From contig CAAFMK010000036.1 in the NCBI GenBank assembly GCA_900763995.1, positions 1 through 55,588 on the forward strand: a stretch of DNA of 55,588 nt, written 5' to 3'. Numbering within the stretch: the first letter of the stretch is position 1; every line of letters starts with the position of its first letter. Shown one piece after another: positions 1-55,588 of the stretch. The position numbers and the translations under genes were made by a program. The notes beneath the pieces were generated by a model. The model had not been told where the DNA came from. It saw only the letters and a list, made by a program, of their open reading frames with translations, and made no database searches. Origin of the DNA: an uncultured Oscillospiraceae bacterium (GTDB taxonomy: Bacteria; Bacillota; Clostridia; Oscillospirales; Oscillospiraceae).

Positions 1-31
1 AAAAGTGGCTTTGCCACTTTTGCGACAGTCT
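1..31. repeat. Right end of a MITE-like repeat, truncated by the window edge
   Basis: 30/31 identical to 30363-30393; contains the palindrome AAAAGTGGC-TTT-GCCACTTTT. Confidence 0.85.
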
Positions 32-1059
32 TAGTTGAACTTATAGAGCTTTCGGGCAATGCGGTACAGGGTCACAGACAGTCTGCGGCCCCGGTACCCG
101 GGCAGGTTGGTGAGGGCCGGCACCGACATATACTTCATGCGCCGGTACAGATCCCCGTCCTTTTTCCGAATATACTCCCAGAGCTCCACCTTTTTTTGCA
201 AGGACTCGGGCCGACCATCTATGGTCAGGAAGATGGAGGAAATGGCCACCATCACCGCCAGATAGGTGAACATATACCGCCCCAGCTTTTTGTGCTGGGC
301 GCTCACATTCTTCAGGTCGTGGGAGTCGATCATCTGGTAGTTGACCCGCAGCTGCTGGTCAACCCGGGTGACCATGACACTCTCGTTGACGCTCTGGTCG
401 GCCCGGCCAATGAAGTAGCGGTACAGATCCACATCCATGTAGTACATATTCTTCACCCAGGGCAGGGGCTGATAGACAAAGATGTTGTCCACATAGAAGG
501 TGTGCTTGGGCAGCTCCAGGCCGCAGTCCCGCAGCAGCTGTGTGCGGTAGATGACCGAGTGCATCAGCAGATACTGGGAGGGGCGGAAGCGCCCAATGTG
601 ATCCCAGCCAAACATCCGGCCGGTGGGGAACACATTCCGGTAGTGCATCACCCGCTGGGTGTTGTCCTCCACATGCTCGTAGACATAGTTGGCGATGAAC
701 ATATCCACCGGCTTGTCATCCCGGACAAACTGCCGCAGCTTATCCAGCGCCTTGTGCAGGGAGGGCACATCCACCCAGTCATCGGAATCCACTACCTTAT
801 AATAGAATCCACGGGCGTTGCGGATCCCCTGATTGACCCCCTCGCCGTGGCCCCCATTGGGCTGGTGGATGGCCCGCACGATGTCGGGGTACTGCTGGGC
901 ATATCGGTCACAGATCGCAGGGGTGTCGTCCTTGGTGGAGCCGTCGTCCACCAGAATGATCTCAATGTCGTCCCCGCCCTGAAGCAGGGTGTCCACACAG
1001 TGCTCCATATAGGCCGCTGAGTTATAGCAGGGAACGGCAAAGGTAATCAGCTTGTCCAT
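31..1059 (-). CDS. Glycosyltransferase family 2, possibly a galactofuranosyltransferase
   Basis: ITFAVPCYN, ILVDDGS, NGGHG and VDSDD (DxD) GT2 motifs; lies directly downstream of glf. Confidence 0.9.
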   Translation of the reverse strand: MDKLITFAVPCYNSAAYMEHCVDTLLQGGDDIEIILVDDGSTKDDTPAICDRYAQQYPDIVRAIHQPNGGHGEGVNQGIRNARGFYYKVVDSDDWVDVPSLHKALDKLRQFVRDDKPVDMFIANYVYEHVEDNTQRVMHYRNVFPTGRMFGWDHIGRFRPSQYLLMHSVIYRTQLLRDCGLELPKHTFYVDNIFVYQPLPWVKNMYYMDVDLYRYFIGRADQSVNESVMVTRVDQQLRVNYQMIDSHDLKNVSAQHKKLGRYMFTYLAVMVAISSIFLTIDGRPESLQKKVELWEYIRKKDGDLYRRMKYMSVPALTNLPGYRGRRLSVTLYRIARKLYKFN

Positions 1060-1077
1060 TATGTATCTCTCCTATTT

Positions 1078-2244
1078 TTACAGGCTGTTTGCCAGCTCCA
1101 GGGCCTTTGCGGCAATGACATCCATGTTATAATACTTGTACTCAGCCAGACGGCCCAGCAGATGCAGACCTGCAATGCGGCCGGCCTCCCCCTTGTACTT
1201 GGCGTACTGGGCGTTATTTTCCGGGTTGATGATAGCGTAGTAGGGGGTCTGTGTGCCCGCTCCTGTATAGGCCTTGGAGTACTCCCGGACAATGGTGGTG
1301 ACCCCGGGGATAGTCTGCCCGGTGAGGTGCTTAAATTCGGTGATCCTGGTAAACTCCTCATCCACTGTGTAGTTGACCGTGCCGCAGCCCTGAAAGTCCT
1401 CCTGCTGGAGGGTCTCAAATGCAAAGTCCAGGGTGCGGTAGGGCAGATGGCCATAGCGGAAGGAGAACAGCTCATCCGCCTGTCCGGTGTAGATGACCAC
1501 CCCGCCAAAGGGCTCCCCGTCCACCTTCAACGCCCCGCCGGACACATCCAGCCGCTTCAGGGCGTCACAGTTCAGCTCCACTGTGATGTTGGGGTGGTCC
1601 AGCATCCGCTCAAACATGGGGGTGTAGCCATCCACTGGCATCCCCTGACAGCTGTCCTGAAAATACCGGTCATCCCTTGAGAGGAACACAGGCACCCGGG
1701 CCGTGGTCTCGGGGTCAATTTCCTCTGGCTTCTGGCCCCACTGCTTCATGGTATAGTGGACAAAGACATGCTCATACACATAGTCCGCCAGTCCGGCCAC
1801 CTCCGGGTCACTGCTCTGGCGAAGCTCCAAGATGGTGACCTTCTTCTCCGCCCCATAGGCCTCGATGAGCTTTTCCCCCAGCCGCTTGCCCTCCTCCGGG
1901 CCAAAGGCGGTCTCCAGAGAGGTGAGGTTAAAGGGCACCGGGTAGGCCATCCGTCTCCCGGCCCCATCTGGGATATTGGCGATCACCCGGTGCTGATAGT
2001 CTCGCCACTGGGTAAACCGGGACAGCCACTTGAAAATCTCTTTGTTGTTGGTGTGAAAAATATGGGGGCCGTACTGATGGATCAGCACCCCGTGGTCATC
2101 CAATCTATCATAAGCGTTTCCACCAATGTGGTCGCGCCGCTCCAGTACCAGAACCTGCCGTCCCCGCTCAGCCAGCGCTCGGGCCGCTACTCCTCCGGCG
2201 TAACCCGCACCAACCACCAGGGTATCAAACTTTTTGTGCACCAA
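1078..2244 (-). CDS. glf: UDP-galactopyranose mutase
   Basis: VVGAGYAG FAD motif, HIGGNAYD, HQYGPHIFHT, GRLAEYKYYNMD; start placed at TTG 2244 (or GTG 2241) after an AAAGGA RBS. Confidence 0.95.
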   Translation of the reverse strand: MVHKKFDTLVVGAGYAGGVAARALAERGRQVLVLERRDHIGGNAYDRLDDHGVLIHQYGPHIFHTNNKEIFKWLSRFTQWRDYQHRVIANIPDGAGRRMAYPVPFNLTSLETAFGPEEGKRLGEKLIEAYGAEKKVTILELRQSSDPEVAGLADYVYEHVFVHYTMKQWGQKPEEIDPETTARVPVFLSRDDRYFQDSCQGMPVDGYTPMFERMLDHPNITVELNCDALKRLDVSGGALKVDGEPFGGVVIYTGQADELFSFRYGHLPYRTLDFAFETLQQEDFQGCGTVNYTVDEEFTRITEFKHLTGQTIPGVTTIVREYSKAYTGAGTQTPYYAIINPENNAQYAKYKGEAGRIAGLHLLGRLAEYKYYNMDVIAAKALELANSL

Positions 2245-2364
2245 AGCTTCATCCTTTCCGTCACCCCTCTGGGTGTTCACTGTTTCGACCTAGTATATCA
2301 TACTTCTACCGGAAAACAAATTAAATTTCCTTGAAATTTCATGGGACTGCCCCGGATTTTCCCC

Positions 2365-2393
2365 TTGACATCCCGAAAAAAAGCAGATAAGAT
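2365..2393 (+). promoter_or_regulatory. Sigma-A promoter of the ileS leader
   Basis: TTGACA-17 nt-TAAGAT. Confidence 0.75.
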
Positions 2394-2404
2394 ATTGGTC
2401 GTAT

Positions 2405-2660
2405 ACATCAAAATGCGCAGAAAAGGACGAGTACCTGCCCCCAATACGCACAGAGAGCCGCCGGTTCGGTGCAAGGCGGACGGGAGGGGACTGGGAAAAT
2501 CACCTTGGAGCATGGGACTGAATGTTTAGTAGGTTCCACGGCCGCCCCCGTTACCGGGCCGATGCTTAAGTGGTCGGAGTACTGCGCTCCGGCAAGAAGA
2601 GTGGTACCGCAGAGGAGTTTCGCCTTTGTCTCTTTGTTGAGACAAAGGCGTTTTTGTTTT
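2405..2660 (+). promoter_or_regulatory. T-box riboswitch (Ile)
   Basis: Stem I motifs CAGAGAG and GGTGCAA, specifier GAAA-ATC (AUC at 2499-2501), T-box AGAGTGGTACCGC at 2598-2610, terminator CGCCTTTGTCTC/GAGACAAAGGCG with T-tract at 2621-2660; upstream of ileS. Confidence 0.93.
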
Positions 2661-2712
2661 CCTATTATTTTTAAAAATAATGAGATCTATTTGTATTAGG
2701 AGGAACCCAGAT

Positions 2713-5532
2713 ATGGACTACAACAAGACCATCAACCTGCCAAAGACCGAATTCCCCATGCGGGCCGGTCTGCCCAACCGGGAGCCCAGCATGCTTCAGA
2801 ACTGGGAGCAGCTGGATCTCTACCACGAGCTGCTCAAGAAAAATGAGGGCAAGCCCCGCTTCGCCCTCCACGATGGCCCTCCCTTCTCCAACGGCAACCT
2901 GCACATGGGCCACGCCCTGAATAAGTCCATCAAGGACTTTATGACCCGCTCCGCCGCCATGCGGGGCTTCTACACCCCCTATATCCCCGGCTGGGACAAC
3001 CACGGTATGCCCATCGAGTCCGCCATCATCAAGCAGAACAAGCTCAACCGCAAGGCCATGTCTGTCCCTGAGTTCCGCACCGCCTGCCACGACTTCGCCC
3101 AGAAGTATGTGGACATCCAGCGGGACGGCTTCAAGCGCCTTGGTGTCATCGGCGACTGGGAGAACCCCTACCTCACCATGAACCCCGGCTTTGAGTCCGA
3201 GGAGGTCAAGGTCTTTGGCTCCATGTACAAAAAGGGCTATATCTACAAGGGCCTCAAGCCCGTGTACTGGTGCCCCAAGGACGAGACCGCCCTGGCCGAG
3301 GCCGAGATCGAGTACCAGGACGACCCCTGTACCACTGTGTATGTGAAGTTCCAGGTCAAGGACGATCTGGGCAAGCTGAGTGCATACGGGGATGTGTCCA
3401 AGATGTACTTTGTCATCTGGACCACCACCATCTGGACGCTGCCCGGCAACCTGGCCATCGCCGTCCACCCCAGAGAGACCTATGTGCTGGTCAAGGCCAA
3501 CAATGGGGAGATGTATATCATGGCGGAGGCCCTGTGCGCCAAGGTCATGAAGATCGGCGGCTTTGAGGGCTATGGGATCGTCAAGCAGTTTGCAGGCGCC
3601 GACTTTGAGTATATGCAGGCCCAGCACCCCTTCCTGGACAAGACCTCTCAGCTGTGTACCGCTGAGTATGTCACCATGGACTCCGGTACCGGCTGTGTCC
3701 ACACCGCCCCCGGCTTTGGTGCAGACGACTATGAGACCTGCAAGCGCTATAAAATCGAGATGGTAGTCCCTGTGGACGACCGGGGCCGCCACACCGACTA
3801 CGCCGGCAAGTACGCCGGGATGAAAACCGACGAGAGCAACCCCGTCATTCTGGAGGATATGAAGCAGAGCGGGGCCCTCTTTGCCAGCGAGGAGATCGTC
3901 CACAGCTACCCCCACTGCTGGCGGTGCAAAAACCCCATCATCTTCCGGGCCACCCCCCAGTGGTTCTGCTCCGTGGACTCCTTCAAGGATGCCGCTGTGT
4001 CCGCCTGCGAGGATGTGCGCTGGCTCCCCGGCTGGGGCATCGACCGCATGAAGTCCATGATCCGGGAGCGTACCGACTGGTGCATCAGCCGTCAGCGCCG
4101 CTGGGGTCTGCCTATCCCTGTATTCTACTGTGACGACTGCGGCAAGCCCATCTGCACTGAGGAGACCATCTCCGCTGTGTCCAAGCTCTTTGGGGAGAAG
4201 GGCTCCAACGCCTGGTACGAGATGGAGGCCAAGGACATCCTGCCCCAGGACTTCGCCTGCCCCCACTGCGGCTCCAAGTCCGGCTTTACCAAGGAGGAGG
4301 ACACCCTGGACGGCTGGTTTGACTCCGGCTCCACCCACTTCGCCTCCATGAAGAAGGATCAGGGCTTCTGGCCCGCCACCGTATATATGGAGGGCCTTGA
4401 CCAGTACCGCGGCTGGTTCCAGTCCTCCTTGCTCACCGCTGTGGGCGCACTGGATCAGGGCGCCCCCTTCCAGGAGTGTGTCACCCACGGCTGGACTGTG
4501 GATGGCGAGGGCAAGGCCATGCACAAATCTCTGGGCAACGGTGTAGACCCCGCCGATGTGCTCAAGAAGTACGGTGCCGACCTCATCCGTCTGTGGGCTG
4601 GCTCTGCGGACTACCATGTGGATGTGCGCTGCTCTGACAACATCTTCAAGCAGCTGTCCCAGAACTATCTGAAGTTCCGCAACACCGCTCGGTACTGTCT
4701 GGGCAACCTGGACGGTTTTGACCCCAACCAGCTGGTGGCCCCCCAGGAGATGCTGGAGCTGGACCGCTGGGCCATCACCAAACTCAATCAGCTCACTGAG
4801 AAGTGTCTGACCGCCTATGAGAACTATGAGTTCCATGTGATCTCCCACGCCATCAACGACTTCTGCGTGGTGGAGCTGTCCTCCTTCTATCTGGACATCA
4901 TCAAGGATCGCCTGTACTGCGAGGGCAAGGACAGTCTGGAGCGCCGCTCCGCCCAGACCGCTCTGTTCCTCATTCTGGACACCATCACCAAGCTCTTTGC
5001 CCCCATTCTGGCCTTCACCTGCGATGAGATCTGGCTGGCCATGCCCCACCGCACTGAGGATGACGGGCGCAATGTGCTGCTCAATGAGATGAACAAGCCC
5101 TTTGCTGACTACGCCCTGGGCGAGGTGGAGATGCTCCGCTGGTCTGCTTTGTCCCAGCTGAGGGACGGTGTCAATGTGGCGCTGGAGGCCGCCCGGGCTG
5201 AGAAGAGGATCGGCAAGGCGCTGGAGGCCCATGTCACACTGGTGACAGACGGCCCTGTGGCCCAGAGCAATCTGGAGGAGACCCGCAAGGCCTTTGAGAA
5301 CCAGTGGGCCGACCTGTTCATCGTCTCCGATGTTGAGGTGTCTGAGGATGCCGGCCTGTATGCCCAGGGGGCCGAGACCTCTGTTGAGGGCGTGCGTGTA
5401 CTGGTGAGCGAGGCCAAGGGCGAGAAGTGTGAGCGCTGCTGGAAGCACCACATCAAGGTGGGCGCTGACGCCGATCACCACACCCTGTGTCCCCGCTGCG
5501 CCAAGGTCATGCCCTCCATCCAGCTGGACTGA
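2713..5532 (+). CDS. ileS: Isoleucyl-tRNA synthetase (type 1)
   Basis: HDGPP, HMGH, GWDNHGMPIE, WTTTIWTLPGN, WCISRQR, C-terminal CERC..CPRC zinc finger; AGGAGG RBS. Confidence 0.98.
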   Translation: MDYNKTINLPKTEFPMRAGLPNREPSMLQNWEQLDLYHELLKKNEGKPRFALHDGPPFSNGNLHMGHALNKSIKDFMTRSAAMRGFYTPYIPGWDNHGMPIESAIIKQNKLNRKAMSVPEFRTACHDFAQKYVDIQRDGFKRLGVIGDWENPYLTMNPGFESEEVKVFGSMYKKGYIYKGLKPVYWCPKDETALAEAEIEYQDDPCTTVYVKFQVKDDLGKLSAYGDVSKMYFVIWTTTIWTLPGNLAIAVHPRETYVLVKANNGEMYIMAEALCAKVMKIGGFEGYGIVKQFAGADFEYMQAQHPFLDKTSQLCTAEYVTMDSGTGCVHTAPGFGADDYETCKRYKIEMVVPVDDRGRHTDYAGKYAGMKTDESNPVILEDMKQSGALFASEEIVHSYPHCWRCKNPIIFRATPQWFCSVDSFKDAAVSACEDVRWLPGWGIDRMKSMIRERTDWCISRQRRWGLPIPVFYCDDCGKPICTEETISAVSKLFGEKGSNAWYEMEAKDILPQDFACPHCGSKSGFTKEEDTLDGWFDSGSTHFASMKKDQGFWPATVYMEGLDQYRGWFQSSLLTAVGALDQGAPFQECVTHGWTVDGEGKAMHKSLGNGVDPADVLKKYGADLIRLWAGSADYHVDVRCSDNIFKQLSQNYLKFRNTARYCLGNLDGFDPNQLVAPQEMLELDRWAITKLNQLTEKCLTAYENYEFHVISHAINDFCVVELSSFYLDIIKDRLYCEGKDSLERRSAQTALFLILDTITKLFAPILAFTCDEIWLAMPHRTEDDGRNVLLNEMNKPFADYALGEVEMLRWSALSQLRDGVNVALEAARAEKRIGKALEAHVTLVTDGPVAQSNLEETRKAFENQWADLFIVSDVEVSEDAGLYAQGAETSVEGVRVLVSEAKGEKCERCWKHHIKVGADADHHTLCPRCAKVMPSIQLD

Positions 5533-5673
5533 TTCCAATCCTGCTGTGATTCCCCCCGCCCGGTGCTGTGCCCGCCCACTGCACCGGACGGGCACAGCTG
5601 TCTGCCACAGGTCTCTGGCCCCATATCCCAGACCGCAGACCCAAGAATTTTCTTGAAAACTGGGGATTTTTCC

Positions 5674-5702
5674 TTTACATTGTGGGGAAAATATGATATA
5701 TT
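5674..5702 (+). promoter_or_regulatory. Promoter of rpsO-pnp
   Basis: TTTACA-17 nt-TATATT with extended TG. Confidence 0.6.
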
Positions 5703-5709
5703 TACCGGG

Positions 5710-5860
5710 CATATGATGTGCATCGCCCCTCGCTTCGTTTCGGGACATGGCTCAGGCAACAGTCTGGGGCTTCACCCGCCCGTTACGCAGCCCTTGGGCC
5801 ATAAACACTGTGTCCCCTCCCATCTGGGCGGGACACGATTATAGAAAGGTGGAGTTTTCC
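5710..5860 (+). promoter_or_regulatory. Structured rpsO 5' leader, candidate S15 autoregulatory RNA
   Basis: Stems ATGGCTCAGG/CTTGGGCCAT and GTGTCCC/GGGACAC; position upstream of rpsO. Confidence 0.5.
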
Positions 5861-6127
5861 ATGATCCGTAAGGACGAAAAGACAGCCGTTATTGAGGCCA
5901 ACCGCACCCACGCATCTGACACCGGTTCCCCCGAGGTTCAGATCGCCATCCTGACCGCTCGCATCAACGAGCTGACCGAGCACCTGAAGGTGCATATCCA
6001 CGACAACCACAGCCGCCGCGGCCTGTACAAGATGATCGGTAAGCGCCGCAAGCTGCTGGATTACCTGATGGCCAAGGACATCGAGCGTTATCGTGCCATC
6101 ATCGCCAAGCTGGGCATCCGTAAGTAA
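5861..6127 (+). CDS. rpsO: 30S ribosomal protein S15
   Basis: [27 protein letters not shown]; 88 aa from ATG 5861. Confidence 0.98.
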
Positions 6128-6331
6128 TCAGGCGGATTGTGACCACGCTGTGAGCCATAGGGCAGCGCGTTTGTCGTGCTGCCCTATGTTCGCATATATC
6201 ATCAGACTGGATGGCTGGGGCCATGCCGCTTTTTTAGCAGTTGAATTTGGGGCTGAGCTGTACTGAGCTTTAAATTCAAGTGCTAAAAGGCTGTAGGAGC
6301 TCCAGACACCAGGAACAAAAGGAGTGTTACG

Positions 6332-8482
6332 ATGTCTACTATCATCAATCACAAGCAGTTCCCCAAGTTCAAGAGCTGGACTATGGATCTGTGCGGTCGT
6401 CCCCTGACCATCGAGGTGGGCAAGGTGGCCGAGCTGGCCAGCGCCAGCGCTCTGGTCAAGTATGGTGAGACCACCGTTATGGTGGCCGTCACTGTATCCC
6501 CCCGCCCCCGGGACGGCATCGACTTCTTCCCTCTGTCCGTGGAGTTTGAGGAGAAGCTGTACGCCGTGGGCCGGATCCCCGGCTCCTTCATGCGCCGGGA
6601 GGGCCGTCCCTCTCTGCCCGCCGTGCTGGCCAGCCGCCTCATCGACCGGCCCATGCGCCCCCTGTTCCCCTACGACTTCCGCAATGATGTGTGCATCCAG
6701 TGCACCGTCATGAGTGTGGACTACAACTGCTCCCCCGAGGTTGCCGCCATGATCGGTGCCTCTGCCTGCGTCAGCTTCTCTGAGATCCCCTTCGCCGGCC
6801 CCATCGGCTGTCTGGAGGTGGGCTACTGCAACGGGCAGATCGTCCTCAACCCCAACCAGGAGCAGCGCAAGACCTCCCGCATGGATGTCACTGTGGCTGC
6901 CACCGGTGAGAAGGTTGTCATGATCGAGGCCGGGGCAGACGAGATCCCAGACGAGGTCATGTACGCCGGTATCGTCAAGGCCCACGAGGAGATCAAAAAG
7001 CAGATCGCCTTCATCAACCAGATCGTCTCTGAGATCGGCAAGCCCAAGATGGAGTATGAGCACGCCCAGTTCAATCAGGAGCTCTTTGACAAGATCGTGA
7101 CCGAGTTCATGGACGAGGCCAAGGCCGCCATGGACACTGACGACAAGAATGTCCGTGAGACCCGCTGGAACGCCATGATCGACCACTGGCATGAGAAGTA
7201 TCTGGAAGAGTACCCCGATATGGACCAGTATCTGGAGGAGTTCACCTACAAGTTCCAGAAGAAGATCGTCAAGGCCTGGCTGCTGGAGGGCCACCGGGTA
7301 GACGGTCGTGCCAAGAACGAGATCCGTCCTCTGGCCGCCGAGGTTGGCCTGCTGCCCCGGGTACACGGCTCCGGCCTGTTCACCCGCGGTCAGACTCAGG
7401 TGCTGTCTGTGTGTACCCTGAACACCCTGTCCGCCTGTCAGAAGCTGGATACCATCTGGGAGGAGGAGGAGAAGCGCTACCTGCACCACTACAACTTCCC
7501 CCCCTACTCTGTGGGTGAGGCCCGCGCCCCCCGCTCCACCAACCGCCGGGAGTACGGCCACGGCGCACTGGCCGAGCGTGCTCTTGTCCCCGTCCTGCCC
7601 AGCGTGGACGAGTTCCCCTACGCCATCCGTGTGGTCTCTGAGGTGCTCTCCTCCAACGGCTCCACCTCTCAGGGCTCCATCTGCGGCTCCACTCTGGCCC
7701 TGATGGATGCCGGTGTGCCCATCAAGGCCCCTGTGGCCGGCATCTCCTGCGGCCTGATCCAGGACGACAACGGCGGCTTCACCACCTTCATCGACATTCA
7801 GGGCGTGGAGGACTTCCACGGCGAGATGGACTTTAAGGTGGCTGGCACCAAGGCCGGTATCACCGCCATTCAGATGGATCTGAAGAACGACGGTCTGACC
7901 CATGAGATCATCAAGGAGGCCCTGGAGATCACCCACGATGCCCGTCTGGCCATTCTGGACGAGGTCATGCTGCCCTGCATCTCCGCCCCCAGAACTGAGG
8001 TCAGCAAGTACGCCCCCAAGATGATCACCATGAAGATCGACTCCGACAAGATCCGTGAGGTCATCGGCAAGGGCGGCTCCGTCATCCAGAAGATCACCGC
8101 TGAGTCCGGCGCTCAAATCGACATTGAGGACGACGGCACCATCCACATCGCCTCCCCCAACGCCGAGTGCTGCGATGCCGCCAAGAAGATGATCGAGACC
8201 ATCGTCTTTGTCCCTCAGGTGGGCGAGCTGTACTACGGCAAGGTGGTGCGCATCCTCCAGTTCGGTGCCTTTGTGGAGCTGGCTCCCGGCAAGGACGGCA
8301 TGGTGCACATCTCCAAGCTGGCTGAGCACCGTGTGGAGAAGGTAGAGGATGTGGTCAACATCGGTGATATGATCTGGGTCAAGGTCACTGAAATCGACGA
8401 CAAGGGCCGTGTCAACCTGTCCTACAAGGATGCCCTCCGGGAGATCAAGGCCAAGAAAGAGGCCGGCGAGAGCATCAAATAA
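6332..8482 (+). CDS. pnp: Polyribonucleotide nucleotidyltransferase (PNPase)
   Basis: DFFPLSV, SRLIDRPMRP, RREYGHG, SNGSTS, MDFKVAGT, KH and S1 domains; rpsO-pnp synteny. Confidence 0.98.
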   Translation: MSTIINHKQFPKFKSWTMDLCGRPLTIEVGKVAELASASALVKYGETTVMVAVTVSPRPRDGIDFFPLSVEFEEKLYAVGRIPGSFMRREGRPSLPAVLASRLIDRPMRPLFPYDFRNDVCIQCTVMSVDYNCSPEVAAMIGASACVSFSEIPFAGPIGCLEVGYCNGQIVLNPNQEQRKTSRMDVTVAATGEKVVMIEAGADEIPDEVMYAGIVKAHEEIKKQIAFINQIVSEIGKPKMEYEHAQFNQELFDKIVTEFMDEAKAAMDTDDKNVRETRWNAMIDHWHEKYLEEYPDMDQYLEEFTYKFQKKIVKAWLLEGHRVDGRAKNEIRPLAAEVGLLPRVHGSGLFTRGQTQVLSVCTLNTLSACQKLDTIWEEEEKRYLHHYNFPPYSVGEARAPRSTNRREYGHGALAERALVPVLPSVDEFPYAIRVVSEVLSSNGSTSQGSICGSTLALMDAGVPIKAPVAGISCGLIQDDNGGFTTFIDIQGVEDFHGEMDFKVAGTKAGITAIQMDLKNDGLTHEIIKEALEITHDARLAILDEVMLPCISAPRTEVSKYAPKMITMKIDSDKIREVIGKGGSVIQKITAESGAQIDIEDDGTIHIASPNAECCDAAKKMIETIVFVPQVGELYYGKVVRILQFGAFVELAPGKDGMVHISKLAEHRVEKVEDVVNIGDMIWVKVTEIDDKGRVNLSYKDALREIKAKKEAGESIK

Positions 8483-8505
8483 TTCCAAGTTTCGTGTCTT
8501 TTCAG

Positions 8506-8543
8506 GATAGGGAGCGGCAAATGCCGTTCCCTATCTTTTGTTT
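8506..8543 (+). terminator. Intrinsic terminator after pnp
   Basis: GATAGGGAGCGGCA/TGCCGTTCCCTATC hairpin followed by TTTTGTTT. Confidence 0.85.
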
Positions 8544-8545
8544 AG

Positions 8546-8574
8546 TTGCGTATTTTCCAATTATCCTCTATAAT
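8546..8574 (+). promoter_or_regulatory. Sigma-A promoter of the ymdB operon
   Basis: TTGCGT-17 nt-TATAAT. Confidence 0.65.
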
Positions 8575-8677
8575 GAATGCAACCCTTTATTTATGGCACA
8601 AATGTTCCGCAGAAAATTTTGTGTGCTGGTATCCTTGTGCAGATGATTGAGACTGACTTCAAGGAGGATTGAATGAT

Positions 8678-9454
8678 ATGCTTCTTAATATACTTGCTGT
8701 AGGCGATGTGGTGGGAGAAGGGGGACAGGACATCCTTTCCCGCCGCCTGTCCGGCCTGCGGGATGAGCTGGGGGCCCACTTTGTTGTGGTCAACGGAGAA
8801 AACGCCTCTGGCGTGGGCATTACCCCCGCTCAGGCCAGACGGATGCTGGATGCCGGGGCCGATGTGATCACCCTGGGCAACCACACCTGGAACCGCATCC
8901 AGATCGGGGACTTTCTGGATCGGGAATCCCGCATTCTCCGCCCCGCCAACTACGCCGGGCGGGTGCCTGGGCGGGGGATGGGAATATACCCCTGTCAGGG
9001 ATTTCAGCTGGCGGTATTGAATCTCATGGGCCGGGTAGAGCTGAACCCCAACCTGGACAGCCCCTTTAAAATGGCCGACACCCTGTTAAAACAGGGGAAA
9101 TACGACCTGGCCCTTGTGGACTTCCACGCAGAGGTCACCAGCGAAAAGGGGGCTATGGCCTGGTATCTGGACGGGCGGGCGGCGGCTGTGTGGGGTACCC
9201 ACACCCATGTGCCCACCGCCGACTGTCAGATTTTGCCCAAGGGCACCGGCTTTGTCACCGATCTAGGGATGACCGGCCCCCGCCGCTCAGTGCTGGGTAT
9301 CCGGCCAGAGCACTCCATCAACCTGTTTTTAGGGGGACTGCCCCGGCGGTATCAGGAGGCGGAGGGCAACTGCAAGCTCAATGCCTGTCTATTCGCCATT
9401 GATACAGATCAGAAAAAGTGTGTGGCCGTCCAACGGACGGATATAGAGGAGTGA
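8678..9454 (+). CDS. ymdB: YmdB-family metallophosphoesterase (TIGR00282-like)
   Basis: GDVVG, VNGEN, TLGNH, VDFHAE, GTHTHV, TDLGMTG. Confidence 0.92.
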   Translation: MLLNILAVGDVVGEGGQDILSRRLSGLRDELGAHFVVVNGENASGVGITPAQARRMLDAGADVITLGNHTWNRIQIGDFLDRESRILRPANYAGRVPGRGMGIYPCQGFQLAVLNLMGRVELNPNLDSPFKMADTLLKQGKYDLALVDFHAEVTSEKGAMAWYLDGRAAAVWGTHTHVPTADCQILPKGTGFVTDLGMTGPRRSVLGIRPEHSINLFLGGLPRRYQEAEGNCKLNACLFAIDTDQKKCVAVQRTDIEE

Positions 9455-9458
9455 CCAT

Positions 9459-10544
9459 ATGCTGAAAATCATCCATGGGGCTGACTTTCATCTGGACAGC
9501 CCCTTTTCCGGCCTGAGCCCGGAGCGGGCGGCCCAGCGGCGCAGGGAGCTGCGGGAGCTGCCCCGGCGGCTGGCCCAGCTGGCCTGTGAAAAACAGGCGG
9601 ATCTGGTGCTGCTGCCCGGTGACCTGCTGGACTCCCACCAGGTCTATCAGGAGACGGTACAGGCCCTGATGGAGGCCCTTGGCTCCATGCCCTGTCCGGT
9701 ACTCATTGCCCCAGGGAACCACGACTACTTCTCCCGGAATTGCGTATACGCCACCATGCAGTGGCCTCAGCAGATACATATTTTTCAAACCGGGGCTTTG
9801 GAGGGGGTGGACTTTCCACCGCTGAACTGTACCGTGTGGGGCCGGGCCTTTGTCTCCAGTCATCAGGAGGAGTCCCCTCTGGATGGGCTGTCCATCCCAG
9901 AGGATGGGCGTATCCATCTGGCCTGTCTCCACGGCGATGTGGCCCCCCAGAGCCAGTACGGCCCCATCTCCCCTCAGGAGATCGCCAAAAGCGGGCTGCA
10001 CTACCTGGCCCTGGGCCATATCCACCAGTCCAGTGGACTCCAGCAGGCGGGTGACACCTTCTGGGCCTATCCGGGCTGTCCCGAGGGGCGTGGCTTTGAT
10101 GAGACGGGGGAAAAGGGGGTACTGTATGTAGAGGCAGATGGCCAGAATGTATCCGCCCAGTTTATCCCCCTGTGCCAGCGGAAATATGAGATTTTGTCGG
10201 TGGACATCACCCAGTCCCGGGATTTGGCGGAAACCATTGGAGCCGCTCTGCCCCCAGGTGCCCAGGAGCACATCTTCCGTATCCTGCTCACGGGGGAGGG
10301 GAAGCGCCCCGACCTGACCGCATTGGAGCGGACTTTGGCCCCTGGGTGCTACGGCCTGACCCTGCGGGATGGCACCCGTCTGCCCCAGGATCTGTGGGCC
10401 CGGAGGGAGGAGGACACCCTCACCGGGCTGTTCCTCCGGGCCATGTGGGAAAAGTGCCAGCAGGAGCCAGATAACCAGCTCTATCAGCTGGCCGTTCGAT
10501 ACGGGCTGAGTGCCCTGGAAAATGGAGAGGGGGGAGCTTTGTGA
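9459..10544 (+). CDS. SbcD/Mre11-like nuclease (YhaO-type)
   Basis: HGADFHLD, GDLLD, PGNHD, LHGD, LALGHIH, YPGCPEG. Confidence 0.9.
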   Translation: MLKIIHGADFHLDSPFSGLSPERAAQRRRELRELPRRLAQLACEKQADLVLLPGDLLDSHQVYQETVQALMEALGSMPCPVLIAPGNHDYFSRNCVYATMQWPQQIHIFQTGALEGVDFPPLNCTVWGRAFVSSHQEESPLDGLSIPEDGRIHLACLHGDVAPQSQYGPISPQEIAKSGLHYLALGHIHQSSGLQQAGDTFWAYPGCPEGRGFDETGEKGVLYVEADGQNVSAQFIPLCQRKYEILSVDITQSRDLAETIGAALPPGAQEHIFRILLTGEGKRPDLTALERTLAPGCYGLTLRDGTRLPQDLWARREEDTLTGLFLRAMWEKCQQEPDNQLYQLAVRYGLSALENGEGGAL

Positions 10545-13045
10545 AGGTACGATCCATGACCGCCACCTTTGGCAAGCTTGACCACGCCAAGCTGAAGCTG
10601 GGGGAGGGGCTCAACCTCATCTATGCCCCCAATGAGGGGGGCAAGTCCACCTGGGCCGCCTTCTTTAAGGCCATGCTCTATGGCATTGACACCCGGGATC
10701 GGGACAAAAAGGGCTATCTGGCCGATAAAAATCACTATCAGCCCTGGTCTGGCGCCCCCATGGAGGGGGAGATCCAGTTGGAGTGGCAGGGCCGGGAAAT
10801 CACCATTCGCCGCGGCCCCAGGGGAAATAACCCCTTTGGCTCCTTCTCCGCAGTGTACACTGGCACGGAGGAGCCGGTGCCCGGCCTGACCGGGGCCAAC
10901 TGCGGGGAGATGCTAACAGGTGTGGGGCTGGCTGTCTTTTCCCGCTCGGCCTTTCTGGGGGCGGACAATCTGGCCCTCACCTCCACCCCTGAGCTGGAGC
11001 GGAGAATTGCCGCTCTGGTCTCCTCCGGGGAGGAGGAGGTCTCCTTTACCCAGGTACAGGGCCGATTGAAAGAGTGGCTCAATAAGCGCCGGGTCAACAA
11101 AAGTGTGGGGGAGATCCCCCGGCTGGAGGAGGAGCTGATCCAGGTGCGCTCCCTCCTTGGCCAGCTCAATGAGATCACTGCTCAGGTCACCCAGCTAAAT
11201 GGCTCCCATGAGCAGCTGGAGCAGCAGTATCAGCAGCTGTGTGAGGAACAGCGGGCCCACCAGATCAGGGCCTGGAATCAGGTGGTACAGGAGCTTTCGG
11301 TGCTCACCGCCCAGTGTCAGCAGCTAAAAGAGGAGCGGGACAGCCTACAGCAGGATGAGGAGATCCATCACCGCCTGGCCCAGCAGGCCCTGAACCTCCG
11401 GTATGCACAGGCCAATGAGGAGCTGGAGCTGGCACAAAACCAGCTGGATGCCCTGCGCACTGAGCTGGCCCGGTTTGGCACCCTGCCTGACAGGGAGCTT
11501 TTGAAAAGGGCCCAGGGAGAGCTGCAATATCTCAAGGTGCTGGACGAGGAGATCAAGGCCGGGGAGGAAACTCTGCGCCAGGCGGACGAGCACTATGTAC
11601 AGGCCCAGATCAATGCTCAGGATGAGAATTTCTCTGGTATGTCCGCCCAGGAGGCCGCCCTCGCCGCCCAAAAAGCCACCAACGATCACACCCTCTATTT
11701 GCAGCACGCACAGCGCCAGCGCTCCAGGGCCCGTGTCTTCCCTGTGATCGGTCTGATTGCCGCTGTAGTGGGGGGGCTGATTTCCTACGCCCAGGGGGCA
11801 CCCTTTTTACTCTATCCCCTCTATATTGGACTTGGACTGTTTGGCTTGTCCATTGTGGCCACCTTTGTTGGACTGGTCCGAAAAAAGGTCTGGCTGGAGC
11901 GGGCAGCCAAGGCGCTCTCCCAATTTCATGCCCAGACCCCTGAGGAGTTGCAGGCGCTGGTTCAGGACTACACCAAGCGCTGTGACCAGTCCGACCAGGC
12001 TGCACAGCAGGCCAAGGTGGCCCGTGGTGCCCTGAACGAGCGAAAAGCCCGCCGAAACAACAGCTGGACAGATCTGATGGATTTTGTCCACACTTTTGCC
12101 CCAGAGGTGCAAAACTCCTTTGGCTGTTCTGCGGCGCTGTCCCGAGCTCTGAATCTTGAGCACGAGTTATCCACAGCCAGGGACAAAGTTGTGGAGCGCC
12201 GCCGCCGTATGGAGGATCTGGCCGCCCAGGGTGGCCAGCTGGGGGACTCCTCGGAGCTGCTCCCCACCCCCTCACGCCCGCTGGAGCGGGTGGAGCAGGA
12301 ACTGAGCCAGGTCAACGCACAGCTCCAGCAGGTGACCCAGCAGCTGGATCGGGTCAGGGGGCGGCAGGCCGCCATGAAGCAGCCTGAGGAGGGGGACGCC
12401 ACCCCACCTGTCACCCCACAAAGGACCCCGGAGCAGACTGAGCAGGCTCTTGTACAGGTGAAGGGGGAGCTGGAGCAGGTCAGCGCCCAGCTCCATCAGG
12501 CTCAGGGCAGACAGCGGGCCATGGGTGACCCCGCCGCCGTCTGTGCCCAAAAGGAGGGGCTGGAGCACGACTTAAAGCGCCGTACCCTGGAGTATGAGGC
12601 CCTGGCCCTGGCTATGGACACCATGCAGCAGTCAAACGCCCAGCTCCAGGAGCGCTTTTCCCCAGAGCTCAACCAGCTTTCAGGGCAGTATCTGGCCCGT
12701 CTGACCCAAAACAAATACCCCTCTGTCAGTCTGACACGGGATTTGGAGGGGGCGGTGCGCAGCACAGGTGACATTTTGCCCCGCAGTGCCCTCTACCTCT
12801 CCCATGGCACCGCAGATCAGCTGTATCTGGCGGCCCGGCTGGCGGTTTGCCAGCTGTGTCTGCCTGAAAAGCCCCCCATTGTGCTGGACGATGCCCTGGC
12901 CGCCTTTGATGAACAGCGGCTCACACAGGCCCTTAAGCTTCTTCGGGAACTCTCTGAGGATCAGCAGCTGCTGCTGTTCACCTGCCACAAGCGGGAGGAG
13001 CAGCTGCTGGAGGGCCAGCCCGGCGTCAGCGTGCTGTCCCTGTGA
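10541..13045 (+). CDS. SbcC/Rad50-like coiled-coil ATPase (YhaN/SbcE-type) with a central hydrophobic segment
   Basis: Walker A APNEGGKST, signature LSHGTADQ, Walker B VLDD, H-loop FTCH; long Q/E/L heptads; GTGA overlap with the nuclease gene. Confidence 0.88.
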   Translation: MKVRSMTATFGKLDHAKLKLGEGLNLIYAPNEGGKSTWAAFFKAMLYGIDTRDRDKKGYLADKNHYQPWSGAPMEGEIQLEWQGREITIRRGPRGNNPFGSFSAVYTGTEEPVPGLTGANCGEMLTGVGLAVFSRSAFLGADNLALTSTPELERRIAALVSSGEEEVSFTQVQGRLKEWLNKRRVNKSVGEIPRLEEELIQVRSLLGQLNEITAQVTQLNGSHEQLEQQYQQLCEEQRAHQIRAWNQVVQELSVLTAQCQQLKEERDSLQQDEEIHHRLAQQALNLRYAQANEELELAQNQLDALRTELARFGTLPDRELLKRAQGELQYLKVLDEEIKAGEETLRQADEHYVQAQINAQDENFSGMSAQEAALAAQKATNDHTLYLQHAQRQRSRARVFPVIGLIAAVVGGLISYAQGAPFLLYPLYIGLGLFGLSIVATFVGLVRKKVWLERAAKALSQFHAQTPEELQALVQDYTKRCDQSDQAAQQAKVARGALNERKARRNNSWTDLMDFVHTFAPEVQNSFGCSAALSRALNLEHELSTARDKVVERRRRMEDLAAQGGQLGDSSELLPTPSRPLERVEQELSQVNAQLQQVTQQLDRVRGRQAAMKQPEEGDATPPVTPQRTPEQTEQALVQVKGELEQVSAQLHQAQGRQRAMGDPAAVCAQKEGLEHDLKRRTLEYEALALAMDTMQQSNAQLQERFSPELNQLSGQYLARLTQNKYPSVSLTRDLEGAVRSTGDILPRSALYLSHGTADQLYLAARLAVCQLCLPEKPPIVLDDALAAFDEQRLTQALKLLRELSEDQQLLLFTCHKREEQLLEGQPGVSVLSL

Positions 13046-13048
13046 GAG

Positions 13049-13077
13049 TTGCATTCCAAGTATAAAATGGGTATAAT
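13049..13077 (+). promoter_or_regulatory. Sigma-A promoter of lepB
   Basis: TTGCAT-17 nt-TATAAT. Confidence 0.65.
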
Positions 13078-13118
13078 ATCATCCATAGATCACAGATCCC
13101 AAATAAGGAGGCCCTCCA

Positions 13119-13727
13119 ATGGATGAACAAAACAACCTGTCTGAGGTGGACGGGGAAACATCACCCACCCGCCCCGCAGGCAGTGAGCTATATGAATGGC
13201 TTCAGCTTCTCATGGGCTGTGTGCTGGCTGCGGTGGTGCTGTTTAACTGCTTTGCCCGGTTGACCCGAGTGGATGGCTCCTCTATGGACCCCACTTTGCA
13301 GCATGGGGAAATGATGCTGATCTGGTCTTTGGGCTACCAGCCCAAGCAGGGGGATATTGTGGTGCTCAACAAAATTGACACCGTCACCGACCAGCTGCTC
13401 CACAGCGCCGCCATTGTCAAGCGGGTGATCGCCACCGGCGGACAGACGGTGGACATCGACTACACCACCGGCACCGTCTATGTAGACGGGCTGCCCCTGA
13501 GTGAGACCTATACCAATGGGGAGATGTACCGCCCTGACCCCACCACACATCCCATGATGCAGCAGACCCACTGGGAGGTACCAGAGGACTCCATTTTCGT
13601 CATGGGGGACAACCGCAACGCCTCCACCGACAGCCGGGACGATATGGTTGGCCCTATCCACACCGACTATATTCTGGGCAAGGTGGTCTTTGCCCTGTGG
13701 CCTATGGAGAAATTTGGGTCCCTTTGA
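13119..13727 (+). CDS. lepB: Signal peptidase I
   Basis: N-terminal TM helix, GSSMDPTL, IVKRVIA, MGDNRNASTDSR. Confidence 0.95.
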   Translation: MDEQNNLSEVDGETSPTRPAGSELYEWLQLLMGCVLAAVVLFNCFARLTRVDGSSMDPTLQHGEMMLIWSLGYQPKQGDIVVLNKIDTVTDQLLHSAAIVKRVIATGGQTVDIDYTTGTVYVDGLPLSETYTNGEMYRPDPTTHPMMQQTHWEVPEDSIFVMGDNRNASTDSRDDMVGPIHTDYILGKVVFALWPMEKFGSL

Positions 13728-13808
13728 GCGGACGGTCCACAGCTCCACCCCTTTGTCCCATGTTCCTTCCCCGCCAGTCACCAGAGCTTAAAGGAGGCCT
13801 TTTTCACC

Positions 13809-14153
13809 ATGTCCAACATCGGCAACAATCGCACCCACGCCATGGATGAGCTGTTTCGCGGCATCCTGATGCTGCAGGACATTGACGAATGTTACCAGTT
13901 TTTCAGTGATCTGTTTACCATACAGGAGCTGACCGCCTTTGCCCAGCGCTTTCAGGTGGCAGAGCTTCTGGCAGATGGCAGCACCTACGAGGGCGTGAGG
14001 GAAAAGGTGCCCGCCAGCTACTCCACCATCACCCGCATCAATACTGAGCTACGGTATGGCTCGGGGGGCTATCAAATGGTGCTGGATCGACTAAAGCCCA
14101 ACAGGGAACATGATGCCCTACAGCAGTCTCTGCGCAATTTCCCCTTTATCTGA
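13809..14153 (+). CDS. YerC/YecD family TrpR-like regulator
   Basis: ECYQFFSDL.TI.EL..AQR..VA..L..G.TY..L.YG..GY pattern. Confidence 0.85.
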   Translation: MSNIGNNRTHAMDELFRGILMLQDIDECYQFFSDLFTIQELTAFAQRFQVAELLADGSTYEGVREKVPASYSTITRINTELRYGSGGYQMVLDRLKPNREHDALQQSLRNFPFI

Positions 14154-14171
14154 CCCTTTTCTATCTATTAC

Positions 14172-14213
14172 AGCACCTCTGTCAGTTTTATGTAATCTGA
14201 CAGAGGTGCTTTC
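14172..14213 (+). terminator. Hairpin/terminator after the yerC-like gene
   Basis: Perfect 14-bp inverted repeat AGCACCTCTGTCAG/CTGACAGAGGTGCT; short T-tract. Confidence 0.6.
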
Positions 14214-14243
14214 CACAATATCCAAAATAGGACAATCTTTCTC

Positions 14244-14271
14244 TTGACTTTTTGTGCGTATTGTATATAAT
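14244..14271 (+). promoter_or_regulatory. Sigma-A promoter of the M14 peptidase gene
   Basis: TTGACT-16 nt-TATAAT. Confidence 0.6.
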
Positions 14272-14349
14272 GATTATTAGTTCCAGCCGTGTCATACAGC
14301 TGGCTCAATCTGGTAAAAGAGAGAAGATAAAGGAAAGGATCTTGCTACT

Positions 14350-15831
14350 ATGAAAAAGCTTATAAAGCGTGCCCTTGGTATGATTCTCAGCACAGCTCTG
14401 GTTTGCTCCATCCTTACCCCCACCTCGTTGGCAGAGGACTCTAGCAGCCGCCCCACACGGGAGCTGCTCTCCATGGACTTCAAGCCAGAGGATCCCGCTC
14501 AGATCCCCAAGGGTCTGGAGATCGACTGGAACCACCGCTACCACTACAATGAGATCGAGGGTCAGCTGAATCGATTGGCTAAGGCCTATCCCCAGGTCAG
14601 CGACCTCTACTCCATTGGCACCTCCTGGCAGGAGCGTGACTTGTGGTGTCTGAAAATCACCAATGAGGCTGTGAGCGACTCCTATAAGACTGGTATTGGC
14701 GTATTTGCCAACATCCATGGTGGCGAGCGTGAAAGCACCTCCTCCGCTATGTATACCGCATGGTGGATGCTGCTCAACTCTAACGACCCCTATGTAAAGG
14801 CCATTTTGGACAACTACATCATCTATGTGGTGCCCATCATCAATCCCGATGGCTATGAGCAGTCCTTTGTCAATAACAACCGCCCCAACCTGCGCCCCAC
14901 CGACCGGAACGGGGATGGCATTCCCTTCAGCGACCCCTACACCGATATTGACAATGATGGCTATATCTCCACCATTTACCGGGGCAAGGCCAAGGATATG
15001 CCCTCCACCTCCATGCAGTATTTCGGCACTGAGAGCCCAGACTGGGACAAAAACGGCATTCTGGGCGATGACCCTCGTTCCAGCACCATCGACATGAACC
15101 GCACCTTTGATTTCCAGTGGAACCGCTTTGACATCGAGACCGAGGATACCCAGGTAATCGGCAACAACGCTTGGGGTTCTGCTGGCCCCGCCCCCGCCTC
15201 TGAGCCTGAGATCCGCGCCCTGCAGGACTTCATGTACAACACCCCCATGGACGCTCTGGTCTCCATCCACACTGGTATCCAGTGCGTGCTGTACCCCTGG
15301 TGCTACCGCCCCTATGATGCCAGCAACCCCAAGGATGCCGAGATCCCCTTCATGAAGGAGACCGCCGCCAAGATGGCCAAGGCATTCCAGGACACCACTG
15401 GCCGCGGCTACTACACCATGAGCTCCTATGAGGACTATCCCACCGCCGCTGAGATGATCGACTACGCCTTTGGCCGCTTCAACATCCACGCCTACACCAT
15501 CGAGGTATACCGTGGCGGCAAGTCTGAGTCTGGTGACATCTCTGAGTGTATTTGGGAGAATGAGCTGCCCCAGCCCACTTGGGTGTTCTACTCCCAGAGC
15601 AGGATCAAGGATGTGCTGCATCTGGACCCCTCCAAGCTGAAGGATGCCAATGGCAAGCCTCTGGCTGCTGATGAGGGCCTGTGGTTCTACACCAGCTCCA
15701 CTGCACAGATGGTCGACAAGGCCCCTGAGGGTCAGGACATTATGGTCAAGGGTGCACGTGACTCCATCCTCACCATGATTGAGAGTGAGCCCCACGGCCA
15801 GGGCTATCAGCGCCCCACCTATGTCAAGTAA
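14350..15831 (+). CDS. Secreted M14-family zinc carboxypeptidase
   Basis: Signal peptide (MKKLIKR..SLA), NIHGGE (HxxE), NPDG, DMNRTF, SIHTG, YTIEV. Confidence 0.88.
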   Translation: MKKLIKRALGMILSTALVCSILTPTSLAEDSSSRPTRELLSMDFKPEDPAQIPKGLEIDWNHRYHYNEIEGQLNRLAKAYPQVSDLYSIGTSWQERDLWCLKITNEAVSDSYKTGIGVFANIHGGERESTSSAMYTAWWMLLNSNDPYVKAILDNYIIYVVPIINPDGYEQSFVNNNRPNLRPTDRNGDGIPFSDPYTDIDNDGYISTIYRGKAKDMPSTSMQYFGTESPDWDKNGILGDDPRSSTIDMNRTFDFQWNRFDIETEDTQVIGNNAWGSAGPAPASEPEIRALQDFMYNTPMDALVSIHTGIQCVLYPWCYRPYDASNPKDAEIPFMKETAAKMAKAFQDTTGRGYYTMSSYEDYPTAAEMIDYAFGRFNIHAYTIEVYRGGKSESGDISECIWENELPQPTWVFYSQSRIKDVLHLDPSKLKDANGKPLAADEGLWFYTSSTAQMVDKAPEGQDIMVKGARDSILTMIESEPHGQGYQRPTYVK

Positions 15832-15857
15832 TCTCTCTTTTACAAACTGAAATTAGT

Positions 15858-15895
15858 AAAACACCCAGCTGGCAACCGCCAGCTGGGTGTTTTTT
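15858..15895. terminator. Bidirectional terminator
   Basis: AAAACACCCAGCTGGC/GCCAGCTGGGTGTTTT between convergent genes. Confidence 0.88.
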
Positions 15896-16676
15896 ACAGC
15901 TCTATTTCCATTGGTTCGTCCAGAAGGACTGGGCCGCCAATATAGGCAGATACAACTTTTCCACCCTGGCGCTCCACAGTGGCCTCTACCACCCCGGCGG
16001 GCTGTATGTACTGATGGGTCACTGTCCCATCTGGGGTAGTCTCACTTTGAGCCACTACACAGGCCAGCGAGCCGGAGCCACAGCTGCCCTCCCAGATCAT
16101 GGTATTGGAGGCAGGCACCTTGACCAGTGGGGTCATCTTGCTGGTCTCAGGCTCCAGGAAAATCACCCCATAGGCATCCAAACCAGGAATATCAGAAAAA
16201 ATTGGCTCTGCACCGTCAAAAAAATCCTGATTGGGGGTCACATTCTCCACGACAAGGTGGGCAATTCCCCCCAAATGGACTAAAGTACCCTTTGCACCGT
16301 TGATCTCCACCGCCTTTGTCCACAGGGGAAGGGGCATTTCTGACCGGGCGGTGCCCTCCTCCATATCCACATCTACCATCACTGGGTGGTCACAGCCGCT
16401 GACCTCCACCTGTATTGGCTGATTGCTGCCCTGCTGCTGGGCCAGGAGCATCCCAAAGGCCCGAGTGGCATTACCGCAGAACTCTCCTCCCGCCATTTCC
16501 ATACGGCCCTGGCTGCCCTGGGCAGGGGGACAGAGAAAGCCCACCTGCTCCACATGGAGCTCTGTCAGGGCCATGATTTTACTGGCAAGTTCAGTTCGCT
16601 GCTCTGTTGGGACGGGGGACATGACAAAAATGGTAATATTCCCCGCCGGGTTTACGCGCACCATCTTTATTTTCAT
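15894..16676 (-). CDS. DapF-fold cofactor-independent racemase, CntK-like (putative histidine racemase)
   Basis: NPAGNIT, EQVGF, MAGGEFCGNAT, VEVSGC, MTPLV, IWEGSCGSG and QPAG match the CntK pattern (NPSGNMT, EQVGF, EFCGNAT, WENSCGSG, QPGG) rather than DapF; AAGGAG RBS. Confidence 0.8.
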   Translation of the reverse strand: MKIKMVRVNPAGNITIFVMSPVPTEQRTELASKIMALTELHVEQVGFLCPPAQGSQGRMEMAGGEFCGNATRAFGMLLAQQQGSNQPIQVEVSGCDHPVMVDVDMEEGTARSEMPLPLWTKAVEINGAKGTLVHLGGIAHLVVENVTPNQDFFDGAEPIFSDIPGLDAYGVIFLEPETSKMTPLVKVPASNTMIWEGSCGSGSLACVVAQSETTPDGTVTHQYIQPAGVVEATVERQGGKVVSAYIGGPVLLDEPMEIEL

Positions 16677-16775
16677 ATCTGCTGCTCCTTTGTAAGGCAA
16701 TACCCACATCATTCAGCAAAAGAGATCTCTGGCAAGTTTGTCTGTACCGCAAATGCTGTCAGTGGGGTACTGCCT

Positions 16776-16825
16776 AAAAATGAACCCCCAGAGGAGAGGG
16801 ACGAAAGGCCCTCCCCCCTGGGGGT
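16776..16825 (-). terminator. Terminator after hutH
   Basis: Long GC hairpin at 16784-16825 followed on the minus strand by TCATTTTT. Confidence 0.65.
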
Positions 16826-16840
16826 ATTGAGGTTTAAATC

Positions 16841-18406
16841 TTACTGGAAGTCAGGCATATGCTTTCTGACGATCTCCAGCAGCTCACCGCTGCGAACCAT
16901 CTTCTCAACCTCAGCAATGTCGGGCCAGATCTCGCGGTCGACCTCGAAGAACTCGACCTTCTCGCGGACATGCTTGTACAGCTCCTCATGCAGGGGGGTG
17001 ATACCCTGACCATGGGTGTTCAGACGGCGGCGGACATCGATGGCCTGGCAGGCGGTCATCAGCTCCATTGCCAGAACAGACAAGGTGTTCTGAACAATCA
17101 TACCAGCCTTACGGCCAGCGGTGGTACCCATGGACACGATGTCCTCCTGGTTTGCGGAGGAGGGGATGGAGTCCACAGAAGCGGGGTGGGCGTACACCTT
17201 GTTCTCAGACACCATGGAAGCGGCGGCATACTGCACGATCATATAACCGGAGTTCACGCCACCCTGGGTGGTGAGGAAGGGAGTCAGGCCGTTGGAGAGA
17301 GCGGCGTTGACCATACGCTCGGTGCGGCGCTCGGAAGCGTCAGCGATCTCAGAGCAGGCGATACCCAGAGTGTCGAAGGGGATGGCCATGGGCTCACCGT
17401 GGAAGTTACCGCCGGAGATAACAGCCTCGTCCTCCAGGAACATCAGGGGGTTATCGGTCACAGCGTTCAGCTCGATCTCGACCTTATCCAGAACATAGTC
17501 CAGAGCGTCACGGACAGCACCGTGGAGCTGAGGGATGCAGCGCAGAGCGTAAGCATCCTGCACGCGGTCGTTCTGGCAGTTGTCCAGAATCTCGGAGCCC
17601 TCCAACAGCATCTTCATGTTCTTGGCGACCAGCATCTGACCCTTCTGGCCACGGACAGCGTGGATGCGGGGGTCAAAGGCGTTGCGCAGGCCGGTGAGGC
17701 CCTCGAAAGCCATGGAGCCGATCACATCGCCCAGCTGAGCTGCGCAGATGGTGTCGTACAGGGCCAGGGAGCCCACGGAGGTCATGGCGCAGGTGCCGTT
17801 GGTCAGGCCCAGGCCCTCCTTGCTCACCAGAGTGTCCAGGGTCTTGATGCCGGCCTTGGCCATAGCCTCAGCGCCGGTCATCTTCTCGCCCTTGTACATG
17901 GCCATACCCTTACCCAGCAGAGGCAGGGACATATGAGCCAGAGGCGCCAGGTCGCCGGAGGAACCCAGAGAGCCCTTCTGGGGAACCACAGGATGAACGC
18001 CCTTGTTGAGCATCTCGATCATCATCTGCACCAGGATGGGGCGCACGCCGGACACGCCCACGCACAGAGCGTTGGCACGCAGCAGCAGCATACCACGGAC
18101 TACTTCCTCGGCATAGGGATCGCCGGTAGCAGTACAGTGGCTGAGGATCAGGTTGGTGGAGAGCTGGTTGCTCATCTCAGCGCTGACGGCCACACGCTGG
18201 AAATCACCAAAGCCAGTGGTGATACCATAGGCCACACGGCCCTCCTCGGCGATCTTCTCAGCCAGAGCACGGGACTTCTTCATAGCCTCCAGAGCGGAGT
18301 CGGCCAGCTCAACAGTAGCACCATAGCGGGCTACGGCAACAAAGCTCTCCAGGGTGAGACTATGCCCATCCAGGACAATGTTCTTGATTTCTTTGGGGTT
18401 ATACAT
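16841..18406 (-). CDS. hutH: Histidine ammonia-lyase
   Basis: YGITTGFG, LILSH (His-specific SH), GSLGSSGDLAPL, KEGL, VQDAYALRC, SGGNFHG, ANQED; AAGGAG RBS. Confidence 0.93.
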   Translation of the reverse strand: MYNPKEIKNIVLDGHSLTLESFVAVARYGATVELADSALEAMKKSRALAEKIAEEGRVAYGITTGFGDFQRVAVSAEMSNQLSTNLILSHCTATGDPYAEEVVRGMLLLRANALCVGVSGVRPILVQMMIEMLNKGVHPVVPQKGSLGSSGDLAPLAHMSLPLLGKGMAMYKGEKMTGAEAMAKAGIKTLDTLVSKEGLGLTNGTCAMTSVGSLALYDTICAAQLGDVIGSMAFEGLTGLRNAFDPRIHAVRGQKGQMLVAKNMKMLLEGSEILDNCQNDRVQDAYALRCIPQLHGAVRDALDYVLDKVEIELNAVTDNPLMFLEDEAVISGGNFHGEPMAIPFDTLGIACSEIADASERRTERMVNAALSNGLTPFLTTQGGVNSGYMIVQYAAASMVSENKVYAHPASVDSIPSSANQEDIVSMGTTAGRKAGMIVQNTLSVLAMELMTACQAIDVRRRLNTHGQGITPLHEELYKHVREKVEFFEVDREIWPDIAEVEKMVRSGELLEIVRKHMPDFQ

Positions 18407-18505
18407 AACGATGAGGTCTCCTTCCTTGATTCCATCATGGGATGGCAATCGTGGTGTAAATGTGAACGCTGAACGATTCAGCTGGGAAAAACGAAATAAG
18501 TCAGA

Positions 18506-19828
18506 TTAGACAAACTGGGCAGCGATGATGGCAGCCAGCATCAGGGGGATATTGAAGTGCAGGAATGTGGGCACGCAGGTATCCCAGATGTGGTCGTGCT
18601 GACCATCGGCGTTCAGACCGGATGTGGGGCCCAGGGTCGTGTCGGAAGCGGGGGAGCCGGCATCGCCCAGAGCAGCAGCGGCAGACATCAGAATGATGGT
18701 AGCAGCGGGGGAGAAACCGATACTGTCACACATAGGCACGAACAGAACCGCCAGAACGGGAACAGTACCAAAGGAGGTACCAATGCCCATGGTGACCAGC
18801 AGGCCGATCAGAGTGATCACGACAGCTGCAATGATCTTGCTGCCGCCCATGGCGTGGATACCGGCATCAACCAGAGCCACAACACCGCCAGTGGCCTTCA
18901 TCACGCTGGCGTAGCCGCCGGCGACCAGCATCACGAATGCGATCAGGCCCATCAGCTGAACGCCGCCAGCCAGCTGGTCATCGATCTCGTTCCACTTGAT
19001 GGCACCCAGGAGGATCATCACGATCAGGCCAGTCAGAGCGGACAGAGCCAGGTCCTGGCTGAAGATCTGCACGACGACCACAACAACGATAGCCAGCAGG
19101 GTCACATAGTGACGGGTCTCCAGGGTCTCGGAAATAGCATCAGAAGCAGAGGTATCAGCCTCCAGCATCTTGTACTCACGGGGCTTGCGGTAAGAAATAA
19201 AGATAGCAATCAGCAGACCAACGAACATGGCCACAGCCAGGATCCAGTTTACGCTGGCAACATCGCTGACGGTGACGGTCATGCCGTTCTGAGTCAGGTT
19301 ATCGGCAATGATGCCCTGGAAGATCAGGCCGAAGCCGAAGGGGATGGCGATGTAGGGAGCCTTATGACCAAAAGCAAGCGTACAGGCCACAGCGCGGCGG
19401 TCCAGCTTCATCTTGTTCATCATGGCCAGCATGGGGGGGATCAGAATGGGGATGTAAGCGATGTGGATGGGGATGAGGTTCTGAGACAGGCAGGCGATCA
19501 GGCAGATCATGGCCAGCAGGATCAGCTTGTTGCCGCCGATAATCCGGGACATCTTCTTGGAGAGGATGTCAGCAAGACCAGTGGAAGCAATGGCAGTGGC
19601 AAAGGTACCAAGCAGGACATAAGCCAGAGCAGTGGTAGCGTTGCCGGAGAAGCCGCCGGTCAGCAGACCCATGATGGTGTCGCCTTCCTCAGCATAGATG
19701 GGGATACCGCCTACCAGGCCGCCCACCACACAGGCGATCAGCATAGCCAGCAGCACATTCAGCTTCAGCAAGCTGAGCACGCACAGGACTACAACTGATA
19801 TGGTTACTGGGTTAAGTAAAATTTCCAT
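18506..19828 (-). CDS. YuiF-like Na+/H+ antiporter-family amino-acid (putative histidine) transporter
   Basis: Multi-TM protein; SQNLIPIHIAYIPILIPP, LDRRAVAC, TMGIGTSFGT, GDAGSPASDTTLGPTSGLNADGQHDHIWDTC. Confidence 0.85.
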   Translation of the reverse strand: MEILLNPVTISVVVLCVLSLLKLNVLLAMLIACVVGGLVGGIPIYAEEGDTIMGLLTGGFSGNATTALAYVLLGTFATAIASTGLADILSKKMSRIIGGNKLILLAMICLIACLSQNLIPIHIAYIPILIPPMLAMMNKMKLDRRAVACTLAFGHKAPYIAIPFGFGLIFQGIIADNLTQNGMTVTVSDVASVNWILAVAMFVGLLIAIFISYRKPREYKMLEADTSASDAISETLETRHYVTLLAIVVVVVVQIFSQDLALSALTGLIVMILLGAIKWNEIDDQLAGGVQLMGLIAFVMLVAGGYASVMKATGGVVALVDAGIHAMGGSKIIAAVVITLIGLLVTMGIGTSFGTVPVLAVLFVPMCDSIGFSPAATIILMSAAAALGDAGSPASDTTLGPTSGLNADGQHDHIWDTCVPTFLHFNIPLMLAAIIAAQFV

Positions 19829-19989
19829 AAATTGTTACCCCTCTTTCTTCTTTCCTCTTACGATGACATCTTGGAATTTCAGCCGCCCCCCTGGTGCACA
19901 TTGTATCTTCTTCCATCCCAAATTGGTCTGCGCCTAAAAGAAGTTCCTTCGACACCGGGGGCCTCTGGGCCTAAATTCCGTATGAGCAT

Positions 19990-20018
19990 ATCATAGCACA
20001 GCTTTTGTATAAAATCAA
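19990..20018 (-). promoter_or_regulatory. Promoter of the transporter-hutH operon
   Basis: Minus strand TTGATT-17 nt-TATGAT with extended TG. Confidence 0.65.
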
Positions 20019-20227
20019 TAAAAACTTTCCCCATTCCAAAAACTTATTTGTGCTTCATTTCAATTTCACCCCGCTTTACCGATACTTGATTGTATCACTG
20101 TAATAGTATATGAAATCAACCTATTTTATACTATATGCTGAATAGACCCATTTTATGTTAAGTCTTATCGGAACTTCACTTTCTTTCCCGCCCATTCTCG
20201 CCCAAAAGGCCCCGGCGGGATTTTATC

Positions 20228-20257
20228 TTGAAGATAAGTGTGGGGATATGATATAAT
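20228..20257 (+). promoter_or_regulatory. Promoter of the recJ operon
   Basis: TTGAAG-18 nt-TATAAT with extended TG. Confidence 0.6.
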
Positions 20258-20323
20258 AAGGGTGTTGCCTCAGACCAATTGGGTCTGTTTTGTGATAATT
20301 TACAACTGGGGGGTGGCCCACCA

Positions 20324-22390
20324 ATGAGATATAAACACTGGCAGGTGGCATCCCCCTGCCCAGAGGGTCAGCAGGCCCTGGAGCAGGCTGGTCTGCCCCC
20401 TCTGCTGGCCAGTCTGCTGGCGGCCCGGGGAGTGACTCAGCCCGCCCAGGCCCAGCAGCTGCTGACCCCGCATATCCGCCCACTTTTAGATTCATTCCTC
20501 CTCAAGGATATGGATCGGGCCGCCGCCCGGGTGCATCTGGCTCTGGAGCGCAATGAGCATATTGCTGTATATGGGGACTATGATGTGGACGGCATCACCG
20601 CCACCTGCCTGCTCACCCAGTTTCTCCGGGGGCAGGGCGGATGGGTATCCCCCTATATTCCCTGTCGTCTGGAGGAGGGCTATGGCCTGAATGCAGAGGC
20701 CATCCAGACTCTGGCCAGTCAGGGGGTCACCCTGATCATCACTGTGGACTGCGGCATCACCGCCGTGGCGGAGGTGGAGCTGGCCAATTCCCTCGGGGTC
20801 GAGGTGGTCATCACCGATCACCACACCTGCAAGGAGGCTCTGCCCCCCGCTGTGGCCGTGGTAGACCCCCACCGGCCCGGCTGCCCCTACCCCTTTAAGG
20901 GACTGGCCGGGGTGGGCGTGGCCCTGAAGCTGGCACTGGCGGTGGCCGGCCCGGAGGGTGCCCCACAGGTACTGCGGGACTCCTGCGATCTGGCCGCCGT
21001 GGGCACTGTGGCTGATGTGATGCCTATGACAGGGGAAAACCGGGCCATTGTCAGCCTGGGGCTGCAGGCCCTCAATCCAGCCAGACGGCTGGGCCTTGCC
21101 AGCCTCATTCGTTGCTCTGGGCTGGAGGATAAGACCATCAGCTCTGTCTCAGTGGGCTACACCCTGGCCCCCCGCATCAACGCCTCTGGCCGCATGGGCC
21201 GGGCGGAGGTGGCCATGGAACTGCTTCTCACCGACGACCCCGCCAGAGCCGAGGAGCTGGCCCTGGCACTGTGTGAGCTCAACCGGGCACGCCAGGGCCT
21301 GGAGAGTGAGATCTTTCAGGAGTGTGTCCACCATCTGACCGCTGCCCCCCAGCGGGGGGCCATTGTTTTGGCCGGAGAGCACTGGCACCAGGGTGTGGTG
21401 GGTATCGTAGCCTCCCGTCTGACAGAAAAATACACCTGCCCCTGCTTTATGATCTGTCTGGATCAGGGGATGGGCAAGGGCTCCTGCCGCTCCTGGGGGG
21501 GCGTGAACCTCTTTGAGATGCTCTGCTCCTGCTCCCATCTGCTGGAGGACTTTGGAGGACACGCCCTGGCTGCCGGATTTACGGTGAAAGAGGAAAATAT
21601 TCCAGCACTGGGGCAGGCATTGCGCCAGTGTCTGATGGAAAAGGGACAGGGGGACACCCTGCCCTCTGTGTTGGATGTGGATCTTGCGGTACAGCCCCAT
21701 ATGCTCACTGTGGAGTCTGTCACCTCTCTGGATCTGCTGGAGCCCTGCGGCAATGGCAATCCCCGCCCCGTCTTTTTGCTGCGGGGGGCCCAGGTACACA
21801 CCCTGTCCCAGGTGGGCCGGGGCCGGCATTTAAAGCTGCGGCTGGAGTCCCGGGGCCGGACACTGGATGCCATCTGGTTCTCTGCTGACCAGTGTGAGGA
21901 GGGCCTTTACCCGGGATGCCGGGTGGATGTGGTCTTTTACCCTCAGATCAACGAGTTTCGGGGGGAGCGCTCCGTCCAGCTGCAGGTGGTGGATCTGCGT
22001 GTGGTACCCTCAAGGGCCCAGCTGGAGCAGGCCATCTATGATAAATTCCGTACAGGGGAGGAGCTCACCGTTCAGGAGGCAGAATTTCTTCTGCCCAGCC
22101 GGGAGGAGTTTGCCAGCCTGTGGCGGTGGCTGAAGCGGCAGTCCTCCGCTGGCACTGTGGTGGAGGATACCCCAGCCCACATCGCCCGGGCGGTCTCCCG
22201 TGCCAGCCGCCAGCGTGAAATCCCCACCCATACCATGCTGTGTCTGGAGGTCATGGAGGAGCGGGGGCTGATCCACCTGAGCCAGTGTACCAACCGCCTG
22301 CAAATCACTCTGCGGCCTGTGGAGCGCAAGGTGGATCTGGAGGCCTCTGTTATCCTAAAGCGCCTGAGAAAGGCCCTTGAACGGCCATAG
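20324..22390 (+). CDS. recJ: Single-stranded-DNA-specific exonuclease RecJ
   Basis: YGDYDVDG, TVDCG, TDHH, GTVADV, PRINA, GSCRS, GGHALAAG. Confidence 0.96.
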   Translation: MRYKHWQVASPCPEGQQALEQAGLPPLLASLLAARGVTQPAQAQQLLTPHIRPLLDSFLLKDMDRAAARVHLALERNEHIAVYGDYDVDGITATCLLTQFLRGQGGWVSPYIPCRLEEGYGLNAEAIQTLASQGVTLIITVDCGITAVAEVELANSLGVEVVITDHHTCKEALPPAVAVVDPHRPGCPYPFKGLAGVGVALKLALAVAGPEGAPQVLRDSCDLAAVGTVADVMPMTGENRAIVSLGLQALNPARRLGLASLIRCSGLEDKTISSVSVGYTLAPRINASGRMGRAEVAMELLLTDDPARAEELALALCELNRARQGLESEIFQECVHHLTAAPQRGAIVLAGEHWHQGVVGIVASRLTEKYTCPCFMICLDQGMGKGSCRSWGGVNLFEMLCSCSHLLEDFGGHALAAGFTVKEENIPALGQALRQCLMEKGQGDTLPSVLDVDLAVQPHMLTVESVTSLDLLEPCGNGNPRPVFLLRGAQVHTLSQVGRGRHLKLRLESRGRTLDAIWFSADQCEEGLYPGCRVDVVFYPQINEFRGERSVQLQVVDLRVVPSRAQLEQAIYDKFRTGEELTVQEAEFLLPSREEFASLWRWLKRQSSAGTVVEDTPAHIARAVSRASRQREIPTHTMLCLEVMEERGLIHLSQCTNRLQITLRPVERKVDLEASVILKRLRKALERP

Positions 22391-22426
22391 TCTCCCAATG
22401 CCCCACATTTCCATGAGGTGATTTAT

Positions 22427-24658
22427 ATGGATCCTATTTTAGAGCGTTATCACGCTTTAGAGCGAAAACTATCAACCTATACCACAAATTTAGACAGCAA
22501 GCGGCTGTTTGACGCCTTTACCTACGCTGACGCCGCACACCATGGGCAGCTGCGCAAAAGCGGTGAGCCCTATATCATCCACCCCATCGCCGTGGCCGAG
22601 ATCGTGGCCGATCTGGAGCTGGATGTGGACAGTGTGATCGCTGCCCTGCTCCACGACTGCATCGAGGACACCGCCTCCACCCACGAGGAGATCGCCAAAA
22701 AGTTTGGTGCCACTGTGGCAGAGCTGGTGGAGGGTGTGACCAAGCTGACCCGTGTGCAGTATGTGACCAAGGAAGAGGAGCAGATGGAAAATCTGCGCAA
22801 AATGCTCATCGCCATGAGCCACGACATCCGGGTCATCCTGATTAAAGTATGCGATCGGCTCCATAATATGCGCACCATGGAGTACCAGTCCCCCAAAAAA
22901 CAGCGGGAAAAAAGTCTGGAGACTATGGAGATCTACGCCCCCATCGCCCACCGCCTTGGTATGCAGAAGGTGAAGTGGGAGCTGGAGGATCTGTCCCTGC
23001 GCTACCTGGACCCCATTGGATACAAGGAGATCGAGGATCAGCTCACCGAGCGCTCCGCCGCCCATGAGGAGTTCTTGGCCAGCATCCAGCACCGCATCCA
23101 GCAGCGGCTGGCCCAGGAGGGCATCCACTGCACCGTCTATGGCCGGGTGAAGCACATCTACTCCATCTACCGCAAAATGTACGCCCAGAACAAGACCTTG
23201 CATGAGATCTTTGACCTGTACGCTTTTCGGGTCATCGTGGATGACATCCCCGAGTGCTACAATGTGCTGGGCTGTATCCACGATATGTTCAAGCCTGTGC
23301 TGGGCCGATTCAAGGACTATATCGGCACCCCCAAGCCCAATATGTATCAGTCCCTCCACACCACGGTCATCGGCCGGGAGGGCATCCCCTTTGAGGTGCA
23401 GATCCGCACCTGGGAGATGCACCAGACCGCTGAGTACGGCGTGGCCGCCCACTGGAAGTACAAGCAGGGGATGGCCAACCGGAATCTGGGCACCGAGCAG
23501 GAGTTTGAGTGGGTGCGGAAACTGCTGGAGAGCCAGCAGGACACCGATGCTGAGGAATTTGTCAGCACCATGAAGGTGGATCTGTTCGCCGATGAGGTCT
23601 TTGTCTTTACCCCCAACGGCGATGTGGTCAACCTCCCCGCCGGGGCCACCCCCATCGACTACGCCTACAATATCCACTCCGCCATTGGCAACAGCATGGT
23701 GGGCGCACGGGTCAACGGGCGCATGGTGCCCTATGAGACCACCTTGAAAAATGGCGATATTGTAGAGGTGCTCACCTCCAAATCCGCCAAGGGGCCCAGC
23801 CGTGACTGGCTGAAGCTGTGTAAGTCCAACGAGGCCCGGAACAAGATCCGCCAGTGGTTTAAAAAGGAGCGCCGGGAGGAGAATATCGCCACTGGCCGCT
23901 CCGCCTTTGAGTCAGAGCTCAAGCATGCCAAGCTGACCCTCACCGCCATCACCGCAGAGGAGGTTCTCCCCCACATCCTGCACAAGGTGCGGTGCAACAC
24001 CCTGGATGAGCTGTACGCCTCCATCGGCTACGGGGGCACCACCGCCGCCAAGGCCGTGGCCAGGGTGCGGGATGAGATGCTGCGCCTGGGCCGGGTGCAG
24101 GCGGAAAAGGCCGCCGCTGCCGCCTCCAAGGCCATCACAGATCCCATTATTGTCCCCAGTCCCCCCACCCATCCCCATGCGGTGGGTTCGGTCAAGTCCG
24201 ACTCCGGCATTGTGGTGGAAGGGATGGGCAACTGCCTGGTCAAGTTTGCCAAATGCTGTACCCCCGTCCCCGGCGACCCCATTGTTGGCTTTATCACCCG
24301 TGGATACGGCGTGTCTGTCCACCGGTGCGACTGCCCCAACGCCGACCCCGACCGGCGCAAGCCCGATGAGGAGGCCCGCTGGGTCAAGGTCTCCTGGGCG
24401 GAGAGCAAGCTGCCCATCTATAAAACAGCTGTGGAGCTGTCCTCCAAAGATCGGGACAATCTGACGCTGGATGTGGCCATGGCCCTGTCTGCGGCCAAGG
24501 TCAAAGTCACCGCCCTGTCCGCCCGCTCCATGCCGGACGGTCATGCGGTGGTCAATATGGTGCTGGAGGTCAAGGACAAAGCGGAACTGGCCACTGTCAT
24601 CAACAAGCTCAACAATATTCAGGGCGTATACCATGTGGCGCGCTCATCTGGAAAGTAG
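22427..24658 (+). CDS. relA: Bifunctional (p)ppGpp synthetase/hydrolase
   Basis: RKSGEPYIIHP, LLHDCIED, DRLHNMRT, YQSLHT, EVQIRT, AAHWKYK, TGS and ACT domains. Confidence 0.97.
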   Translation: MDPILERYHALERKLSTYTTNLDSKRLFDAFTYADAAHHGQLRKSGEPYIIHPIAVAEIVADLELDVDSVIAALLHDCIEDTASTHEEIAKKFGATVAELVEGVTKLTRVQYVTKEEEQMENLRKMLIAMSHDIRVILIKVCDRLHNMRTMEYQSPKKQREKSLETMEIYAPIAHRLGMQKVKWELEDLSLRYLDPIGYKEIEDQLTERSAAHEEFLASIQHRIQQRLAQEGIHCTVYGRVKHIYSIYRKMYAQNKTLHEIFDLYAFRVIVDDIPECYNVLGCIHDMFKPVLGRFKDYIGTPKPNMYQSLHTTVIGREGIPFEVQIRTWEMHQTAEYGVAAHWKYKQGMANRNLGTEQEFEWVRKLLESQQDTDAEEFVSTMKVDLFADEVFVFTPNGDVVNLPAGATPIDYAYNIHSAIGNSMVGARVNGRMVPYETTLKNGDIVEVLTSKSAKGPSRDWLKLCKSNEARNKIRQWFKKERREENIATGRSAFESELKHAKLTLTAITAEEVLPHILHKVRCNTLDELYASIGYGGTTAAKAVARVRDEMLRLGRVQAEKAAAAASKAITDPIIVPSPPTHPHAVGSVKSDSGIVVEGMGNCLVKFAKCCTPVPGDPIVGFITRGYGVSVHRCDCPNADPDRRKPDEEARWVKVSWAESKLPIYKTAVELSSKDRDNLTLDVAMALSAAKVKVTALSARSMPDGHAVVNMVLEVKDKAELATVINKLNNIQGVYHVARSSGK

Positions 24659-24669
24659 GGGGATTTGCT

Positions 24670-25110
24670 ATGCGAGCAGTTGTGACCCGTGTCTCCTCCG
24701 CCTCTGTCACCATTGACAAACAGGTGGTGGGGGCCATTGACAGGGGCTATCTGGTGTTGTTGGGGGTGGGCCCTGACGACACTGAGGCTGTATGTGATAA
24801 ACTGGCAGAAAAAATCTGCAATCTGCGGGTATTTGAGGATGAACAGGGTAAAATGAATCAAAACCTGGAGCAGGTGGGGGGTGCACTGCTGGTGGTGTCC
24901 CAATTCACTCTGTACGCTGACACCTCCTCCCGCCGCCCCGGCTTCTCCCGGGCGGCCAAGCCGGATCTGGCCATCCCCCTGTATGAGCATTTTCTGGAGC
25001 AGTGCCGCCAGCGTGGCTTCCAGGTGGAGCACGGGCAGTTTGGCGCTGATATGCAGGTGGCCTCGGTCAACGATGGGCCGGTGACCATTTTATATGATAC
25101 CCAACAGTAG
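24670..25110 (+). CDS. dtd: D-aminoacyl-tRNA deacylase
   Basis: SQFTL, RRPGF, NDGPVT. Confidence 0.96.
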   Translation: MRAVVTRVSSASVTIDKQVVGAIDRGYLVLLGVGPDDTEAVCDKLAEKICNLRVFEDEQGKMNQNLEQVGGALLVVSQFTLYADTSSRRPGFSRAAKPDLAIPLYEHFLEQCRQRGFQVEHGQFGADMQVASVNDGPVTILYDTQQ

Positions 25111-25121
25111 GAGGCATTTTT

Positions 25122-25733
25122 ATGAAAGTGAAGGTCATTCCAGTTGGCCCGATCCAGACCAACTGTTACATTTTAGAGGATGAGTCAGCCCACATTGCCG
25201 CCATCATCGATCCCGGCGAGGAGGCCCAGCGGATTTTGTCCCTCATTGGGCCGGACACCAAGGTGGAGTATATCCTTCTGACCCATGGTCACTACGACCA
25301 CACCACCGCCGTCCCCCAGCTCCACGCCGCCCTCCCCGATGCAAAAATGTATATCCATCCCGCCGATGCCCACGGAGCTGGCAGCCGCCTGTTCCCTCTG
25401 GCCAGTCAGGTGGATGATCTGCTTGTCTACAACGAGGGGGATACCCTGCCCTTTGGGGATCTGACCATTGAGGTACTCCACACCCCCGGACACTCCCCAG
25501 GCTCTGTGGTGCTGAAGGTGGGGGAGGTGCTCTTCACAGGGGACACCCTCTTTGCCGGGGACTGTGGCCGCACCGACCTGCCCGGGGGCAGCTATGAGGA
25601 GATCCTCCAGTCCCTTAAGCGGCTGGGCCAGCTGGAGGGGAATTTCCATGTGTGCCCAGGCCATGGGGCCAGCTCCACCCTGGAGCACGAGCGGCAGCAC
25701 AATCCCTATCTGCGGGAGGCTATGGCCCATTGA
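25122..25733 (+). CDS. MBL-fold metallohydrolase (glyoxalase II-like)
   Basis: THGHYDH, HTPGHSPG, TGDTLF, PGHG. Confidence 0.92.
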   Translation: MKVKVIPVGPIQTNCYILEDESAHIAAIIDPGEEAQRILSLIGPDTKVEYILLTHGHYDHTTAVPQLHAALPDAKMYIHPADAHGAGSRLFPLASQVDDLLVYNEGDTLPFGDLTIEVLHTPGHSPGSVVLKVGEVLFTGDTLFAGDCGRTDLPGGSYEEILQSLKRLGQLEGNFHVCPGHGASSTLEHERQHNPYLREAMAH

Positions 25734-27235
25734 AGCTCTATTTTGATCCTGCTCCCGCCCTGTGGCAGCCTGAGCGCTTCCACTACGCCGCCGAGCAGAT
25801 GATGCTCACCCTATTTCCCGGGGAAAAACCAGAATACCCTGCCCAGCCGCCCCATACAGTAGAGGAGGGGCTGTACACCCGGTTCACTCTGGAGCGAGCT
25901 GGCGATCGCGGGGTATTGACTGTCCATGTGGGGCAGGGTGAACAGCAGACCTGCGCTCAGTACACCTTTCCCGCCCAGGAACTGGAACAGGGGACGGAGC
26001 AGGTCTACCACACCATACAGTACACCCTGAAGCTGGCCTTTTACCAGGCGGGCACCGCCCTGCTGGGGAGACAGCCCCCCTGGGGTGCCCTCACCGGGGT
26101 GCGCCCGGTAAAACTGCCCACCCGGGCCATGGCGGCCGGGGCCACACCGGAGGAGGCACAGCACCAGCTGGAGGAGGAGTACCATGTCTCCCCCCAGAAG
26201 GCCCAGCTGGCTGTGGACTGTGCCAAGGCCAGTCTGGCGGCCCAGCAGTCTTTAAAGGACAAAGAGGTCTCCTTGTACATCGGCATCCCCTTTTGTCCCA
26301 CCCGCTGTGCCTACTGCTCCTTTGTCTGCGCCGATGTGGGCCGGACTTTAAAGCTGGTGCCCCCCTATCTGGACGCCCTGTTGGACGAGGTGGAGGGCAT
26401 CGCCCAGGTCATGGACAAAACCGGGCTGTCCATCCGCTCCTTTTACATTGGGGGCGGCACCCCCACCACTTTAAGTGCAGAGCAGATGGATCGGCTGCTG
26501 ACCCGGTGCAGACAGGTGCTCCCCCTGTCAAGCTGTACCGAGTACACGGTGGAGGCCGGCCGGCCAGATACCATCACCAGAGAAAAGCTGGAGGTGCTCA
26601 AGGCCCATGACATTGGCCGCATCTCCATCAATCCACAGACCATGGAAAACCCCGTTCTGGCCGCCATTGGCCGCCACCACACCGCTGAGGACATTCGGCA
26701 GGCCTATGATCTGGCCCGTCAGGTGGGCTTTTCCTGTATCAACATGGATCTCATCGCCGGACTCCCCCGGGACAGTGTGGCGGGCTTTTGCCGCTCCCTT
26801 GAGGAGGTGGTGGCCATGTCCCCGGAAAATATCACCGTCCACACCCTGGCTTTGAAACGGGGCTCCACCCTGATGGCACAGGGCGGCACCCTCCCCACCG
26901 GGGCGGATGTGGCCCAGATGCTGGACTTCTCCCGGCAGACCCTGTCTGCGCAGGGCTACCTGCCCTACTACCTGTACCGGCAAAAATATATGTCCGGCTC
27001 ACTGGAAAATGTGGGCTGGGCCAAGCCCGGTACCCAGAGCCTTTATAATATGGTTATGATGGAGGAGCTGCACACCGTCATCTCTCTGGGCGGCGGCGGG
27101 GTAACCAAGCTCATCGACCCCAAAAACGGAAAGCTGCTCCGTCTGTCCAATCCCAAATATCCCCATGACTACCTGTCCGCCAGGGAAAAGCTGGCCGGGC
27201 AGCGGCAGGCCATCGCCGCCTTTTATTCCCGCTAA
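25730..27235 (+). CDS. hemZ: Radical SAM protein HemZ
   Basis: WGALTGVRP, CPTRCAYC, GGGTPT, YTVEAGRPD, YYLYRQK; TTG start overlaps the upstream stop. Confidence 0.9.
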   Translation: MKLYFDPAPALWQPERFHYAAEQMMLTLFPGEKPEYPAQPPHTVEEGLYTRFTLERAGDRGVLTVHVGQGEQQTCAQYTFPAQELEQGTEQVYHTIQYTLKLAFYQAGTALLGRQPPWGALTGVRPVKLPTRAMAAGATPEEAQHQLEEEYHVSPQKAQLAVDCAKASLAAQQSLKDKEVSLYIGIPFCPTRCAYCSFVCADVGRTLKLVPPYLDALLDEVEGIAQVMDKTGLSIRSFYIGGGTPTTLSAEQMDRLLTRCRQVLPLSSCTEYTVEAGRPDTITREKLEVLKAHDIGRISINPQTMENPVLAAIGRHHTAEDIRQAYDLARQVGFSCINMDLIAGLPRDSVAGFCRSLEEVVAMSPENITVHTLALKRGSTLMAQGGTLPTGADVAQMLDFSRQTLSAQGYLPYYLYRQKYMSGSLENVGWAKPGTQSLYNMVMMEELHTVISLGGGGVTKLIDPKNGKLLRLSNPKYPHDYLSAREKLAGQRQAIAAFYSR

Positions 27236-27269
27236 AATGGTATGGCGCACTGTGGAAAGGAGTATTTTT

Positions 27270-28208
27270 ATGGCTTATCAACTACAGGAGATCAACCGGC
27301 GCATCCAATCTGATGTGACAGAATTTCTGGCCGAGTGTGACCAGTCTTACGCCCAGCGTGTCTCGCTGGCCACAGACAAGATCCTATCCAATTTGGATAA
27401 CAGCCCCATTGTGCTGTTGTCCGGCCCATCTGGCTCAGGTAAGACCACCACAGCCATGAAAATCGCAGAGGAGCTCCAGCACCGGGGGGTCAATTCCCGG
27501 GCGGTGGCTATGGACAACTACTTCAAAACCCTCAACCGGAAAACCGCCCCCCGCACACCGGACGGTGACATAGACTACGAGTCCCCGTTGTGCATGGATA
27601 TGGATCTGCTGGATGAGCACTTCACCGCCCTGTCCAAGGGGGAGGAGATCCTCATTCCCAAGTTTGAGTTTGCCCGCCAGATGCGCAACGACACCATGGG
27701 CACCCCCATGAAGCTGGAGAAAAACGAGATCGCCATTTTCGAGGGTATCCACGCCCTGAATGACGACATTGCCGGCCGCCACCCTGAGGCCACCAAGCTC
27801 TACATCTCCGCCCACTCCAATGTGAACGAGGGGGCCATCCTCCGCTTTAAGGGCACCTGGATGCGGCTGACCCGCCGGGCGGTGCGGGACTACAGCTTCC
27901 GTGGCACTGAGGTGGCCCAGACCCTTGATATGTGGGCCAATGTCCGCCGGGGTGAGAAGCTGTACATCTCCCCTTACAAAAACCGGGCGGATATTATGTT
28001 TGACTCCTCCCTGCCCTATGAGGTCTCTGTGATGAAAAACTACGCCATCCCCATCCTCCAAAGTGTGCCAGAGGAGAACGAGCGCCACGATGAGATGCTT
28101 CAGCTGGTGGAGGCCTTCCAGTATTTTGAGGCCATTGACCCCGCTCTGGTGGCCAAGGACTCTCTGCTCCGGGAATTTATTGGGGGCGGGGGCTATAGCT
28201 ACCACTAA
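27270..28208 (+). CDS. Nucleoside (uridine) kinase-family P-loop protein
   Basis: SGPSGSGKTT, DNYF, EGIHALN, RRAVRD, VRRGE..I.PY. Confidence 0.85.
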   Translation: MAYQLQEINRRIQSDVTEFLAECDQSYAQRVSLATDKILSNLDNSPIVLLSGPSGSGKTTTAMKIAEELQHRGVNSRAVAMDNYFKTLNRKTAPRTPDGDIDYESPLCMDMDLLDEHFTALSKGEEILIPKFEFARQMRNDTMGTPMKLEKNEIAIFEGIHALNDDIAGRHPEATKLYISAHSNVNEGAILRFKGTWMRLTRRAVRDYSFRGTEVAQTLDMWANVRRGEKLYISPYKNRADIMFDSSLPYEVSVMKNYAIPILQSVPEENERHDEMLQLVEAFQYFEAIDPALVAKDSLLREFIGGGGYSYH

Positions 28209-28300
28209 AAGGGGCCATACTGGAAGGGTGTGCCCCTCTTTCCCCGACAGTATCTTCATCCCTGCTGTCTCTTTGCAGCAGCGTATTCGGAGTGATCGCT

Positions 28301-30169
28301 TTGACCTATCAACCCACCTATAACTCCCGTGACCTGCGCTATAAAAGCCCCTATGGGGCAGTGACCTCCGGCACGCAGGTGCGCCTGTCCCTCCGGCCCC
28401 CCAGGGCAGAGGGCTACTCCCGGGCCGTTTTGACAGCCCGGTTTGAGAGCTGGAACGACAAGACACTCACCCTGCCCATGACCTGGGAGGGCTTTGAGCT
28501 CAGTCAAGATGTGTTCACCGCCCACCTCGATACCAGTGACTACATGGGTCTGGTGTGGTACTCCTTCCGGCTGGAGCGGCTGGACGGGCGCAAGCAGGAG
28601 CTTGGCCCCTACCAGCTCACCGTCTACGACGGCAGCCAGACTGTCCCCAGCTGGTACGGCGAGGGGGTCACCTATCAGATTTTCCCTGACCGCTTCTGCC
28701 GCAGCCGTATCCCTGACCCCTCTGGTATGGTAGGGGGACGAACCGTGCATGAGAACTGGGAGGAGATGCCGGTATACCTGCCCGACTCCCACGGAGAGGT
28801 ACGCAACCGGGATTTCTTTGGGGGCGATTTTCCCAGCATTATAGCAAAGCTGGACTACCTCAAGGAGCTGGGGGTGGAGACCCTCTACTTCAACCCTATT
28901 TTCGAGGCCGCAGAAAACCACCGCTACGGCACCGCCGACTACAGCCGGGTAGACCCCATGCTGGGCACCAACGAGGACTTCTCCCGCCTGTGTGAGGAAG
29001 CCCACCGCCGGGGGATGCGGGTGATGCTGGACGGAGTGTTTAACCACACGGGCTTTGTCAGCCGATACTTCAATGGGGACGGGTTCTATCCTGAACAGGG
29101 GGCCAGCCAGAGCTGGGACTCCCCCTACCGCCCATGGTTCAACTTCATTGAGTGGCCCAGAAAGTATGAGAGCTGGTGGGGGATCTACTCCCTGCCCGCC
29201 GTCAATGAGGGCGACCCCAGCTACCGGGACTTTATCTTCGGCGGGGAGGACAGTGTGGTGCGCCGCTGGCTTCGGGCCGGGGCAGACGGCTGGCGGCTGG
29301 ATGTGGCCGACGAGCTGCCCGACGACTTTGTACATGGCATCCACCAGGCCGCCCGAGAGACCAAGGACGATGCCGTGGTCATCGGTGAGGTGTGGGAGGA
29401 CGGCTCTACCAAGGTGGCATATGGGGTGCGACGCAAGCATATCTTAGGGGGCCACTGTGACGGTCTGATGAACTACCCTTTGCGAAACGCCATCCTGTCC
29501 TTTTTCACCGGTGGGGGTGGGGAGCGCTTTGTGGAGGGGATGGAGACCATTCGAGAGAACTATCCCCCCTTCGCCTTCTACTCCGCCATGAACTCTCTGG
29601 ACACCCATGACACCCCCCGTTTCCTCACCCTGATGGGGGCCGAGGGGGAGTACCGGGAGCAGTCCAAGCAGTGGCGGGCCGACTTTCGCCTATCCCCCAA
29701 GCAGCTGCGCAGGGGCAAGGACTTGCTCCGGGCCGCCGCCCTGCTGCTGTTTTGTTTCCCCGGCTCGCCCACCATCTACTACGGGGACGAGGTGGGCATG
29801 GAGGGCTTTGAGGACCCCTTCAACCGCCAGACCTACCCCTGGGGCCGGGAGGATATGGAGCTGCTGGACTGGTACCGCAAGCTGGGCCAGCTGCGCACCA
29901 GGTATAAGGCCCTGCGCCGGGGCTCCATCCAGTATCTGTACGGCAAAGGGCCCCTGCTGTCCTTTACCCGGCAGGAGGGGGCGGAGCATCTGCTGTGCGC
30001 CTTCAATGCCAGCGGCACCCCCCAGACCATGGCGCTGGAGCTGGAGGAAGCGCCCCGTCTCATTCTGGGTCAGGCCGAGAGCAAACTGGATGAGGAGGGC
30101 TTTTTCCTCACCCTGCCGCCCCACGCCGGGGCACTGCTGGCCCTGGGCGATACCCCCTCTCCGCTTTAA
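28301..30169 (+). CDS. GH13 glycoside hydrolase (neopullulanase/amylopullulanase-like)
   Basis: YQIFPDRF, LDGVFNH, GWRLDVADE, GEVW, DTHD; start is TTG 28301 or GTG 28292. Confidence 0.92.
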   Translation: MTYQPTYNSRDLRYKSPYGAVTSGTQVRLSLRPPRAEGYSRAVLTARFESWNDKTLTLPMTWEGFELSQDVFTAHLDTSDYMGLVWYSFRLERLDGRKQELGPYQLTVYDGSQTVPSWYGEGVTYQIFPDRFCRSRIPDPSGMVGGRTVHENWEEMPVYLPDSHGEVRNRDFFGGDFPSIIAKLDYLKELGVETLYFNPIFEAAENHRYGTADYSRVDPMLGTNEDFSRLCEEAHRRGMRVMLDGVFNHTGFVSRYFNGDGFYPEQGASQSWDSPYRPWFNFIEWPRKYESWWGIYSLPAVNEGDPSYRDFIFGGEDSVVRRWLRAGADGWRLDVADELPDDFVHGIHQAARETKDDAVVIGEVWEDGSTKVAYGVRRKHILGGHCDGLMNYPLRNAILSFFTGGGGERFVEGMETIRENYPPFAFYSAMNSLDTHDTPRFLTLMGAEGEYREQSKQWRADFRLSPKQLRRGKDLLRAAALLLFCFPGSPTIYYGDEVGMEGFEDPFNRQTYPWGREDMELLDWYRKLGQLRTRYKALRRGSIQYLYGKGPLLSFTRQEGAEHLLCAFNASGTPQTMALELEEAPRLILGQAESKLDEEGFFLTLPPHAGALLALGDTPSPL

Positions 30170-30190
30170 TAGCTGAATATAAAACATGGC

Positions 30191-30393
30191 AGCTTGTCGA
30201 AAAAAGCCCTCCTGCAAGGAGTTCCATCATCCGTAGATGATGGAATAAAATTTAAGCCTGTCATTTCCAGGGACATGCGCCTTGGAAATGACACTTCTCA
30301 CGAAATTTTTGAGGACAATTTCCCAAGAAATCGAGTTAAAAATTTCGTGCAGTCCAACTCGAAAAAGTGGCTTTGCCACTTTTTCGACAGTCT
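30191..30393. mobile_element. Non-autonomous MITE-like element with IS1182-like ends
   Basis: Imperfect terminal inverted repeats AGCTTGTCGAAAAA / TTTTTCGACAGTCT (12/14), CATGG on both flanks, four internal palindromes, second copy at 1-31; family assignment is from memory of end sequences. Confidence 0.7.
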
Positions 30394-30396
30394 CAT

Positions 30397-30421
30397 GGGT
30401 CACCTGAGTTTCAGGTGACCC
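30397..30421. terminator. Hairpin between convergent genes
   Basis: GGGTCACCTGA-GTT-TCAGGTGACCC. Confidence 0.65.
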
Positions 30422-30422
30422 A

Positions 30423-30935
30423 CTATTTTTTTACCTGATCCAGTTGTTTCAGCAGGGCCTGCGCCGCAACCCCGGTAAAGAGTCCGGCAACCACTCCCGC
30501 AATAAGCAAATAGGGGAGATAGGCCAGTACCGCCCAGGTTTTCATCATGGCGGCGGCGGCCAGCAGCTGTCCAATATTATGAAATACCCCGGATACCGGA
30601 CTGCACAGCCAGATCTGCTCTCTGGTCATCAGCTTTTTGAGCAGACACAGCACGCACCAGCTGAGCATACCCCCCGCTGCGCTGTATAGAAGTGTCATTA
30701 TCTGCCCGGAAAACACGGCACCCAGAAACATTCTGGCCCACAAAATGAGAAAAGCATCCCCAGGCCCCATAGAAAAGACCGCATACACCGTGACGATGTT
30801 GGCAAGTCCCAGCTTAATACCAGGCACCACAGTGACCACGGGCAACTGGGCCTCCACCATAAAGATGGTCAGGGCGATGGCGGTGAGCAGGGCCAGCCGG
30901 GTAATGCGTCTGGCCCCCTTAACCGGCCACCCCAT
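30423..30935 (-). CDS. Gx transporter family / heptaprenyl diphosphate synthase component I-like membrane protein (EetB-like)
   Basis: VEAQLP..PGIKLGLAN, YSAAGG, HNIGQL. Confidence 0.85.
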   Translation of the reverse strand: MGWPVKGARRITRLALLTAIALTIFMVEAQLPVVTVVPGIKLGLANIVTVYAVFSMGPGDAFLILWARMFLGAVFSGQIMTLLYSAAGGMLSWCVLCLLKKLMTREQIWLCSPVSGVFHNIGQLLAAAAMMKTWAVLAYLPYLLIAGVVAGLFTGVAAQALLKQLDQVKK

Positions 30936-31293
30936 CCAGCTCGCCCCCTCCCCCTGTAATTTCGATCATAACCTTGTGGGGGAGGCATACAATAGGGACG
31001 GTTCCATCTGAAATAAAGCCCTGATGGACACACACCTGATCGGGGCAGTCCGCCCCGCTGATCCGAATGCGCCCCGGCTCCACCAAAATGGTATTGGAAC
31101 CAGTTTCCCCCTCCACCACAAAGGAGTAGGGCTCCTCTACCTCGTCCAGCCTGATCTCCCGCAGCAGCTGCCCAGCTTGGGTGATGCGGGCCACAGGGGA
31201 TGGGGTGTCCTTTCTGGTCATCAGGATGGCCGCAAACGACACCCCTACCACCAGAAGGAGCAGGGCCACCGTCCATTTTGTCCCTTTGTTCAC
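30919..31293 (-). CDS. NusG domain II-containing protein (EetA-like)
   Basis: N-terminal TM helix, ADCPDQVCV..G.I....IVCLPH. Confidence 0.88.
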   Translation of the reverse strand: MNKGTKWTVALLLLVVGVSFAAILMTRKDTPSPVARITQAGQLLREIRLDEVEEPYSFVVEGETGSNTILVEPGRIRISGADCPDQVCVHQGFISDGTVPIVCLPHKVMIEITGGGGELDGVAG

Positions 31294-32339
31294 TGCAGCA
31301 CCTTCACTTTCCCACTGTGTTCCTGTGCAGGGGAGAACTGTTCCTCCAGCCCGGGGGTGAGGTAGATCTCCCCCTCATCGGTGATAAAAAGGGCCTGAAA
31401 ATCAAGCTCTGGGTGATCTCTCCAGAACTGCGTGCCCTCCTCCAGCCCCATCACAAACAGGGCGGTGGACAGCCCGTCACAGGTGAGGGCCGACGGGCTG
31501 ACCACTGTAACCAAGGCCAGCCCGCTCCGGGCGGGGGCGGCGGTATCCGGGTCTATGATGTGCCAATAGGTCTGCCCATTCTCCTCAAAAAACCGCTGGT
31601 AGCCCCCAGAGGTGCCCACCGCCAGATCTGCAAGCTCCAGCACCCCCAGATAGTCCCGCCGCCCAAAGGGGTCTTGTATCCCGATCCGCCAGGGTGTGCC
31701 ATCCGGCTTGGTGCCAATGGTCACAATGGTGCTCTGGCCCAGATCCAGCAGTGCGGAGGTGACCCCCTGTTCCTTTAACGCTGGCACCAGCACATCCCCC
31801 GCATAGCCCTTAGCCACCGCCCCCAGATCCAGCTGCATGGGTTCAGGCAGGCGTGCCCCGGTGTCGGAGAGCTCCAACATGGTATAGTCGATGTGTTCTG
31901 CCAGCTCTGCCAGCTCCTGGGGTGGGGGCACCCGGTAGTTTTTGGAGAGGAAGCCCCATGCCTCAAGGGCTGGGTAGGTGGTGAGATCCAGCGCGCCCCT
32001 AGTCTGCTGGCACAGGGCCAGACTGTCCTTTAGCAAGGGGAGCAGCTGGGGCAGCTCCACCCACTGCCCGCCGCTGTGGTTAAGGGCATAAATGGGGCTG
32101 TCCTCTCTGGTGGCAGACATCTCCTGTTCAAGGGCGTAGACCTGCTCCACCGCACTGTTGAGCGCCTGTGTCCCGTCCTGCTTTTCCGGGGGATAGATGG
32201 TCAGATTCATCACAGTGTCCATGGCAAAAATGGTGCTCTGGGCAGGTTCTGTCTGTTTTTGGCAGCCTGTAACCAGCAGCAGGGTGACCAGCAGCGCTGT
32301 CAGCAGGCCAGCGGGGACGGGGCGTTGGATTTTTCTCAT
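31290..32339 (-). CDS. apbE: FAD:protein FMN transferase (ApbE/FmnB), lipoprotein
   Basis: Lipobox VTGC, AMDT, DLGAVAKGY, TSGGYQR, HIIDP, DGLSTALF; AGGAGG RBS. Confidence 0.93.
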   Translation of the reverse strand: MRKIQRPVPAGLLTALLVTLLLVTGCQKQTEPAQSTIFAMDTVMNLTIYPPEKQDGTQALNSAVEQVYALEQEMSATREDSPIYALNHSGGQWVELPQLLPLLKDSLALCQQTRGALDLTTYPALEAWGFLSKNYRVPPPQELAELAEHIDYTMLELSDTGARLPEPMQLDLGAVAKGYAGDVLVPALKEQGVTSALLDLGQSTIVTIGTKPDGTPWRIGIQDPFGRRDYLGVLELADLAVGTSGGYQRFFEENGQTYWHIIDPDTAAPARSGLALVTVVSPSALTCDGLSTALFVMGLEEGTQFWRDHPELDFQALFITDEGEIYLTPGLEEQFSPAQEHSGKVKVLQ

Positions 32340-32368
32340 GGGGTGGGCCTCCTTTTGTTTCCGCACGG

Positions 32369-32611
32369 TTATCGGACTTCCCGATACATGGCCGCCGCAT
32401 CGGCCTTGCCCACATTGTCGGCCACCACCAGCACCTCCACCTTGACGGTGTTGGTACCAAATTTCAGCTCCAGCTCATCCCCCACCTTCACATCATAGCT
32501 GGCCTTTACAGGCCGGCCATTGGCGGTGACACGGGCGTTGTCACAGGCCTCGTTGGCCACAGTGCGGCGCTTGATGAGCCGGGAAACCTTTAACCATTTA
32601 TCCAGTCGCAT
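32369..32611 (-). CDS. yabO: S4-domain RNA-binding protein (YabO/RqcP)
   Basis: MRLDKWLKVSRLIKRRTVANEAC..KVGD. Confidence 0.92.
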   Translation of the reverse strand: MRLDKWLKVSRLIKRRTVANEACDNARVTANGRPVKASYDVKVGDELELKFGTNTVKVEVLVVADNVGKADAAAMYREVR

Positions 32612-32678
32612 GGATCGTTCCTCCTTGTGTGAAATAAGCGGGGACACTGTGGCACAGCATCCCCGCTTCATCTTAAAC

Positions 32679-32954
32679 TTACTTGGACACAGCGTCCTTC
32701 AAAGCCTTGCCGGCCTTAAACACCGGGGCCTTAGAGGCAGGAATGGGAATGGGCTCCTGGCTCTTGGGGTTGCGGCCCATCCGCTCTGCGCGCTTTTTCA
32801 CCTCAAAGGAGCCAAAGCCCACCAGCTGAACCTTCTCCTCTCTCTGGAGTGCCTCAGTAATGGTCTCGACCATTGCGGTGATGGCGGCCTCAGTGTCCTT
32901 CTTGGACAGCTCGGCCTTTTCTGCCACAGCAGCGATCAATTCATTCTTATTCAT
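32679..32954 (-). CDS. hup: DNA-binding protein HU
   Basis: [26 protein letters not shown]. Confidence 0.96.
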
Positions 32955-33181
32955 AGTTATTCTCCTCCTGTGCATATCTGGCAGCGTTGGGATTGGGGCT
33001 GCCGCCCATTATATACTTAAGGCAAAACTGCATCCTTGTGGGAGGGACAAGCTGCTCAGAAAGATATTATCAGAAGGGGAGTTTGCTTATAGCTCTGACT
33101 GGTCATAAATGATTTCCCAATTTATCACACAAATCTCCCACAAAACTTGAAAAGCATACTTGTGCAATCCTGCCTTGAAGC

Positions 33182-33997
33182 CTAATTACAAGCTGTGTTC
33201 TCTCCTTGGCCAGTGCGCTCCTCATCCTTGGCTTGCTGCCACAGCTGCTCCAGCCGGGGCACATCCATCTGGGACAAGGGAGCCTGGGCCAGCTCCTCCA
33301 CCCGGCCAAACCGGCGGATAAACTTCTCGCAGGCCCTCTGCAGGGCCTCCTCACCGCTCACCCCGGCAAATCGCCCCACCTTGACTGCGGCAAACAGCAG
33401 GTCACCCAGCTCCTCTGACACATTGGTATTGTGTTCCACCGCCTGGCGCAGCTCAAAGAGCTCCTCAGTGAGTTTATCCAGGGCGGGGGCCACATCCTGC
33501 CAGTCAAAGCCAGCCTTTTGGGCCTTACTCTGGATCTTCTCTGCCCGCACCAGGGCGGGGAGGGCATGGGCCACACTTTCCATGGCCTCTTTTGTGGTAC
33601 GCTGGCCCTTTTCCTGTCGCTTCTGCTCATCCCAGGTGGACAGGGCTCCCTGACTATCCTGTGCAGAACGGGAACCAAATACGTGGGGGTGGCGGAACAC
33701 CAGCTTTTGGCTGATCCCATCCACCACATCTGCAAAGGTAAACGCCCCGGCCTCCTGGGCCATACAGGCGTGGAACACCACCTGGAGTAGAACATCCCCC
33801 AGCTCCTCTTTCAGATTGCTCATATCGTTGTGGTCAATGGCATCCGCAGCCTCATAGGCCTCCTCCAGCATATTCTGCCGAATGGACTGGTGGGTCTGCT
33901 CCCGATCCCAGGGGCACCCCTTGGGAGAGCGGAGGATCTCCATAATGCGCAGCAGATCCTCCATGCTGTAATTGGTGTTACTCTGAAAATTTACCAC
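33182..33997 (-). CDS. mazG: Nucleoside triphosphate pyrophosphohydrolase MazG
   Basis: GCPWDREQT, EEAYE, EELGD twice, RHPHVF. Confidence 0.95.
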   Translation of the reverse strand: MVNFQSNTNYSMEDLLRIMEILRSPKGCPWDREQTHQSIRQNMLEEAYEAADAIDHNDMSNLKEELGDVLLQVVFHACMAQEAGAFTFADVVDGISQKLVFRHPHVFGSRSAQDSQGALSTWDEQKRQEKGQRTTKEAMESVAHALPALVRAEKIQSKAQKAGFDWQDVAPALDKLTEELFELRQAVEHNTNVSEELGDLLFAAVKVGRFAGVSGEEALQRACEKFIRRFGRVEELAQAPLSQMDVPRLEQLWQQAKDEERTGQGENTACN

Positions 33998-34048
33998 AGT
34001 TTATCTTCCTTATCAAGCCATTTTTATCTTTTTTGGGGGAAATGTGAA

Positions 34049-35905
34049 TCAGAGATGGAATATCTTTGCAATTTTATCCCCCTTGGGCATCAGCGCCAAA
34101 TCGTCTTTGGACAGCGCACCCAGCAGGATGACCAGCACCAGATAGATCACCATAGCCACCCCGATTGCCCCCAGTGTGGCAATGGCATTCCCTGTCCAGC
34201 TGATGACCCGAATGGTCTCCCCGTCAGGCACTCGGGACAGCAGACGAAATAGGAAGCCATACATGGCCCAGGCCGCACCGCCCATAATGACAGAGGCGAT
34301 CATAGGCTTTAGGAAAATCTGGCTGAACCGGGGGTGGTGGAGGATGACCCGGGACACCAAAATGAGATCCAGCCCCAAACACAACATAAAGCACAGCACA
34401 CTGCCGATGGGTGCCCCATAGATCCCCATGGTGGGCATACCCACCAGATTGTAGTTGGTCACAACCTTGACCGCACCACCCAGCACCATGACGATCACAG
34501 GCATAGTTACAAATCCATAGGCCTGGAGCACTGAGTTGCACACCAGCGTCACACAGGAGAATAGGGCAGTCAGCCCCAGGGTGGACAGCAGGGAGCCAGC
34601 CAGCTCCGCATTCAGGCTGGTAAACAGCAGCCGGATGATGGGGGTGCCCAGCACAAATAGACCCATACCCATAGGGAAGGAGACCAGCGCTGTGATGCGC
34701 AGAGCGGAGCCGGAGATACGGGCTGCCCCCCGGTAGTCATGGCGGGCCAGATTGCTGGACACCGCAGGAATGACAGAGGCGGTGATGGCCGCCATCAAAG
34801 AGGTGGGCAGGTTATAGATGTTGATCGCGCTGGAATAATTTCCATACAGCGTGCGGCTCACATCCTGGAGCGCATCATTGAGGGTCAGCACTGCGGTGTC
34901 CAGCGCCGTGGGGGCCTGACTTGCCAGGGCGTGCTCCACCTGCTGGGTGAGGGTGGCCATGTTGGCCGCTGCCCCAGAGCTCATGGCCTGTTTCCAGCCG
35001 CTGATGGCCCTATCCAATGTGGAGAAATCCACATGGCCGCTATATAAGACCCAGCTGCTGGGGTCCTCCAGCAGCACCCGCTGGAGCTGGCCCTGCACCA
35101 GAGCGGAGTCGATCACCGTCACAATCCCCACCATGGAGGAGCTGAGGGTGATGGGGATGGCAATGCACAAAATTTCCTTCAAAATGGTACCACTGCCATC
35201 GGGCACATCCCGGGACAGGTGGTTTTCATGTAAATTGCGCCGTATATGGTGAAATGCCATGTACACCACCGCCACAATGGTGCCCACTGTAACTCCTGTA
35301 ATGGCTCCAGCGGCGGCAGTATCCGCACTTTGCCCCATCCTGATCATCCAAAAAGCCAGACTCAGCCCCACAAAGAGCTTGCACAGGGCCTCAATGATCT
35401 GGGATACCGCAGTGGGGCCCATGTCCTCATGTCCCTGGGCATAGCCCCGGAAGGCGGACAGGCAGCCCACACACACCACGGCCGGGGCCAGGGCCCGGAT
35501 ACCGGCGGCGGCCTTGTCGTCATTCATCATAGCCGCCAGGGCATCGGCCTTGAAGAACATGATCAGAAAGGAGAGGGCACCCACCCCCAGAAACAGGGTC
35601 AGGGACAATCGGAAGATCTTTTTGACCTGGTTGCGCTTGCCAAGGGCATTGGCCTCAGAGACCAGCTTGGATACCGCAACGGGCAGTCCGGCGGTGGAGA
35701 TGGTAAGCAGTACGGAGTAGATATAGTAGGCGTTGTTGAAATCGGCGCTGCCCTGCTCCCCGATGATGTTGGTCAGGGGGATTTTGTAGAACATACCGAT
35801 TAGCTTGACCACCAGAATTCCTACGGCCAAAATGGCGGCACCGCCAAAAAAAGTGCTTTGCTTTTGTCCGCTTAACCGGCGGGGTGATGAATTATGCTGG
35901 GCCAT
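34049..35905 (-). CDS. MOP-family flippase (YabM/SpoVB/MurJ-like)
   Basis: GAAIL, YKIPL, STAGLPVAVSKLVS, FRGY.QG, PTAVSQIIE; yabM-mazG-hup-yabO synteny. Confidence 0.88.
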   Translation of the reverse strand: MAQHNSSPRRLSGQKQSTFFGGAAILAVGILVVKLIGMFYKIPLTNIIGEQGSADFNNAYYIYSVLLTISTAGLPVAVSKLVSEANALGKRNQVKKIFRLSLTLFLGVGALSFLIMFFKADALAAMMNDDKAAAGIRALAPAVVCVGCLSAFRGYAQGHEDMGPTAVSQIIEALCKLFVGLSLAFWMIRMGQSADTAAAGAITGVTVGTIVAVVYMAFHHIRRNLHENHLSRDVPDGSGTILKEILCIAIPITLSSSMVGIVTVIDSALVQGQLQRVLLEDPSSWVLYSGHVDFSTLDRAISGWKQAMSSGAAANMATLTQQVEHALASQAPTALDTAVLTLNDALQDVSRTLYGNYSSAINIYNLPTSLMAAITASVIPAVSSNLARHDYRGAARISGSALRITALVSFPMGMGLFVLGTPIIRLLFTSLNAELAGSLLSTLGLTALFSCVTLVCNSVLQAYGFVTMPVIVMVLGGAVKVVTNYNLVGMPTMGIYGAPIGSVLCFMLCLGLDLILVSRVILHHPRFSQIFLKPMIASVIMGGAAWAMYGFLFRLLSRVPDGETIRVISWTGNAIATLGAIGVAMVIYLVLVILLGALSKDDLALMPKGDKIAKIFHL

Positions 35906-35920
35906 GGGCAGCCTCCTGTA

Positions 35921-37222
35921 TCAACCAAAAATACGGGGTAGGGCGTAGTTCTCCACCTCGGCCCGGATCTGCTCCATGTCCAGAGTGAAAAACTCCCCCT
36001 TCTCATATATGACCTTACCCCGGGCCATATTCATGGAGACATCAGACCCCCGGGCAGAGAACACCAGATTCTCCTCCGTATCGTGGCATGGGGTGAGGCT
36101 GGGCCGGGTGAAGTCCACCAAAATGAGATCGGCCACTTTGCCCGGCGCAATGACTCCGGTATCCCGTCCCAGTGCTCTGGCCCCGTTCACGGTGGCCATC
36201 TCCAGCGCCTGACGGGCGGAGACCGCCAGAGGATCGCAGTTTACCCCCTTGTGGAGGATGGCGGCCAGCTTGATCTCCTCAAAGAGGTCACAGTTATTGT
36301 TAGAGGCCACCCCATCGGTGCCCAGTGCCACATTGACGCCGGCCTTCAACAGCTCGGGCACCCGGGCCACACCAGAGCCCAGCTTTAAGTTGGACACCGG
36401 GTTGTGGACAGCGGTAATGTGCCGCTGGGCCATCAGCTCCATATCCTCATCGCTGACCCAGACGCAGTGGGCGGCGGTGGCCCCCCGGGCCCACACCCCG
36501 TACTGGTCGAGCAGGGCCACCGGTGTCTTGCCGTATTTGGCCAGGCACTGCTCATGTTCCAGCCTGGTCTCTGACACATGGATGTGCATCCCCAGCTTAT
36601 GGTCAGCGGCGTAGTCGGCCATCCACTGCCACAAAGGGGCGCAGGAGGTATACTCCCCGTGGATGGAGGCATCCACTAGGATCTGCCCCTCTCCCGCTCC
36701 GTGCCACTGCTGGGTCAGGTCGATCTGATTGCGGCAGTCGCCGCAGGTGTCAGGGGAAAACTGGTCGGGATCTCCAAAATACACCCCGCCGCAAGAGAGG
36801 TTGGCGCTGATCCCCGCTTTGTACACCTGCTGGGCGATGACATGGCTTTTCATGTACATATCCACAATACAGGTGGTACCAGAGGCGATCATCTCCGCCA
36901 GCCCCAGGGCCGTCCCGGCGGCAATGGCCCGCTCGTCCAGCTTGGCCTCTGCGGGGAAGATAAAGTCGTGGAGCCAGTGCTGCAAATCATGTCCACCGCC
37001 ATAGCCCCGGAGCAGGGTCATGGGTACATGGGTGTGGCAGTTGACAAGGCCGGGCATCAGCACTTGGCCCTGCCCGTCGATCACACGGTCAAACTCCCCC
37101 ATTGGTCTGGTTGTGCCCACACAGGAGATCTTGCTGCCCTCCACCCCAACAAAGGCGTTATGGAGGACAGGCTGGGCTGGGTCCATGGTGACAGCGGTAA
37201 CATTTTGGAACAGAATTGACAT
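35921..37222 (-). CDS. mtaD: 5'-methylthioadenosine/SAH deaminase-like amidohydrolase
   Basis: PGLVNCHTH, HIHVSET, AAHCVW, HNPVSNLKL, LGTDG. Confidence 0.82.
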   Translation of the reverse strand: MSILFQNVTAVTMDPAQPVLHNAFVGVEGSKISCVGTTRPMGEFDRVIDGQGQVLMPGLVNCHTHVPMTLLRGYGGGHDLQHWLHDFIFPAEAKLDERAIAAGTALGLAEMIASGTTCIVDMYMKSHVIAQQVYKAGISANLSCGGVYFGDPDQFSPDTCGDCRNQIDLTQQWHGAGEGQILVDASIHGEYTSCAPLWQWMADYAADHKLGMHIHVSETRLEHEQCLAKYGKTPVALLDQYGVWARGATAAHCVWVSDEDMELMAQRHITAVHNPVSNLKLGSGVARVPELLKAGVNVALGTDGVASNNNCDLFEEIKLAAILHKGVNCDPLAVSARQALEMATVNGARALGRDTGVIAPGKVADLILVDFTRPSLTPCHDTEENLVFSARGSDVSMNMARGKVIYEKGEFFTLDMEQIRAEVENYALPRIFG

Positions 37223-37260
37223 GAATTTCTCCTTACAGAACGAATTGAGCCCCCAGGCCC

Positions 37261-38085
37261 TTACAGCTTGGACAGGCAGGCCCGCACCAGCCCGGAGAAC
37301 TTCTCCCGGGCCGCTTCGGCGGCGTCCAGCACCTCCTGCTCGCTAAGGGGCTGATCCAGGATCCCGGTAGCCATGTTGGACAGCAGGGTCAGCCCCAGCA
37401 CCTCCATGCCGCAGTGGCCCGCCACGATGACCTCGGGGGCGGTGGACATCCCCACCGCATCGCCCCCCAGCAGACGGGTGGCTCGGATCTCCGCCGGGGT
37501 CTCATACTGGGGGCCGTAACAGTAGAAGTATATGCCTTCTCGCAGAGGAATACCCCGCTCCTGAGCAGTTTTTCTGGCCAGCTCCTGCAATCTGGCAGTG
37601 TAGAGGTGGGAGGCGTCTGGGAACCGAACCCCAAATTCGGGCAGGTTCTCCCCCCGGAGGGGGGATTCAGAAAACATCTTGATATGGTCAGTGATGAGCA
37701 TCAGATCCCCAGCCTTCCACTGGGTGTTGACGCATCCGGCGGCATTGGTGACAATAAGGGTGTCACAGCCCAGCAGCCGCAGCACCCGAACGGCATAGGA
37801 CACCTCCTCGTAGGAGTAGCCCTCGTAGTGGTGCATCCGCCCCTGCATCACGGCCACCCGCTGGCCCTCCAGCATCCCAAAAACCAGGTGGCCCTTGTGG
37901 CCGGGGGCGGTGGAGGCCTTAAAGTTGGGGATGTCCCCATAGGAGATGGCAATGGCGTCCTCCACCTCGTCAGCCAGATAGCCAAGGCCAGAGCCCAGTA
38001 CCATGGCCACCTTGGGGACAAAGCCACCCAGCTTGGCCTGAATGGCCTGTGCGCTGGCTTTGTAGTGCTCCATTGTGTAGTTCAC
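37261..38085 (-). CDS. punA: Purine-nucleoside phosphorylase (trimeric type)
   Basis: LGSGLG, GRMHHYEG, TNAAG, GPQYETPAE, VGMST; GTG start after AAGGAGG. Confidence 0.93.
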   Translation of the reverse strand: MNYTMEHYKASAQAIQAKLGGFVPKVAMVLGSGLGYLADEVEDAIAISYGDIPNFKASTAPGHKGHLVFGMLEGQRVAVMQGRMHHYEGYSYEEVSYAVRVLRLLGCDTLIVTNAAGCVNTQWKAGDLMLITDHIKMFSESPLRGENLPEFGVRFPDASHLYTARLQELARKTAQERGIPLREGIYFYCYGPQYETPAEIRATRLLGGDAVGMSTAPEVIVAGHCGMEVLGLTLLSNMATGILDQPLSEQEVLDAAEAAREKFSGLVRACLSKL

Positions 38086-38098
38086 AGCGGCCCCCTCC

Positions 38099-38491
38099 TT
38101 ACAGCTTTGTTCCGCAGCTGCGGCAGAATCGATCATTTTTTCCACAGCGGGCGCTGCACACCGGGCAGGACTGGGCCTGGCGCAGATCGGCGATCCGGGC
38201 CTTTACCTCGGCGATCTTCTCCGCCATCTCGTCTGCCTGGGCCAGCAGCTGGGTGACCACATCCCCCTGTGGGAGCCGCCCCATATGGGTTTGATACATC
38301 ACCTGGCCCAGCTGGCACATAATGTCGTTGTACGCCCCATTGAGGTCAAACAGCTGCACATTCATCTTGGCCACATCCACCATCTGTCCCGCTCTTTTGC
38401 CAGCCACTCTGGCGGTGTCTGCGGCTGCATCGGCCGCTATGCCCGCGCCACCCCGAATCAGATCCAGCAGATCCTTTACCTTATCATCCAT
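38099..38491 (-). CDS. Hypothetical helical protein with a C-terminal zinc ribbon
   Basis: CPVC..CRSCG; AAAGGAG RBS. Confidence 0.8.
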   Translation of the reverse strand: MDDKVKDLLDLIRGGAGIAADAAADTARVAGKRAGQMVDVAKMNVQLFDLNGAYNDIMCQLGQVMYQTHMGRLPQGDVVTQLLAQADEMAEKIAEVKARIADLRQAQSCPVCSARCGKNDRFCRSCGTKL

Positions 38492-38537
38492 AAAAACGCG
38501 CTCCTTTCTGCATCATCGCTGCCTTTCGTGTCGCTAT

Positions 38538-38566
38538 ATTCTACACCAAGAATCCAAGGATTGCAA
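38538..38566 (-). promoter_or_regulatory. Promoter of the zinc-ribbon/punA/mtaD operon
   Basis: Minus strand TTGCAA-17 nt-TAGAAT. Confidence 0.65.
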
Positions 38567-38816
38567 CCAAAAAGGGGGGAGGCGAGGGCCATACACAGCC
38601 TCCCTTTTACTTTTTTGAACTCAAATCTCACACATTTTTTCAAATATCTTTCTATCCCATAATACCACAATGTTCTACAATTTTGGCATGAAAAGATGCC
38701 GAGGCTGCCTTCGGCTCTTTTCGGTATCCAGTATCGGTGAAGTGCGTGATTTAGTGAAATCACCGGAGTTCTACCCTATCCACACAAAGGTTAAAAGGGA
38801 GTACACAGCTTTTTCA

Positions 38817-38845
38817 TTGCTATTTCACCCAAGGGGTGGTAAAAT
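38817..38845 (+). promoter_or_regulatory. Promoter of the cell-wall operon
   Basis: TTGCTA-17 nt-TAAAAT with extended TG. Confidence 0.65.
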
Positions 38846-39005
38846 GAAAGGAATCTATACTCTGCTGTGTATGGTGGCTGGAGCGGGGTGGGTAAACTAT
38901 CCTCACGCTGGGCTGTTTTGCCAAATCACTGCCAGATCCAGCGGACTTTTTCAAATGGGGACTTGCCTGCCCCATTCCAAACCAGAGAAAAAAGGGGGCT
39001 TTGTT

Positions 39006-40073
39006 ATGCGCAAGCTGGTGATCGACCGCTCATCCATCAAGCATAACCTGTCCATCATCAAAGACCGGGCCGGGAATGCGGCCATCTATGGTGCACTGAC
39101 GGGGGACGGCGGTGGCGCTGGTATCATCCCTCTGGCTCAACTGCTGCGGGATGAGGGCATCGGCCGCTTTACCGTATCCGATATTCAGGAGGCCAAGCAG
39201 CTGCGGCAGGCCGGATTTGTGGAGGAGGAGATCCTCATGCTCCGGGCCACCACCGACCGCAGCGAGCTGGAGCAGCTGGTGGATCTGAATGTGGTGTGCA
39301 CCATCTCCTCTGTGGACACAGGCATGGCCCTCAACGCGCTGGCAGAAAACCGCTCCACCGTGGTAGAGGCCCACATTCAGGTGGACACCGGTATGGGCTT
39401 TGGGGGTTTTCTGGTCAGTGAGCCGGAAAAGCTGCTGCTGGCCTACCGCTCTTTGCCCAATGTGGCCCTGTCCGGCATATATACCCAGCTCCACACCGAC
39501 CAGTCCAACAGCTCCGGCTCCGCCCACCAGCTGGCGCAGTTTGAGCAGGTGCTAGAGGTGATCCGCACCGCCGGGTTTGAAACTGGAACAGTCCATGCCG
39601 CCGGCTCCTTCGCCCTGCTCCACAACGACGGGGCCATTCTGGATGCCGTCCGGGCGGGCTCTGCCATTTTAGGGCGGTGCCGCCGCACCAAGGACGACAG
39701 GCTCCGGGTGGTGGGCTATGGACAGGCCCCCCTGACCGAAGTGCGCTGGCTGCCCAAGGGGCACAGTGTGGGCACTGAGCGGCCCGTTATTCTCAAGCGG
39801 CCCACCCGGGTGGCGGTACTCCCTGTGGGGTACCAGAACGGCTATGGGGTCACCCGGCCCCAGCCGGAAACCTTCTTTGCGGCCTTTCGGGGCTGGAAGC
39901 AGTCCCGCCGCCGCACTGTGCGCATTGGCGACCAGCGGGCCAAACTTCTGGGGGCCATCGGCACCACAGAGACTATTTTGGATGTGACCAACCTGAAATG
40001 CTCCACCGGAGATCTGGCCATCTTTGAATTAGATCCCCTGTTTGCCAAAGGCTTTACCTTGGAATACCGATAA
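39006..40073 (+). CDS. Alanine-racemase-fold protein lacking the catalytic Lys and Tyr
   Basis: HNL, EA..LR.AG, HIQVDTGMG, VRAGSA and PVGY..G show the Alr fold; GALTGDGGGAG replaces AVVKANAYGHG; VGTE replaces VGYG. Confidence 0.8.
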   Translation: MRKLVIDRSSIKHNLSIIKDRAGNAAIYGALTGDGGGAGIIPLAQLLRDEGIGRFTVSDIQEAKQLRQAGFVEEEILMLRATTDRSELEQLVDLNVVCTISSVDTGMALNALAENRSTVVEAHIQVDTGMGFGGFLVSEPEKLLLAYRSLPNVALSGIYTQLHTDQSNSSGSAHQLAQFEQVLEVIRTAGFETGTVHAAGSFALLHNDGAILDAVRAGSAILGRCRRTKDDRLRVVGYGQAPLTEVRWLPKGHSVGTERPVILKRPTRVAVLPVGYQNGYGVTRPQPETFFAAFRGWKQSRRRTVRIGDQRAKLLGAIGTTETILDVTNLKCSTGDLAIFELDPLFAKGFTLEYR

Positions 40074-40091
40074 GAAAACGAGGTCTTTTCC

Positions 40092-41309
40092 ATGTCAAAT
40101 TCTCTCTCCTTCCAGCCCCTGCTCTTTGGTGGGGACATCAATGTATACAGTGTGGCCCGGGCCTTTCATGAGGCCTATGGGGTGCGCTCCATCGCCTACG
40201 GCAAGTACCCCTCCTTCCCCTGCCACGGCAGCGCCATTCTGGACTACCGGGTGTGCCCCAACAACGAGGACACCCAGGCCTTCCGCCAGAATGTGGAGAC
40301 TGTGTCCCGGGAATTTCCCGACAAAAAAGTGCTGCTGCTGGGGTGTGGAGACAGCTATGTGCAGCTTGCCGCCCACTGCAAGGACAGTTTCCCCGAAAAT
40401 GTCATCGCCCCCTACATTGATGGACAGCTGCTGGATACCCTGATCGACAAGGAGCAGTTTTATGCCCTGTGCGACCAGTACGGGGTAGACCACCCGGCCA
40501 CCTTTATCTATGATGGCTCCATGGGCCACGACTTCACCCTGCCCTGGGGCGGGCCCTACATCGCCAAGCCCGCTGACAGCGTGGCCTACTGGGACTGTGG
40601 AGACCACTCTCTGGCCAAGGTGTACATCTGCGACAGCTGGCAGGAGCTGCTGGACAGCCTTGACCATGTCTACGCCGCTGGGTATCAGGGCCACATGGTA
40701 CTACAGGAGTTCATCCCCGGGGATGACAGCTATATGCGGGTGCTCACCAACTACTCCGACCACAACGGACAGGTGAAGCTGATGTGTCTGGGCCATGTGC
40801 TGCTGGAGGAGCACTCCCCCCACGGCATTGGCAACCACGCCGTCATCATCACCGAGCACGATGAGGCGCTGGAGCAGAAGATCAAGGGCCTGCTGGAGCG
40901 CCTGCACTATGTGGGCTTTTCCAACTTCGACATCAAATATGACAGCCGGGACGGCAAGTATAAGGCCTTTGAGATCAACTGCCGCCAGGGCCGGAGCAAC
41001 TACTATGTCACCGGGGCGGGCCACAACATCGCCAAGCTGGTGGTGGAGGACTATGTACAGGGCAAAGAGCTGCCCCTTGTCATCACAAAAAACCGCTCCC
41101 TGTGGCGGATGGTTCCCAAACATGTGGCCTTTAAATTCACCCCCAAAAAGTACCATCAGGAGATGCGGGCCCTTATCCGGGCCGGGGCGGACAGCCACTC
41201 TCTGGTCTATCAGAAGGACAGCGCCCTCAAGCGCCGTCTGCGGGTGTTGAAAAACCATCTGGGCAACATCAAGCGCTTTGACCAGTACAACCGCATTCCA
41301 AAAGACTAA
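40092..41309 (+). CDS. ATP-grasp carboxylate-amine ligase, D-aspartate ligase (Asl/YxbA)-like
   Basis: GGDINVYSVARAFHEAYG, DKEQFY, KPADS, QEFIPGDD, NFDIKYD, FEINCRQGRSNYY. Confidence 0.85.
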   Translation: MSNSLSFQPLLFGGDINVYSVARAFHEAYGVRSIAYGKYPSFPCHGSAILDYRVCPNNEDTQAFRQNVETVSREFPDKKVLLLGCGDSYVQLAAHCKDSFPENVIAPYIDGQLLDTLIDKEQFYALCDQYGVDHPATFIYDGSMGHDFTLPWGGPYIAKPADSVAYWDCGDHSLAKVYICDSWQELLDSLDHVYAAGYQGHMVLQEFIPGDDSYMRVLTNYSDHNGQVKLMCLGHVLLEEHSPHGIGNHAVIITEHDEALEQKIKGLLERLHYVGFSNFDIKYDSRDGKYKAFEINCRQGRSNYYVTGAGHNIAKLVVEDYVQGKELPLVITKNRSLWRMVPKHVAFKFTPKKYHQEMRALIRAGADSHSLVYQKDSALKRRLRVLKNHLGNIKRFDQYNRIPKD

Positions 41310-41329
41310 TCCCCCACAGGAGGGCCCCT

Positions 41330-42049
41330 ATGCCAAATTACCGTCTGGGTGTGCTGGGGGGCATGGGCCCCCAGGCCACTAACACCTTTTACCAGTTTAT
41401 CCTTGACCGCACCGATGCACAGCGGGATCAGGATCACCTCAGTGCCCTGATTTTGTCCGACAGCCAGATGCCTGACCGGACTGCCGCCATTTTGGGTACC
41501 CAGCAGGAGAAACAGGCCGTCTTTGACCGTCTGCTCTCCGATGCCCGTCTGCTGGAGGGGGCTGGCTGCACAGTCATCGCCGTCCCCTGCAACACCTCCC
41601 ACTTTTTTCTTGACCAGGTACAGCAGGAAATTGGAATCCCTATCCTCCACATGATTCGGGAGACCGCCCAGCAGCTGGCCCGCCAGGGGTGCAGGCACCC
41701 GGGGATCCTGGCCACAGACGGCACCATCCGCACTGGGCTCTACCAAAAGGAATTTGCCGCTGTGGGCATTGAGGCGGTCACCCCATCCCCACAGGCTCAG
41801 GCAATGGTCATGTCCCTCATTTATGAGGACATCAAGGCCGGGCGGGATGCTGACCCACAGCAGTTTGCCGCCATCCACGCCGACCTCCTCCAGCAGGGCT
41901 GCGACTGTGGGGTGCTGGCCTGCACCGAGCTGTCCGTCTTTGGGGACAGGCACCATCTGCCCCCCTTTTACACTGACGCAATGGCGGTGCTGGCTGAACG
42001 GGCGGTGCTGTCCTGTGGAAAACCCCTGCGCCACATTTTCATGCAATAG
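41330..42049 (+). CDS. racD: Aspartate racemase (Asp/Glu racemase family)
   Basis: GVLGGMGPQAT, DQDH, PDRT, PCNTSH, LACTELS (both catalytic Cys present). Confidence 0.88.
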   Translation: MPNYRLGVLGGMGPQATNTFYQFILDRTDAQRDQDHLSALILSDSQMPDRTAAILGTQQEKQAVFDRLLSDARLLEGAGCTVIAVPCNTSHFFLDQVQQEIGIPILHMIRETAQQLARQGCRHPGILATDGTIRTGLYQKEFAAVGIEAVTPSPQAQAMVMSLIYEDIKAGRDADPQQFAAIHADLLQQGCDCGVLACTELSVFGDRHHLPPFYTDAMAVLAERAVLSCGKPLRHIFMQ

Positions 42050-42058
42050 AGGTGCGTT

Positions 42059-44422
42059 ATGGTACACACACTACATGATTATCTCTCCTTACTCAAAGAT
42101 CATGCGCTGCTCTCAGCTCCCATTCCAGAGGGCCTTGATCCCTCTGCTCCAGTGGCGCTGGTGTCCTACGACTCCCGCCAGGTGGCGCCAGGCACCCTGT
42201 TTTTGTGCAAGGGTGCCCATTTTAAACCGGAATTTCTGGAGATGGCCAAGGCGGGGGGTGCCGTTGCCTATGTGAGCCAGACCCCATACCCCCAGGTGGA
42301 TCTGCCCTGCATTCTGGTAAATGATATGCGCCAGACCATCGCCCCGCTGGCAGACCTCTTTTACGGCCATCCATCTCAGACCTTAAAAGTCATTGGTCTT
42401 ACCGGCACCAAGGGCAAGTCCTCCACCGCCTACTATCTGAAATACATTTTAGATGAGTATATGGCCCAGCAGGGCAGGGGGGAGAGCGGTATCATCTCCT
42501 CCATTGACACCTACGACGGGGTGGAGCGCTTTGAGTCCCATCTGACCACCCCGGAGCCGCTGGAGCTCCAGCGGCACTTTGCCCACGGGTTGGAGACTGG
42601 GATGGAGTACCTCACCATGGAGGTATCCAGTCAGGCTCTGAAATACCACCGCACCCTCTGCACCCAGTTTGCCGCCACCTGTTTTCTCAACATCGGCACC
42701 GACCACATCTCCCCCATTGAGCACCCGGACTTTGAGGACTACTTCTCCTCCAAGCTGAAAATTTTCACCCAGGGGGCCATCAACTGTGTCAATCTGGACT
42801 GCGACCACGCAGACCGCATCCTTCAGGCCGCCCAGCAGGCGGGCAGACCTCTGTTCACCTTCTCCCAGACCAATGAGCAGGCCGATGTATACGCCTCTCA
42901 GGTGCGCAAGCGGGGCAATGACATCCTGTTCCGGGTCAAGACCCGGCGGTTTCTCCGGGAGTTCCGCCTGACCATGCCGGGGCTGTTCAATGTAGAAAAC
43001 GCGCTGGCGGCCATCGCCGTATGCGAGGGACTGCAAATTCCGGAGCGGTGCATCTATGTGGGCCTGATGAAGGCCCGGGTGCCCGGGCGAATGGAGGTCT
43101 ACTCCAACGCAGATGACACCGTCATTGCCATTGTGGACTACGCCCACAACCGCATGAGCTTTGAGACCCTGTTCCGCTCTGTTCAGGCCGAGTACCCAGG
43201 TCGGCGGATCGTCACCGTCTTTGGCTGTCCGGGGAAAAAAGCCCTGGATCGGCGGCGGGATCTGGGGGAGGTCTCGGGAAAATACTCTGATCTGGTCATC
43301 CTCACCGAGGAGGACAGCGGGGAGGAGGACACCCAGACCATCTGTGAGGAGATCGCTGGCCATGTGGCACAGCAAAACTGTGAGTACTCCATCGAGCCCA
43401 ACCGGGGCGAGGCCATCCGGCAGGCCATTTTGGGGTGCAGCCAGCCCTCTGTTTTGCTCATCACCGGCAAGGGGGCTGAGACCCGCCAGAAGCGGGGCAC
43501 CCAGTATATCGACACCCCATCTGATGTGGACTATGTACACAGCTTCCTCCATGAGTACGATGTACAGCATGGGCTGGACGGCATGGAGAAGGTGCGCAGT
43601 CTGCTGTCCCTTCTGCCCATCCTCAAGCGCCACGAGGGTAAAACTGTGGTGGTCAAATACGGCGGCTCTGCCATCGGGGCCGAGTCTGACCGGGACACCA
43701 CCTTACAGGATGTAGCCGCCCTGCGGATGGTTGGAATGCGGGTGGTGCTGGTACACGGGGGCGGCAAGCACATCACCGCCCTGCTGGACAAGCTCCATGT
43801 GCCCACCCGCTTTGAAAATGGCTATCGGGTCACCGATGAGGCCGCACTGGGTGCCGCCGAGCTGGCCCTGTCCGCACAGGTCAACAAGGCCATTGTCAGC
43901 GATCTGGCACAGCTGGAGGTGTCCGGCGTGGGCCTGTCGGGCAAGGACGGGGGTCTTATCACCGCCGCTGTGAAAGACCCCGCTCTGGGCCGGGTGGGTA
44001 CCATCACCAAGGTCAATCCCAAGGTGCTCAACACCCTGCTGGACGCCGACTTTTTGCCTGTCATTTCCCCCATCGCACTGGGGGAGGACGGCGGCGGGCT
44101 CAACTGCAACGCCGATGACGCCGCCCGGGCGGTGGCCGAGGCCCTTGGGGCGGAGAGCCTTGTTTTCCTCACCGACATCGGGGGTATCCTCATCGACAGC
44201 CACAACAGCAAGACCGCCGTAGACCGCATGGACATCAAGCGGGCCCAGGAGCTGATCGAGACCGGGCTGATCGCCGGGGGCATGGTGCCCAAGGTACAGG
44301 GCTGCATCCACGCCATCCGCGGCGGGGTGGGGGAGGTCTCCATTCTGGATGGCCGGGTGGAGCACGCACTGCTGCTGCATATGCTGGGCCAGCGCTCCTC
44401 CGGCACCACCATTACCGGATGA
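42059..44422 (+). CDS. murE-argB: MurE-type UDP-MurNAc-tripeptide synthetase fused to N-acetylglutamate kinase
   Basis: MurE: GLTGTKGKSS, LTTPE, MEVSS, GRME, VDYAHN. ArgB from Met509 (43583): VVKYGG, VHGGG, GYRVT, NCNADD, LTDIGG, GGMVPK. One continuous 787-aa frame. Confidence 0.92.
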   Translation: MVHTLHDYLSLLKDHALLSAPIPEGLDPSAPVALVSYDSRQVAPGTLFLCKGAHFKPEFLEMAKAGGAVAYVSQTPYPQVDLPCILVNDMRQTIAPLADLFYGHPSQTLKVIGLTGTKGKSSTAYYLKYILDEYMAQQGRGESGIISSIDTYDGVERFESHLTTPEPLELQRHFAHGLETGMEYLTMEVSSQALKYHRTLCTQFAATCFLNIGTDHISPIEHPDFEDYFSSKLKIFTQGAINCVNLDCDHADRILQAAQQAGRPLFTFSQTNEQADVYASQVRKRGNDILFRVKTRRFLREFRLTMPGLFNVENALAAIAVCEGLQIPERCIYVGLMKARVPGRMEVYSNADDTVIAIVDYAHNRMSFETLFRSVQAEYPGRRIVTVFGCPGKKALDRRRDLGEVSGKYSDLVILTEEDSGEEDTQTICEEIAGHVAQQNCEYSIEPNRGEAIRQAILGCSQPSVLLITGKGAETRQKRGTQYIDTPSDVDYVHSFLHEYDVQHGLDGMEKVRSLLSLLPILKRHEGKTVVVKYGGSAIGAESDRDTTLQDVAALRMVGMRVVLVHGGGKHITALLDKLHVPTRFENGYRVTDEAALGAAELALSAQVNKAIVSDLAQLEVSGVGLSGKDGGLITAAVKDPALGRVGTITKVNPKVLNTLLDADFLPVISPIALGEDGGGLNCNADDAARAVAEALGAESLVFLTDIGGILIDSHNSKTAVDRMDIKRAQELIETGLIAGGMVPKVQGCIHAIRGGVGEVSILDGRVEHALLLHMLGQRSSGTTITG

Positions 44423-44436
44423 TCCGGCATCATATC

Positions 44437-44479
44437 AAAAAAAACTGGACGGCTGAACAACTCAGCCATCCAGTTTTTT
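44437..44479. terminator. Bidirectional terminator
   Basis: AAAAAACTGGACGGCTGA/TCAGCCATCCAGTTTTTT. Confidence 0.85.
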
Positions 44480-44488
44480 ACTGTTCGA

Positions 44489-46417
44489 TCACCCTATTTC
44501 AGCGGCGGCAGGGCGAAACAGCTCCCCATCGTCCTGGATGATCCCGTTTTCCTTCAGCCAGTCCAGGGTATGTCTGGCCTGGGGCTGAAGGGTAACACCA
44601 ATGCGGTACTGCCTTTGATAGCTGGTGTCTCCGCCTACATAGCTATAGCCCCTCATATCCTCAGAGCTCTGGTCATCCCCTATGATCCAAATAAACTCCG
44701 CATAGGGGGTGGCATAGTCCGATGTTTCCCCATCAGGTGCAAACAGGGTGTGTATACCCAGATTTTTCTCTTGCATATCCTGGCACACAGCGTTCCACAG
44801 GCCCTTCAAGTCCTCTGTCTGGTCTTTCAGATAGAGGGTGGTCATCTCGCCATTTTCCCTTCGTACATTGTCCACATATGCCTCAAGGAGTACCCCCCGA
44901 TCATAGAAATCCATGTCATATCGGATACGAACCATATCCTCATCCTGCAAGATCTGCTGGGCGTACCAAGTCAGGGTGCCCTCCTGCTCCAGCTCCTCTC
45001 GATAGACTGGTACACCGTAGTAGGAGCGCTCCAGAGTAGTGCCGTTTTTCAGCTTGTATATCAGCTGGAAGGAGATATAGTCGTCTCCATTCCCCCTGTC
45101 CTTTGCATCCACAGCGCCCTGGTGCAGCCCTACGGCATATTCGATCAGCTCCTTATCACTGCCAAAGAGGGAGAGCCCCCGGTACGAGTGGGGATACCCA
45201 AAGCTCCCCCCAGAGGACAGCTCCACCCGCTCCACCTGATCCACGGTGGGCACCCGTTTCTCCACACCAAACACATCGAACATACACACCAGAGCGATGG
45301 CCAGCATGGCCGCCACTGCCGCCACACAGCCCTTCCACGACTTTTGTACACGGAATGTCTGCTTGAGCAGCATCTCAGCCACAAAATAGCCAATGGCGGT
45401 ACACACCAGCATACTGGATACCATGGGGATGGAGGAGTTGTAGTACCAGCCAAAAAACTCGCTGACCAGCGTGCCCAGACACAGGCCGGAGCACAGGGCC
45501 ACCCCATACTTAAAGATGGGTTTGACCACAGGGACAGTGACCACATCCCCAGCGCTCTCAATGTGCCGGTGGCGATAGATGTATAAAGACACAACGGTGA
45601 GCAAAAGCCCCACTCCGGTATAGATGGCGATGTCTGTTGGGCTTTGCAGATGATACACCCGGGTGTAGATGTCTCCATCCTGCATCACCTTCTCCGGCCA
45701 CCACATACAGGCCCGCTGAAGCCGGATGAAGGGGGTGAGGTAATCTGAGAGTACAAAGGATGATGCACTGTAGCCGTAGTAGAAGCTGCGCATCATCTGA
45801 ACCACCAGAGAGCTGAGCACCATGACCAGACAATTCAAAATGCCATAGAAAATGGGCAGTGCCAGTATGTTTCCGGTAAACATGGCGCAGAATGTGGCAA
45901 AGGAGTAGAAGAACAGGCACACCCCAGCCATCGCCAGCTCCAAAATGAGCAGGGGCTTCATCATGGTGGGCCAGAGTGACGGATCTGGTACCAGAGACAT
46001 CTGGACAATGACCATCAGCACACCTGCCCCAGCCAGGGGCACCAGCAGCATGGACAGGCCCGCCAGATACTGGGTGGTGAATATGGTCTCCCGGCGCATG
46101 GGCAGCGCGTGCATCATGCAGGCCGAGCGGTTGTTGTACAGATAGCCAAAGGATGCCATGGCCACCAGCACCCCAACAGCCATAGCCATCATCACCCCAA
46201 ACATCATAAGTTCGGGCAGGGACTTGCTGGCGTTGATGATGGTTTCTCTGGCATTTGCAACAGAGCCTCCCCAGCGCATCTCATCAAAATATCGACTGAG
46301 CAGATTGAAGGGCATGAGAAACAGCCACATGACTCCCCACAAAGCCCACAAAGGCCAGAACCGTGTTATGGTTTTGCGGTACAGGGTGGAATTAAAGTAC
46401 GATGTCTCGGACACCAT
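44489..46417 (-). CDS. ABC transporter permease with a C-terminal soluble domain
   Basis: Many TM helices, HALPMRRE motif; overlaps the ABC ATPase gene. Confidence 0.82.
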   Translation of the reverse strand: MVSETSYFNSTLYRKTITRFWPLWALWGVMWLFLMPFNLLSRYFDEMRWGGSVANARETIINASKSLPELMMFGVMMAMAVGVLVAMASFGYLYNNRSACMMHALPMRRETIFTTQYLAGLSMLLVPLAGAGVLMVIVQMSLVPDPSLWPTMMKPLLILELAMAGVCLFFYSFATFCAMFTGNILALPIFYGILNCLVMVLSSLVVQMMRSFYYGYSASSFVLSDYLTPFIRLQRACMWWPEKVMQDGDIYTRVYHLQSPTDIAIYTGVGLLLTVVSLYIYRHRHIESAGDVVTVPVVKPIFKYGVALCSGLCLGTLVSEFFGWYYNSSIPMVSSMLVCTAIGYFVAEMLLKQTFRVQKSWKGCVAAVAAMLAIALVCMFDVFGVEKRVPTVDQVERVELSSGGSFGYPHSYRGLSLFGSDKELIEYAVGLHQGAVDAKDRGNGDDYISFQLIYKLKNGTTLERSYYGVPVYREELEQEGTLTWYAQQILQDEDMVRIRYDMDFYDRGVLLEAYVDNVRRENGEMTTLYLKDQTEDLKGLWNAVCQDMQEKNLGIHTLFAPDGETSDYATPYAEFIWIIGDDQSSEDMRGYSYVGGDTSYQRQYRIGVTLQPQARHTLDWLKENGIIQDDGELFRPAAAEIG

Positions 46418-47294
46418 AGTGCTCACCTCCCATTTCATAAATAAAGATCTCCTCCAAAGACAGAGGCAGGGCCTCCATCAGGATGGGGGAGTACACCGCC
46501 ATACGGGTGCGCACTTCGGCGGGATTGCCCCGGACGATGAGGGTAAAGACCCGGCCCAGCTGGCTTTTGTGGAGCACATTCAGATCCTCTGGCAGCTTTG
46601 GCAGCTCACCATCCTGAAAGGCCAGCTGGAGCTTGACCACATTGTCCTGCAAATCGTTCAGTGACCGCTCCAGCAGCACCTTTCCGTGGGAGAGCACCCC
46701 CACATGGTCACACACATCCTCCAGCTCCCGCAGGTTGTGGGAGGAGACCAGCACTGTGGTGCCCCGCTGGGCCACATCCCCCATGAGCAGTGACCACACC
46801 TGTCGGCGCATCACCGGGTCAAGGCCGTCCACCGGCTCATCCAGCACCAGCAGCTCCGGGTCGCAGCACAGACTCAGCCAGAAGGCGCTCTGCTTTTGCA
46901 TCCCCTTGGACAGGCGGCGGATGGGCTGGTTCTGATCCACCTCGGGGAAGGCATCCTTCAAGGCCTCAAACCGTCTGGTATCGAATCTGGGGTAGATCCC
47001 CTTATAAAACTTCATCATATCCCGGGTGGATGCGGAGACAAAATAGTAGAGCTCATCGGGAATGGCGGCAATTTTGCTCTTGACCGTCGGATTTTCATAT
47101 ACCGGCTGTCCGTCCACGCTGACAGAGCCGGAGTCGGGGCGGTAAATCCCCATAATATGCCGCAAGATGGTGGATTTGCCCGCTCCGTTGGGGCCCACCA
47201 GTCCATAGATGGAGCCCTTCTCCACCGTCATGGACAGACCGTCTAACGCCCGGAACCCGTCAAAGGTTTTGACTACATTGTTGACCTGTATCAT
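46392..47294 (-). CDS. ABC transporter ATP-binding protein (YtrB-like)
   Basis: GPNGAGKST, LSKGM, VLDEP, SSH. Confidence 0.95.
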   Translation of the reverse strand: MIQVNNVVKTFDGFRALDGLSMTVEKGSIYGLVGPNGAGKSTILRHIMGIYRPDSGSVSVDGQPVYENPTVKSKIAAIPDELYYFVSASTRDMMKFYKGIYPRFDTRRFEALKDAFPEVDQNQPIRRLSKGMQKQSAFWLSLCCDPELLVLDEPVDGLDPVMRRQVWSLLMGDVAQRGTTVLVSSHNLRELEDVCDHVGVLSHGKVLLERSLNDLQDNVVKLQLAFQDGELPKLPEDLNVLHKSQLGRVFTLIVRGNPAEVRTRMAVYSPILMEALPLSLEEIFIYEMGGEHYGVRDIVL

Positions 47295-47663
47295 TTATCC
47301 CGCTCCTCCTTCCAAATTCTGAATGCGCTCCCACAGCTGCTGTCCGTCCATCCCCAAAAACAGCAGTTCGGCTGTGGTCTGGTCAAAGGCGTGCAGCAGC
47401 TCCCGCCGCCGCCCCTCATCCACCCCGGTGTTGGGGGAGGCAAAGGAGCCTTTGCCCGGCACGGAGTACACATATCCCTCCGCCTCCAGCGCCTCATAGG
47501 CCCGCTGGATGGTGTTGGGGTTGATGGCCAGTGTGCCGGCCATGATGCGCACTGAGGGGAGCTTTTCCCCCTCCTGAATCACCCCGGTCACCATCAATCG
47601 GCGCAGCCCGTCCTTTACCTGCTCGTAGATGGGGCGGGCATCTCGATAGTCTAAATTGAGCAT
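47295..47663 (-). CDS. GntR-family (YtrA subfamily) transcriptional regulator
   Basis: PIYEQ, LPSVR, INPNTIQRAY..LE..G, GKGSF; short C-terminus. Confidence 0.93.
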   Translation of the reverse strand: MLNLDYRDARPIYEQVKDGLRRLMVTGVIQEGEKLPSVRIMAGTLAINPNTIQRAYEALEAEGYVYSVPGKGSFASPNTGVDEGRRRELLHAFDQTTAELLFLGMDGQQLWERIQNLEGGAG

Positions 47664-47732
47664 ATAGCCTCCTCTCTCCAGAATTTCCCTGGAAATCCTT
47701 CCCCTCCGACCCCAGATGGGGTGGAGTGAACT

Positions 47733-47784
47733 GTACTAACTGTATTAGTACGCTTAGTATATAGGAGCGGTCTATGAATGGCAA
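47733..47784 (-). promoter_or_regulatory. Promoter and YtrA-type operator(s) of the GntR-ABC operon
   Basis: Minus strand TTGCCA-17 nt-TATACT (47784-47756); palindrome GTACTAA-N5-TTAGTAC at 47733-47751. Confidence 0.75.
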
Positions 47785-47890
47785 TTAAATTTCCCTTAAG
47801 TTTTTCTTATCTTTTTTTCCATGGGTTTGTGTGGTACAATGGCCCTATCTATAAATCTATTCGGGTGTAGCCTGAGCGGGAGGAACTTTA

Positions 47891-48697
47891 ATGTATCAGA
47901 AGATCGGTTTTATTGGTACTGGAAATATGGGGGCTGCCATTGCCACCGCGGCCAGCAAAAGCGGGCTGGCACAGGAGATTTTGCTGGCCAACCGCACCCC
48001 AGCCAAGGCCCAGATCCTGGCCCAGCGGCTGGGAGGGGCAGAGGTCACAGAGAATAAAACCATCGCCCAGCAGTGCCAGCTGATTTTTCTAGGGGTAAAG
48101 CCACAGATGATGGCCCAGGTGCTGGAGGAGCTCACCCCGGTACTGAGTCAGCGGCAGGACGGCTTTTTGCTGGTGACCATGGCCGCCGGGATCACCTGCG
48201 CCCGGATCCAGGAGCTGGCGGGGGTGAACTGCCCCATTATCCGCATGATGCCCAATACCCCCTGCGCCATTGGGGCCGGGGTGATCCAATACTGCGGTCT
48301 GGGGGCCACACAGCAGCAGCTTGACGACTTTGCCGCCCTCATGGCCCCCGCCGGGCTGGTAGACCCGGTGGCTGAACATCTCATTGACGCCTCCAGCGCT
48401 GTATCCGGCTGCGGCCCCGCCTTTGCCTATTTGTTTATGGAGGCCCTAGCGGACGGAGGTGTGGCCTGCGGCCTGCCCCGGGACAAGGCCCTGGCCTACG
48501 CCGCCCAGATGACCGCCGGTGCGGCCCAGATGGTGCTGGAACACAAGCAGAACCCGGGGGCGTTGAAGGACGCCGTCTGTTCCCCCGGAGGCACCACCAT
48601 TCAGGGGGTGCGTACACTGGAGGAACAGGGATTCCGGGGGGCTGCTATGGATGCGGTCATTGCCGCCTATGAAAAAACTTTGACACTGCACGGATGA
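47891..48697 (+). CDS. proC: Pyrroline-5-carboxylate reductase
   Basis: GFIGTGNMG, VKPQ, RMMPNTP, SGCGPA, VCSPGGTT. Confidence 0.96.
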   Translation: MYQKIGFIGTGNMGAAIATAASKSGLAQEILLANRTPAKAQILAQRLGGAEVTENKTIAQQCQLIFLGVKPQMMAQVLEELTPVLSQRQDGFLLVTMAAGITCARIQELAGVNCPIIRMMPNTPCAIGAGVIQYCGLGATQQQLDDFAALMAPAGLVDPVAEHLIDASSAVSGCGPAFAYLFMEALADGGVACGLPRDKALAYAAQMTAGAAQMVLEHKQNPGALKDAVCSPGGTTIQGVRTLEEQGFRGAAMDAVIAAYEKTLTLHG

Positions 48698-48713
48698 AAG
48701 AGAGGCTATTTGT

Positions 48714-49502
48714 ATGCGTATGGTAGTAAAGGTTGGTACCTCCACTCTGGCCCACGCCACCGGGCGGCTCAATATCCGCCATGTGGAGCAGCTGGTCAAG
48801 GTGCTATCCGATTTGAAAAATGCGGGACATGAACTGATCCTTGTCTCCTCCGGTGCCATCGGTATGGGGGTGGGCAAGCTGAACCTCCCCGGCCGCCCCT
48901 CCGATATGCCCACCAAGCAGGCGGCGGCAGCGGTTGGCCAATGCGAGCTGATGTATACCTATGACAAGCTCTTTGCCCAGTATAATCACACAGTGGCCCA
49001 GATCCTGCTCACCAGTGAGGATGTGGAGCACCCCGAGCGGCGGCGCAACTTTGAAAACACCATGGCCCGCCTGCTGGAGCTGGGCACCCTGCCCATCATC
49101 AATGAGAACGACACCGTTGCCACCGCAGAGATCACCGTGGGGGACAACGACACTCTGGGGGCCATTGTGGCCTGCTGTGTAAATGCCGATCTGCTGGTGC
49201 TCCTGTCTGACATCGAGGGGCTGTACACCGCCGATCCCCGTCAGGACACCTCTGCCAAGCTCATCCCCGTGGTGGAGGAGGTCACCCTTGACATTGAGGC
49301 GCTGGCCGGTGGAAAGGGCAGCGATCTGGCGGTAGGGGGTATGGCCACCAAGCTGCGGGCGGCCAAACTGGTCACCGCTCAGGGCTGTGACATGGTCATC
49401 ACCAACGGGGAACACCCCAGCCGTCTTTATGACATCGCCAGCGGGCAGGCCGTTGGCACACGCTTTTTGGGAAAGAGCACATCTCCCACACCGCCGCTGT
49501 GA
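48714..49502 (+). CDS. proB: Glutamate 5-kinase (no PUA domain)
   Basis: VVKVGTS, SSGAI, AAAVGQ, INEND, GDNDTL, GGMATK. Confidence 0.96.
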   Translation: MRMVVKVGTSTLAHATGRLNIRHVEQLVKVLSDLKNAGHELILVSSGAIGMGVGKLNLPGRPSDMPTKQAAAAVGQCELMYTYDKLFAQYNHTVAQILLTSEDVEHPERRRNFENTMARLLELGTLPIINENDTVATAEITVGDNDTLGAIVACCVNADLLVLLSDIEGLYTADPRQDTSAKLIPVVEEVTLDIEALAGGKGSDLAVGGMATKLRAAKLVTAQGCDMVITNGEHPSRLYDIASGQAVGTRFLGKSTSPTPPL

Positions 49503-49516
49503 AAGGGGTCTATTGT

Positions 49517-50773
49517 ATGACGACACAAGAACTTCTTCTCCAGGCTCGGCAGGCCAGACAGGCCATGGGGAGGGCAGATACCGCACAAAAAAACGCCGCT
49601 TTACTGGCTATGGCCGCCGCTTTGGAGGCCAACTGTTCCGCCATTCTTTCCGCCAATGCGCTGGACTGTCAGGCCGCACGGGCCACTGTGTCTGAGGTGA
49701 TGCTGGACCGGCTCACCCTGGATGAGGGGCGCATTGCCGCCATGGCCCACGGCATTCGGGAGGTGGCCGCCCTGCCAGATCCTGTGGGGGCGGTGCTGAA
49801 CCGGGTGGAGCGCCCCAACGGGCTGGTCATTGAAAAGATCGCCGTTCCCATGGGGGTCATTGCCATCATCTACGAGTCCCGGCCCAATGTCACCGCCGAC
49901 GCCGCCGCACTGGCCATCAAGGCGGGCTCTGCCTGTGTCCTCCGTGGCGGCAAGGAGGCCCATCGCTCCGCCGCCGCCATTGTGGACGCCCTCCATCAGG
50001 GGCTGGAGCAGGCGGGACTGCCCCGGGATACTGTGAACCTTGTGGAGGACACCACCCGCCAGTCAGCCCAGGAGCTGATGCAGGCCCGGGGGCTGGTGGA
50101 TCTGCTCATCCCCCGGGGCGGGGCGGGGCTCATTCGGGCCTGTGTGGAGCAGGCCTGTGTCCCTGTTTTGGAGACAGGCACCGGCATCTGCCACATCTAT
50201 GTGGACAAATGCGCCCAGTTGGACATGGCTCTGGACATTGTGGAAAATGCCAAGTGTTCCCGGCCCTCTGTGTGCAACGCCGCTGAGGTGTGCCTGGTGC
50301 ACAGGGATGTGGCAGAGGAATTTCTGCCCCAGCTGCAAAAGCGGCTGACCAGTGATCGCACAGCTCAGGGGCTCATCCCTGTGGAGCTGCGTGTGGATGC
50401 CAAAGCCGCCGCCTTGATCCCCGGCACCCCCGCTGGTGAACACGACTTTGACACTGAGTTTTTGGACTATATTCTGTCCATCAAGGTGGTGGATCACCTG
50501 GAGGAGGCCATCTCCCACATCGCCGGCCACTCCACCGGCCACTCTGAGGCCATCATTACCGCAGACCAAACACGGGCACAGGACTTTTTGATGCAGGTGG
50601 ACTCCTCCGCCGTCTACTGGAACGCCTCCACCCGCTTTACAGACGGGGGCGAGTTCGGCCTGGGCTGTGAGATGGGCATCTCCACCCAGAAGCTCCATGC
50701 ACGGGGGCCCCTTGGGCTCTTTGAGCTGTGCACCTACAAATATATCCTGAAAGGGACTGGACAAATCCGCTGA
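49517..50773 (+). CDS. proA: Gamma-glutamyl phosphate reductase
   Basis: IYESRPNVT, IPRGG, SVCNAAE, NASTRFTDG, ISTQKLHARGP. Confidence 0.97.
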   Translation: MTTQELLLQARQARQAMGRADTAQKNAALLAMAAALEANCSAILSANALDCQAARATVSEVMLDRLTLDEGRIAAMAHGIREVAALPDPVGAVLNRVERPNGLVIEKIAVPMGVIAIIYESRPNVTADAAALAIKAGSACVLRGGKEAHRSAAAIVDALHQGLEQAGLPRDTVNLVEDTTRQSAQELMQARGLVDLLIPRGGAGLIRACVEQACVPVLETGTGICHIYVDKCAQLDMALDIVENAKCSRPSVCNAAEVCLVHRDVAEEFLPQLQKRLTSDRTAQGLIPVELRVDAKAAALIPGTPAGEHDFDTEFLDYILSIKVVDHLEEAISHIAGHSTGHSEAIITADQTRAQDFLMQVDSSAVYWNASTRFTDGGEFGLGCEMGISTQKLHARGPLGLFELCTYKYILKGTGQIR

Positions 50774-50958
50774 TTTTGGCAGAAATTATCCCGTGACAAC
50801 TGCATTGCCCCGGTGTAGAATAGAGCCGGGTGGCGCGCTGTCCTATTGGCTGTATCCTTTCTGGTACCACCCTGACCATTTACCCCAGACCCTGTGAATG
50901 AACCATGTGGTACGATCATCAAATGTTGGGCCATAAGGCCCGGAAAGGACTGATTCCC

Positions 50959-51459
50959 ATGAGCCTGAAACTGCGTGAGCATGAATTTTTATCCCTGACC
51001 CGTGATCTGCTGGATTCTGACCAGGTGCGGATGATGGGCCGCTGGAAGCACCACGGCCCCGTCACTACTTTGGATCACTCCTTGTTTGTTGCATATAATT
51101 CCTACCGTCTGGCCCGATTTTTGCGGCTGGATGCCTATGCGGCTGCACGGGGCGGTCTGCTCCATGACCTGTATTTGTATGACTCCAAGGATAAATCCGC
51201 CCACCCGGGCAACCAGTGCTTTGACCACCCCCGGGCCGCTGCTCGGAACGCTGCAAAGCTCACTGACCTGTCTGACAAAGAGCACAACATCATCCTCTCC
51301 CATATGTGGCCCCTGGGGGGCGCTCTGCCCCGTTCCATGGAGGCCTGGCTTGTGGATCTGGTGGACACTGTATGTGCTGGTCTGGAGTTCTCCCGCATCT
51401 ACCGCCCCCATCGGCTGCGCCAGCGACTTGGCGTTCGCCCGCTGATCGCCGCCTGTTAA
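50959..51459 (+). CDS. HD-domain protein
   Basis: HS, GLLHDL, HP, IILSHMWP, VD; GAAAGGA RBS. Confidence 0.85.
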   Translation: MSLKLREHEFLSLTRDLLDSDQVRMMGRWKHHGPVTTLDHSLFVAYNSYRLARFLRLDAYAAARGGLLHDLYLYDSKDKSAHPGNQCFDHPRAAARNAAKLTDLSDKEHNIILSHMWPLGGALPRSMEAWLVDLVDTVCAGLEFSRIYRPHRLRQRLGVRPLIAAC

Positions 51460-51473
51460 CACCAGAAAATCCG

Positions 51474-51505
51474 CCGCCCCTTCCATTTGTGATGGGGCGG
51501 TTTTT
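51474..51505 (+). terminator. Terminator after the HD gene
   Basis: CCGCCCC/GGGGCGG stem followed by TTTTT. Confidence 0.65.
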
Positions 51506-51662
51506 ATGAGTACAGCCCATATACCTTGCATTTTTTTGTGTATTCTAACAGTTTTTAGGAATTTTATCTGTCATGTAAAAATTTTCACAGAATATGTTAT
51601 AATGGAAGCAACAAACTGCTCCGTTCCCGCCAGGGAACGGCCGCTCTTGACAGGAGGAACTC

Positions 51663-52349
51663 ATGGAATTTAACCCATCTGCACTACAGGCCAAGCGGGA
51701 GCAGCTGCTTCAAAGCGGCGTTCTCATGATGGACCCCGGCAGTGTCTATGTGGAGGAGGGGGTAGAGGTCGGTGTGGGCACCGTCCTTTTACCTGGCACC
51801 ATTTTGCGTGGAAAAACTGTGATCGGCACAGACTGCCAGATCGGCCCCCAGGTGATGCTCACCAACTGCATTGTGGGGAAGGGCTGCACCATCAACGCCT
51901 CCCAGTGTGAGGACAGTGAGCTTCAGGACAACTGCCAGATCGGCCCCTACACCCATATCAGGCCCCACTGCACAGTGGGCGAGGGCTCTAAGATCGGCGC
52001 TTTTGTCCAGCTGAAAAACTGCACCCTGGGCAAGGGCACCAAGATGGCCCATCTGACCTATGTGGGGGACAGTGATGTGGGGGACAACTGCAACTTTGGC
52101 TGTGGCACCATCACCTGCAATTACGACGGATTTCAAAAATTCCGCACCACCATCGGCAGCGATGTATTTGTGGGGTGCAATACAAACCTCGTCCCCCCGG
52201 TTCAGGTGGGGGATGGCGCCTTCATTGCTGCGGCCACCACCGTCACACAGGATGTTCCAGAAGATGCCATGGTCATTGGCCGGACCCGCCAGCAGGTCAA
52301 GGAGGGCTGGGCCGCTGCCAATCGGGCAAAAAAAGGGAAAAAAGCATAA
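51663..52349 (+). CDS. glmU: Stand-alone GlmU C-terminal (glucosamine-1-phosphate N-acetyltransferase) domain
   Basis: Hexapeptide repeats, IGPYTHIRP, HLTYVGD, GCGTITCNYDG; no N-terminal uridylyltransferase domain; AGGAGG RBS; glmU-prs-pth synteny. Confidence 0.88.
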   Translation: MEFNPSALQAKREQLLQSGVLMMDPGSVYVEEGVEVGVGTVLLPGTILRGKTVIGTDCQIGPQVMLTNCIVGKGCTINASQCEDSELQDNCQIGPYTHIRPHCTVGEGSKIGAFVQLKNCTLGKGTKMAHLTYVGDSDVGDNCNFGCGTITCNYDGFQKFRTTIGSDVFVGCNTNLVPPVQVGDGAFIAAATTVTQDVPEDAMVIGRTRQQVKEGWAAANRAKKGKKA

Positions 52350-52449
52350 TCTGATATTGCGGGACTGGTGCCCGCAGAGCAGTATAGACACATAAGACCG
52401 GGCGGGCGAAGCCATTCGCCCCCCCAAAAAAGATTTGGAGGATTTCAAT

Positions 52450-53433
52450 ATGATCGCACACGGGAAGGACATCAAGGTGTTTACTGGCAACTCCAACCCC
52501 AAGCTGGCTAAGAACATCTGCATGGAGCTGGGCATCCCTCTGGGAGAGTGTGAGGTAGGCGCATTTTCAGACGGCGAGAACTTTGCCTCAATCTACGAGA
52601 CCGTCCGCGGCTCTGATGTATTTGTGGTGCAGTCCACCTGCTCCTTTGTCAAGGATGGCAAGCCAGGTACTGTCAATGACTCTCTGATGGAGCTTCTGAT
52701 CATGATCGATGCGCTCAAGCGCGCCTCTGCCGGCCGGATCACCGCCGTCATCCCCTACTTTGGCTACGCCCGTCAGGACCGCAAGACCAAGCCCCGTGAT
52801 CCCATCTCTGCCAAGCTGGTGGCCAACCTCATCACTAAGGCCGGGGCCGACCGGGTGCTGACCATGGATCTCCACGCCAACCAGATCCAGGGCTTCTTTG
52901 ACATTCCTGTGGATAACCTGCTGGGCTCCCCCATTTTTGTGGACTACTTCAAGCGCAAGTTCAAGGACGACGCTGACAACACCATGGTCGTCTCCCCCGA
53001 TGTGGGCTCTGTGACCCGTGCCAGAGCCTTTGCCCAGAAGCTCAATATGCCTCTGGCCATTGTGGACAAGCGCCGCCAGAAGGCCAACTCCTCTGAGGTC
53101 ATGAACATCATCGGCGATGTGCGGGACAAGCATGTCATCCTGCTGGACGACATGGTGGACACCGGCGGATCTCTGTGCCACGCCGCCAAGGCCCTGGTGG
53201 AGATCGGCGGTGCCAAGGATGTCAGCGCCTGCGCCTCCCACGGTGTGCTGTCCGGCCCCGCCATTGAGCGCATTACCAACAGCGTCATCAATGAGGTCAT
53301 GTTCCTCGACACCATCCCCCCCAAGGAGGGTGTCCAGTGCGAGAAGATCAAGTATATCTCTGTGGCCCATATGTTTGCTGAGGCCATCAACCACATCTAT
53401 ATGGAGACCTCTGTCTCCCCCCTGTTCCTGTAA
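52450..53433 (+). CDS. prs: Ribose-phosphate pyrophosphokinase
   Basis: FSDGE, PYFGYARQDRK, DLHANQIQGFF, VSPD, DDMVDTGGS. Confidence 0.97.
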   Translation: MIAHGKDIKVFTGNSNPKLAKNICMELGIPLGECEVGAFSDGENFASIYETVRGSDVFVVQSTCSFVKDGKPGTVNDSLMELLIMIDALKRASAGRITAVIPYFGYARQDRKTKPRDPISAKLVANLITKAGADRVLTMDLHANQIQGFFDIPVDNLLGSPIFVDYFKRKFKDDADNTMVVSPDVGSVTRARAFAQKLNMPLAIVDKRRQKANSSEVMNIIGDVRDKHVILLDDMVDTGGSLCHAAKALVEIGGAKDVSACASHGVLSGPAIERITNSVINEVMFLDTIPPKEGVQCEKIKYISVAHMFAEAINHIYMETSVSPLFL

Positions 53434-53506
53434 GAAAACTGTGGGAACGGGGCACCGTACCCATACCCTGCAAGGTATCCCGGTACGCCACCCAACAACA
53501 AACACA

Positions 53507-53542
53507 GGGGCGGGTAGCTATTACCCGCCCCCATTTCATTTT
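53507..53542 (+). terminator. Terminator-like hairpin between prs and pth
   Basis: GGGGCGGGTAG/TTACCCGCCCC followed by ATTTCATTTT. Confidence 0.6.
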
Positions 53543-53555
53543 AGTGAGGAACGCT

Positions 53556-54149
53556 ATGTTTTTGAAAAAGAATTCCGGGGGTGTCAGCTGGCTCATCGTT
53601 GGGCTGGGCAACCCCGGGGAGAAGTATGAGAACACCCGCCACAATGTGGGCTTTATGGTGGTGGATGAGCTGGCCGAACGGGAGAGCAAACCCATTCAGC
53701 GGCTGAAATTTAAGGCCCTGACCAACACCTTGACCATTTCGGGGGAAAAGGTGCTGGTGATGAAGCCAATGACCTATATGAACCTGTCCGGTGAGGCGGT
53801 TCGCCAGGCCATGGACTTTTACAAGATCCCGCCAGAGCACATTTTGGTCATCTCTGATGACACCGCCCTGGCAGTGGGCCGTCTGCGCATCCGGGCCAAG
53901 GGCTCTGCCGGGGGGCACAACGGGCTTAAAAATATCATTCAGCACCTGGGCACTGACCAGTTCCCCCGGCTGCGGGTGGGCGTGGGGGAGAAGCCCCACC
54001 CCGATTACGACATGGCGGACTGGGTGCTTGGTGCCTTTCAGGGGGAGGACAAAAAAGCCATAGATGCCACTGTCAAACGGGCCGCTGATGCGGTTGAATG
54101 TATTTTGGCACAGGGCCTGGATCGTGGGATGGGCAAATTCAATGGATAG
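53556..54149 (+). CDS. pth: Peptidyl-tRNA hydrolase
   Basis: GLGNPG, TRHNVG, KPMTYMNLSG, GGHNG. Confidence 0.97.
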   Translation: MFLKKNSGGVSWLIVGLGNPGEKYENTRHNVGFMVVDELAERESKPIQRLKFKALTNTLTISGEKVLVMKPMTYMNLSGEAVRQAMDFYKIPPEHILVISDDTALAVGRLRIRAKGSAGGHNGLKNIIQHLGTDQFPRLRVGVGEKPHPDYDMADWVLGAFQGEDKKAIDATVKRAADAVECILAQGLDRGMGKFNG

Positions 54150-54205
54150 GTATTTTTCTTGTTGTGAAATGCAAAATAAATTCCCTGTTGTTCCGGAAAA
54201 TTTTA

Positions 54206-54234
54206 TTGCTTTTTACCCCACTCTTTGATATGAT
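54206..54234 (+). promoter_or_regulatory. Promoter of the thiolase gene
   Basis: TTGCTT-17 nt-TATGAT with extended TG. Confidence 0.6.
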
Positions 54235-54305
54235 GACGGTGAAGAGCGGTTTATTCCAAGCGCCCGTATGGGGCGCCACCAACAAACTTCTGGAGGTATA
54301 ACATT

Positions 54306-55565
54306 ATGAAAGACATCTATGTTGTCAGCTGCTGCCGCACCGCCATTGGTTCCTTTGGCGGCTCCTTGAAGGATACCCCCGCCGCCGATCTGGGTGCGGT
54401 TGTCATTAAAGAGGCTCTGAATCGGGCCAATGTAAAGCCTGAGCAGGTGGACGAGGTCATGTTTGGCTGTATCCTCACTGCTGGTCTGGGCCAGAACCCC
54501 GCCCGTCAGGCCGCTATGAAGGCCGGTGTGCCCACCTCCGTCCCCGCCTACACTGTGGGCATGGTGTGCGGCTCTGGCATGAAGTCCGTCATCGAGGCCG
54601 GCCGTACCATCGCCGCCGGTGATGCTGACATCATTGTGGCTGGTGGTATGGAGAATATGTCCTCCGCCCCCTACGCCCTGCCTGCCGCCCGCTGGGGCGC
54701 CCGCATGGGTGACAACAAGATGGTTGACACCATGATCAAGGACGGTCTGTGGGATGCCTATAACAACTACCACATGGGCACCACCGCTGAGAACATCTGC
54801 GATGTGTGGGGCATCACCCGTGAGGAGCTGGACGAGTTTGCCGCCTCCTCCCAGAACAAGGCTGAGGCCGCCCAGAACTCCGGCCGCTTCAACGATGAGA
54901 TCGTCCCTGTGATGATCAAGAAGAAGAAGGAGATGGTGGAGTTCAAGGTGGACGAGTTCCCCCGTGCCGGTGTCACCGCTGAGGGCATCTCCAAGCTGCG
55001 CGGCGCTTTCCCCGTAGGCCCTGATGGGGTCGAGGGCGAGATCGCTCACACCTTCGAGGTCACCAAGGTTCACGAGGCTGACGCCCACAAGCATGTTCAG
55101 CGTGTCACCGCTGCCAATGCCTCCGGCATCAACGACGGCGCTGCCGCCATCATCCTGGCCTCCGCTGAGGCTGTGGAGAAGTACGGTCTGAAGCCCATGG
55201 CCAAGCTGGTCTCCTGGGGCCAGGGCGGCGTAGATCCTAAGATCATGGGTGTTGGCCCTGTGCCCGCCTCCCGTCAGGCTATGGACAAGGCCAACCTGAA
55301 GATCGAGGACATGGATCTGGTCGAGGCCAACGAGGCCTTTGCCGCCCAGTCCATCGCTGTGGCCCGTGAGCTGAACTTTGACATGAGCAAGGTCAATGTC
55401 AACGGCGGTGCCATCGCCCTGGGTCACCCTGTCGGTGCCTCCGGCGCCCGTATCATTGTCACCCTGCTCCACGAGCTGGCCAAGCGCCCCGATGCCAAGA
55501 AGGGTCTTGCTACCCTGTGTATTGGCGGCGGCATGGGTGTTGCCACCATCTTTGAGAAGTGCTAA
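54306..55565 (+). CDS. thlA: Acetyl-CoA acetyltransferase (thiolase)
   Basis: [43 protein letters not shown]. Confidence 0.96.
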
Positions 55566-55588
55566 ATCCATAAACTCAGTCCCCCGGC

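Follow-up and report, generated by a model that had tools for sequence, protein, structure and literature searches.

Among cofactor-independent histidine racemases, just two have been characterised: CntK of Staphylococcus aureus, which is biosynthetic, and HisR of Fusobacterium nucleatum, which has no known role. Both are described as histidine-specific in the accessible portion of PMC11602996. In PMC7438024, cntK is found without exception two ORFs upstream of cntM, with cntL and an Opp-type importer alongside. The hisR gene of F. nucleatum is an orphan that has folate (pab) genes close by. As for the canonical histidine-utilisation (Hut) pathway, no described system with a racemase was found in the literature searched. 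The closest described gene arrangement is the hisR2-hutH-hisT cluster of Oscillibacter spp. (Ashniev et al. 2022, PMC9413887), in which a regulator, a histidine ammonia-lyase (HAL) and a histidine permease are clustered, as in the locus described here. That study gives the cluster one sentence, as a possible regulator specialisation, and the word 'racemase' occurs zero times in its main text and four supplementary files.

The whole stretch of DNA analysed here, referred to as the window, comprises 55,588 nt of contig CAAFMK010000036.1 (GCA_900763995.1) from an uncultured Oscillospiraceae bacterium, whose genome is ∼90% complete. Three minus-strand ORFs (15894..16712, 16841..18448 and 18506..19828) correspond to a racemase, HutH and a permease. 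Their bounds and family matches agree with the co-oriented trio read in the initial annotation, and the two motifs cited there, EFCGNAT and GSCGSG, are both found in the racemase translation (...GGEFCGNATRAF... and ...WEGSCGSGSL...). The start of the racemase was refined to the ATG at 16676, with AAAGGAG 8 nt upstream, and that of hutH to the ATG at 18406, which AAGGAAGGAG precedes. Close homologues of the racemase are all 256–268 aa long.

Table 1. Features of the permease–hutH–racemase locus, in coordinates of the window.
Feature	Position	Strand	Details
YuiF-type (NhaC-family) permease, candidate histidine importer	18506..19828	-	440 aa; PF03553 207.6 bits, PF13726 79.2 bits
HutH, histidine ammonia-lyase	16841..18406	-	521 aa from ATG 18406; ORF extends to TTG 18448
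Hairpin and T-run, hutH–racemase spacer	16784..16825	-	17-bp stem, dG -37.5 kcal/mol
Cofactor-independent two-cysteine racemase, HisR/CntK family (P0004), predicted histidine racemase	15894..16676	-	260 aa
YerC/YecD (TrpR-family, 'HisR' transcription-factor type), candidate local regulator	13809..14153	+	TIGR02531 104.6 bits
Candidate control region 5' of permease	19990..20134	-	sigma-70-like promoter match and 8-bp inverted repeat

The middle gene is assigned as histidine ammonia-lyase HutH by its equivalog score (TIGR01225, 606.7 bits against a cut-off of 539.15; PF00221, 611 bits), its catalytic triad and its Ser-His pair. The best match in the PDB is the P. putida HAL 1GKM (E 2.6e-112), with whose LSH the HAL-specific Ser-His pair (LSH) is aligned. 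The MIO triad is SSG instead of the P. putida ASG, with Ser-Gly retained; a Ser in the first position should still permit MIO formation. The same LSH/SSG/GNFHGEP pattern recurs in the racemase-linked HALs of relatives, where SH is found in 28 of 30 rows and SSG is readable in 27.

The racemase scored 117.4 bits with the NCBIfam profile of Fusobacterium HisR (NF052224, cut-off 400) and 103 bits with that of CntK (NF033599, cut-off 300), far below both equivalog thresholds, which points to a new subfamily. All 44 diverse family members searched matched both histidine-racemase HMMs. Conversely, a profile of the racemase family gave 193 bits for HisR (9CR1), 188 bits for CntK (6JIS) and 31 bits for the best DapF, and phmmer of the PDB with the racemase returned HisR (E 3.5e-20) and CntK (E 1.4e-18) as sole matches. 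An AF2 model (pLDDT 96.6) led to the same families: CntK and HisR occupied Foldseek ranks 1–9 (E 1e-23 to 1e-18, TM 0.77–0.85), with DapF from rank 10 onwards (E 1e-14, TM 0.66–0.73). Identity to HisR and CntK is ∼24–28%. We conclude that the protein, by its sequence and modelled fold, is a member of the HisR/CntK family in a new subfamily; histidine as its substrate and the D-to-L direction are inferences.

F. nucleatum HisR (PDB 9CR1/9CR6; PMC11602996 in its accessible part) is the best match by sequence and profile, with TM 0.82–0.85. The two proteins have the motifs NPAGNIT, EQVGF, GGEFCGNA and E-x-S-C-x-SG in common and neither has cntL/cntM partners, although identity is only ∼27–28% and the window racemase, unlike the orphan hisR, stands in a hut context. 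CntK (PDB 6JIS/6JIW/6L4L; TM 0.85) is of the same family and fold as the racemase and has the same two-cysteine motifs and putative imidazole-binding Glu residues. The 'CntK pattern' seen in the initial annotation holds as family membership, but the protein stands as near to HisR as to CntK or nearer and is an equivalog of neither; between CntK and DapF, profile, phmmer and Foldseek comparisons alike favour the HisR/CntK side.

Diaminopimelate epimerase was considered as the identity of the racemase and rejected. The DapF model TIGR00652 gave 22.5 bits (cut-off 114.65), and the same genome encodes a separate, genuine DapF (contig C29, 257 bits), in which Gly, Ala and Ser replace racemase E43, Q44 and E65 and insertions precede both cysteines. 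Genes of the racemase family are at present annotated as 'hypothetical protein' or 'diaminopimelate epimerase'.

The surroundings of the racemase differ from those of cntK. Pfam scans of the window ORFs revealed neither NAS (CntL) nor Staph_opine_DH (CntM), and no importer of the metal ABC type in the vicinity of the locus, bearing out their reported absence in the initial annotation. Genome-wide, PF03059 (NAS) was absent, its positive control matching in 1 of 14 genomes, while PF10100 gave no matches in the genome or in the controls and so carries no weight either way. Neither NAS nor opine dehydrogenase occurred among 67 recurrent ORF clusters of the racemase neighbourhoods, and the 81 neighbourhoods, the window included, contained no gene for a D-histidine-consuming biosynthetic enzyme. 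The role proposed below for the window racemase is catabolic, unlike that of CntK in the staphylopine pathway.

Linkage to hutH, observed initially in this one locus, is kept in relatives and extends to other lineages and gene orders. Of the 36 loci with a racemase of ≥55% identity, 33 have HAL directly upstream of it (6/6 at ≥65% identity and 27/30 at 55–65%). Any hut gene is found near the racemase in 3 of 14 loci at 45–55% identity and 3 of 30 below 45%, so the family as a whole has other contexts; the distant members mostly lack neighbouring hut genes and stand beside genes for MatE, Na:alanine symporter or polar amino-acid ABC transporters. Five gene orders contain the complete trio (those of the window, L055 from Fretibacterium, L088, L085 and G145), and it is spread over Oscillospiraceae, other Bacillota and one Synergistota genome. 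Carriers in culture include, for example, Flintibacter, Pseudoflavonifractor phocaeensis, Lawsonibacter and Fretibacterium. Formate-THF ligase, cyclodeaminase, urocanase and the YerC/HisR-type regulator are often found beside the racemase in relatives. Nine loci have the order HAL>RAC>FTHFS, and eight of them run on into FTCD_C; the racemase there lies within a catabolic operon. In the tree of racemases, at least five changes of the hut label are required across well-supported branches. Hut-linked clades also occur among distant members, and the label is clustered (0 of 500 shuffles were as low).

In an even sample across the class, hutH was present in 4 of 6 racemase-positive and 17 of 193 racemase-negative genomes (one-sided Fisher p = 0.0012, related genomes not being independent); of the two racemase-positive genomes without hutH, one is 85% complete and the other has 8% contamination. 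Where a racemase homologue is present but unlinked, hutH and hutU exceed their cut-offs in all five genomes. The genome of the window also carries hutU, hutI, ftcD and cyclodeaminase on another contig. The system thus resembles the canonical Hut pathway in having an equivalog-level HutH and the remaining genes in the genome, which in relatives lie beside the racemase, and differs from it, as far as the literature searched shows, by the addition of the racemase and a dedicated permease paralogue. The initial annotation did not know the arrangement as a characterised pathway; within the literature searched this stands for a racemase-containing Hut system, whereas the part comprising hutH, permease and TrpR-family regulator had been noted in PMC9413887.

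The permease combines PF13726 and PF03553, the NhaC-type two-domain architecture, and is a predicted YuiF-type protein and candidate histidine importer. The main L-histidine transporter of S. aureus is a YuiF-type protein, according to the available portion of PMC10817146. Two paralogues are encoded in the same genome, C84 (73% identity) and C144 (52%), the latter inside a hutU/hutI cluster. Such a permease adjoins the racemase and/or HAL in 13 loci, plus G145.

The hutH–racemase spacer of the window is 164 nt long and holds the 17-bp hairpin followed by a T-run (z -4.61; 0 of 200 shuffles were as stable), which matched no Rfam family and may be a terminator, an attenuator or an mRNA-processing element. 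A promoter-like site is also present there. Co-orientation at this locus is, with such a hairpin and T-run, no proof of a single transcript. Among 29 spacers measured in relatives, 11 are 3–15 nt long and 18 are 62–384 nt long and strongly structured. Upstream of the permease we found a sigma-70-like match (TTGATT-17-TATGAT, 20018..19990, 9 of 12 consensus positions) and an inverted repeat, ATAGTATA/TATACTAT, at 20103–20134 with arms 16 nt apart; both are matches at the consensus level and mark no more than a candidate control region.

A YerC/YecD-family gene scores above the TIGR02531 cut-off of 42.2 and encodes a probable histidine-sensing regulator of the module; a gene for an M14 carboxypeptidase lies between it and the racemase. 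The family has three copies in this genome and neighbours the racemase in 19 of the 36 loci at ≥55% identity. Its members (HisR-TF) bind DNA in an L-histidine-dependent manner, and in Oscillibacter spp. one paralogue shares a gene cluster with hutH and a permease (PMC9413887). The consensus HisR-TF operator, a 20-bp palindrome, was not found here with up to three mismatches allowed; the best match 5' of the permease (10 of 14 positions, at 20083) is too weak to count.

These observations suggest that the trio would form an accessory module of the Hut pathway with a catabolic role, converting D- or DL-histidine into L-histidine and then urocanate, a reading to which we give a probability of roughly 60% and which supports the catabolic one of the two options in the initial annotation. 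The YuiF-type permease would import histidine, perhaps including the D-enantiomer. The racemase would interconvert D- and L-histidine without cofactor, its two cysteines abstracting and returning the alpha-proton, and HutH would deaminate L-histidine to urocanate. Because the latter step is irreversible, it would pull the racemase equilibrium and drain D-histidine into the pathway. Urocanate would be processed further via hutU, hutI, formiminotransferase and cyclodeaminase, with the YerC/HisR-type regulator next to the module as its probable histidine-sensing control. The arrangement probably lets the cell burn D-histidine besides L-histidine. Catabolic members of the same superfamily, such as 4-hydroxyproline epimerase and proline racemase, are likewise cofactor-independent two-cysteine enzymes; they stand at the entry of degradative pathways and let the 'wrong' stereoisomer be used. 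The logic is common to both cases; substrate and subfamily are different (HypE, Foldseek TM 0.64–0.67). D-histidine is not known as an abundant gut nutrient, which counts against the catabolic reading, as do the distance to HisR and CntK, the hairpin and T-run in the spacer, the rarity of hut linkage in distant family members, the two racemase-positive genomes without hutH and the failure of D-histidine to rescue the F. nucleatum hisR mutant.

The enzyme could instead be a histidine racemase running from L to D, providing D-histidine for another product, as a signal or for export through the permease, with HutH nearby only on account of a common histidine pool and regulator. In favour of this direction, CntK, the one histidine racemase whose role has been established, is a biosynthetic enzyme (PMC7438024), and HisR has no assigned role in PMC11602996, where D-histidine failed to rescue the growth lag of the F. 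nucleatum hisR mutant; the window racemase may, moreover, have its own promoter behind the terminator-like hairpin. Yet NAS and any D-histidine-consuming partner are missing from the genome and the 81 neighbourhoods, respectively, and in many relatives the racemase is flanked by HAL and FTHFS/FTCD_C, all reading the same way, with 3 nt separating it from HAL. A co-expressed HAL would also deplete the substrate of a biosynthetic racemase, and we regard this direction as unlikely.

The substrate might also be something else, either a histidine derivative, for example methylated or thiolated, or an amino acid unrelated to histidine, so that activity on histidine itself would be secondary at best. 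The low identity to characterised enzymes, the missed equivalog thresholds, the lack of hut linkage in most of the distant members and the three HAL-family paralogues of this genome, suggestive of a diversified imidazole-compound metabolism, would fit such a substrate. The active site argues otherwise. Cys67 and Cys199, the catalytic pair in the motifs GxEFCGN and SC(G/A)SG, align with HisR Cys67 and Cys209 and do not vary in any of the 81 family rows. Equally invariant (81/81) are N13, E43, E65, G68, N69, E196 and S201, aligned with HisR N18, E49, E65, G68, N69, E206 and S211, the residues proposed to hold the imidazole and backbone of histidine; these roles, as those of CntK E46 and E208, were proposed in the literature on the basis of docking and alignment (for HisR in PMC11602996). 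PMC11602996 also reports that HisR rejects even close histidine analogues, and the linked HAL keeps its Ser-His pair and exceeds the HutH cut-off, making another substrate improbable in our view. Finally, a racemase gene that is separately transcribed and beside hutH without functional meaning would accord with the hairpin, T-run and promoter-like site in the spacer, but is very hard to reconcile with the synteny, namely HAL directly upstream in nearly all orthologous loci, the trio in five gene orders and a second phylum, and the clustered hut label.

Returning to the catabolic module, a more specific form of it can be put forward tentatively, at a little under even odds: a dedicated, previously undescribed route of D-histidine catabolism in gut and oral anaerobes, with uptake by a specialised YuiF-type permease paralogue, a hut-embedded racemase, commitment to fermentation by HutH, ATP gained via formate-THF ligase and a YerC/HisR repressor paralogue as the switch.

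A large uncharacterised sister subfamily of the two known histidine racemases sits in histidine-degradation loci, and inverting the stereochemistry of histidine where it enters the Hut pathway is a testable role for it. If true, a textbook pathway would gain a step in Oscillospiraceae that are abundant in the gut, and 'orphan' histidine racemases, F. nucleatum HisR included, would have their first physiological role. D-histidine, which opine metallophores or racemised protein might for instance supply, would then be a real nutrient in gut and oral habitats, with a bearing on gut D-amino-acid turnover and on histidine-derived urocanate and imidazole propionate. Genes now carrying the labels quoted above could be renamed.

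The initial annotation had described three co-oriented genes, a YuiF-like permease, histidine ammonia-lyase (HutH; HAL as a family) and a racemase with two cysteine motifs, and had read them as a candidate D-histidine utilisation system, with production of D-His as the alternative. Three minus-strand ORFs are indeed present there, and each assignment was upheld by domain architecture, model score or translated motif (see table). The true start of the racemase (P0004) is placed at ATG 16676, because AAAGGAG lies 8 nt upstream and because an identical database protein and close relatives are 256-268 aa long. The flanks are ordinary chromosome, with recJ, relA/spoT, dtd and a metallo-beta-lactamase-fold gene on one side and an M14 carboxypeptidase, a TrpR-family gene, a signal peptidase and SbcCD-like genes on the other; the remaining window is housekeeping. 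The M14 carboxypeptidase gene is convergent with the racemase and was found elsewhere only in loci L017 and L019. A separate plus-strand cluster resembles a unit for D-amino acids or peptide ligation, and an inverted repeat upstream of the permease is a possible operator.

Coordinates of the features in the window, in its own genome (G000) and in loci of relatives (L numbers)
Feature	Location	Strand	Details
YerC/YecD regulator (TrpR-family)	window 13809-14153		TIGR02531, 104.6 bits vs 42.2
Racemase ORF	window 15894..16712	-	translation holds GGEFCGNATRAF and WEGSCGSGSL
hutH-racemase spacer	window 16677-16840		long, hairpin class
HutH	likely start ATG 18406	-	start behind AAGGAAGGAG; TIGR01225, 606.7 bits vs cut-off 539.15
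Permease, NhaC/YuiF-type	window 18506..19828	-	PF13726 + PF03553 architecture
Perfect 8-bp inverted repeat	window 20103-20134		ATAGTATA-N16-TATACTAT, in the 450 nt that precede the permease
Separate cluster	window 38670-44419	+	467-aa alanine-racemase-like protein, 405-aa protein without Pfam match, Asp/Glu racemase, 787-aa fusion (Mur-ligase domains, amino-acid kinase domain)
HutH inside hutU/hutI cluster (L097)	G000:C144:13640-15199		top TIGR01225 score, 684 bits
Third HAL-family gene (L098)	G000:C95:6194-7720		484 bits, under HutH cut-off; followed by a sodium:solute symporter gene
STAND-type regulator (BTAD + AAA_16 + TPR)	G000:C144:5197-8055; L119:15420-17993		also in L079, L081, L082, L085
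Second HutH of genome G145, then M20 peptidase and AbgT-family transporter	L119:10227-15071
bPH_7 protein (PF20794), 167 aa	L035:4252-4752		also in 16 other loci
THF riboswitch	L049:1-115		61.4 bits vs gathering score 36; upstream of hut locus with formate-THF ligase
Long-spacer examples	L035:6679-7000; L049:5649-6035; L023:6837-7000

The racemase was assigned to the family of the histidine racemases HisR (Fusobacterium nucleatum) and CntK (Staphylococcus aureus). In a phmmer search of all PDB sequences the sole matches were HisR (9CR1/9CR6, E 3.5e-20) and CntK (6JIS/6JIW/6L4L, E about 1e-18), with no DapF up to E 1. A profile built from 44 diverse relatives (A1), all 44 of which matched both histidine-racemase HMMs, decided the comparison of CntK with DapF in favour of the former: HisR and CntK scored 193 and 188 bits, the best DapF 31. 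For the AlphaFold model (pLDDT 96.6), Foldseek ranks 1-9 were all taken by CntK and HisR (TM 0.77-0.85), followed by DapF, PhzF and hydroxyproline epimerases (TM 0.64-0.73). We rejected the identification of the protein as DapF itself, for which the NCBIfam model gave only 22.5 bits; a separate true DapF (257 bits) is encoded on contig C29 of the same genome. The family is large (2133 representatives of 50%-identity clusters at E up to 1e-3) and sparse across genomes, occurring in 6/199 others when the class was sampled evenly.

A substrate other than histidine is an unlikely reading of these data. The nearest NCBIfam models are the Fusobacterium HisR (117 bits) and CntK (103 bits), and both scores fall far short of equivalog level (cut-offs 400 and 300); identity to characterised enzymes is low, which counts against a catabolic role on histidine. 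On the other side, N13, E43, E65, C67, G68, N69, E196, C199 and S201 align in phmmer with HisR N18, E49, E65, C67, G68, N69, E206, C209 and S211, the residues that Lamer et al. propose as catalytic cysteines and histidine-contacting residues (PMC11602996). When the protein was aligned with 80 relatives and its own genome's DapF, these positions were invariant in 81/81 family rows. That DapF carries Gly, Ala, Ser and Met in place of E43, Q44, E65 and F66, and insertions preceding both cysteines.

The downstream pathway is encoded in the same genome. Contig C144 carries formiminotransferase, cyclodeaminase, a BTAD-AAA16 regulator, hutU and hutI, together with one more YuiF-type permease and one more HutH, at 52% and 50% identity respectively; since C144 holds this second pair, the window pair is paralogous, with the racemase added. 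The window HutH retains the HAL-specific Ser-His pair of Pseudomonas putida HAL, also present in 7TQR, and the C144 HutH has Ser-Asp at the His83 position, so that the racemase-linked HutH is the more canonical of the pair. Of five relatives checked, three have no HutH above the equivalog cut-off other than the one linked to the racemase. Genomes with an unlinked racemase homologue had hutH and hutU above cut-off in 5/5 cases (two Blautia, Intestinibacter, Emergencia and Moryella).

Two further HAL-family contexts were noted. The third HAL-family protein of the genome (L098) has GSVGY---ISLE where HALs align with GS(L/V)G(S/A)SGDL(A/C)PL, and the PDB sequences related to the two HutH paralogues searched include a solved ergothionase (6S7J); given the missing MIO triad and this relative, the L098 product may be a MIO-less lyase for a histidine derivative. 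The HutH-M20-AbgT cluster of G145 suggests use of histidine-containing dipeptides.

The hutH linkage is conserved and recurrent. When each species was represented by one genome, scanning gave at least 579 confirmed racemase relatives, and the neighbourhoods of the best 80 of these were surveyed, each with flanks of up to 7 kb. HAL and permease were placed by tblastn, every ORF of 100 aa or longer within 4.5 kb was clustered, and 67 clusters in at least 3 loci were named by Pfam. HAL lies directly upstream on the same strand in 6/6 loci with a racemase at least 65% identical, all six with a hut gene, and directly upstream in 27/30 loci at 55-65% identity (28 if HAL at any position of the locus is counted; any hut gene in 28). 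Among these close relatives the exceptions are L034 (Oscillibacter valericigenes), which has full flanks, and L046, a contig of 2.6 kb. Cultured carriers of an orthologue include Flintibacter faecis, Pseudoflavonifractor phocaeensis and Fretibacterium fastidiosum. At 45-55% identity, HAL is directly upstream in 1 of 14 loci and any hut gene is present in 3; below 45%, HAL is directly upstream in none of 30, with HAL in 2 and any hut gene in 3. Remote members thus have mostly non-hut contexts, which counts against the catabolic proposal.

Permease, HAL and racemase occur in five orders: permease > HAL > racemase (window), HAL > racemase > permease (L055, Fretibacterium fastidiosum, Synergistota), HAL > permease > racemase (L088), racemase > permease > HAL (the complete genome G145), and a racemase with divergent permease and HAL plus urocanase and formate-THF ligase (FTHFS; L085). 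Besides the window architecture, a second one runs 525-aa NhaC-type permease > bPH_7 protein > HAL > racemase, followed either by FTHFS (9 loci, mostly continued by formimino-THF cyclodeaminase) or by a YerC-type regulator. The bPH_7 gene is kept between this permease and HAL; in L044 and L051 it immediately precedes the racemase. A THF riboswitch was present in 1/9 loci scanned. On a tree of the 81 family rows, the hut-linked label (41/81 rows) requires a minimum of 5 changes along branches with good support and is strongly clustered (0/500 shuffles as low).

Regulatory genes also recur. The remote, fully supported clade of L079, L081, L082 and L085 adjoins the STAND-type regulator that likewise heads the genome's own hutU cluster; recurring beside hut genes and beside remote racemase homologues, this regulator is a candidate activator of hut genes in Clostridia. 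The YerC/YecD family, with three genes in the genome including the window copy, adjoins the racemase in 19/36 close loci. Ashniev et al. describe this family as a histidine-dependent repressor, likewise named HisR, with one paralogue clustered with hutH and a histidine permease in Oscillibacter spp. (PMC9413887); neither the main text of that paper nor four supplementary files mention a racemase. Its operator consensus had no match in the window at 0 or up to 3 mismatches, and the 10/14 matches of a looser scan, at 20083 and 14246, were dismissed as no evidence because the intergenic composition is AT-rich.

The spacer between HAL and racemase falls into two classes. Among 29 measurable loci with HAL upstream, 11 have a spacer of 3-15 nt, and 18 have one of 62-384 nt that contains very stable hairpins. 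Long spacers hold from one up to five nearly perfect hairpins, with dG values as low as -173 kcal/mol, and these may tune the HutH:racemase protein ratio. The window has a terminator-like hairpin at this point, which counts against the catabolic proposal. Rfam gave nothing credible in window 13000-21000 and no family in the spacers of 9 related loci.

Sequencing runs contained at most 0.18 of the sampled words in any one run. A DNA run labelled canine gut metagenome (X1) yielded contigs of 210-344 nt, with 2-10 differing letters each, covering all three genes. Two metatranscriptome runs yielded hutH-like contigs of about 91-97% identity, which as assembled contigs cannot show a transcript and probably stem from relatives.

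We put at about 0.6 the probability of a catabolic mechanism, in which the racemase would act on histidine, the permease would carry histidine, and the irreversible removal of L-His by HutH would drive net flux from the D to the L form. S. aureus takes up L-histidine mainly through a YuiF-type protein (PMC10817146), and the window permease has 7999 relatives in the database search. The opposite role, production of D-His, seems improbable: Pfam scans of the window ORFs gave no metallophore gene (cntL/cntM), in line with the initial annotation, and a search of the roughly 90%-complete genome with PF03059 (CntL) was likewise negative, its control matching in 1 of 14 genomes. The genome-wide PF10100 (CntM) search, negative for its controls too, is uninformative. 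In F. nucleatum, D-His failed to rescue a hisR mutant (PMC11602996), which counts against catabolism; the species is reported to be able to deplete D-His. Meaningless adjacency of the genes is very improbable. In the class sample hutH occurred in 4/6 racemase-positive and 17/193 racemase-negative genomes (one-sided Fisher p = 0.0012, for genomes that are related, not independent, two positives sharing a genus), and its lack of detection in 2/6 positives counts against the catabolic proposal.

Within the literature accessible without subscription, no paper on histidine racemase dealt with hut linkage as far as titles and abstracts show, and no hut-linked histidine racemase was described under D-histidine utilisation or catabolism, urocanate, HAL and gut, or under hutH together with diaminopimelate epimerase. 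The comparative tests support D-histidine utilisation as the interpretation of the trio. The racemase represents a new, uncharacterised subfamily within an enzyme family already known, and its pathway context is new as well.

Follow-up and report, generated by a model that had tools for sequence, protein, structure and literature searches.

The four-gene operon at positions 39006 to 44422 probably encodes, on the chromosome, the cytoplasmic steps leading to a non-DAP stem peptide that carries a D-aspartate side branch, a reading to which we give a probability of about 0.7. The window, by which we mean the whole 55,588-nucleotide (55.6-kb) stretch of DNA that was analysed, comes from an Oscillospiraceae bacterium. 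Its four plus-strand open reading frames (39006 to 40073, 40092 to 41309, 41330 to 42049 and 42059 to 44422) specify, in order, a catalytically dead paralogue of alanine racemase, a putative ATP-grasp ligase, an Asp-type racemase with two cysteines and a fusion of MurE to ArgB. The features of the operon are as follows.

38817 to 38845, plus strand: sigma-70-type promoter (TTGCTA, 17 nt, TG-n-TAAAAT), from the consensus scan and conserved hexamers
38846 to 39005, plus strand: 5' leader with a purine-rich ribosome-binding box conserved just 5' of the ATG, from alignment
39006 to 40073, plus strand: pseudo-alanine racemase of 355 aa, Alr/VanT fold (Pfam Ala_racemase_N and Ala_racemase_C)
40092 to 41309, plus strand: putative ATP-grasp carboxylate-amine ligase (P0002), by homology to the D-aspartate ligases that lie beside a racemase in lactic acid bacteria
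41330 to 42049, plus strand: PLP-independent Asp/Glu-type racemase, RacD-like (P0003; Asp_Glu_race domain, TIGR00035)
42059 to 43573, plus strand: MurE domain of the fusion protein, assigned to the non-DAP class (TIGR01085, Mur_ligase_M and Mur_ligase_C)
43310 to 43321, plus strand: EDSG at the DAP-binding DNPR site (residues 418 to 421), from alignment
43574 to 44422, plus strand: ArgB (N-acetylglutamate kinase) domain with its N-terminal helix region, joined in frame to MurE (AA_kinase, TIGR00761)
44439 to 44479, plus strand: intrinsic terminator hairpin and U-run, from folding against shuffles and sequence reading

The proposal of the initial annotation that the four genes form one transcription unit is supported by short gaps, a conserved promoter and a strong terminator. 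The intergenic gaps, given earlier as 9-20 nt, measure 18, 20 and 9 nt. The consensus scan by itself is poor evidence for a promoter, because between 38000 and 45000 it returned 6 promoter-like sites against 2.8 +/- 2.0 expected by shuffling; both hexamers of the site listed above are kept in L001, L002, L003 and L005, where the flanks are not conserved in the alignment, and another plus-strand match, within the ligase gene (40486 to 40514), has no support. The first gene is nested within a longer open reading frame (38670 to 40073), and the ATG at 39006 is kept together with the upstream AGAAGGGGG box in 4 of 4 aligned relatives. According to the alignment, the leader holds about 90 nt with no counterpart in relatives. 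A riboswitch or leader RNA was considered and rejected: the 515-nt upstream region matched no Rfam family above threshold, and the leader fold was no more stable than its shuffles (z = -0.86). Downstream, the hairpin and U-run fold at -24 kcal/mol (z = -6.24, with none of 200 shuffles as stable). This terminator lies between convergent genes, the next open reading frame ending at 44489, and an A-run upstream of the hairpin makes it usable from both strands. The hairpin is absent from the scan's own list.

The MurE domain belongs to the MurE family by score (TIGR01085, 294.9 bits against a cut-off of 257.3), its residues 16-488 align to solved MurEs, and the P-loop TGTKGKS and the GKGAE motif are conserved. 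The EDSG that had been read from the sequence as a replacement for DNPR does align with DNPR in three DAP-type MurEs of solved structure (8g6p, 2wtz and 7b6o), and all DAP-specific equivalog models score the domain below their cut-offs. EDSG recurs in 119 of 120 close homologues, and among the 143 nearest cluster representatives covering the site DNPR does not occur, with Asp at position 2 in 128 and Gly at position 4 in 87. In DAP-type enzymes the carboxylate of DAP is held by the Asn and Arg of DNPR, and the amine by the first Asp together with a Glu (PMC3829189, in excerpt); the present domain retains a Glu in GKGAE. Assignment to the non-DAP class is thus supported by the motif and the models. 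The L-lysine ligase model NF010628 also scores the domain (318.9 bits) below its cut-off of 536. A preference for Lys or Orn is indicated indirectly, by the acidic pocket motif and by relatives in Enterococcus, Collinsella and Bifidobacterium. The MurE clade mixes sequences from Lys-wall taxa (Enterococcus) with those of Orn-wall taxa. A residue signature separating Orn-adding from Lys-adding MurEs was sought, and none was seen among the named comparators.

The second and third genes resemble a racemase-ligase pair of lactobacilli. The ligase is 36% identical to the racemase-adjacent ligase of Latilactobacillus curvatus (99% coverage, E = 1e-86) and 34-37% identical to those of L. fermentum (34%) and L. 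crispatus, and it is through the L. curvatus protein, rather than the characterised AslA or Aslfm, that homology to the D-aspartate ligase (AslA/Aslfm) type is drawn. Its homologues are named 'D-aspartate ligase' by JGI and 'ATP-grasp domain-containing protein' by NCBI. All curated ATP-grasp models fell below cut-off (PRK12767 at 26 bits, ATPgrasp_Ter at 16.5 bits) and the solved structure 2pn1 was matched below threshold with a profile (E = 0.058), so that the family-model and solved-structure searches returned neither an above-threshold curated family nor a solved relative for the ligase. The racemase scores 204 bits on TIGR00035 against a cut-off of 93.1, and its catalytic cysteines C87 and C198 are present in all 20 sequences aligned, as in a two-thiol Asp racemase, with aspartate the predicted substrate. 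It is 38% identical over its full length to the racemase of L. curvatus, where the gene order is aspS-racemase-ligase. AslA is described as an ATP-grasp enzyme working via beta-aspartyl phosphate, and racD lies in the same operon as aslA in L. lactis (PMC4155827, in excerpt). Because its homologues in lactobacilli form a pair matching this racD-aslA arrangement, the pair points to a predicted D-Asp branch on a stem with Lys or Orn, which bears out what had been proposed for the racemase and ligase. The 0.4-0.7 kb gaps between ligase and racemase in L001, L005 and L006 hold no conserved extra gene.

The kinase domain fused to this MurE is intact. It scores 233.3 bits on TIGR00761 (argB) against a cut-off of 151.3, matches the solved N-acetylglutamate kinase 2bty over residues 510-785 (E = 1.7e-63), and shares its catalytic motifs with 120 homologues (KYGG[SA] in 119; HGGG, N[CI]NAD and GGM[VA]PK in all), so that family score and motifs both identify an N-acetylglutamate kinase. 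Its dN/dS against L001 is 0.155, a stronger constraint than on the other parts of the operon, and there is no other argB within the 55.6-kb window. The fusion is limited to one narrow clade. Sister lineages hold a remnant (L002, L003, L004, L005, P0367 and P0368; none in L007 or L008), and these remnants evolve at a dN/dS of 0.55-0.64 as compared with 0.19-0.35 for the MurE part. The truncated tails retain the N-terminal helix region and the C-terminal lobe. The idea that they persist as arginine-sensor remnants was set aside as having low probability, given this relaxed ratio and a match to an amino-acid-kinase model in only one of the two tails tested. A literature search for a fusion of MurE to acetylglutamate kinase, judged on titles and abstracts, found none.

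The initial annotation described the operon as rewiring peptidoglycan and as a self-contained module; it is neither a special island of this genome nor self-contained. A survey of operon distribution among 80 related loci places the ligase-racemase-MurE core, linked in that order, in 19 of them, in Oscillospiraceae, Lachnospiraceae, Anaerovoracaceae and Clostridium aminobutyricum, and MurC, MurD, MurF, Ddl and a true Alr lie outside the operon. A mobile island was likewise rejected, as composition is flat and the housekeeping neighbours are syntenic with L002 and L017. The reading as a module for a Lys/Orn-D-Asp wall is thus well supported, as an extension of a known system, and the lineage-specific parts are the MurE-ArgB fusion and the pseudo-racemase, the latter found in 4 of the 80 loci. 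Arginine genes also accompany murE elsewhere: argB lies a few kb upstream of it in 14 Collinsella-type loci, argC-argJ-argB-argD and an asnB are annotated next to it in L026 and L047, and an arginase-family gene adjoins the DNPR-type murE of L013.

Two readings of these data differ from ours in the product of the pathway. That the ligase and racemase serve another purpose (D-Glu, D-cysteate or a non-wall product), their linkage to murE being coincidental, is highly improbable. The racemase does pass the cysteate-racemase model (204.5 bits against 190) and the D-Asp substrate of the ligase, which has no above-threshold curated family or solved relative, is only predicted; however, that model scores the Asp-type racemase of L. 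curvatus almost equally (185) and so does not discriminate for the cysteate reading. Both proteins are, moreover, full-length homologues of the lactobacillus pair adjoining aspS, and the order ligase, racemase, murE recurs across several families. A tentative but more plausible alternative keeps the pathway and makes L-lysine the stem residue, giving an A4alpha-like L-Lys-D-Asp wall of the kind known from enterococci and most lactobacilli; the ArgB fusion would be an accident of gene order, a housekeeping kinase having become joined to MurE by chance and with no bearing on mechanism. It gains from the Enterococcus species among the MurE relatives, from the loss or decay of ArgB in several sister lineages that retain the MurE, ligase and racemase genes, and from published work in which AslA-type ligases most often go with Lys-D-Asp (PMC4155827, in excerpt) and the selectivity of S. 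aureus MurE is said to be set partly by cytoplasmic pools, not by pocket residues (PMC3829189, in excerpt). Lysine is opposed by two independent links between ornithine synthesis and the MurE clade, the fusion itself and the argCJBD genes near murE in Collinsella-type loci, and by the constraint on the intact ArgB domain. Within the preferred reading, L-ornithine (an A4beta-like wall) is the slightly favoured substrate, with roughly an even chance of being correct, because the ArgB fusion can be read as tying ornithine production to MurE. Only the logic of the gene fusion and of the gene neighbourhood speaks for this preference. Since ArgB is lost or decayed in sister lineages, MurE can do without the kinase domain, which weakens the argument for ornithine. 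L-Orn is present in L. fermentum (PMC4155827, in excerpt), one of the species whose ligase was compared above.

A third reading concerns when the pathway is used: the operon would be a conditional or stage-specific alternative, and a separate DNPR-type MurE would supply DAP precursors for another wall, for example the spore cortex or that of default growth. The initial annotation had called for a search for such a gene. In 3 of the 80 relatives one was found, at most about 3 kb from the module murE, and none in the 55.6-kb window. The second gene, with DNPR and GKGHE, stands in tandem with the module gene in L007; in L008 it is on the opposite strand at a distance of about 0.7 kb, and in L013 the distance is about 3 kb. 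In L007 and L013 a module MurE (EDSG or EDPG) sits beside a DNPR/GKGHE paralogue. In a quick tree with SH-aLRT support only, L007 and L008 fall within the fusion clade. A bacterium with two walls of this kind has a precedent in Lysinibacillus sphaericus, which has a Lys-D-Asp vegetative wall, a DAP cortex and two adding enzymes; our literature search on the B. sphaericus two-wall precedent found nothing. We consider the stage-specific reading somewhat unlikely, given the absence of the second murE from the window and a promoter that is of the plain sigma-70 type and conserved among relatives. It is compatible with the best explanation. Because a separate DNPR-type MurE occurs so close by in relatives, DAP precursors may also be made, and two precursor types may coexist, for example for the vegetative wall and the spore cortex.

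The first gene of the operon encodes what had been called a dead racemase, and the residues agree with that description. Mapped on VanTG (4ecl; residue names from PMC4542195), the catalytic Lys376 and Tyr603 correspond to T32 and T257, and three further PLP-site residues are replaced (Tyr380 by G36, Arg470 by F132 and His498 by Q161). The protein therefore lacks the Lys and Tyr' pair of an alanine racemase, and its TIGR00492 score (135.2 bits) is under the cut-off of 168. Across 120 homologues, the Lys site holds T in 103, S in 7 and A in 6 (4 unmatched by the regex), with Lys in 0 of the 116 matched, and the Tyr site holds T in 77, A in 34 and other residues in 7 (2 unmatched), with Tyr in 0 of 118. 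A dN/dS of 0.22-0.29 indicates purifying selection. The protein is thus a conserved, catalytically dead Alr/VanT paralogue, gained once in this subclade and unable to racemise via the PLP two-base route. Most likely, although the inference is weak, it serves the pathway as a non-catalytic partner that binds a ligand or has a regulatory role. A literature search on pseudo-alanine racemase found nothing.

Taken together, the preferred reading is a pathway in which the racemase, judged by its family membership and its pairing with the ligase, would convert L-Asp to D-Asp. At stem position 3 the MurE domain would add L-Orn or L-Lys as the cationic diamino acid; it has lost the Asn and Arg by which the distal DAP carboxylate is held and keeps the acidic residues that bind a side-chain amine. 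By AslA-type homology, the ligase would then activate D-Asp as beta-aspartyl phosphate and couple it to the position-3 side-chain amine on the UDP-MurNAc-peptide. The intact and strongly constrained ArgB domain would tie ornithine production to MurE.

Stem position 3 and the cross-bridge set which host receptors detect released muropeptides, NOD1 sensing iE-DAP, and also determine cutting by endolysins and hydrolases and the action of cell-wall antibiotics. From the genes we infer a non-DAP, D-Asp-branched wall for this Oscillospiraceae bacterium, with possible effects on NOD1 sensing and endolysin susceptibility. In the table of a 2024 review, the wall type is uncharacterised for most gut Oscillospiraceae and Ruminococcaceae: Faecalibacterium, of the same family, is given as mesoDAP, and Oscillibacter and Ruminococcaceae are marked '-' (PMC11382707, in excerpt). 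For Lawsonibacter, Flavonifractor and Pseudoflavonifractor our literature search turned up no published wall type, although the IJSEM descriptions may hold chemotypes. It would be an unlikely conjunction if abundant gut Oscillospiraceae that produce butyrate, the Lawsonibacter/Pseudoflavonifractor group, combined an L-Orn-D-Asp wall, a MurE-kinase fusion coupling ornithine supply to stem synthesis, a PLP-less Alr paralogue as a non-catalytic pathway component and a retained DNPR-type MurE, switching between a NOD1-silent and a NOD1-active wall. On a smaller scale, the fusion offers a concrete lead on the coupling of precursor supply to wall synthesis, and the dead racemase one on the recruitment of pseudoenzymes into pathways.

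The non-DAP, D-Asp-branched wall that the operon most likely builds is of a known type, and the ArgB fusion and the dead racemase are the unusual additions. Like the racD-aslA genes of Lactococcus lactis and the Aslfm-racemase genes of Enterococcus faecium, the operon sets a ligase, here a putative ATP-grasp enzyme, beside a two-cysteine Asp racemase, the likeness in sequence (36% and 38%) having been measured on the L. curvatus pair and not on the characterised AslA or Aslfm. It differs in its ligase-to-racemase order, in the co-transcription of the pair with murE (which in three lactobacillus records is not adjacent to the pair) and in its host, a clostridial gut anaerobe. The MurE domain shares with Lys-type enzymes (DNPA in S. 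aureus; T. maritima) the three-domain Mur ligase architecture and all ATP-site motifs, the loss of the Arg of DNPR, the motif of the DAP-type enzymes of E. coli and M. tuberculosis, and the retention of an acidic residue along with the Glu of GKGxE. Its own motif, however, is EDSG, whose second residue is Asp and whose fourth is Gly; it is one of a large [ED]DPG-type group, and ArgB is fused to it. As in the PLP-dependent, fold type III Alr/VanT enzymes, both domains are recognised in the pseudo-racemase, which among solved structures matches VanTG (4ecl, E = 6.4e-25) and a lysine racemase (4dza, E = 8.3e-24) best, whereas the Lys-Tyr acid-base pair and three other PLP-site residues are gone and the score falls below the equivalog cut-off. 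Finally, the fused Mur ligases MurE-MurF (PDB 8f5d; NF008896) and MurF-Alr (NF008897) resemble the MurE-ArgB protein in joining a wall ligase to a precursor-supply enzyme in one polypeptide, but the partner here is a kinase of the arginine/ornithine pathway.

Homology and gene linkage give good support to reading the operon as a predicted module for a Lys or Orn stem with a D-Asp branch. Its four genes are arranged as follows:

39006-40073, + strand, pseudo-racemase
40092-41309, + strand, ligase (P0002)
41330-42049, + strand, racemase (P0003)
42059-44422, + strand, MurE-ArgB fusion

The single promoter, short gaps and terminator described in the initial annotation were all recovered. The intergenic gaps measure 18, 20, and 9 nt, and in the alignment the promoter at 38817-38845 (TTGCTA, 17 nt, TG-n-TAAAAT) is shared by the related loci L001, L002, L003, and L005. 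The promoter scan proves little by itself, since 6 promoter-like sites were observed in 38000-45000 against 2.8 +/- 2.0 in shuffles. Downstream, between convergent genes, folding gave a terminator hairpin at 44439-44479 (-24 kcal/mol, z = -6.24, as stable in 0 of 200 shuffles) that the terminator scan had missed. The pseudo-racemase ORF is nested in a longer ORF beginning at 38670; ATG 39006 and the purine-rich box preceding it are kept in all four aligned relatives, and sequence further upstream is not. No known RNA family was found in the 515-nt region upstream of the operon, and the leader folded no better than chance. About 90 nt of the leader (38900-38990) are missing from four aligned relatives. 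Divergent from the operon, 38099-38491 (-) encodes a 130-aa protein with a Cys-rich, zinc-ribbon-like C terminus and no family match.

The 787-aa fusion protein carries the Pfam domains Mur_ligase_M, Mur_ligase_C, and AA_kinase and exceeds the cut-off for both TIGR01085 (murE) and TIGR00761 (argB). In alignments with the DAP-type MurEs 8g6p, 2wtz, and 7b6o, EDSG (residues 418-421, nt 43310-43321) occupies the place of DNPR, just as had been noted from the sequence. The Asn and Arg of DNPR bind the distal carboxylate of DAP, the amine is bound by the first Asp plus a Glu, and the S. aureus MurE motif is DNPA (PMC3829189). The window MurE has Gly for this Arg and Asp for this Asn, and retains the Glu in GKGAE. 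Among 143 cluster representatives covering the motif site, it reads DNPR in none, with Arg at position 4 in 2, Gly there in 87, and Asp at position 2 in 128, so the window MurE domain is part of a large non-DAP group.

All 120 listed fusion homologues (772-835 aa, 76-100% identity, all but one at least 80%) contain the three domains, and EDSG is present in 119. The kinase motifs are similarly constant, with KYGG[SA] in 119 and HGGG, N[CI]NAD, and GGM[VA]PK in 120 each. Alignment of the kinase part with T. maritima NAGK (2bty) begins at residue 510 and takes in the N-terminal helix region; dN/dS of the kinase part was 0.155 against L001, as computed with a custom Nei-Gojobori script at dS values (0.5-1.1) that are close to saturation. 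Among the best 150 of 1.84 billion cluster representatives, only P0364 (795 aa, 60% identity) aligned over the full length, and the nearest unfused MurEs in the same set were 49-62% identical.

An ArgB remnant is found in the MurEs of representatives P0367 and P0368 and in those of four related loci:

L002, 10001-11941, remnant-bearing MurE gene
L003, 10001-11950, remnant-bearing MurE gene
L004, 2022-4166, remnant-bearing MurE gene
L005, 10001-11983, remnant-bearing MurE gene

These C-terminal tails of about 150-210 residues are gutted ArgBs that retain the helix region and C-terminal lobe and have lost the catalytic core, with deletion boundaries that differ between lineages. L002, L003, and L005 lack the stretches bearing KYGG, HGGG, NxNAD, and GGMxPK, and in L004 the KYGG and HGGG stretches are missing and the NxNAD and GGMxPK motifs lost. 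dN/dS was 0.55-0.64 for the tails versus 0.19-0.35 for the MurE part. A quick tree of 83 MurE rows (79 primary and 3 second MurEs plus the window, with SH-aLRT support only; L057 was left out because its match was under 400 residues) grouped the window with L001-L003 (99), with L004/L005 as sister. Moving outward come L007/L008, which have no ArgB, and then L006 (support 100), and L037 falls outside. From this placement the fusion looks older than the pseudo-racemase, and it was lost or degraded more than once.

The pseudo-racemase has both Alr domains and scores under the equivalog cut-off. With VanTG as the template (4ecl; adding 338 to the chain index yields the PMC4542195 numbering), its catalytic and PLP-site changes are Lys376 to T32, Tyr380 to G36, Arg470 to F132, His498 to Q161, and Tyr603 to T257, which bear out the initial annotation's description of a dead racemase. 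An Arg (R216), Gly559 (G218), and Tyr622' (Y276) are retained. A regular-expression survey of 120 sequences found no Lys at the Lys site and no Tyr at the Tyr site (4 and 2 unmatched, respectively). Because many of the segments lining the pocket do not vary across 25 aligned sequences and dN/dS is 0.22-0.29, this is a maintained rather than a decaying gene.

A genome-contig scan with the MurE alignment yielded at least 80 loci, and the five operon parts were searched by tblastn against the 80 listed.

Operon parts found with murE at the 80 listed loci
Ligase, racemase, and murE: 19 of 80 (Oscillospiraceae, Bariatricus, C. aminobutyricum, Anaerovoracaceae, Family XIII)
Ligase only: 3 of 80
Racemase only: 2 of 80, one ending at a contig edge
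Neither ligase nor racemase: 56 of 80, mostly Collinsella
Pseudo-racemase: 4 of 80 (L001, L002, L003, L005)
Full ArgB fusion: 3 of 80 (L001, which ends at a contig edge, L006, L037)

The predicted ligase-racemase-murE module is thus common among clostridia, and the operon is plastic among relatives. The second, DNPR-type murE that the initial annotation proposed to look for lies near the module murE in 3 of the 80 listed loci, each time with DNPR/GKGHE: in tandem 190 nt past it in L007 (11748-13205), about 0.7 kb off on the other strand in L008 (12113-13738, -), and about 3 kb away in L013 (Bariatricus, 14436-15944), where an arginase-family gene (13447-14373, -) adjoins it. The 55.6-kb window itself has no further copy of murE, argB, alr, the ligase gene, or the racemase gene.

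Collinsella walls are of the L-Orn-D-Asp type. In the table of one review, A4beta stands only under the name Eubacterium, and the reference given for it is the Collinsella paper (PMC11382707). Fourteen Collinsella-type loci among the 80 have argB a few kb ahead of murE, on its upstream side, and the annotation of L026 and L047 places argC-argJ-argB-argD and an asnB-type amidotransferase by murE. The following stretches hold argCJBD and then, a few kb downstream, an asnB-type gene, a non-DNPR murE, and murI:

L026, 1989-6873 and 7709-9709
L047, 5830-11443
L084, 6892-12401

The C. aerofaciens annotation likewise reads asnB-murE-murI. The Collinsella arg genes are a second, independent neighborhood link of this MurE clade to ornithine synthesis. 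The PLSDB "plasmids" CP033372.1, CP117684.1, and NZ_OY725717.1 (L081, L082, L084; 0.59-0.90 Mb) carry chromosomal housekeeping genes, among them aspS, murE, murI, and lysS, and look like mislabelled chromosome pieces.

The window has an even G+C content of about 58% along its whole length, and outside the operon it encodes housekeeping functions (ileS with a T-box ahead of it, pnp, recJ, relA, dtd, hemZ, mazG, a SpoVB/MurJ-type flippase, proCBA, prs, pth). By the names attached to close homologues, the organism belongs with Lawsonibacter/Pseudoflavonifractor/Flavonifractor-like Oscillospiraceae. The T-box leader (2409-2636, 114.8 bits) is immediately upstream of ileS (2680-5532), which is masked by a longer antisense ORF (2671-5748) in G+C-rich DNA. 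A DapF-superfamily protein at 15897-16712 (-) best matches histidine-racemase models (117 bits against a cut-off of 400). The 228-aa ORF at 51663-52346 matches the C-terminal acetyltransferase half of GlmU alone (profile positions 241-447), with no uridyltransferase half seen beside it.

The ligase (405 aa) has only below-threshold family matches, and no solved structural relative was found; its homologues are named "ATP-grasp domain-containing protein" at NCBI and "D-aspartate ligase" at JGI. The TIGR00035 score of the racemase is 204 bits, and all 20 of 20 sequences compared have both of its cysteines. Its score also exceeds the cysteate-racemase cut-off (204.5 vs 190), a model that is non-discriminating, since the lactobacillus racemase reaches 185 on it. 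Non-coding inserts of 0.4-0.7 kb separate ligase and racemase in L001 (8496-9136), L005 (8577-9252), and L006 (8846-9271), those of L001 and L006 sharing a 28-nt inverted match; in L002 a DUF1963 gene (8693-9961) lies between racemase and murE.

A protein search of a plasmid collection found matches in large lactobacillus records. In Latilactobacillus curvatus, aspS is followed by an "amino acid racemase" gene and then by a "carboxylate-amine ligase" gene; P0002 is 36% identical to this ligase over 99% of its length (E = 1e-86), and P0003 is 38% identical to the racemase. The identity of P0002 to the ligase of L. fermentum is 34%, and to that of L. crispatus 37%. AslA is described as an ATP-grasp enzyme working via beta-aspartyl phosphate, racD lies within the aslA operon of L. 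lactis, and L-Orn is present in L. fermentum (PMC4155827). Homology and linkage back the core of the Lys/Orn-D-Asp reading well, but the operon would extend a known system; its new parts are the MurE-ArgB fusion and the pseudo-racemase.

Follow-up and report, generated by a model that had tools for sequence, protein, structure and literature searches.

Why should a MurE ligase of cell wall synthesis be joined, in one polypeptide, to N-acetylglutamate kinase (NAGK; ArgB), which catalyzes the controlling step of ornithine synthesis? The question is raised by a gene on contig CAAFMK010000036.1 of an uncultured Oscillospiraceae bacterium (assembly GCA_900763995.1), of which a stretch of 55,588 nucleotides (the window) was analyzed. 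The initial annotation, made from the letters alone, described an in-frame fusion with a short junction, HEYDVQHGLDG, no stop codon between the domains and no strong ribosome binding site (RBS) before the ATG of Met509 at 43583, and proposed, among other readings, that ornithine supply is thereby tied to ornithine ligation.

A Conserved MurE-NAGK Fusion Protein

The gene at 42059–44422 (+) is a single open reading frame (ORF) of 787 codons without internal stops, in which a three-domain MurE ligase (MurE2, residues 1–505) is followed directly by a complete NAGK (ArgB2, 506–787). Pfam places Mur_ligase_M at 115–322, Mur_ligase_C at 343–472, and AA_kinase at 528–763, and the protein exceeds the cut-offs of both the NCBIfam murE model TIGR01085 (294.9 bits versus 257.3) and the argB model TIGR00761 (233.3 bits versus 151.3; 237.6 bits in the whole-genome search). 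The public annotation, "acetylglutamate kinase" only, hides the ligase half. The features of the gene are as follows.

42050–42054 (+): Shine-Dalgarno sequence AGGTG of the fusion gene, 4 nt ahead of its start codon at 42059
42059–43573 (+): MurE2 part, residues 1–505, predicted non-DAP MurE paralog (TIGR01085 above cut-off)
43310–43321 (+): EDSG, residues 418–421 within TEEDSGEE, replacing the DAP-binding DNPR (structure-sequence alignment)
43559–43585 (+): junction D501–M509 (DVQHGLDGM), without added linker (alignment of 79 orthologs)
43574–44422 (+): ArgB2 part, residues 506–787 plus stop, complete NAGK with N-terminal helix (TIGR00761)
43583–43639 (+): N-helix, approximately residues 509–527, without the arginine-site aromatic residue (Ile521 at the canonical Tyr position)
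44378–44407 (+): degenerate arginine-site motif HMLGQRSSGT (canonical E-L-F-(T/S)-x-x-G-x-G-T)

The single frame of the initial annotation is borne out by this ORF, and the junction peptide and the Met509 ATG are as it described them. No AGGAGG-like site is present in the bases before that ATG (gggctggacggc), in agreement with the claimed lack of a strong RBS; the AGGTG precedes the start at 42059 instead. Residue 509 is Met in 56 and Leu in 23 of 79 unique fused orthologs, which makes a conserved internal start unlikely. Across these sequences, which span 58%–100% identity, alignment columns 490–515 around the junction contain no gaps (0/79), and D501, H504, and D507 are invariant (79/79). 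In an unfused relative, G050, MurE2 ends with EYDQAHGS and a stop codon, precisely at the MurE2/ArgB2 boundary.

The full-length, stop-free fusion is present in 14 of 121 sampled family genomes and in more than 120 protein clusters at 80%–100% identity, and intact fusion ORFs of 781–827 residues occur at 68 of 80 named GTDB loci; named carriers are Lawsonibacter, Pseudoflavonifractor, Evtepia, Flintibacter, and [Clostridium] viride. The clade also includes Intestinimonas-like organisms. A misjoining of two separate genes in a metagenome-assembled genome (MAG), or read-through, might be suspected because the source assembly, 90% complete, is a draft broken into 202 contigs and because a 283-residue ArgB2-type protein with a GTG-type start is called on a 1,335-bp contig. 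However, the unbroken frame recurs in isolates and MAGs of many studies, and contigs of other public runs bridge the junction gap-free, one (X1) over 43484–43711 with 3 mismatches and another, from a relative (run X7), over 43565–43721. The stop or frameshift at the junction that the initial annotation named as the mark of an artifact is absent from the fused orthologs of related genomes. The related genomes, the clusters, the named loci, and the gap-free junction of the 79 sequences refute an artifact, the probability of which we consider negligible. The MurE2-ArgB2 fusion is real, conserved, and under selection.

Both Halves Are Second Copies

The initial annotation took the fusion to be the cell's MurE and ArgB, but both halves are second copies. 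A housekeeping DAP-type murE lies between spoVD and mraY (spoVD-murE-mraY; NF001126, 562 bits versus a cut-off of 373), and its product, MurE1, shares 27%–29% identity with MurE2. The initial annotation had proposed a check for argC, argD, argJ, and a second argB; a housekeeping argB lies within argJ-argB-argD on a separate contig, in line with the remark that no other arg genes are nearby. In the whole-genome argB search the only other AA_kinase match in the window, at 49056–49397, falls in a proC/proB/proA cluster; the Pfam scan covered the ORFs of 31–53 kb. A T-box with an adjoining large ORF was noted within 1–28 kb.

In 12 of the 14 family genomes with the fusion, and in five of five genomes of named species, housekeeping ArgB1 is present as well. 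ArgJ occurs in the source genome and in the same five named-species genomes (one of which is also among the 14), where it is single-copy (5/5). Each of five genomes with MurE2 in unfused form contains a single argB that passes the cut-off, and a search of 1.84 billion proteins returned no stand-alone ArgB2 of more than 50% identity except the 283-residue call on the 1.3-kb contig. The second NAGK thus exists solely in fused form. In 16 of 121 sampled genera the MurE2 module is present and a second kinase is absent; in a FastTree phylogeny the unfused G050 may nest within the fused clade, with a support of only 0.17.

The Fusion Gene Closes an Accessory Operon

The fusion gene is the final cistron of an accessory wall-precursor operon, the genes of which are spaced 9–20 nt apart. 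A pyridoxal phosphate (PLP) racemase paralog (AlrL), an ATP-grasp ligase, and an aspartate racemase precede it, in this order.

38817–38845 (+): sigma-70-like promoter candidate, TTGCTA-17-TAAAAT, 9/12, with TG extension
39006–40073 (+): AlrL, PLP racemase paralog, first operon gene (Pfam Ala_racemase_N and _C)
40092–41309 (+): ATP-grasp carboxylate-amine ligase, candidate D-aspartate ligase, 405 residues (weak NF009402 ATP-grasp match)
41330–42049 (+): aspartate-type racemase, 239 residues (Pfam Asp_Glu_race)
44439–44479 (bidirectional): intrinsic terminator at the end of the operon, with A-run, hairpin, and T-run (folding)

The promoter match is only a candidate, since six such sites occur in the region versus 2.3 expected. 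The terminator hairpin is stable (−24 kcal/mol, z = −7.5; equally stable shuffles, 0/200) and is followed by ABC transporter genes on the minus strand (44489–47294). The AGGTG of the fusion gene starts right behind the racemase stop codon.

The probable start of AlrL is 39006, preceded by a GGGGG RBS (38670 in the ORF listing). AlrL scores below the cut-off of the alr model TIGR00492 (135 bits versus 168), and its best PDB matches are VanT serine racemase (4ECL) and lysine racemase (4DZA). Elsewhere in the genome, contig C191 carries a canonical alr (370.7 bits). The ATP-grasp ligase has no match in Pfam or PDB sequence searches; its Atlas clusters are named "carboxylate--amine ligase/ATP-grasp", and 4 of 120 listed ortholog clusters carry the automatic JGI label "D-aspartate ligase". 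The third product passes the aspartate racemase model TIGR00035 (204 bits, cut-off 93), with Pyrococcus aspartate racemase as best PDB match (1JFL, 163 bits), and also the cysteate racemase model NF052483 (204.5 bits versus 190).

MurE2 is flanked by both the ATP-grasp ligase and the aspartate racemase at 10 of 14 fused loci and at 9 of 12 unfused loci. Among the remaining fused loci, two have the racemase only, with a short flank, one has the ligase only, and one is cut by a contig end. The pairing of a candidate D-aspartate ligase gene with an aspartate racemase gene resembles that of AslA/Aslfm with RacD in Lactococcus lactis and Enterococcus faecium; here, however, the pair is joined to a dedicated MurE paralog plus kinase, and the genome encodes a DAP-type MurE besides. 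An excerpt of PMC4155827 places AslA (ATP-grasp) and racD of L. lactis in one operon and gives L-Orn as the residue at position 3 in L. fermentum.

The MurE2 Half Is Predicted to Be a Non-DAP Ligase

Residues ∼30–482 of MurE2 match the DAP-adding MurE ligases of E. coli (1E8C) and M. tuberculosis (2WTZ) and the L-Lys-adding enzymes of S. aureus (4C12) and T. maritima (4BUB), from which MurE2 differs in being a second copy beside a DAP-type MurE and in its C-terminal kinase. The P-loop GTKGKSS is kept in 78 of 79 fused orthologs (the other has Thr at 122). MurE2 reaches the cut-off of none of the equivalog models, whether for DAP or for L-Lys; its score with the L-lysine-adding model NF010628 (318.9 bits, cut-off 536) is still compatible with a Lys substrate.

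In place of DNPR (DNPA in S. aureus), MurE2 has EDSG in the acidic TEEDSGEE, the position being set by alignment to the DAP-type structures 8G6P and 2WTZ. TEED(S/A/P)GEE is found in all 79 fused orthologs and DNPR in none; the MurE1 of the genome carries SDNPRSE. Glu occupies the first DNPR position also in three unfused forms (G050, G102, and G067). In PMC3829189, binding of the DAP carboxylate is assigned to the Asn and Arg of DNPR, and Lys or Orn is said to be favored by an acidic pocket. By these sequence features MurE2 is not DAP-type, and we infer L-ornithine as the favored candidate for its amino acid, with L-lysine as the alternative. The abstract of the same paper states that lysine incorporation by S. 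aureus MurE is set by pool size rather than enzyme specificity (PMC3829189), which offers a rationale for control of the pool. Literature searches yielded a wall chemotype for none of the carriers.

The ArgB2 Half Keeps the Catalytic Set and Has Lost the Arginine-Site Signatures

The kinase residues named in the initial annotation are present, and K533, G535/G536, G567–569, G588, R590, N682/N684/D686, and K745 are invariant in all 79 fused orthologs. The E. coli NAGK (ecNAGK) counterparts with catalytic or NAG-binding roles are K8, G11, G44, G64, R66, N158, and K217, as given in PMC3236213. ArgB2 retains 47 of 50 canonical conserved NAGK columns, and its residues 5–280 align with 4–277 of T. 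maritima NAGK (2BTY; 221 bits), N-terminal helix included. The kinase looks catalytically intact.

This end-to-end match, like that of the catalytic and NAG-binding residues, extends to the hexameric, arginine-inhibited NAGKs as a group (2BTY; P. aeruginosa, 2BUF; A. thaliana, 2RD5), from which ArgB2 differs by the 505-residue MurE in front and by the loss of the N-helix Tyr and of the arginine-site motif. No ArgB2 has an aromatic residue (Tyr/Phe/Trp) at the N-helix position (0/79), versus Tyr in 20 of 20 housekeeping ArgB1 sequences; Tyr15 of T. maritima NAGK exemplifies the role of this residue in the arginine site (PMC3236213, in part). The motif E-L-F-(T/S)-x-x-G-x-G-T, from the same source, is matched by 0/79 ArgB2, 20/20 ArgB1, and 72/96 representative sequences, and its first Gly (position 780) is retained in one ArgB2 of 79. 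These losses suggest that ArgB2 has lost the arginine feedback site and is arginine-insensitive. ArgB2 groups in a clade separate from the ArgB1 of the family and evolves faster (mean identity 60% versus 73%, lower in 34 of 36 pairs).

Comparison with Other Fusions and Wall-Dedicated Isozymes

Other Mur ligase fusions join a same-pathway enzyme, as in MurE-MurF (NF008896; PDB 8F5D, "Multifunctional fusion protein") and MurF-Alr (NF008897), whereas in this fusion the Mur ligase is paired with a kinase of the arginine pathway, which acts three steps before any substrate that MurE could use. A MurF-like-Alr chimera of Phocaeicola dorei is another Mur ligase fusion (excerpt of PMC13726279). NAGK fusions among the best 150 representatives are ArgB-ArgD (three), ArgJ-ArgB (three), ArgB-OTC (one), and GNAT-ArgB (one); in these, as in NAGS/K (PMC3236213, in part), AA_kinase is fused to an enzyme, but the partners there are arginine-pathway enzymes. 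Mur_ligase with AA_kinase was found only in the clade's own representative, P0124, among 12 proteins scanned, most of them picked for unusual length.

The idea of an amino-acid-kinase-family isozyme that supplies a wall diamino acid is shared with the DAP-sensitive aspartokinase I (DapG) of B. subtilis, a wall-dedicated isozyme, although DapG is not fused. Two third-position residues in one cell are likewise known from Lysinibacillus sphaericus, whose vegetative wall is of the Lys-D-Asp type and whose spore cortex contains DAP, again without a fusion.

Possible Functions of the Fusion

The reading to which we lean, tentatively, is that the operon makes precursors of a Lys/Orn-D-Asp wall and that the kinase attached to its MurE, being insensitive to feedback, secures the availability of ornithine. 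MurE2 would add L-ornithine (or L-lysine) at the third position of the stem peptide, and the ATP-grasp ligase would join D-Asp made by the racemase to the side-chain amine, giving an Orn/Lys-D-Asp stem peptide like that of lactococci and enterococci. The fused ArgB2 would be a working NAGK in a fixed 1:1 ratio with MurE2, and the ArgC, ArgD, and ArgJ steps would be borrowed from the housekeeping set. If arginine does not switch ArgB2 off, the controlling step of ornithine synthesis would keep running whenever the module is expressed. The proposal of the initial annotation that ornithine supply is tied to ligation thus stands as the best single reading, in keeping with the absence of arginine-site signatures in ArgB2 and of DNPR in MurE2, and it gains indirect support from the same-pathway partners of other NAGK fusions; against it, the MurE2 module is also found kinase-free. 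As this is so in 16 genera, and as G050 may be nested in the fused clade, MurE2 function does not require the kinase. Moreover, only the kinase step is duplicated and ArgJ is single-copy, so ornithine supply would still rely on possibly repressed housekeeping genes. NAGK acts three steps from ornithine, and the fusion brings stoichiometry and co-regulation only, without a channeling benefit.

It is possible, although doubtful, that ArgB2 is simply a second, feedback-insensitive NAGK for arginine and ornithine metabolism at large, joined to MurE2 by loss of a stop codon in a fusion that persists because it does no harm, and that its tie to the wall is no more than shared transcription. The canonical NAGK residues are all kept, the join is end to end at the natural C terminus of MurE2, ArgB2 is the faster-evolving kinase, and MurE2 is unfused in the 16 genera, G050 possibly having lost the kinase again. 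Yet a second NAGK never occurs alone: the five unfused-MurE2 genomes have one argB each, and no credible free ArgB2 turned up among the 1.84 billion proteins searched. The indel-free junction with its three invariant residues, the maintenance of the fusion through many genera, and the pathway partners of other NAGK fusions also argue against this reading. The fixed junction length and invariant residues would fit a kinase that acts as scaffold or sensor, oligomerizing MurE2 through NAGK dimers or hexamers or gating it by N-acetylglutamate, ATP, or another nitrogen signal, with MurE2 possibly adding L-lysine. ArgB2 keeps the N-terminal helix through which dimers are linked in hexameric NAGKs, although without its arginine-site residues, and amino-acid-kinase (AAK) domains are arginine-binding regulatory modules in NAGS and NAGS/K (PMC3236213, in part). 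The amino-acid-kinase domain of bacterial N-acetylglutamate synthase, a regulatory and oligomerization module, is an analog. We consider this role rather unlikely: regulatory AAK domains may drop the catalytic set, whereas those of ArgB2, catalytic and NAG-binding residues alike, are all invariant, and the one known allosteric site of the family, that for arginine, is the part that has decayed.

Two further readings take the kinase out of its usual role. ArgB2 might no longer use free N-acetylglutamate and instead ready a substrate for amidation or further ligation, a change of chemistry for which its physical tie to a ligase that binds the wall precursor and its separate, fast-evolving clade could be cited. 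This seems very improbable, because the equivalents of ecNAGK G64, R66, and N158 and 47 of the 50 conserved columns are unchanged and TIGR00761, an argB equivalog-domain model, is well exceeded; an unchanged pocket speaks against a bulky nucleotide-sugar substrate, which would be expected to reshape it. It is likewise improbable that the kinase has left arginine metabolism, and, rigidly placed on MurE2, either phosphorylates a carboxylate of the N-acyl-D-glutamate precursor or of the D-Asp branch for a further modification or acts as a metabolite-gated switch from a DAP to a non-DAP (Orn/Lys-D-Asp) wall. Such a switch would let common gut Clostridia change their peptidoglycan chemotype in a programmable manner, which would bear on host NOD1 sensing.

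Implications

Literature searches found no paper on, or characterized example of, a MurE-acetylglutamate kinase architecture, in agreement with the initial annotation, which knew of none. On the basis of those searches, this would be the first Mur ligase fused to the enzyme that controls ornithine synthesis. Cultured carriers exist, among them Pseudoflavonifractor capillosus, Evtepia gabavorous, and [Clostridium] viride DSM 6836, and standard assays are available for both half-reactions. Whether a wall contains DAP or Lys/Orn decides how it is viewed by host NOD1 and peptidoglycan-recognition proteins. In addition to its DAP machinery, a clade of abundant gut Oscillospiraceae has genes predicted to make a second, non-DAP peptidoglycan precursor, which hints that these gut Clostridia may be able to build a second type of cell wall, and the fusion suggests that supply of its third-position amino acid may be run by a private, feedback-free isozyme.

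Architecture of the MurE2-ArgB2 Locus

The fusion gene encodes a 787-residue protein in one open frame, in which a MurE domain (MurE2, residues 1-505) is followed by an N-acetylglutamate kinase (NAGK) domain (ArgB2, residues 506-787). The NCBIfam murE model TIGR01085 matches the N-terminal 485 residues at 294.9 bits (cut-off 257.3) and the argB model TIGR00761 matches residues 529-762 at 233.3 bits (cut-off 151.3), bearing out the proposal of the initial annotation that MurE and NAGK share a frame; its description of the junction sequence, ...HEYDVQHGLDGMEKV..., and of the ATG at 43583 was likewise correct. The gene is the last of four on the same strand, spaced by 9-20 nt.

Features of the operon and of the fusion protein
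39006-40073, PLP racemase paralogue, operon gene 1
40092-41309, 405-residue protein, candidate ATP-grasp ligase, no Pfam family
41330-42049, forward strand, aspartate-type racemase, passes TIGR00035
42050-42054, ribosome site AGGTG of the fusion gene
42059-44422, forward strand, MurE2-ArgB2 fusion, operon gene 4
Fusion residues 115-322, Mur_ligase_M (Pfam)
Fusion residues 343-472, Mur_ligase_C (Pfam)
Fusion residues 528-763, AA_kinase (Pfam)
44439-44479, strong bidirectional terminator downstream of the fusion gene (-24 kcal/mol, z = -7.5)

The assignment of the 405-residue protein draws on a weak ATP-grasp match, on Atlas cluster names ("carboxylate--amine ligase / ATP-grasp") and on the label "D-aspartate ligase", given by JGI to 4 orthologue clusters among 120 listed; a PDB sequence search returned no match. 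Pyrococcus aspartate racemase is the best structure match of the aspartate-type racemase, which exceeds the cut-off of the cysteate racemase (CuyB) equivalog NF052483 as well (204.5 versus 190 bits). This pairing of an aspartate-type racemase with a candidate ATP-grasp ligase resembles the Lactococcus lactis operon that combines the ATP-grasp D-aspartate ligase AslA with racD, where a D-Asp bridge is carried on L-Lys; L. fermentum has L-Orn where L. lactis has L-Lys, as described in PMC4155827. The PLP racemase paralogue scores below the alr cut-off, and among solved structures it most resembles the serine racemase VanT and a lysine racemase. The ORF lister places its start at 38670, adding 112 codons (467 residues in all), but the extension (38670-39005) has no Pfam match and 39006, preceded by a GGGGG ribosome binding site, is the better start. 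The 0.5-kb leader before the operon contains a promoter-like sequence and, at 38698-38715, a small hairpin, and neither an Rfam search over the window nor a permissive scan of 38100-39100 found a riboswitch or known RNA family leading it.

Elsewhere in the window, a 618-residue flippase of the MurJ/Polysacc_synt/MatE type (34049-35905, reverse strand) is encoded divergently, approximately 3 kb upstream of the operon. The only other amino-acid-kinase gene, for a 262-residue protein, belongs to proline rather than arginine synthesis and lies in a proC/proB/proA-like cluster (47891-50773, forward strand) with P5C reductase and aldehyde dehydrogenase genes. A T-box leader (2409-2636, forward strand; RF00230, 114.8 bits) directly precedes a 950-residue ORF (2680-5532, forward strand) that is probably ileS, its product resembling, by eye only, class I aminoacyl-tRNA synthetases.

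Conservation and Distribution of the Fusion

In a word-indexed search, more than 120 protein clusters (772-835 residues) from NCBI, ENA, JGI and Logan assemblies shared the three Pfam domains at 80-100% identity; their NCBI label is "acetylglutamate kinase". In a family sample of 121 genomes, one per genus except for the window's own genus, 14 carry a full-length, stop-free fusion (58-100% identity). When GTDB species genomes were scanned with the junction segment, 510 relatives came up, the best 80 of which all cross the junction. Named carriers among the best 80 are Lawsonibacter, Pseudoflavonifractor phocaeensis, P. capillosus, Flavonifractor sp. An100, Flintibacter faecis, Muriventricola aceti, Evtepia gabavorous, Candidatus Enterenecus, Intestinimonas sp. 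and [Clostridium] viride DSM 6836. A script recovered an intact ORF of 781-827 residues in 68 of these 80 loci; several of the remaining 12 are at the end of a contig or on a short one. Among the 79 unique orthologous fused sequences that we aligned, residues 490-515 contain no gaps and Asp501, His504 and Asp507 are invariant. Met509 is replaced by leucine in 23 of the 79, and an internal start is therefore not a conserved feature. Short contigs of relatives from four other public sequencing runs include two that bridge the junction without gaps; the public runs listed were of DNA, with small shares of the sequence, and none was of RNA. The intact frame across genomes, together with these bridging contigs, rules out an assembly artefact or a one-off read-through, the outcome by which the initial annotation proposed that the fusion might be refuted.

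The second NAGK was seen only in fused form. Among 1.84 billion protein representatives there was no stand-alone ArgB2 with more than 50% identity, with the exception of P0122, a single 283-residue sequence on a 1,335-bp contig; P0122 is probably a fragment, its first residue, a methionine, aligning with a valine of a close fused relative (genome G031). In each of the five genomes with unfused MurE2 that were checked (completeness 94-100%), a single argB exceeds the cut-off. In one unfused genome, G050, the protein stops at ...EYDQAHGS*, the exact position of the join, and an unrelated gene follows. FastTree nests G050 within the fused clade with a support of only 0.17; the history of the fusion may be one gain, or one gain plus a loss. 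Other fusions among the long NAGK relatives scanned were ArgB-ArgD (three), ArgJ-ArgB (three), ArgB-OTC (one), GNAT-ArgB (one) and a MatE/MurJ-like-AA_kinase protein (P0150, 636 residues, on a 3.3-kb contig), which may be a mis-join. In three family genomes, housekeeping argB matches (G032:C20:4894-5715, G104:C42:7463-8305 and G037:C14:306074-306913) lie inside open frames of 707-750 residues, which may be ArgB-ArgD fusions like those of representatives P0137, P0248 and P0254.

The candidate ligase and the aspartate-type racemase accompany both forms. Both genes are beside MurE2 in 10 of the 14 fused loci; of the other four, two have the racemase only (the flank being too short), one has the ligase only, and one is cut by a contig end. 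Among unfused loci (12 fetched of 16 found), nine have both, one has the ligase only and two have neither. The PLP racemase paralogue was found in only part of the clade, and outer neighbours differ, including relA/spoT, an M16 peptidase, a sulfatase-family protein and, in P. capillosus, a further Mur ligase. The latter, complete at 480 residues with Pfam Mur_ligase, Mur_ligase_M and Mur_ligase_C domains, is encoded directly downstream of the fusion (locus L106, 7784-9223, forward strand; equivalent to G080:C140:255-1616), and has approximately 37-40% identity both to MurE2 and to MurE1, the housekeeping MurE.

Proposed Substrate of MurE2

MurE2 has 27-29% identity to MurE1 at fused loci (tblastn) and is distant from every solved MurE of either the DAP or the Lys type (best match 186 bits). 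At the place of the DNPR motif of DAP enzymes, in which the Asn and Arg are described as holding the distal carboxylate (PMC3829189), MurE2 has EDSG, within TEEDSGEE; the pattern TEED[SAP]GEE is invariant in all 79 fused sequences. The same source describes a DNPA motif in S. aureus MurE, along with an acidic pocket into which ornithine also fits, and attributes lysine incorporation there to pool size rather than specificity (PMC3829189). Since MurE2 lacks DNPR and has an acidic motif instead, we infer that its substrate is a cationic diamino acid without a distal carboxylate, i.e. ornithine, lysine or a similar compound. Glu occupies the first motif position in the fused clade, as it does in the three unfused forms nearest to it, and Asp does so in one unfused class (TEDDPGPE). 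Speculatively, the longer acid would suit ornithine, whose facing side chain is shorter by one methylene, although the change does not track the fusion exactly.

ArgB2 Lacks Both Sequence Signatures of the Arginine Feedback Site

ArgB2 residues 5-280 align with residues 4-277 of Thermotoga maritima NAGK (PDB 2BTY), including the N-terminal helix. Conserved columns were defined at a threshold of at least 85% in 116 canonical NAGKs, i.e. 20 housekeeping enzymes of the family (ArgB1) and 96 representatives; ArgB2 retains 47 of 50 such columns, a comparison biased towards ArgB2, from whose own best matches the representatives were taken. The equivalents of ecNAGK Lys8, Gly11, Gly44, Gly64, Arg66, Asn158 and Lys217, together with Asp686, are invariant in 79/79 ArgB2 sequences, in agreement with the earlier view that the kinase residues appear intact. 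Two signatures of the arginine site are described in PMC3236213, a tyrosine in the N-helix (Tyr15 of tmNAGK) and the motif E-L-F-(T/S)-x-x-G-x-G-T. The tyrosine is present in 20/20 ArgB1, and no ArgB2 (0/79) has an aromatic residue at this position; the motif is found in 20/20 ArgB1, 72/96 representatives and 0/79 ArgB2. By sequence, ArgB2 is firmly assigned as an intact NAGK that is missing the feedback site of its family.

In a 130-row kinase tree, from which an odd representative was dropped, ArgB2 forms one clade (SH-aLRT 95) and ArgB1 another (SH-aLRT 98), with ArgB2 not inside ArgB1; the nearest neighbours of ArgB2 are long-branched NAGKs that likewise lack both signatures. These separate clades, and an identity of 37-47% between ArgB2 and ArgB1 within a genome, led us to reject a recent duplication of the housekeeping argB as the source of ArgB2. 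Between genera, mean identity is 60% for ArgB2 versus 73% for ArgB1, with ArgB2 lower in 34 of 36 pairs.

Housekeeping Copies in the Same Genome

The window's genome (202 contigs, 90% complete) reveals what the window could not, that the fusion and the first operon gene are second copies. MurE1, encoded on contig C76 between a SpoVD-type PBP gene and mraY, scores better against the murE model (505 bits) than the fusion does, passes the DAP-ligase equivalog NF001126 (562 versus 373 bits) and carries SDNPRSE. A canonical alr (371 bits) is on contig C191. The search for a second argB and for argD and argJ, as suggested initially, located all three together on contig C200, with argB1 (290 residues) between the others. 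Of the 14 family genomes with the fusion, 12 have ArgB1 as well, and both ArgB1 and ArgJ were found in all five genomes of named species (one of the five, P. capillosus, also belongs to the family sample). ArgJ is single-copy in each of these five, implying that only the controlling step is duplicated. Neither ArgB1 nor ArgJ was found in G031 (89% complete) or G084 (83%); both MAGs are incomplete and a single locus holds the arg genes, so the absences are not evidence of a lost arginine pathway. The lysA gene is present, or nearly so, in 5/5 genomes and does not help to distinguish Lys from Orn.

Proposed Role of the Fusion

The most economical mechanism, which we favor only tentatively, is that ArgB2 acts as a feedback-free isozyme that keeps ornithine available for the wall. 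Expressed in fixed proportion with MurE2, it would keep ornithine on hand even with the housekeeping kinase shut off by arginine. Against this, the MurE2 substrate is predicted from sequence motifs, sister genera manage without the kinase, the remaining pathway steps are single, and the fusion itself offers no channelling benefit. It is possible, if less probable, that MurE2 and ArgB2 are merely co-expressed; that the kinase domain serves as a scaffold or sensor we consider somewhat more doubtful still. Action of the kinase on a new substrate is very improbable because the NAG pocket is unchanged.

A literature search of main articles found no paper on the MurE-NAGK architecture, in line with the initial annotation, which knew of no characterized example. 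Nor did it find a published wall chemotype of the carriers, although one may exist in genus descriptions, probably in subscription journals outside the search. Each domain comes from a textbook family, and public databases already list the protein under a half-name. What is firm is that the module is conserved and accessory; it should make a non-DAP stem peptide, probably D-Asp-branched, in organisms that also have the DAP machinery.
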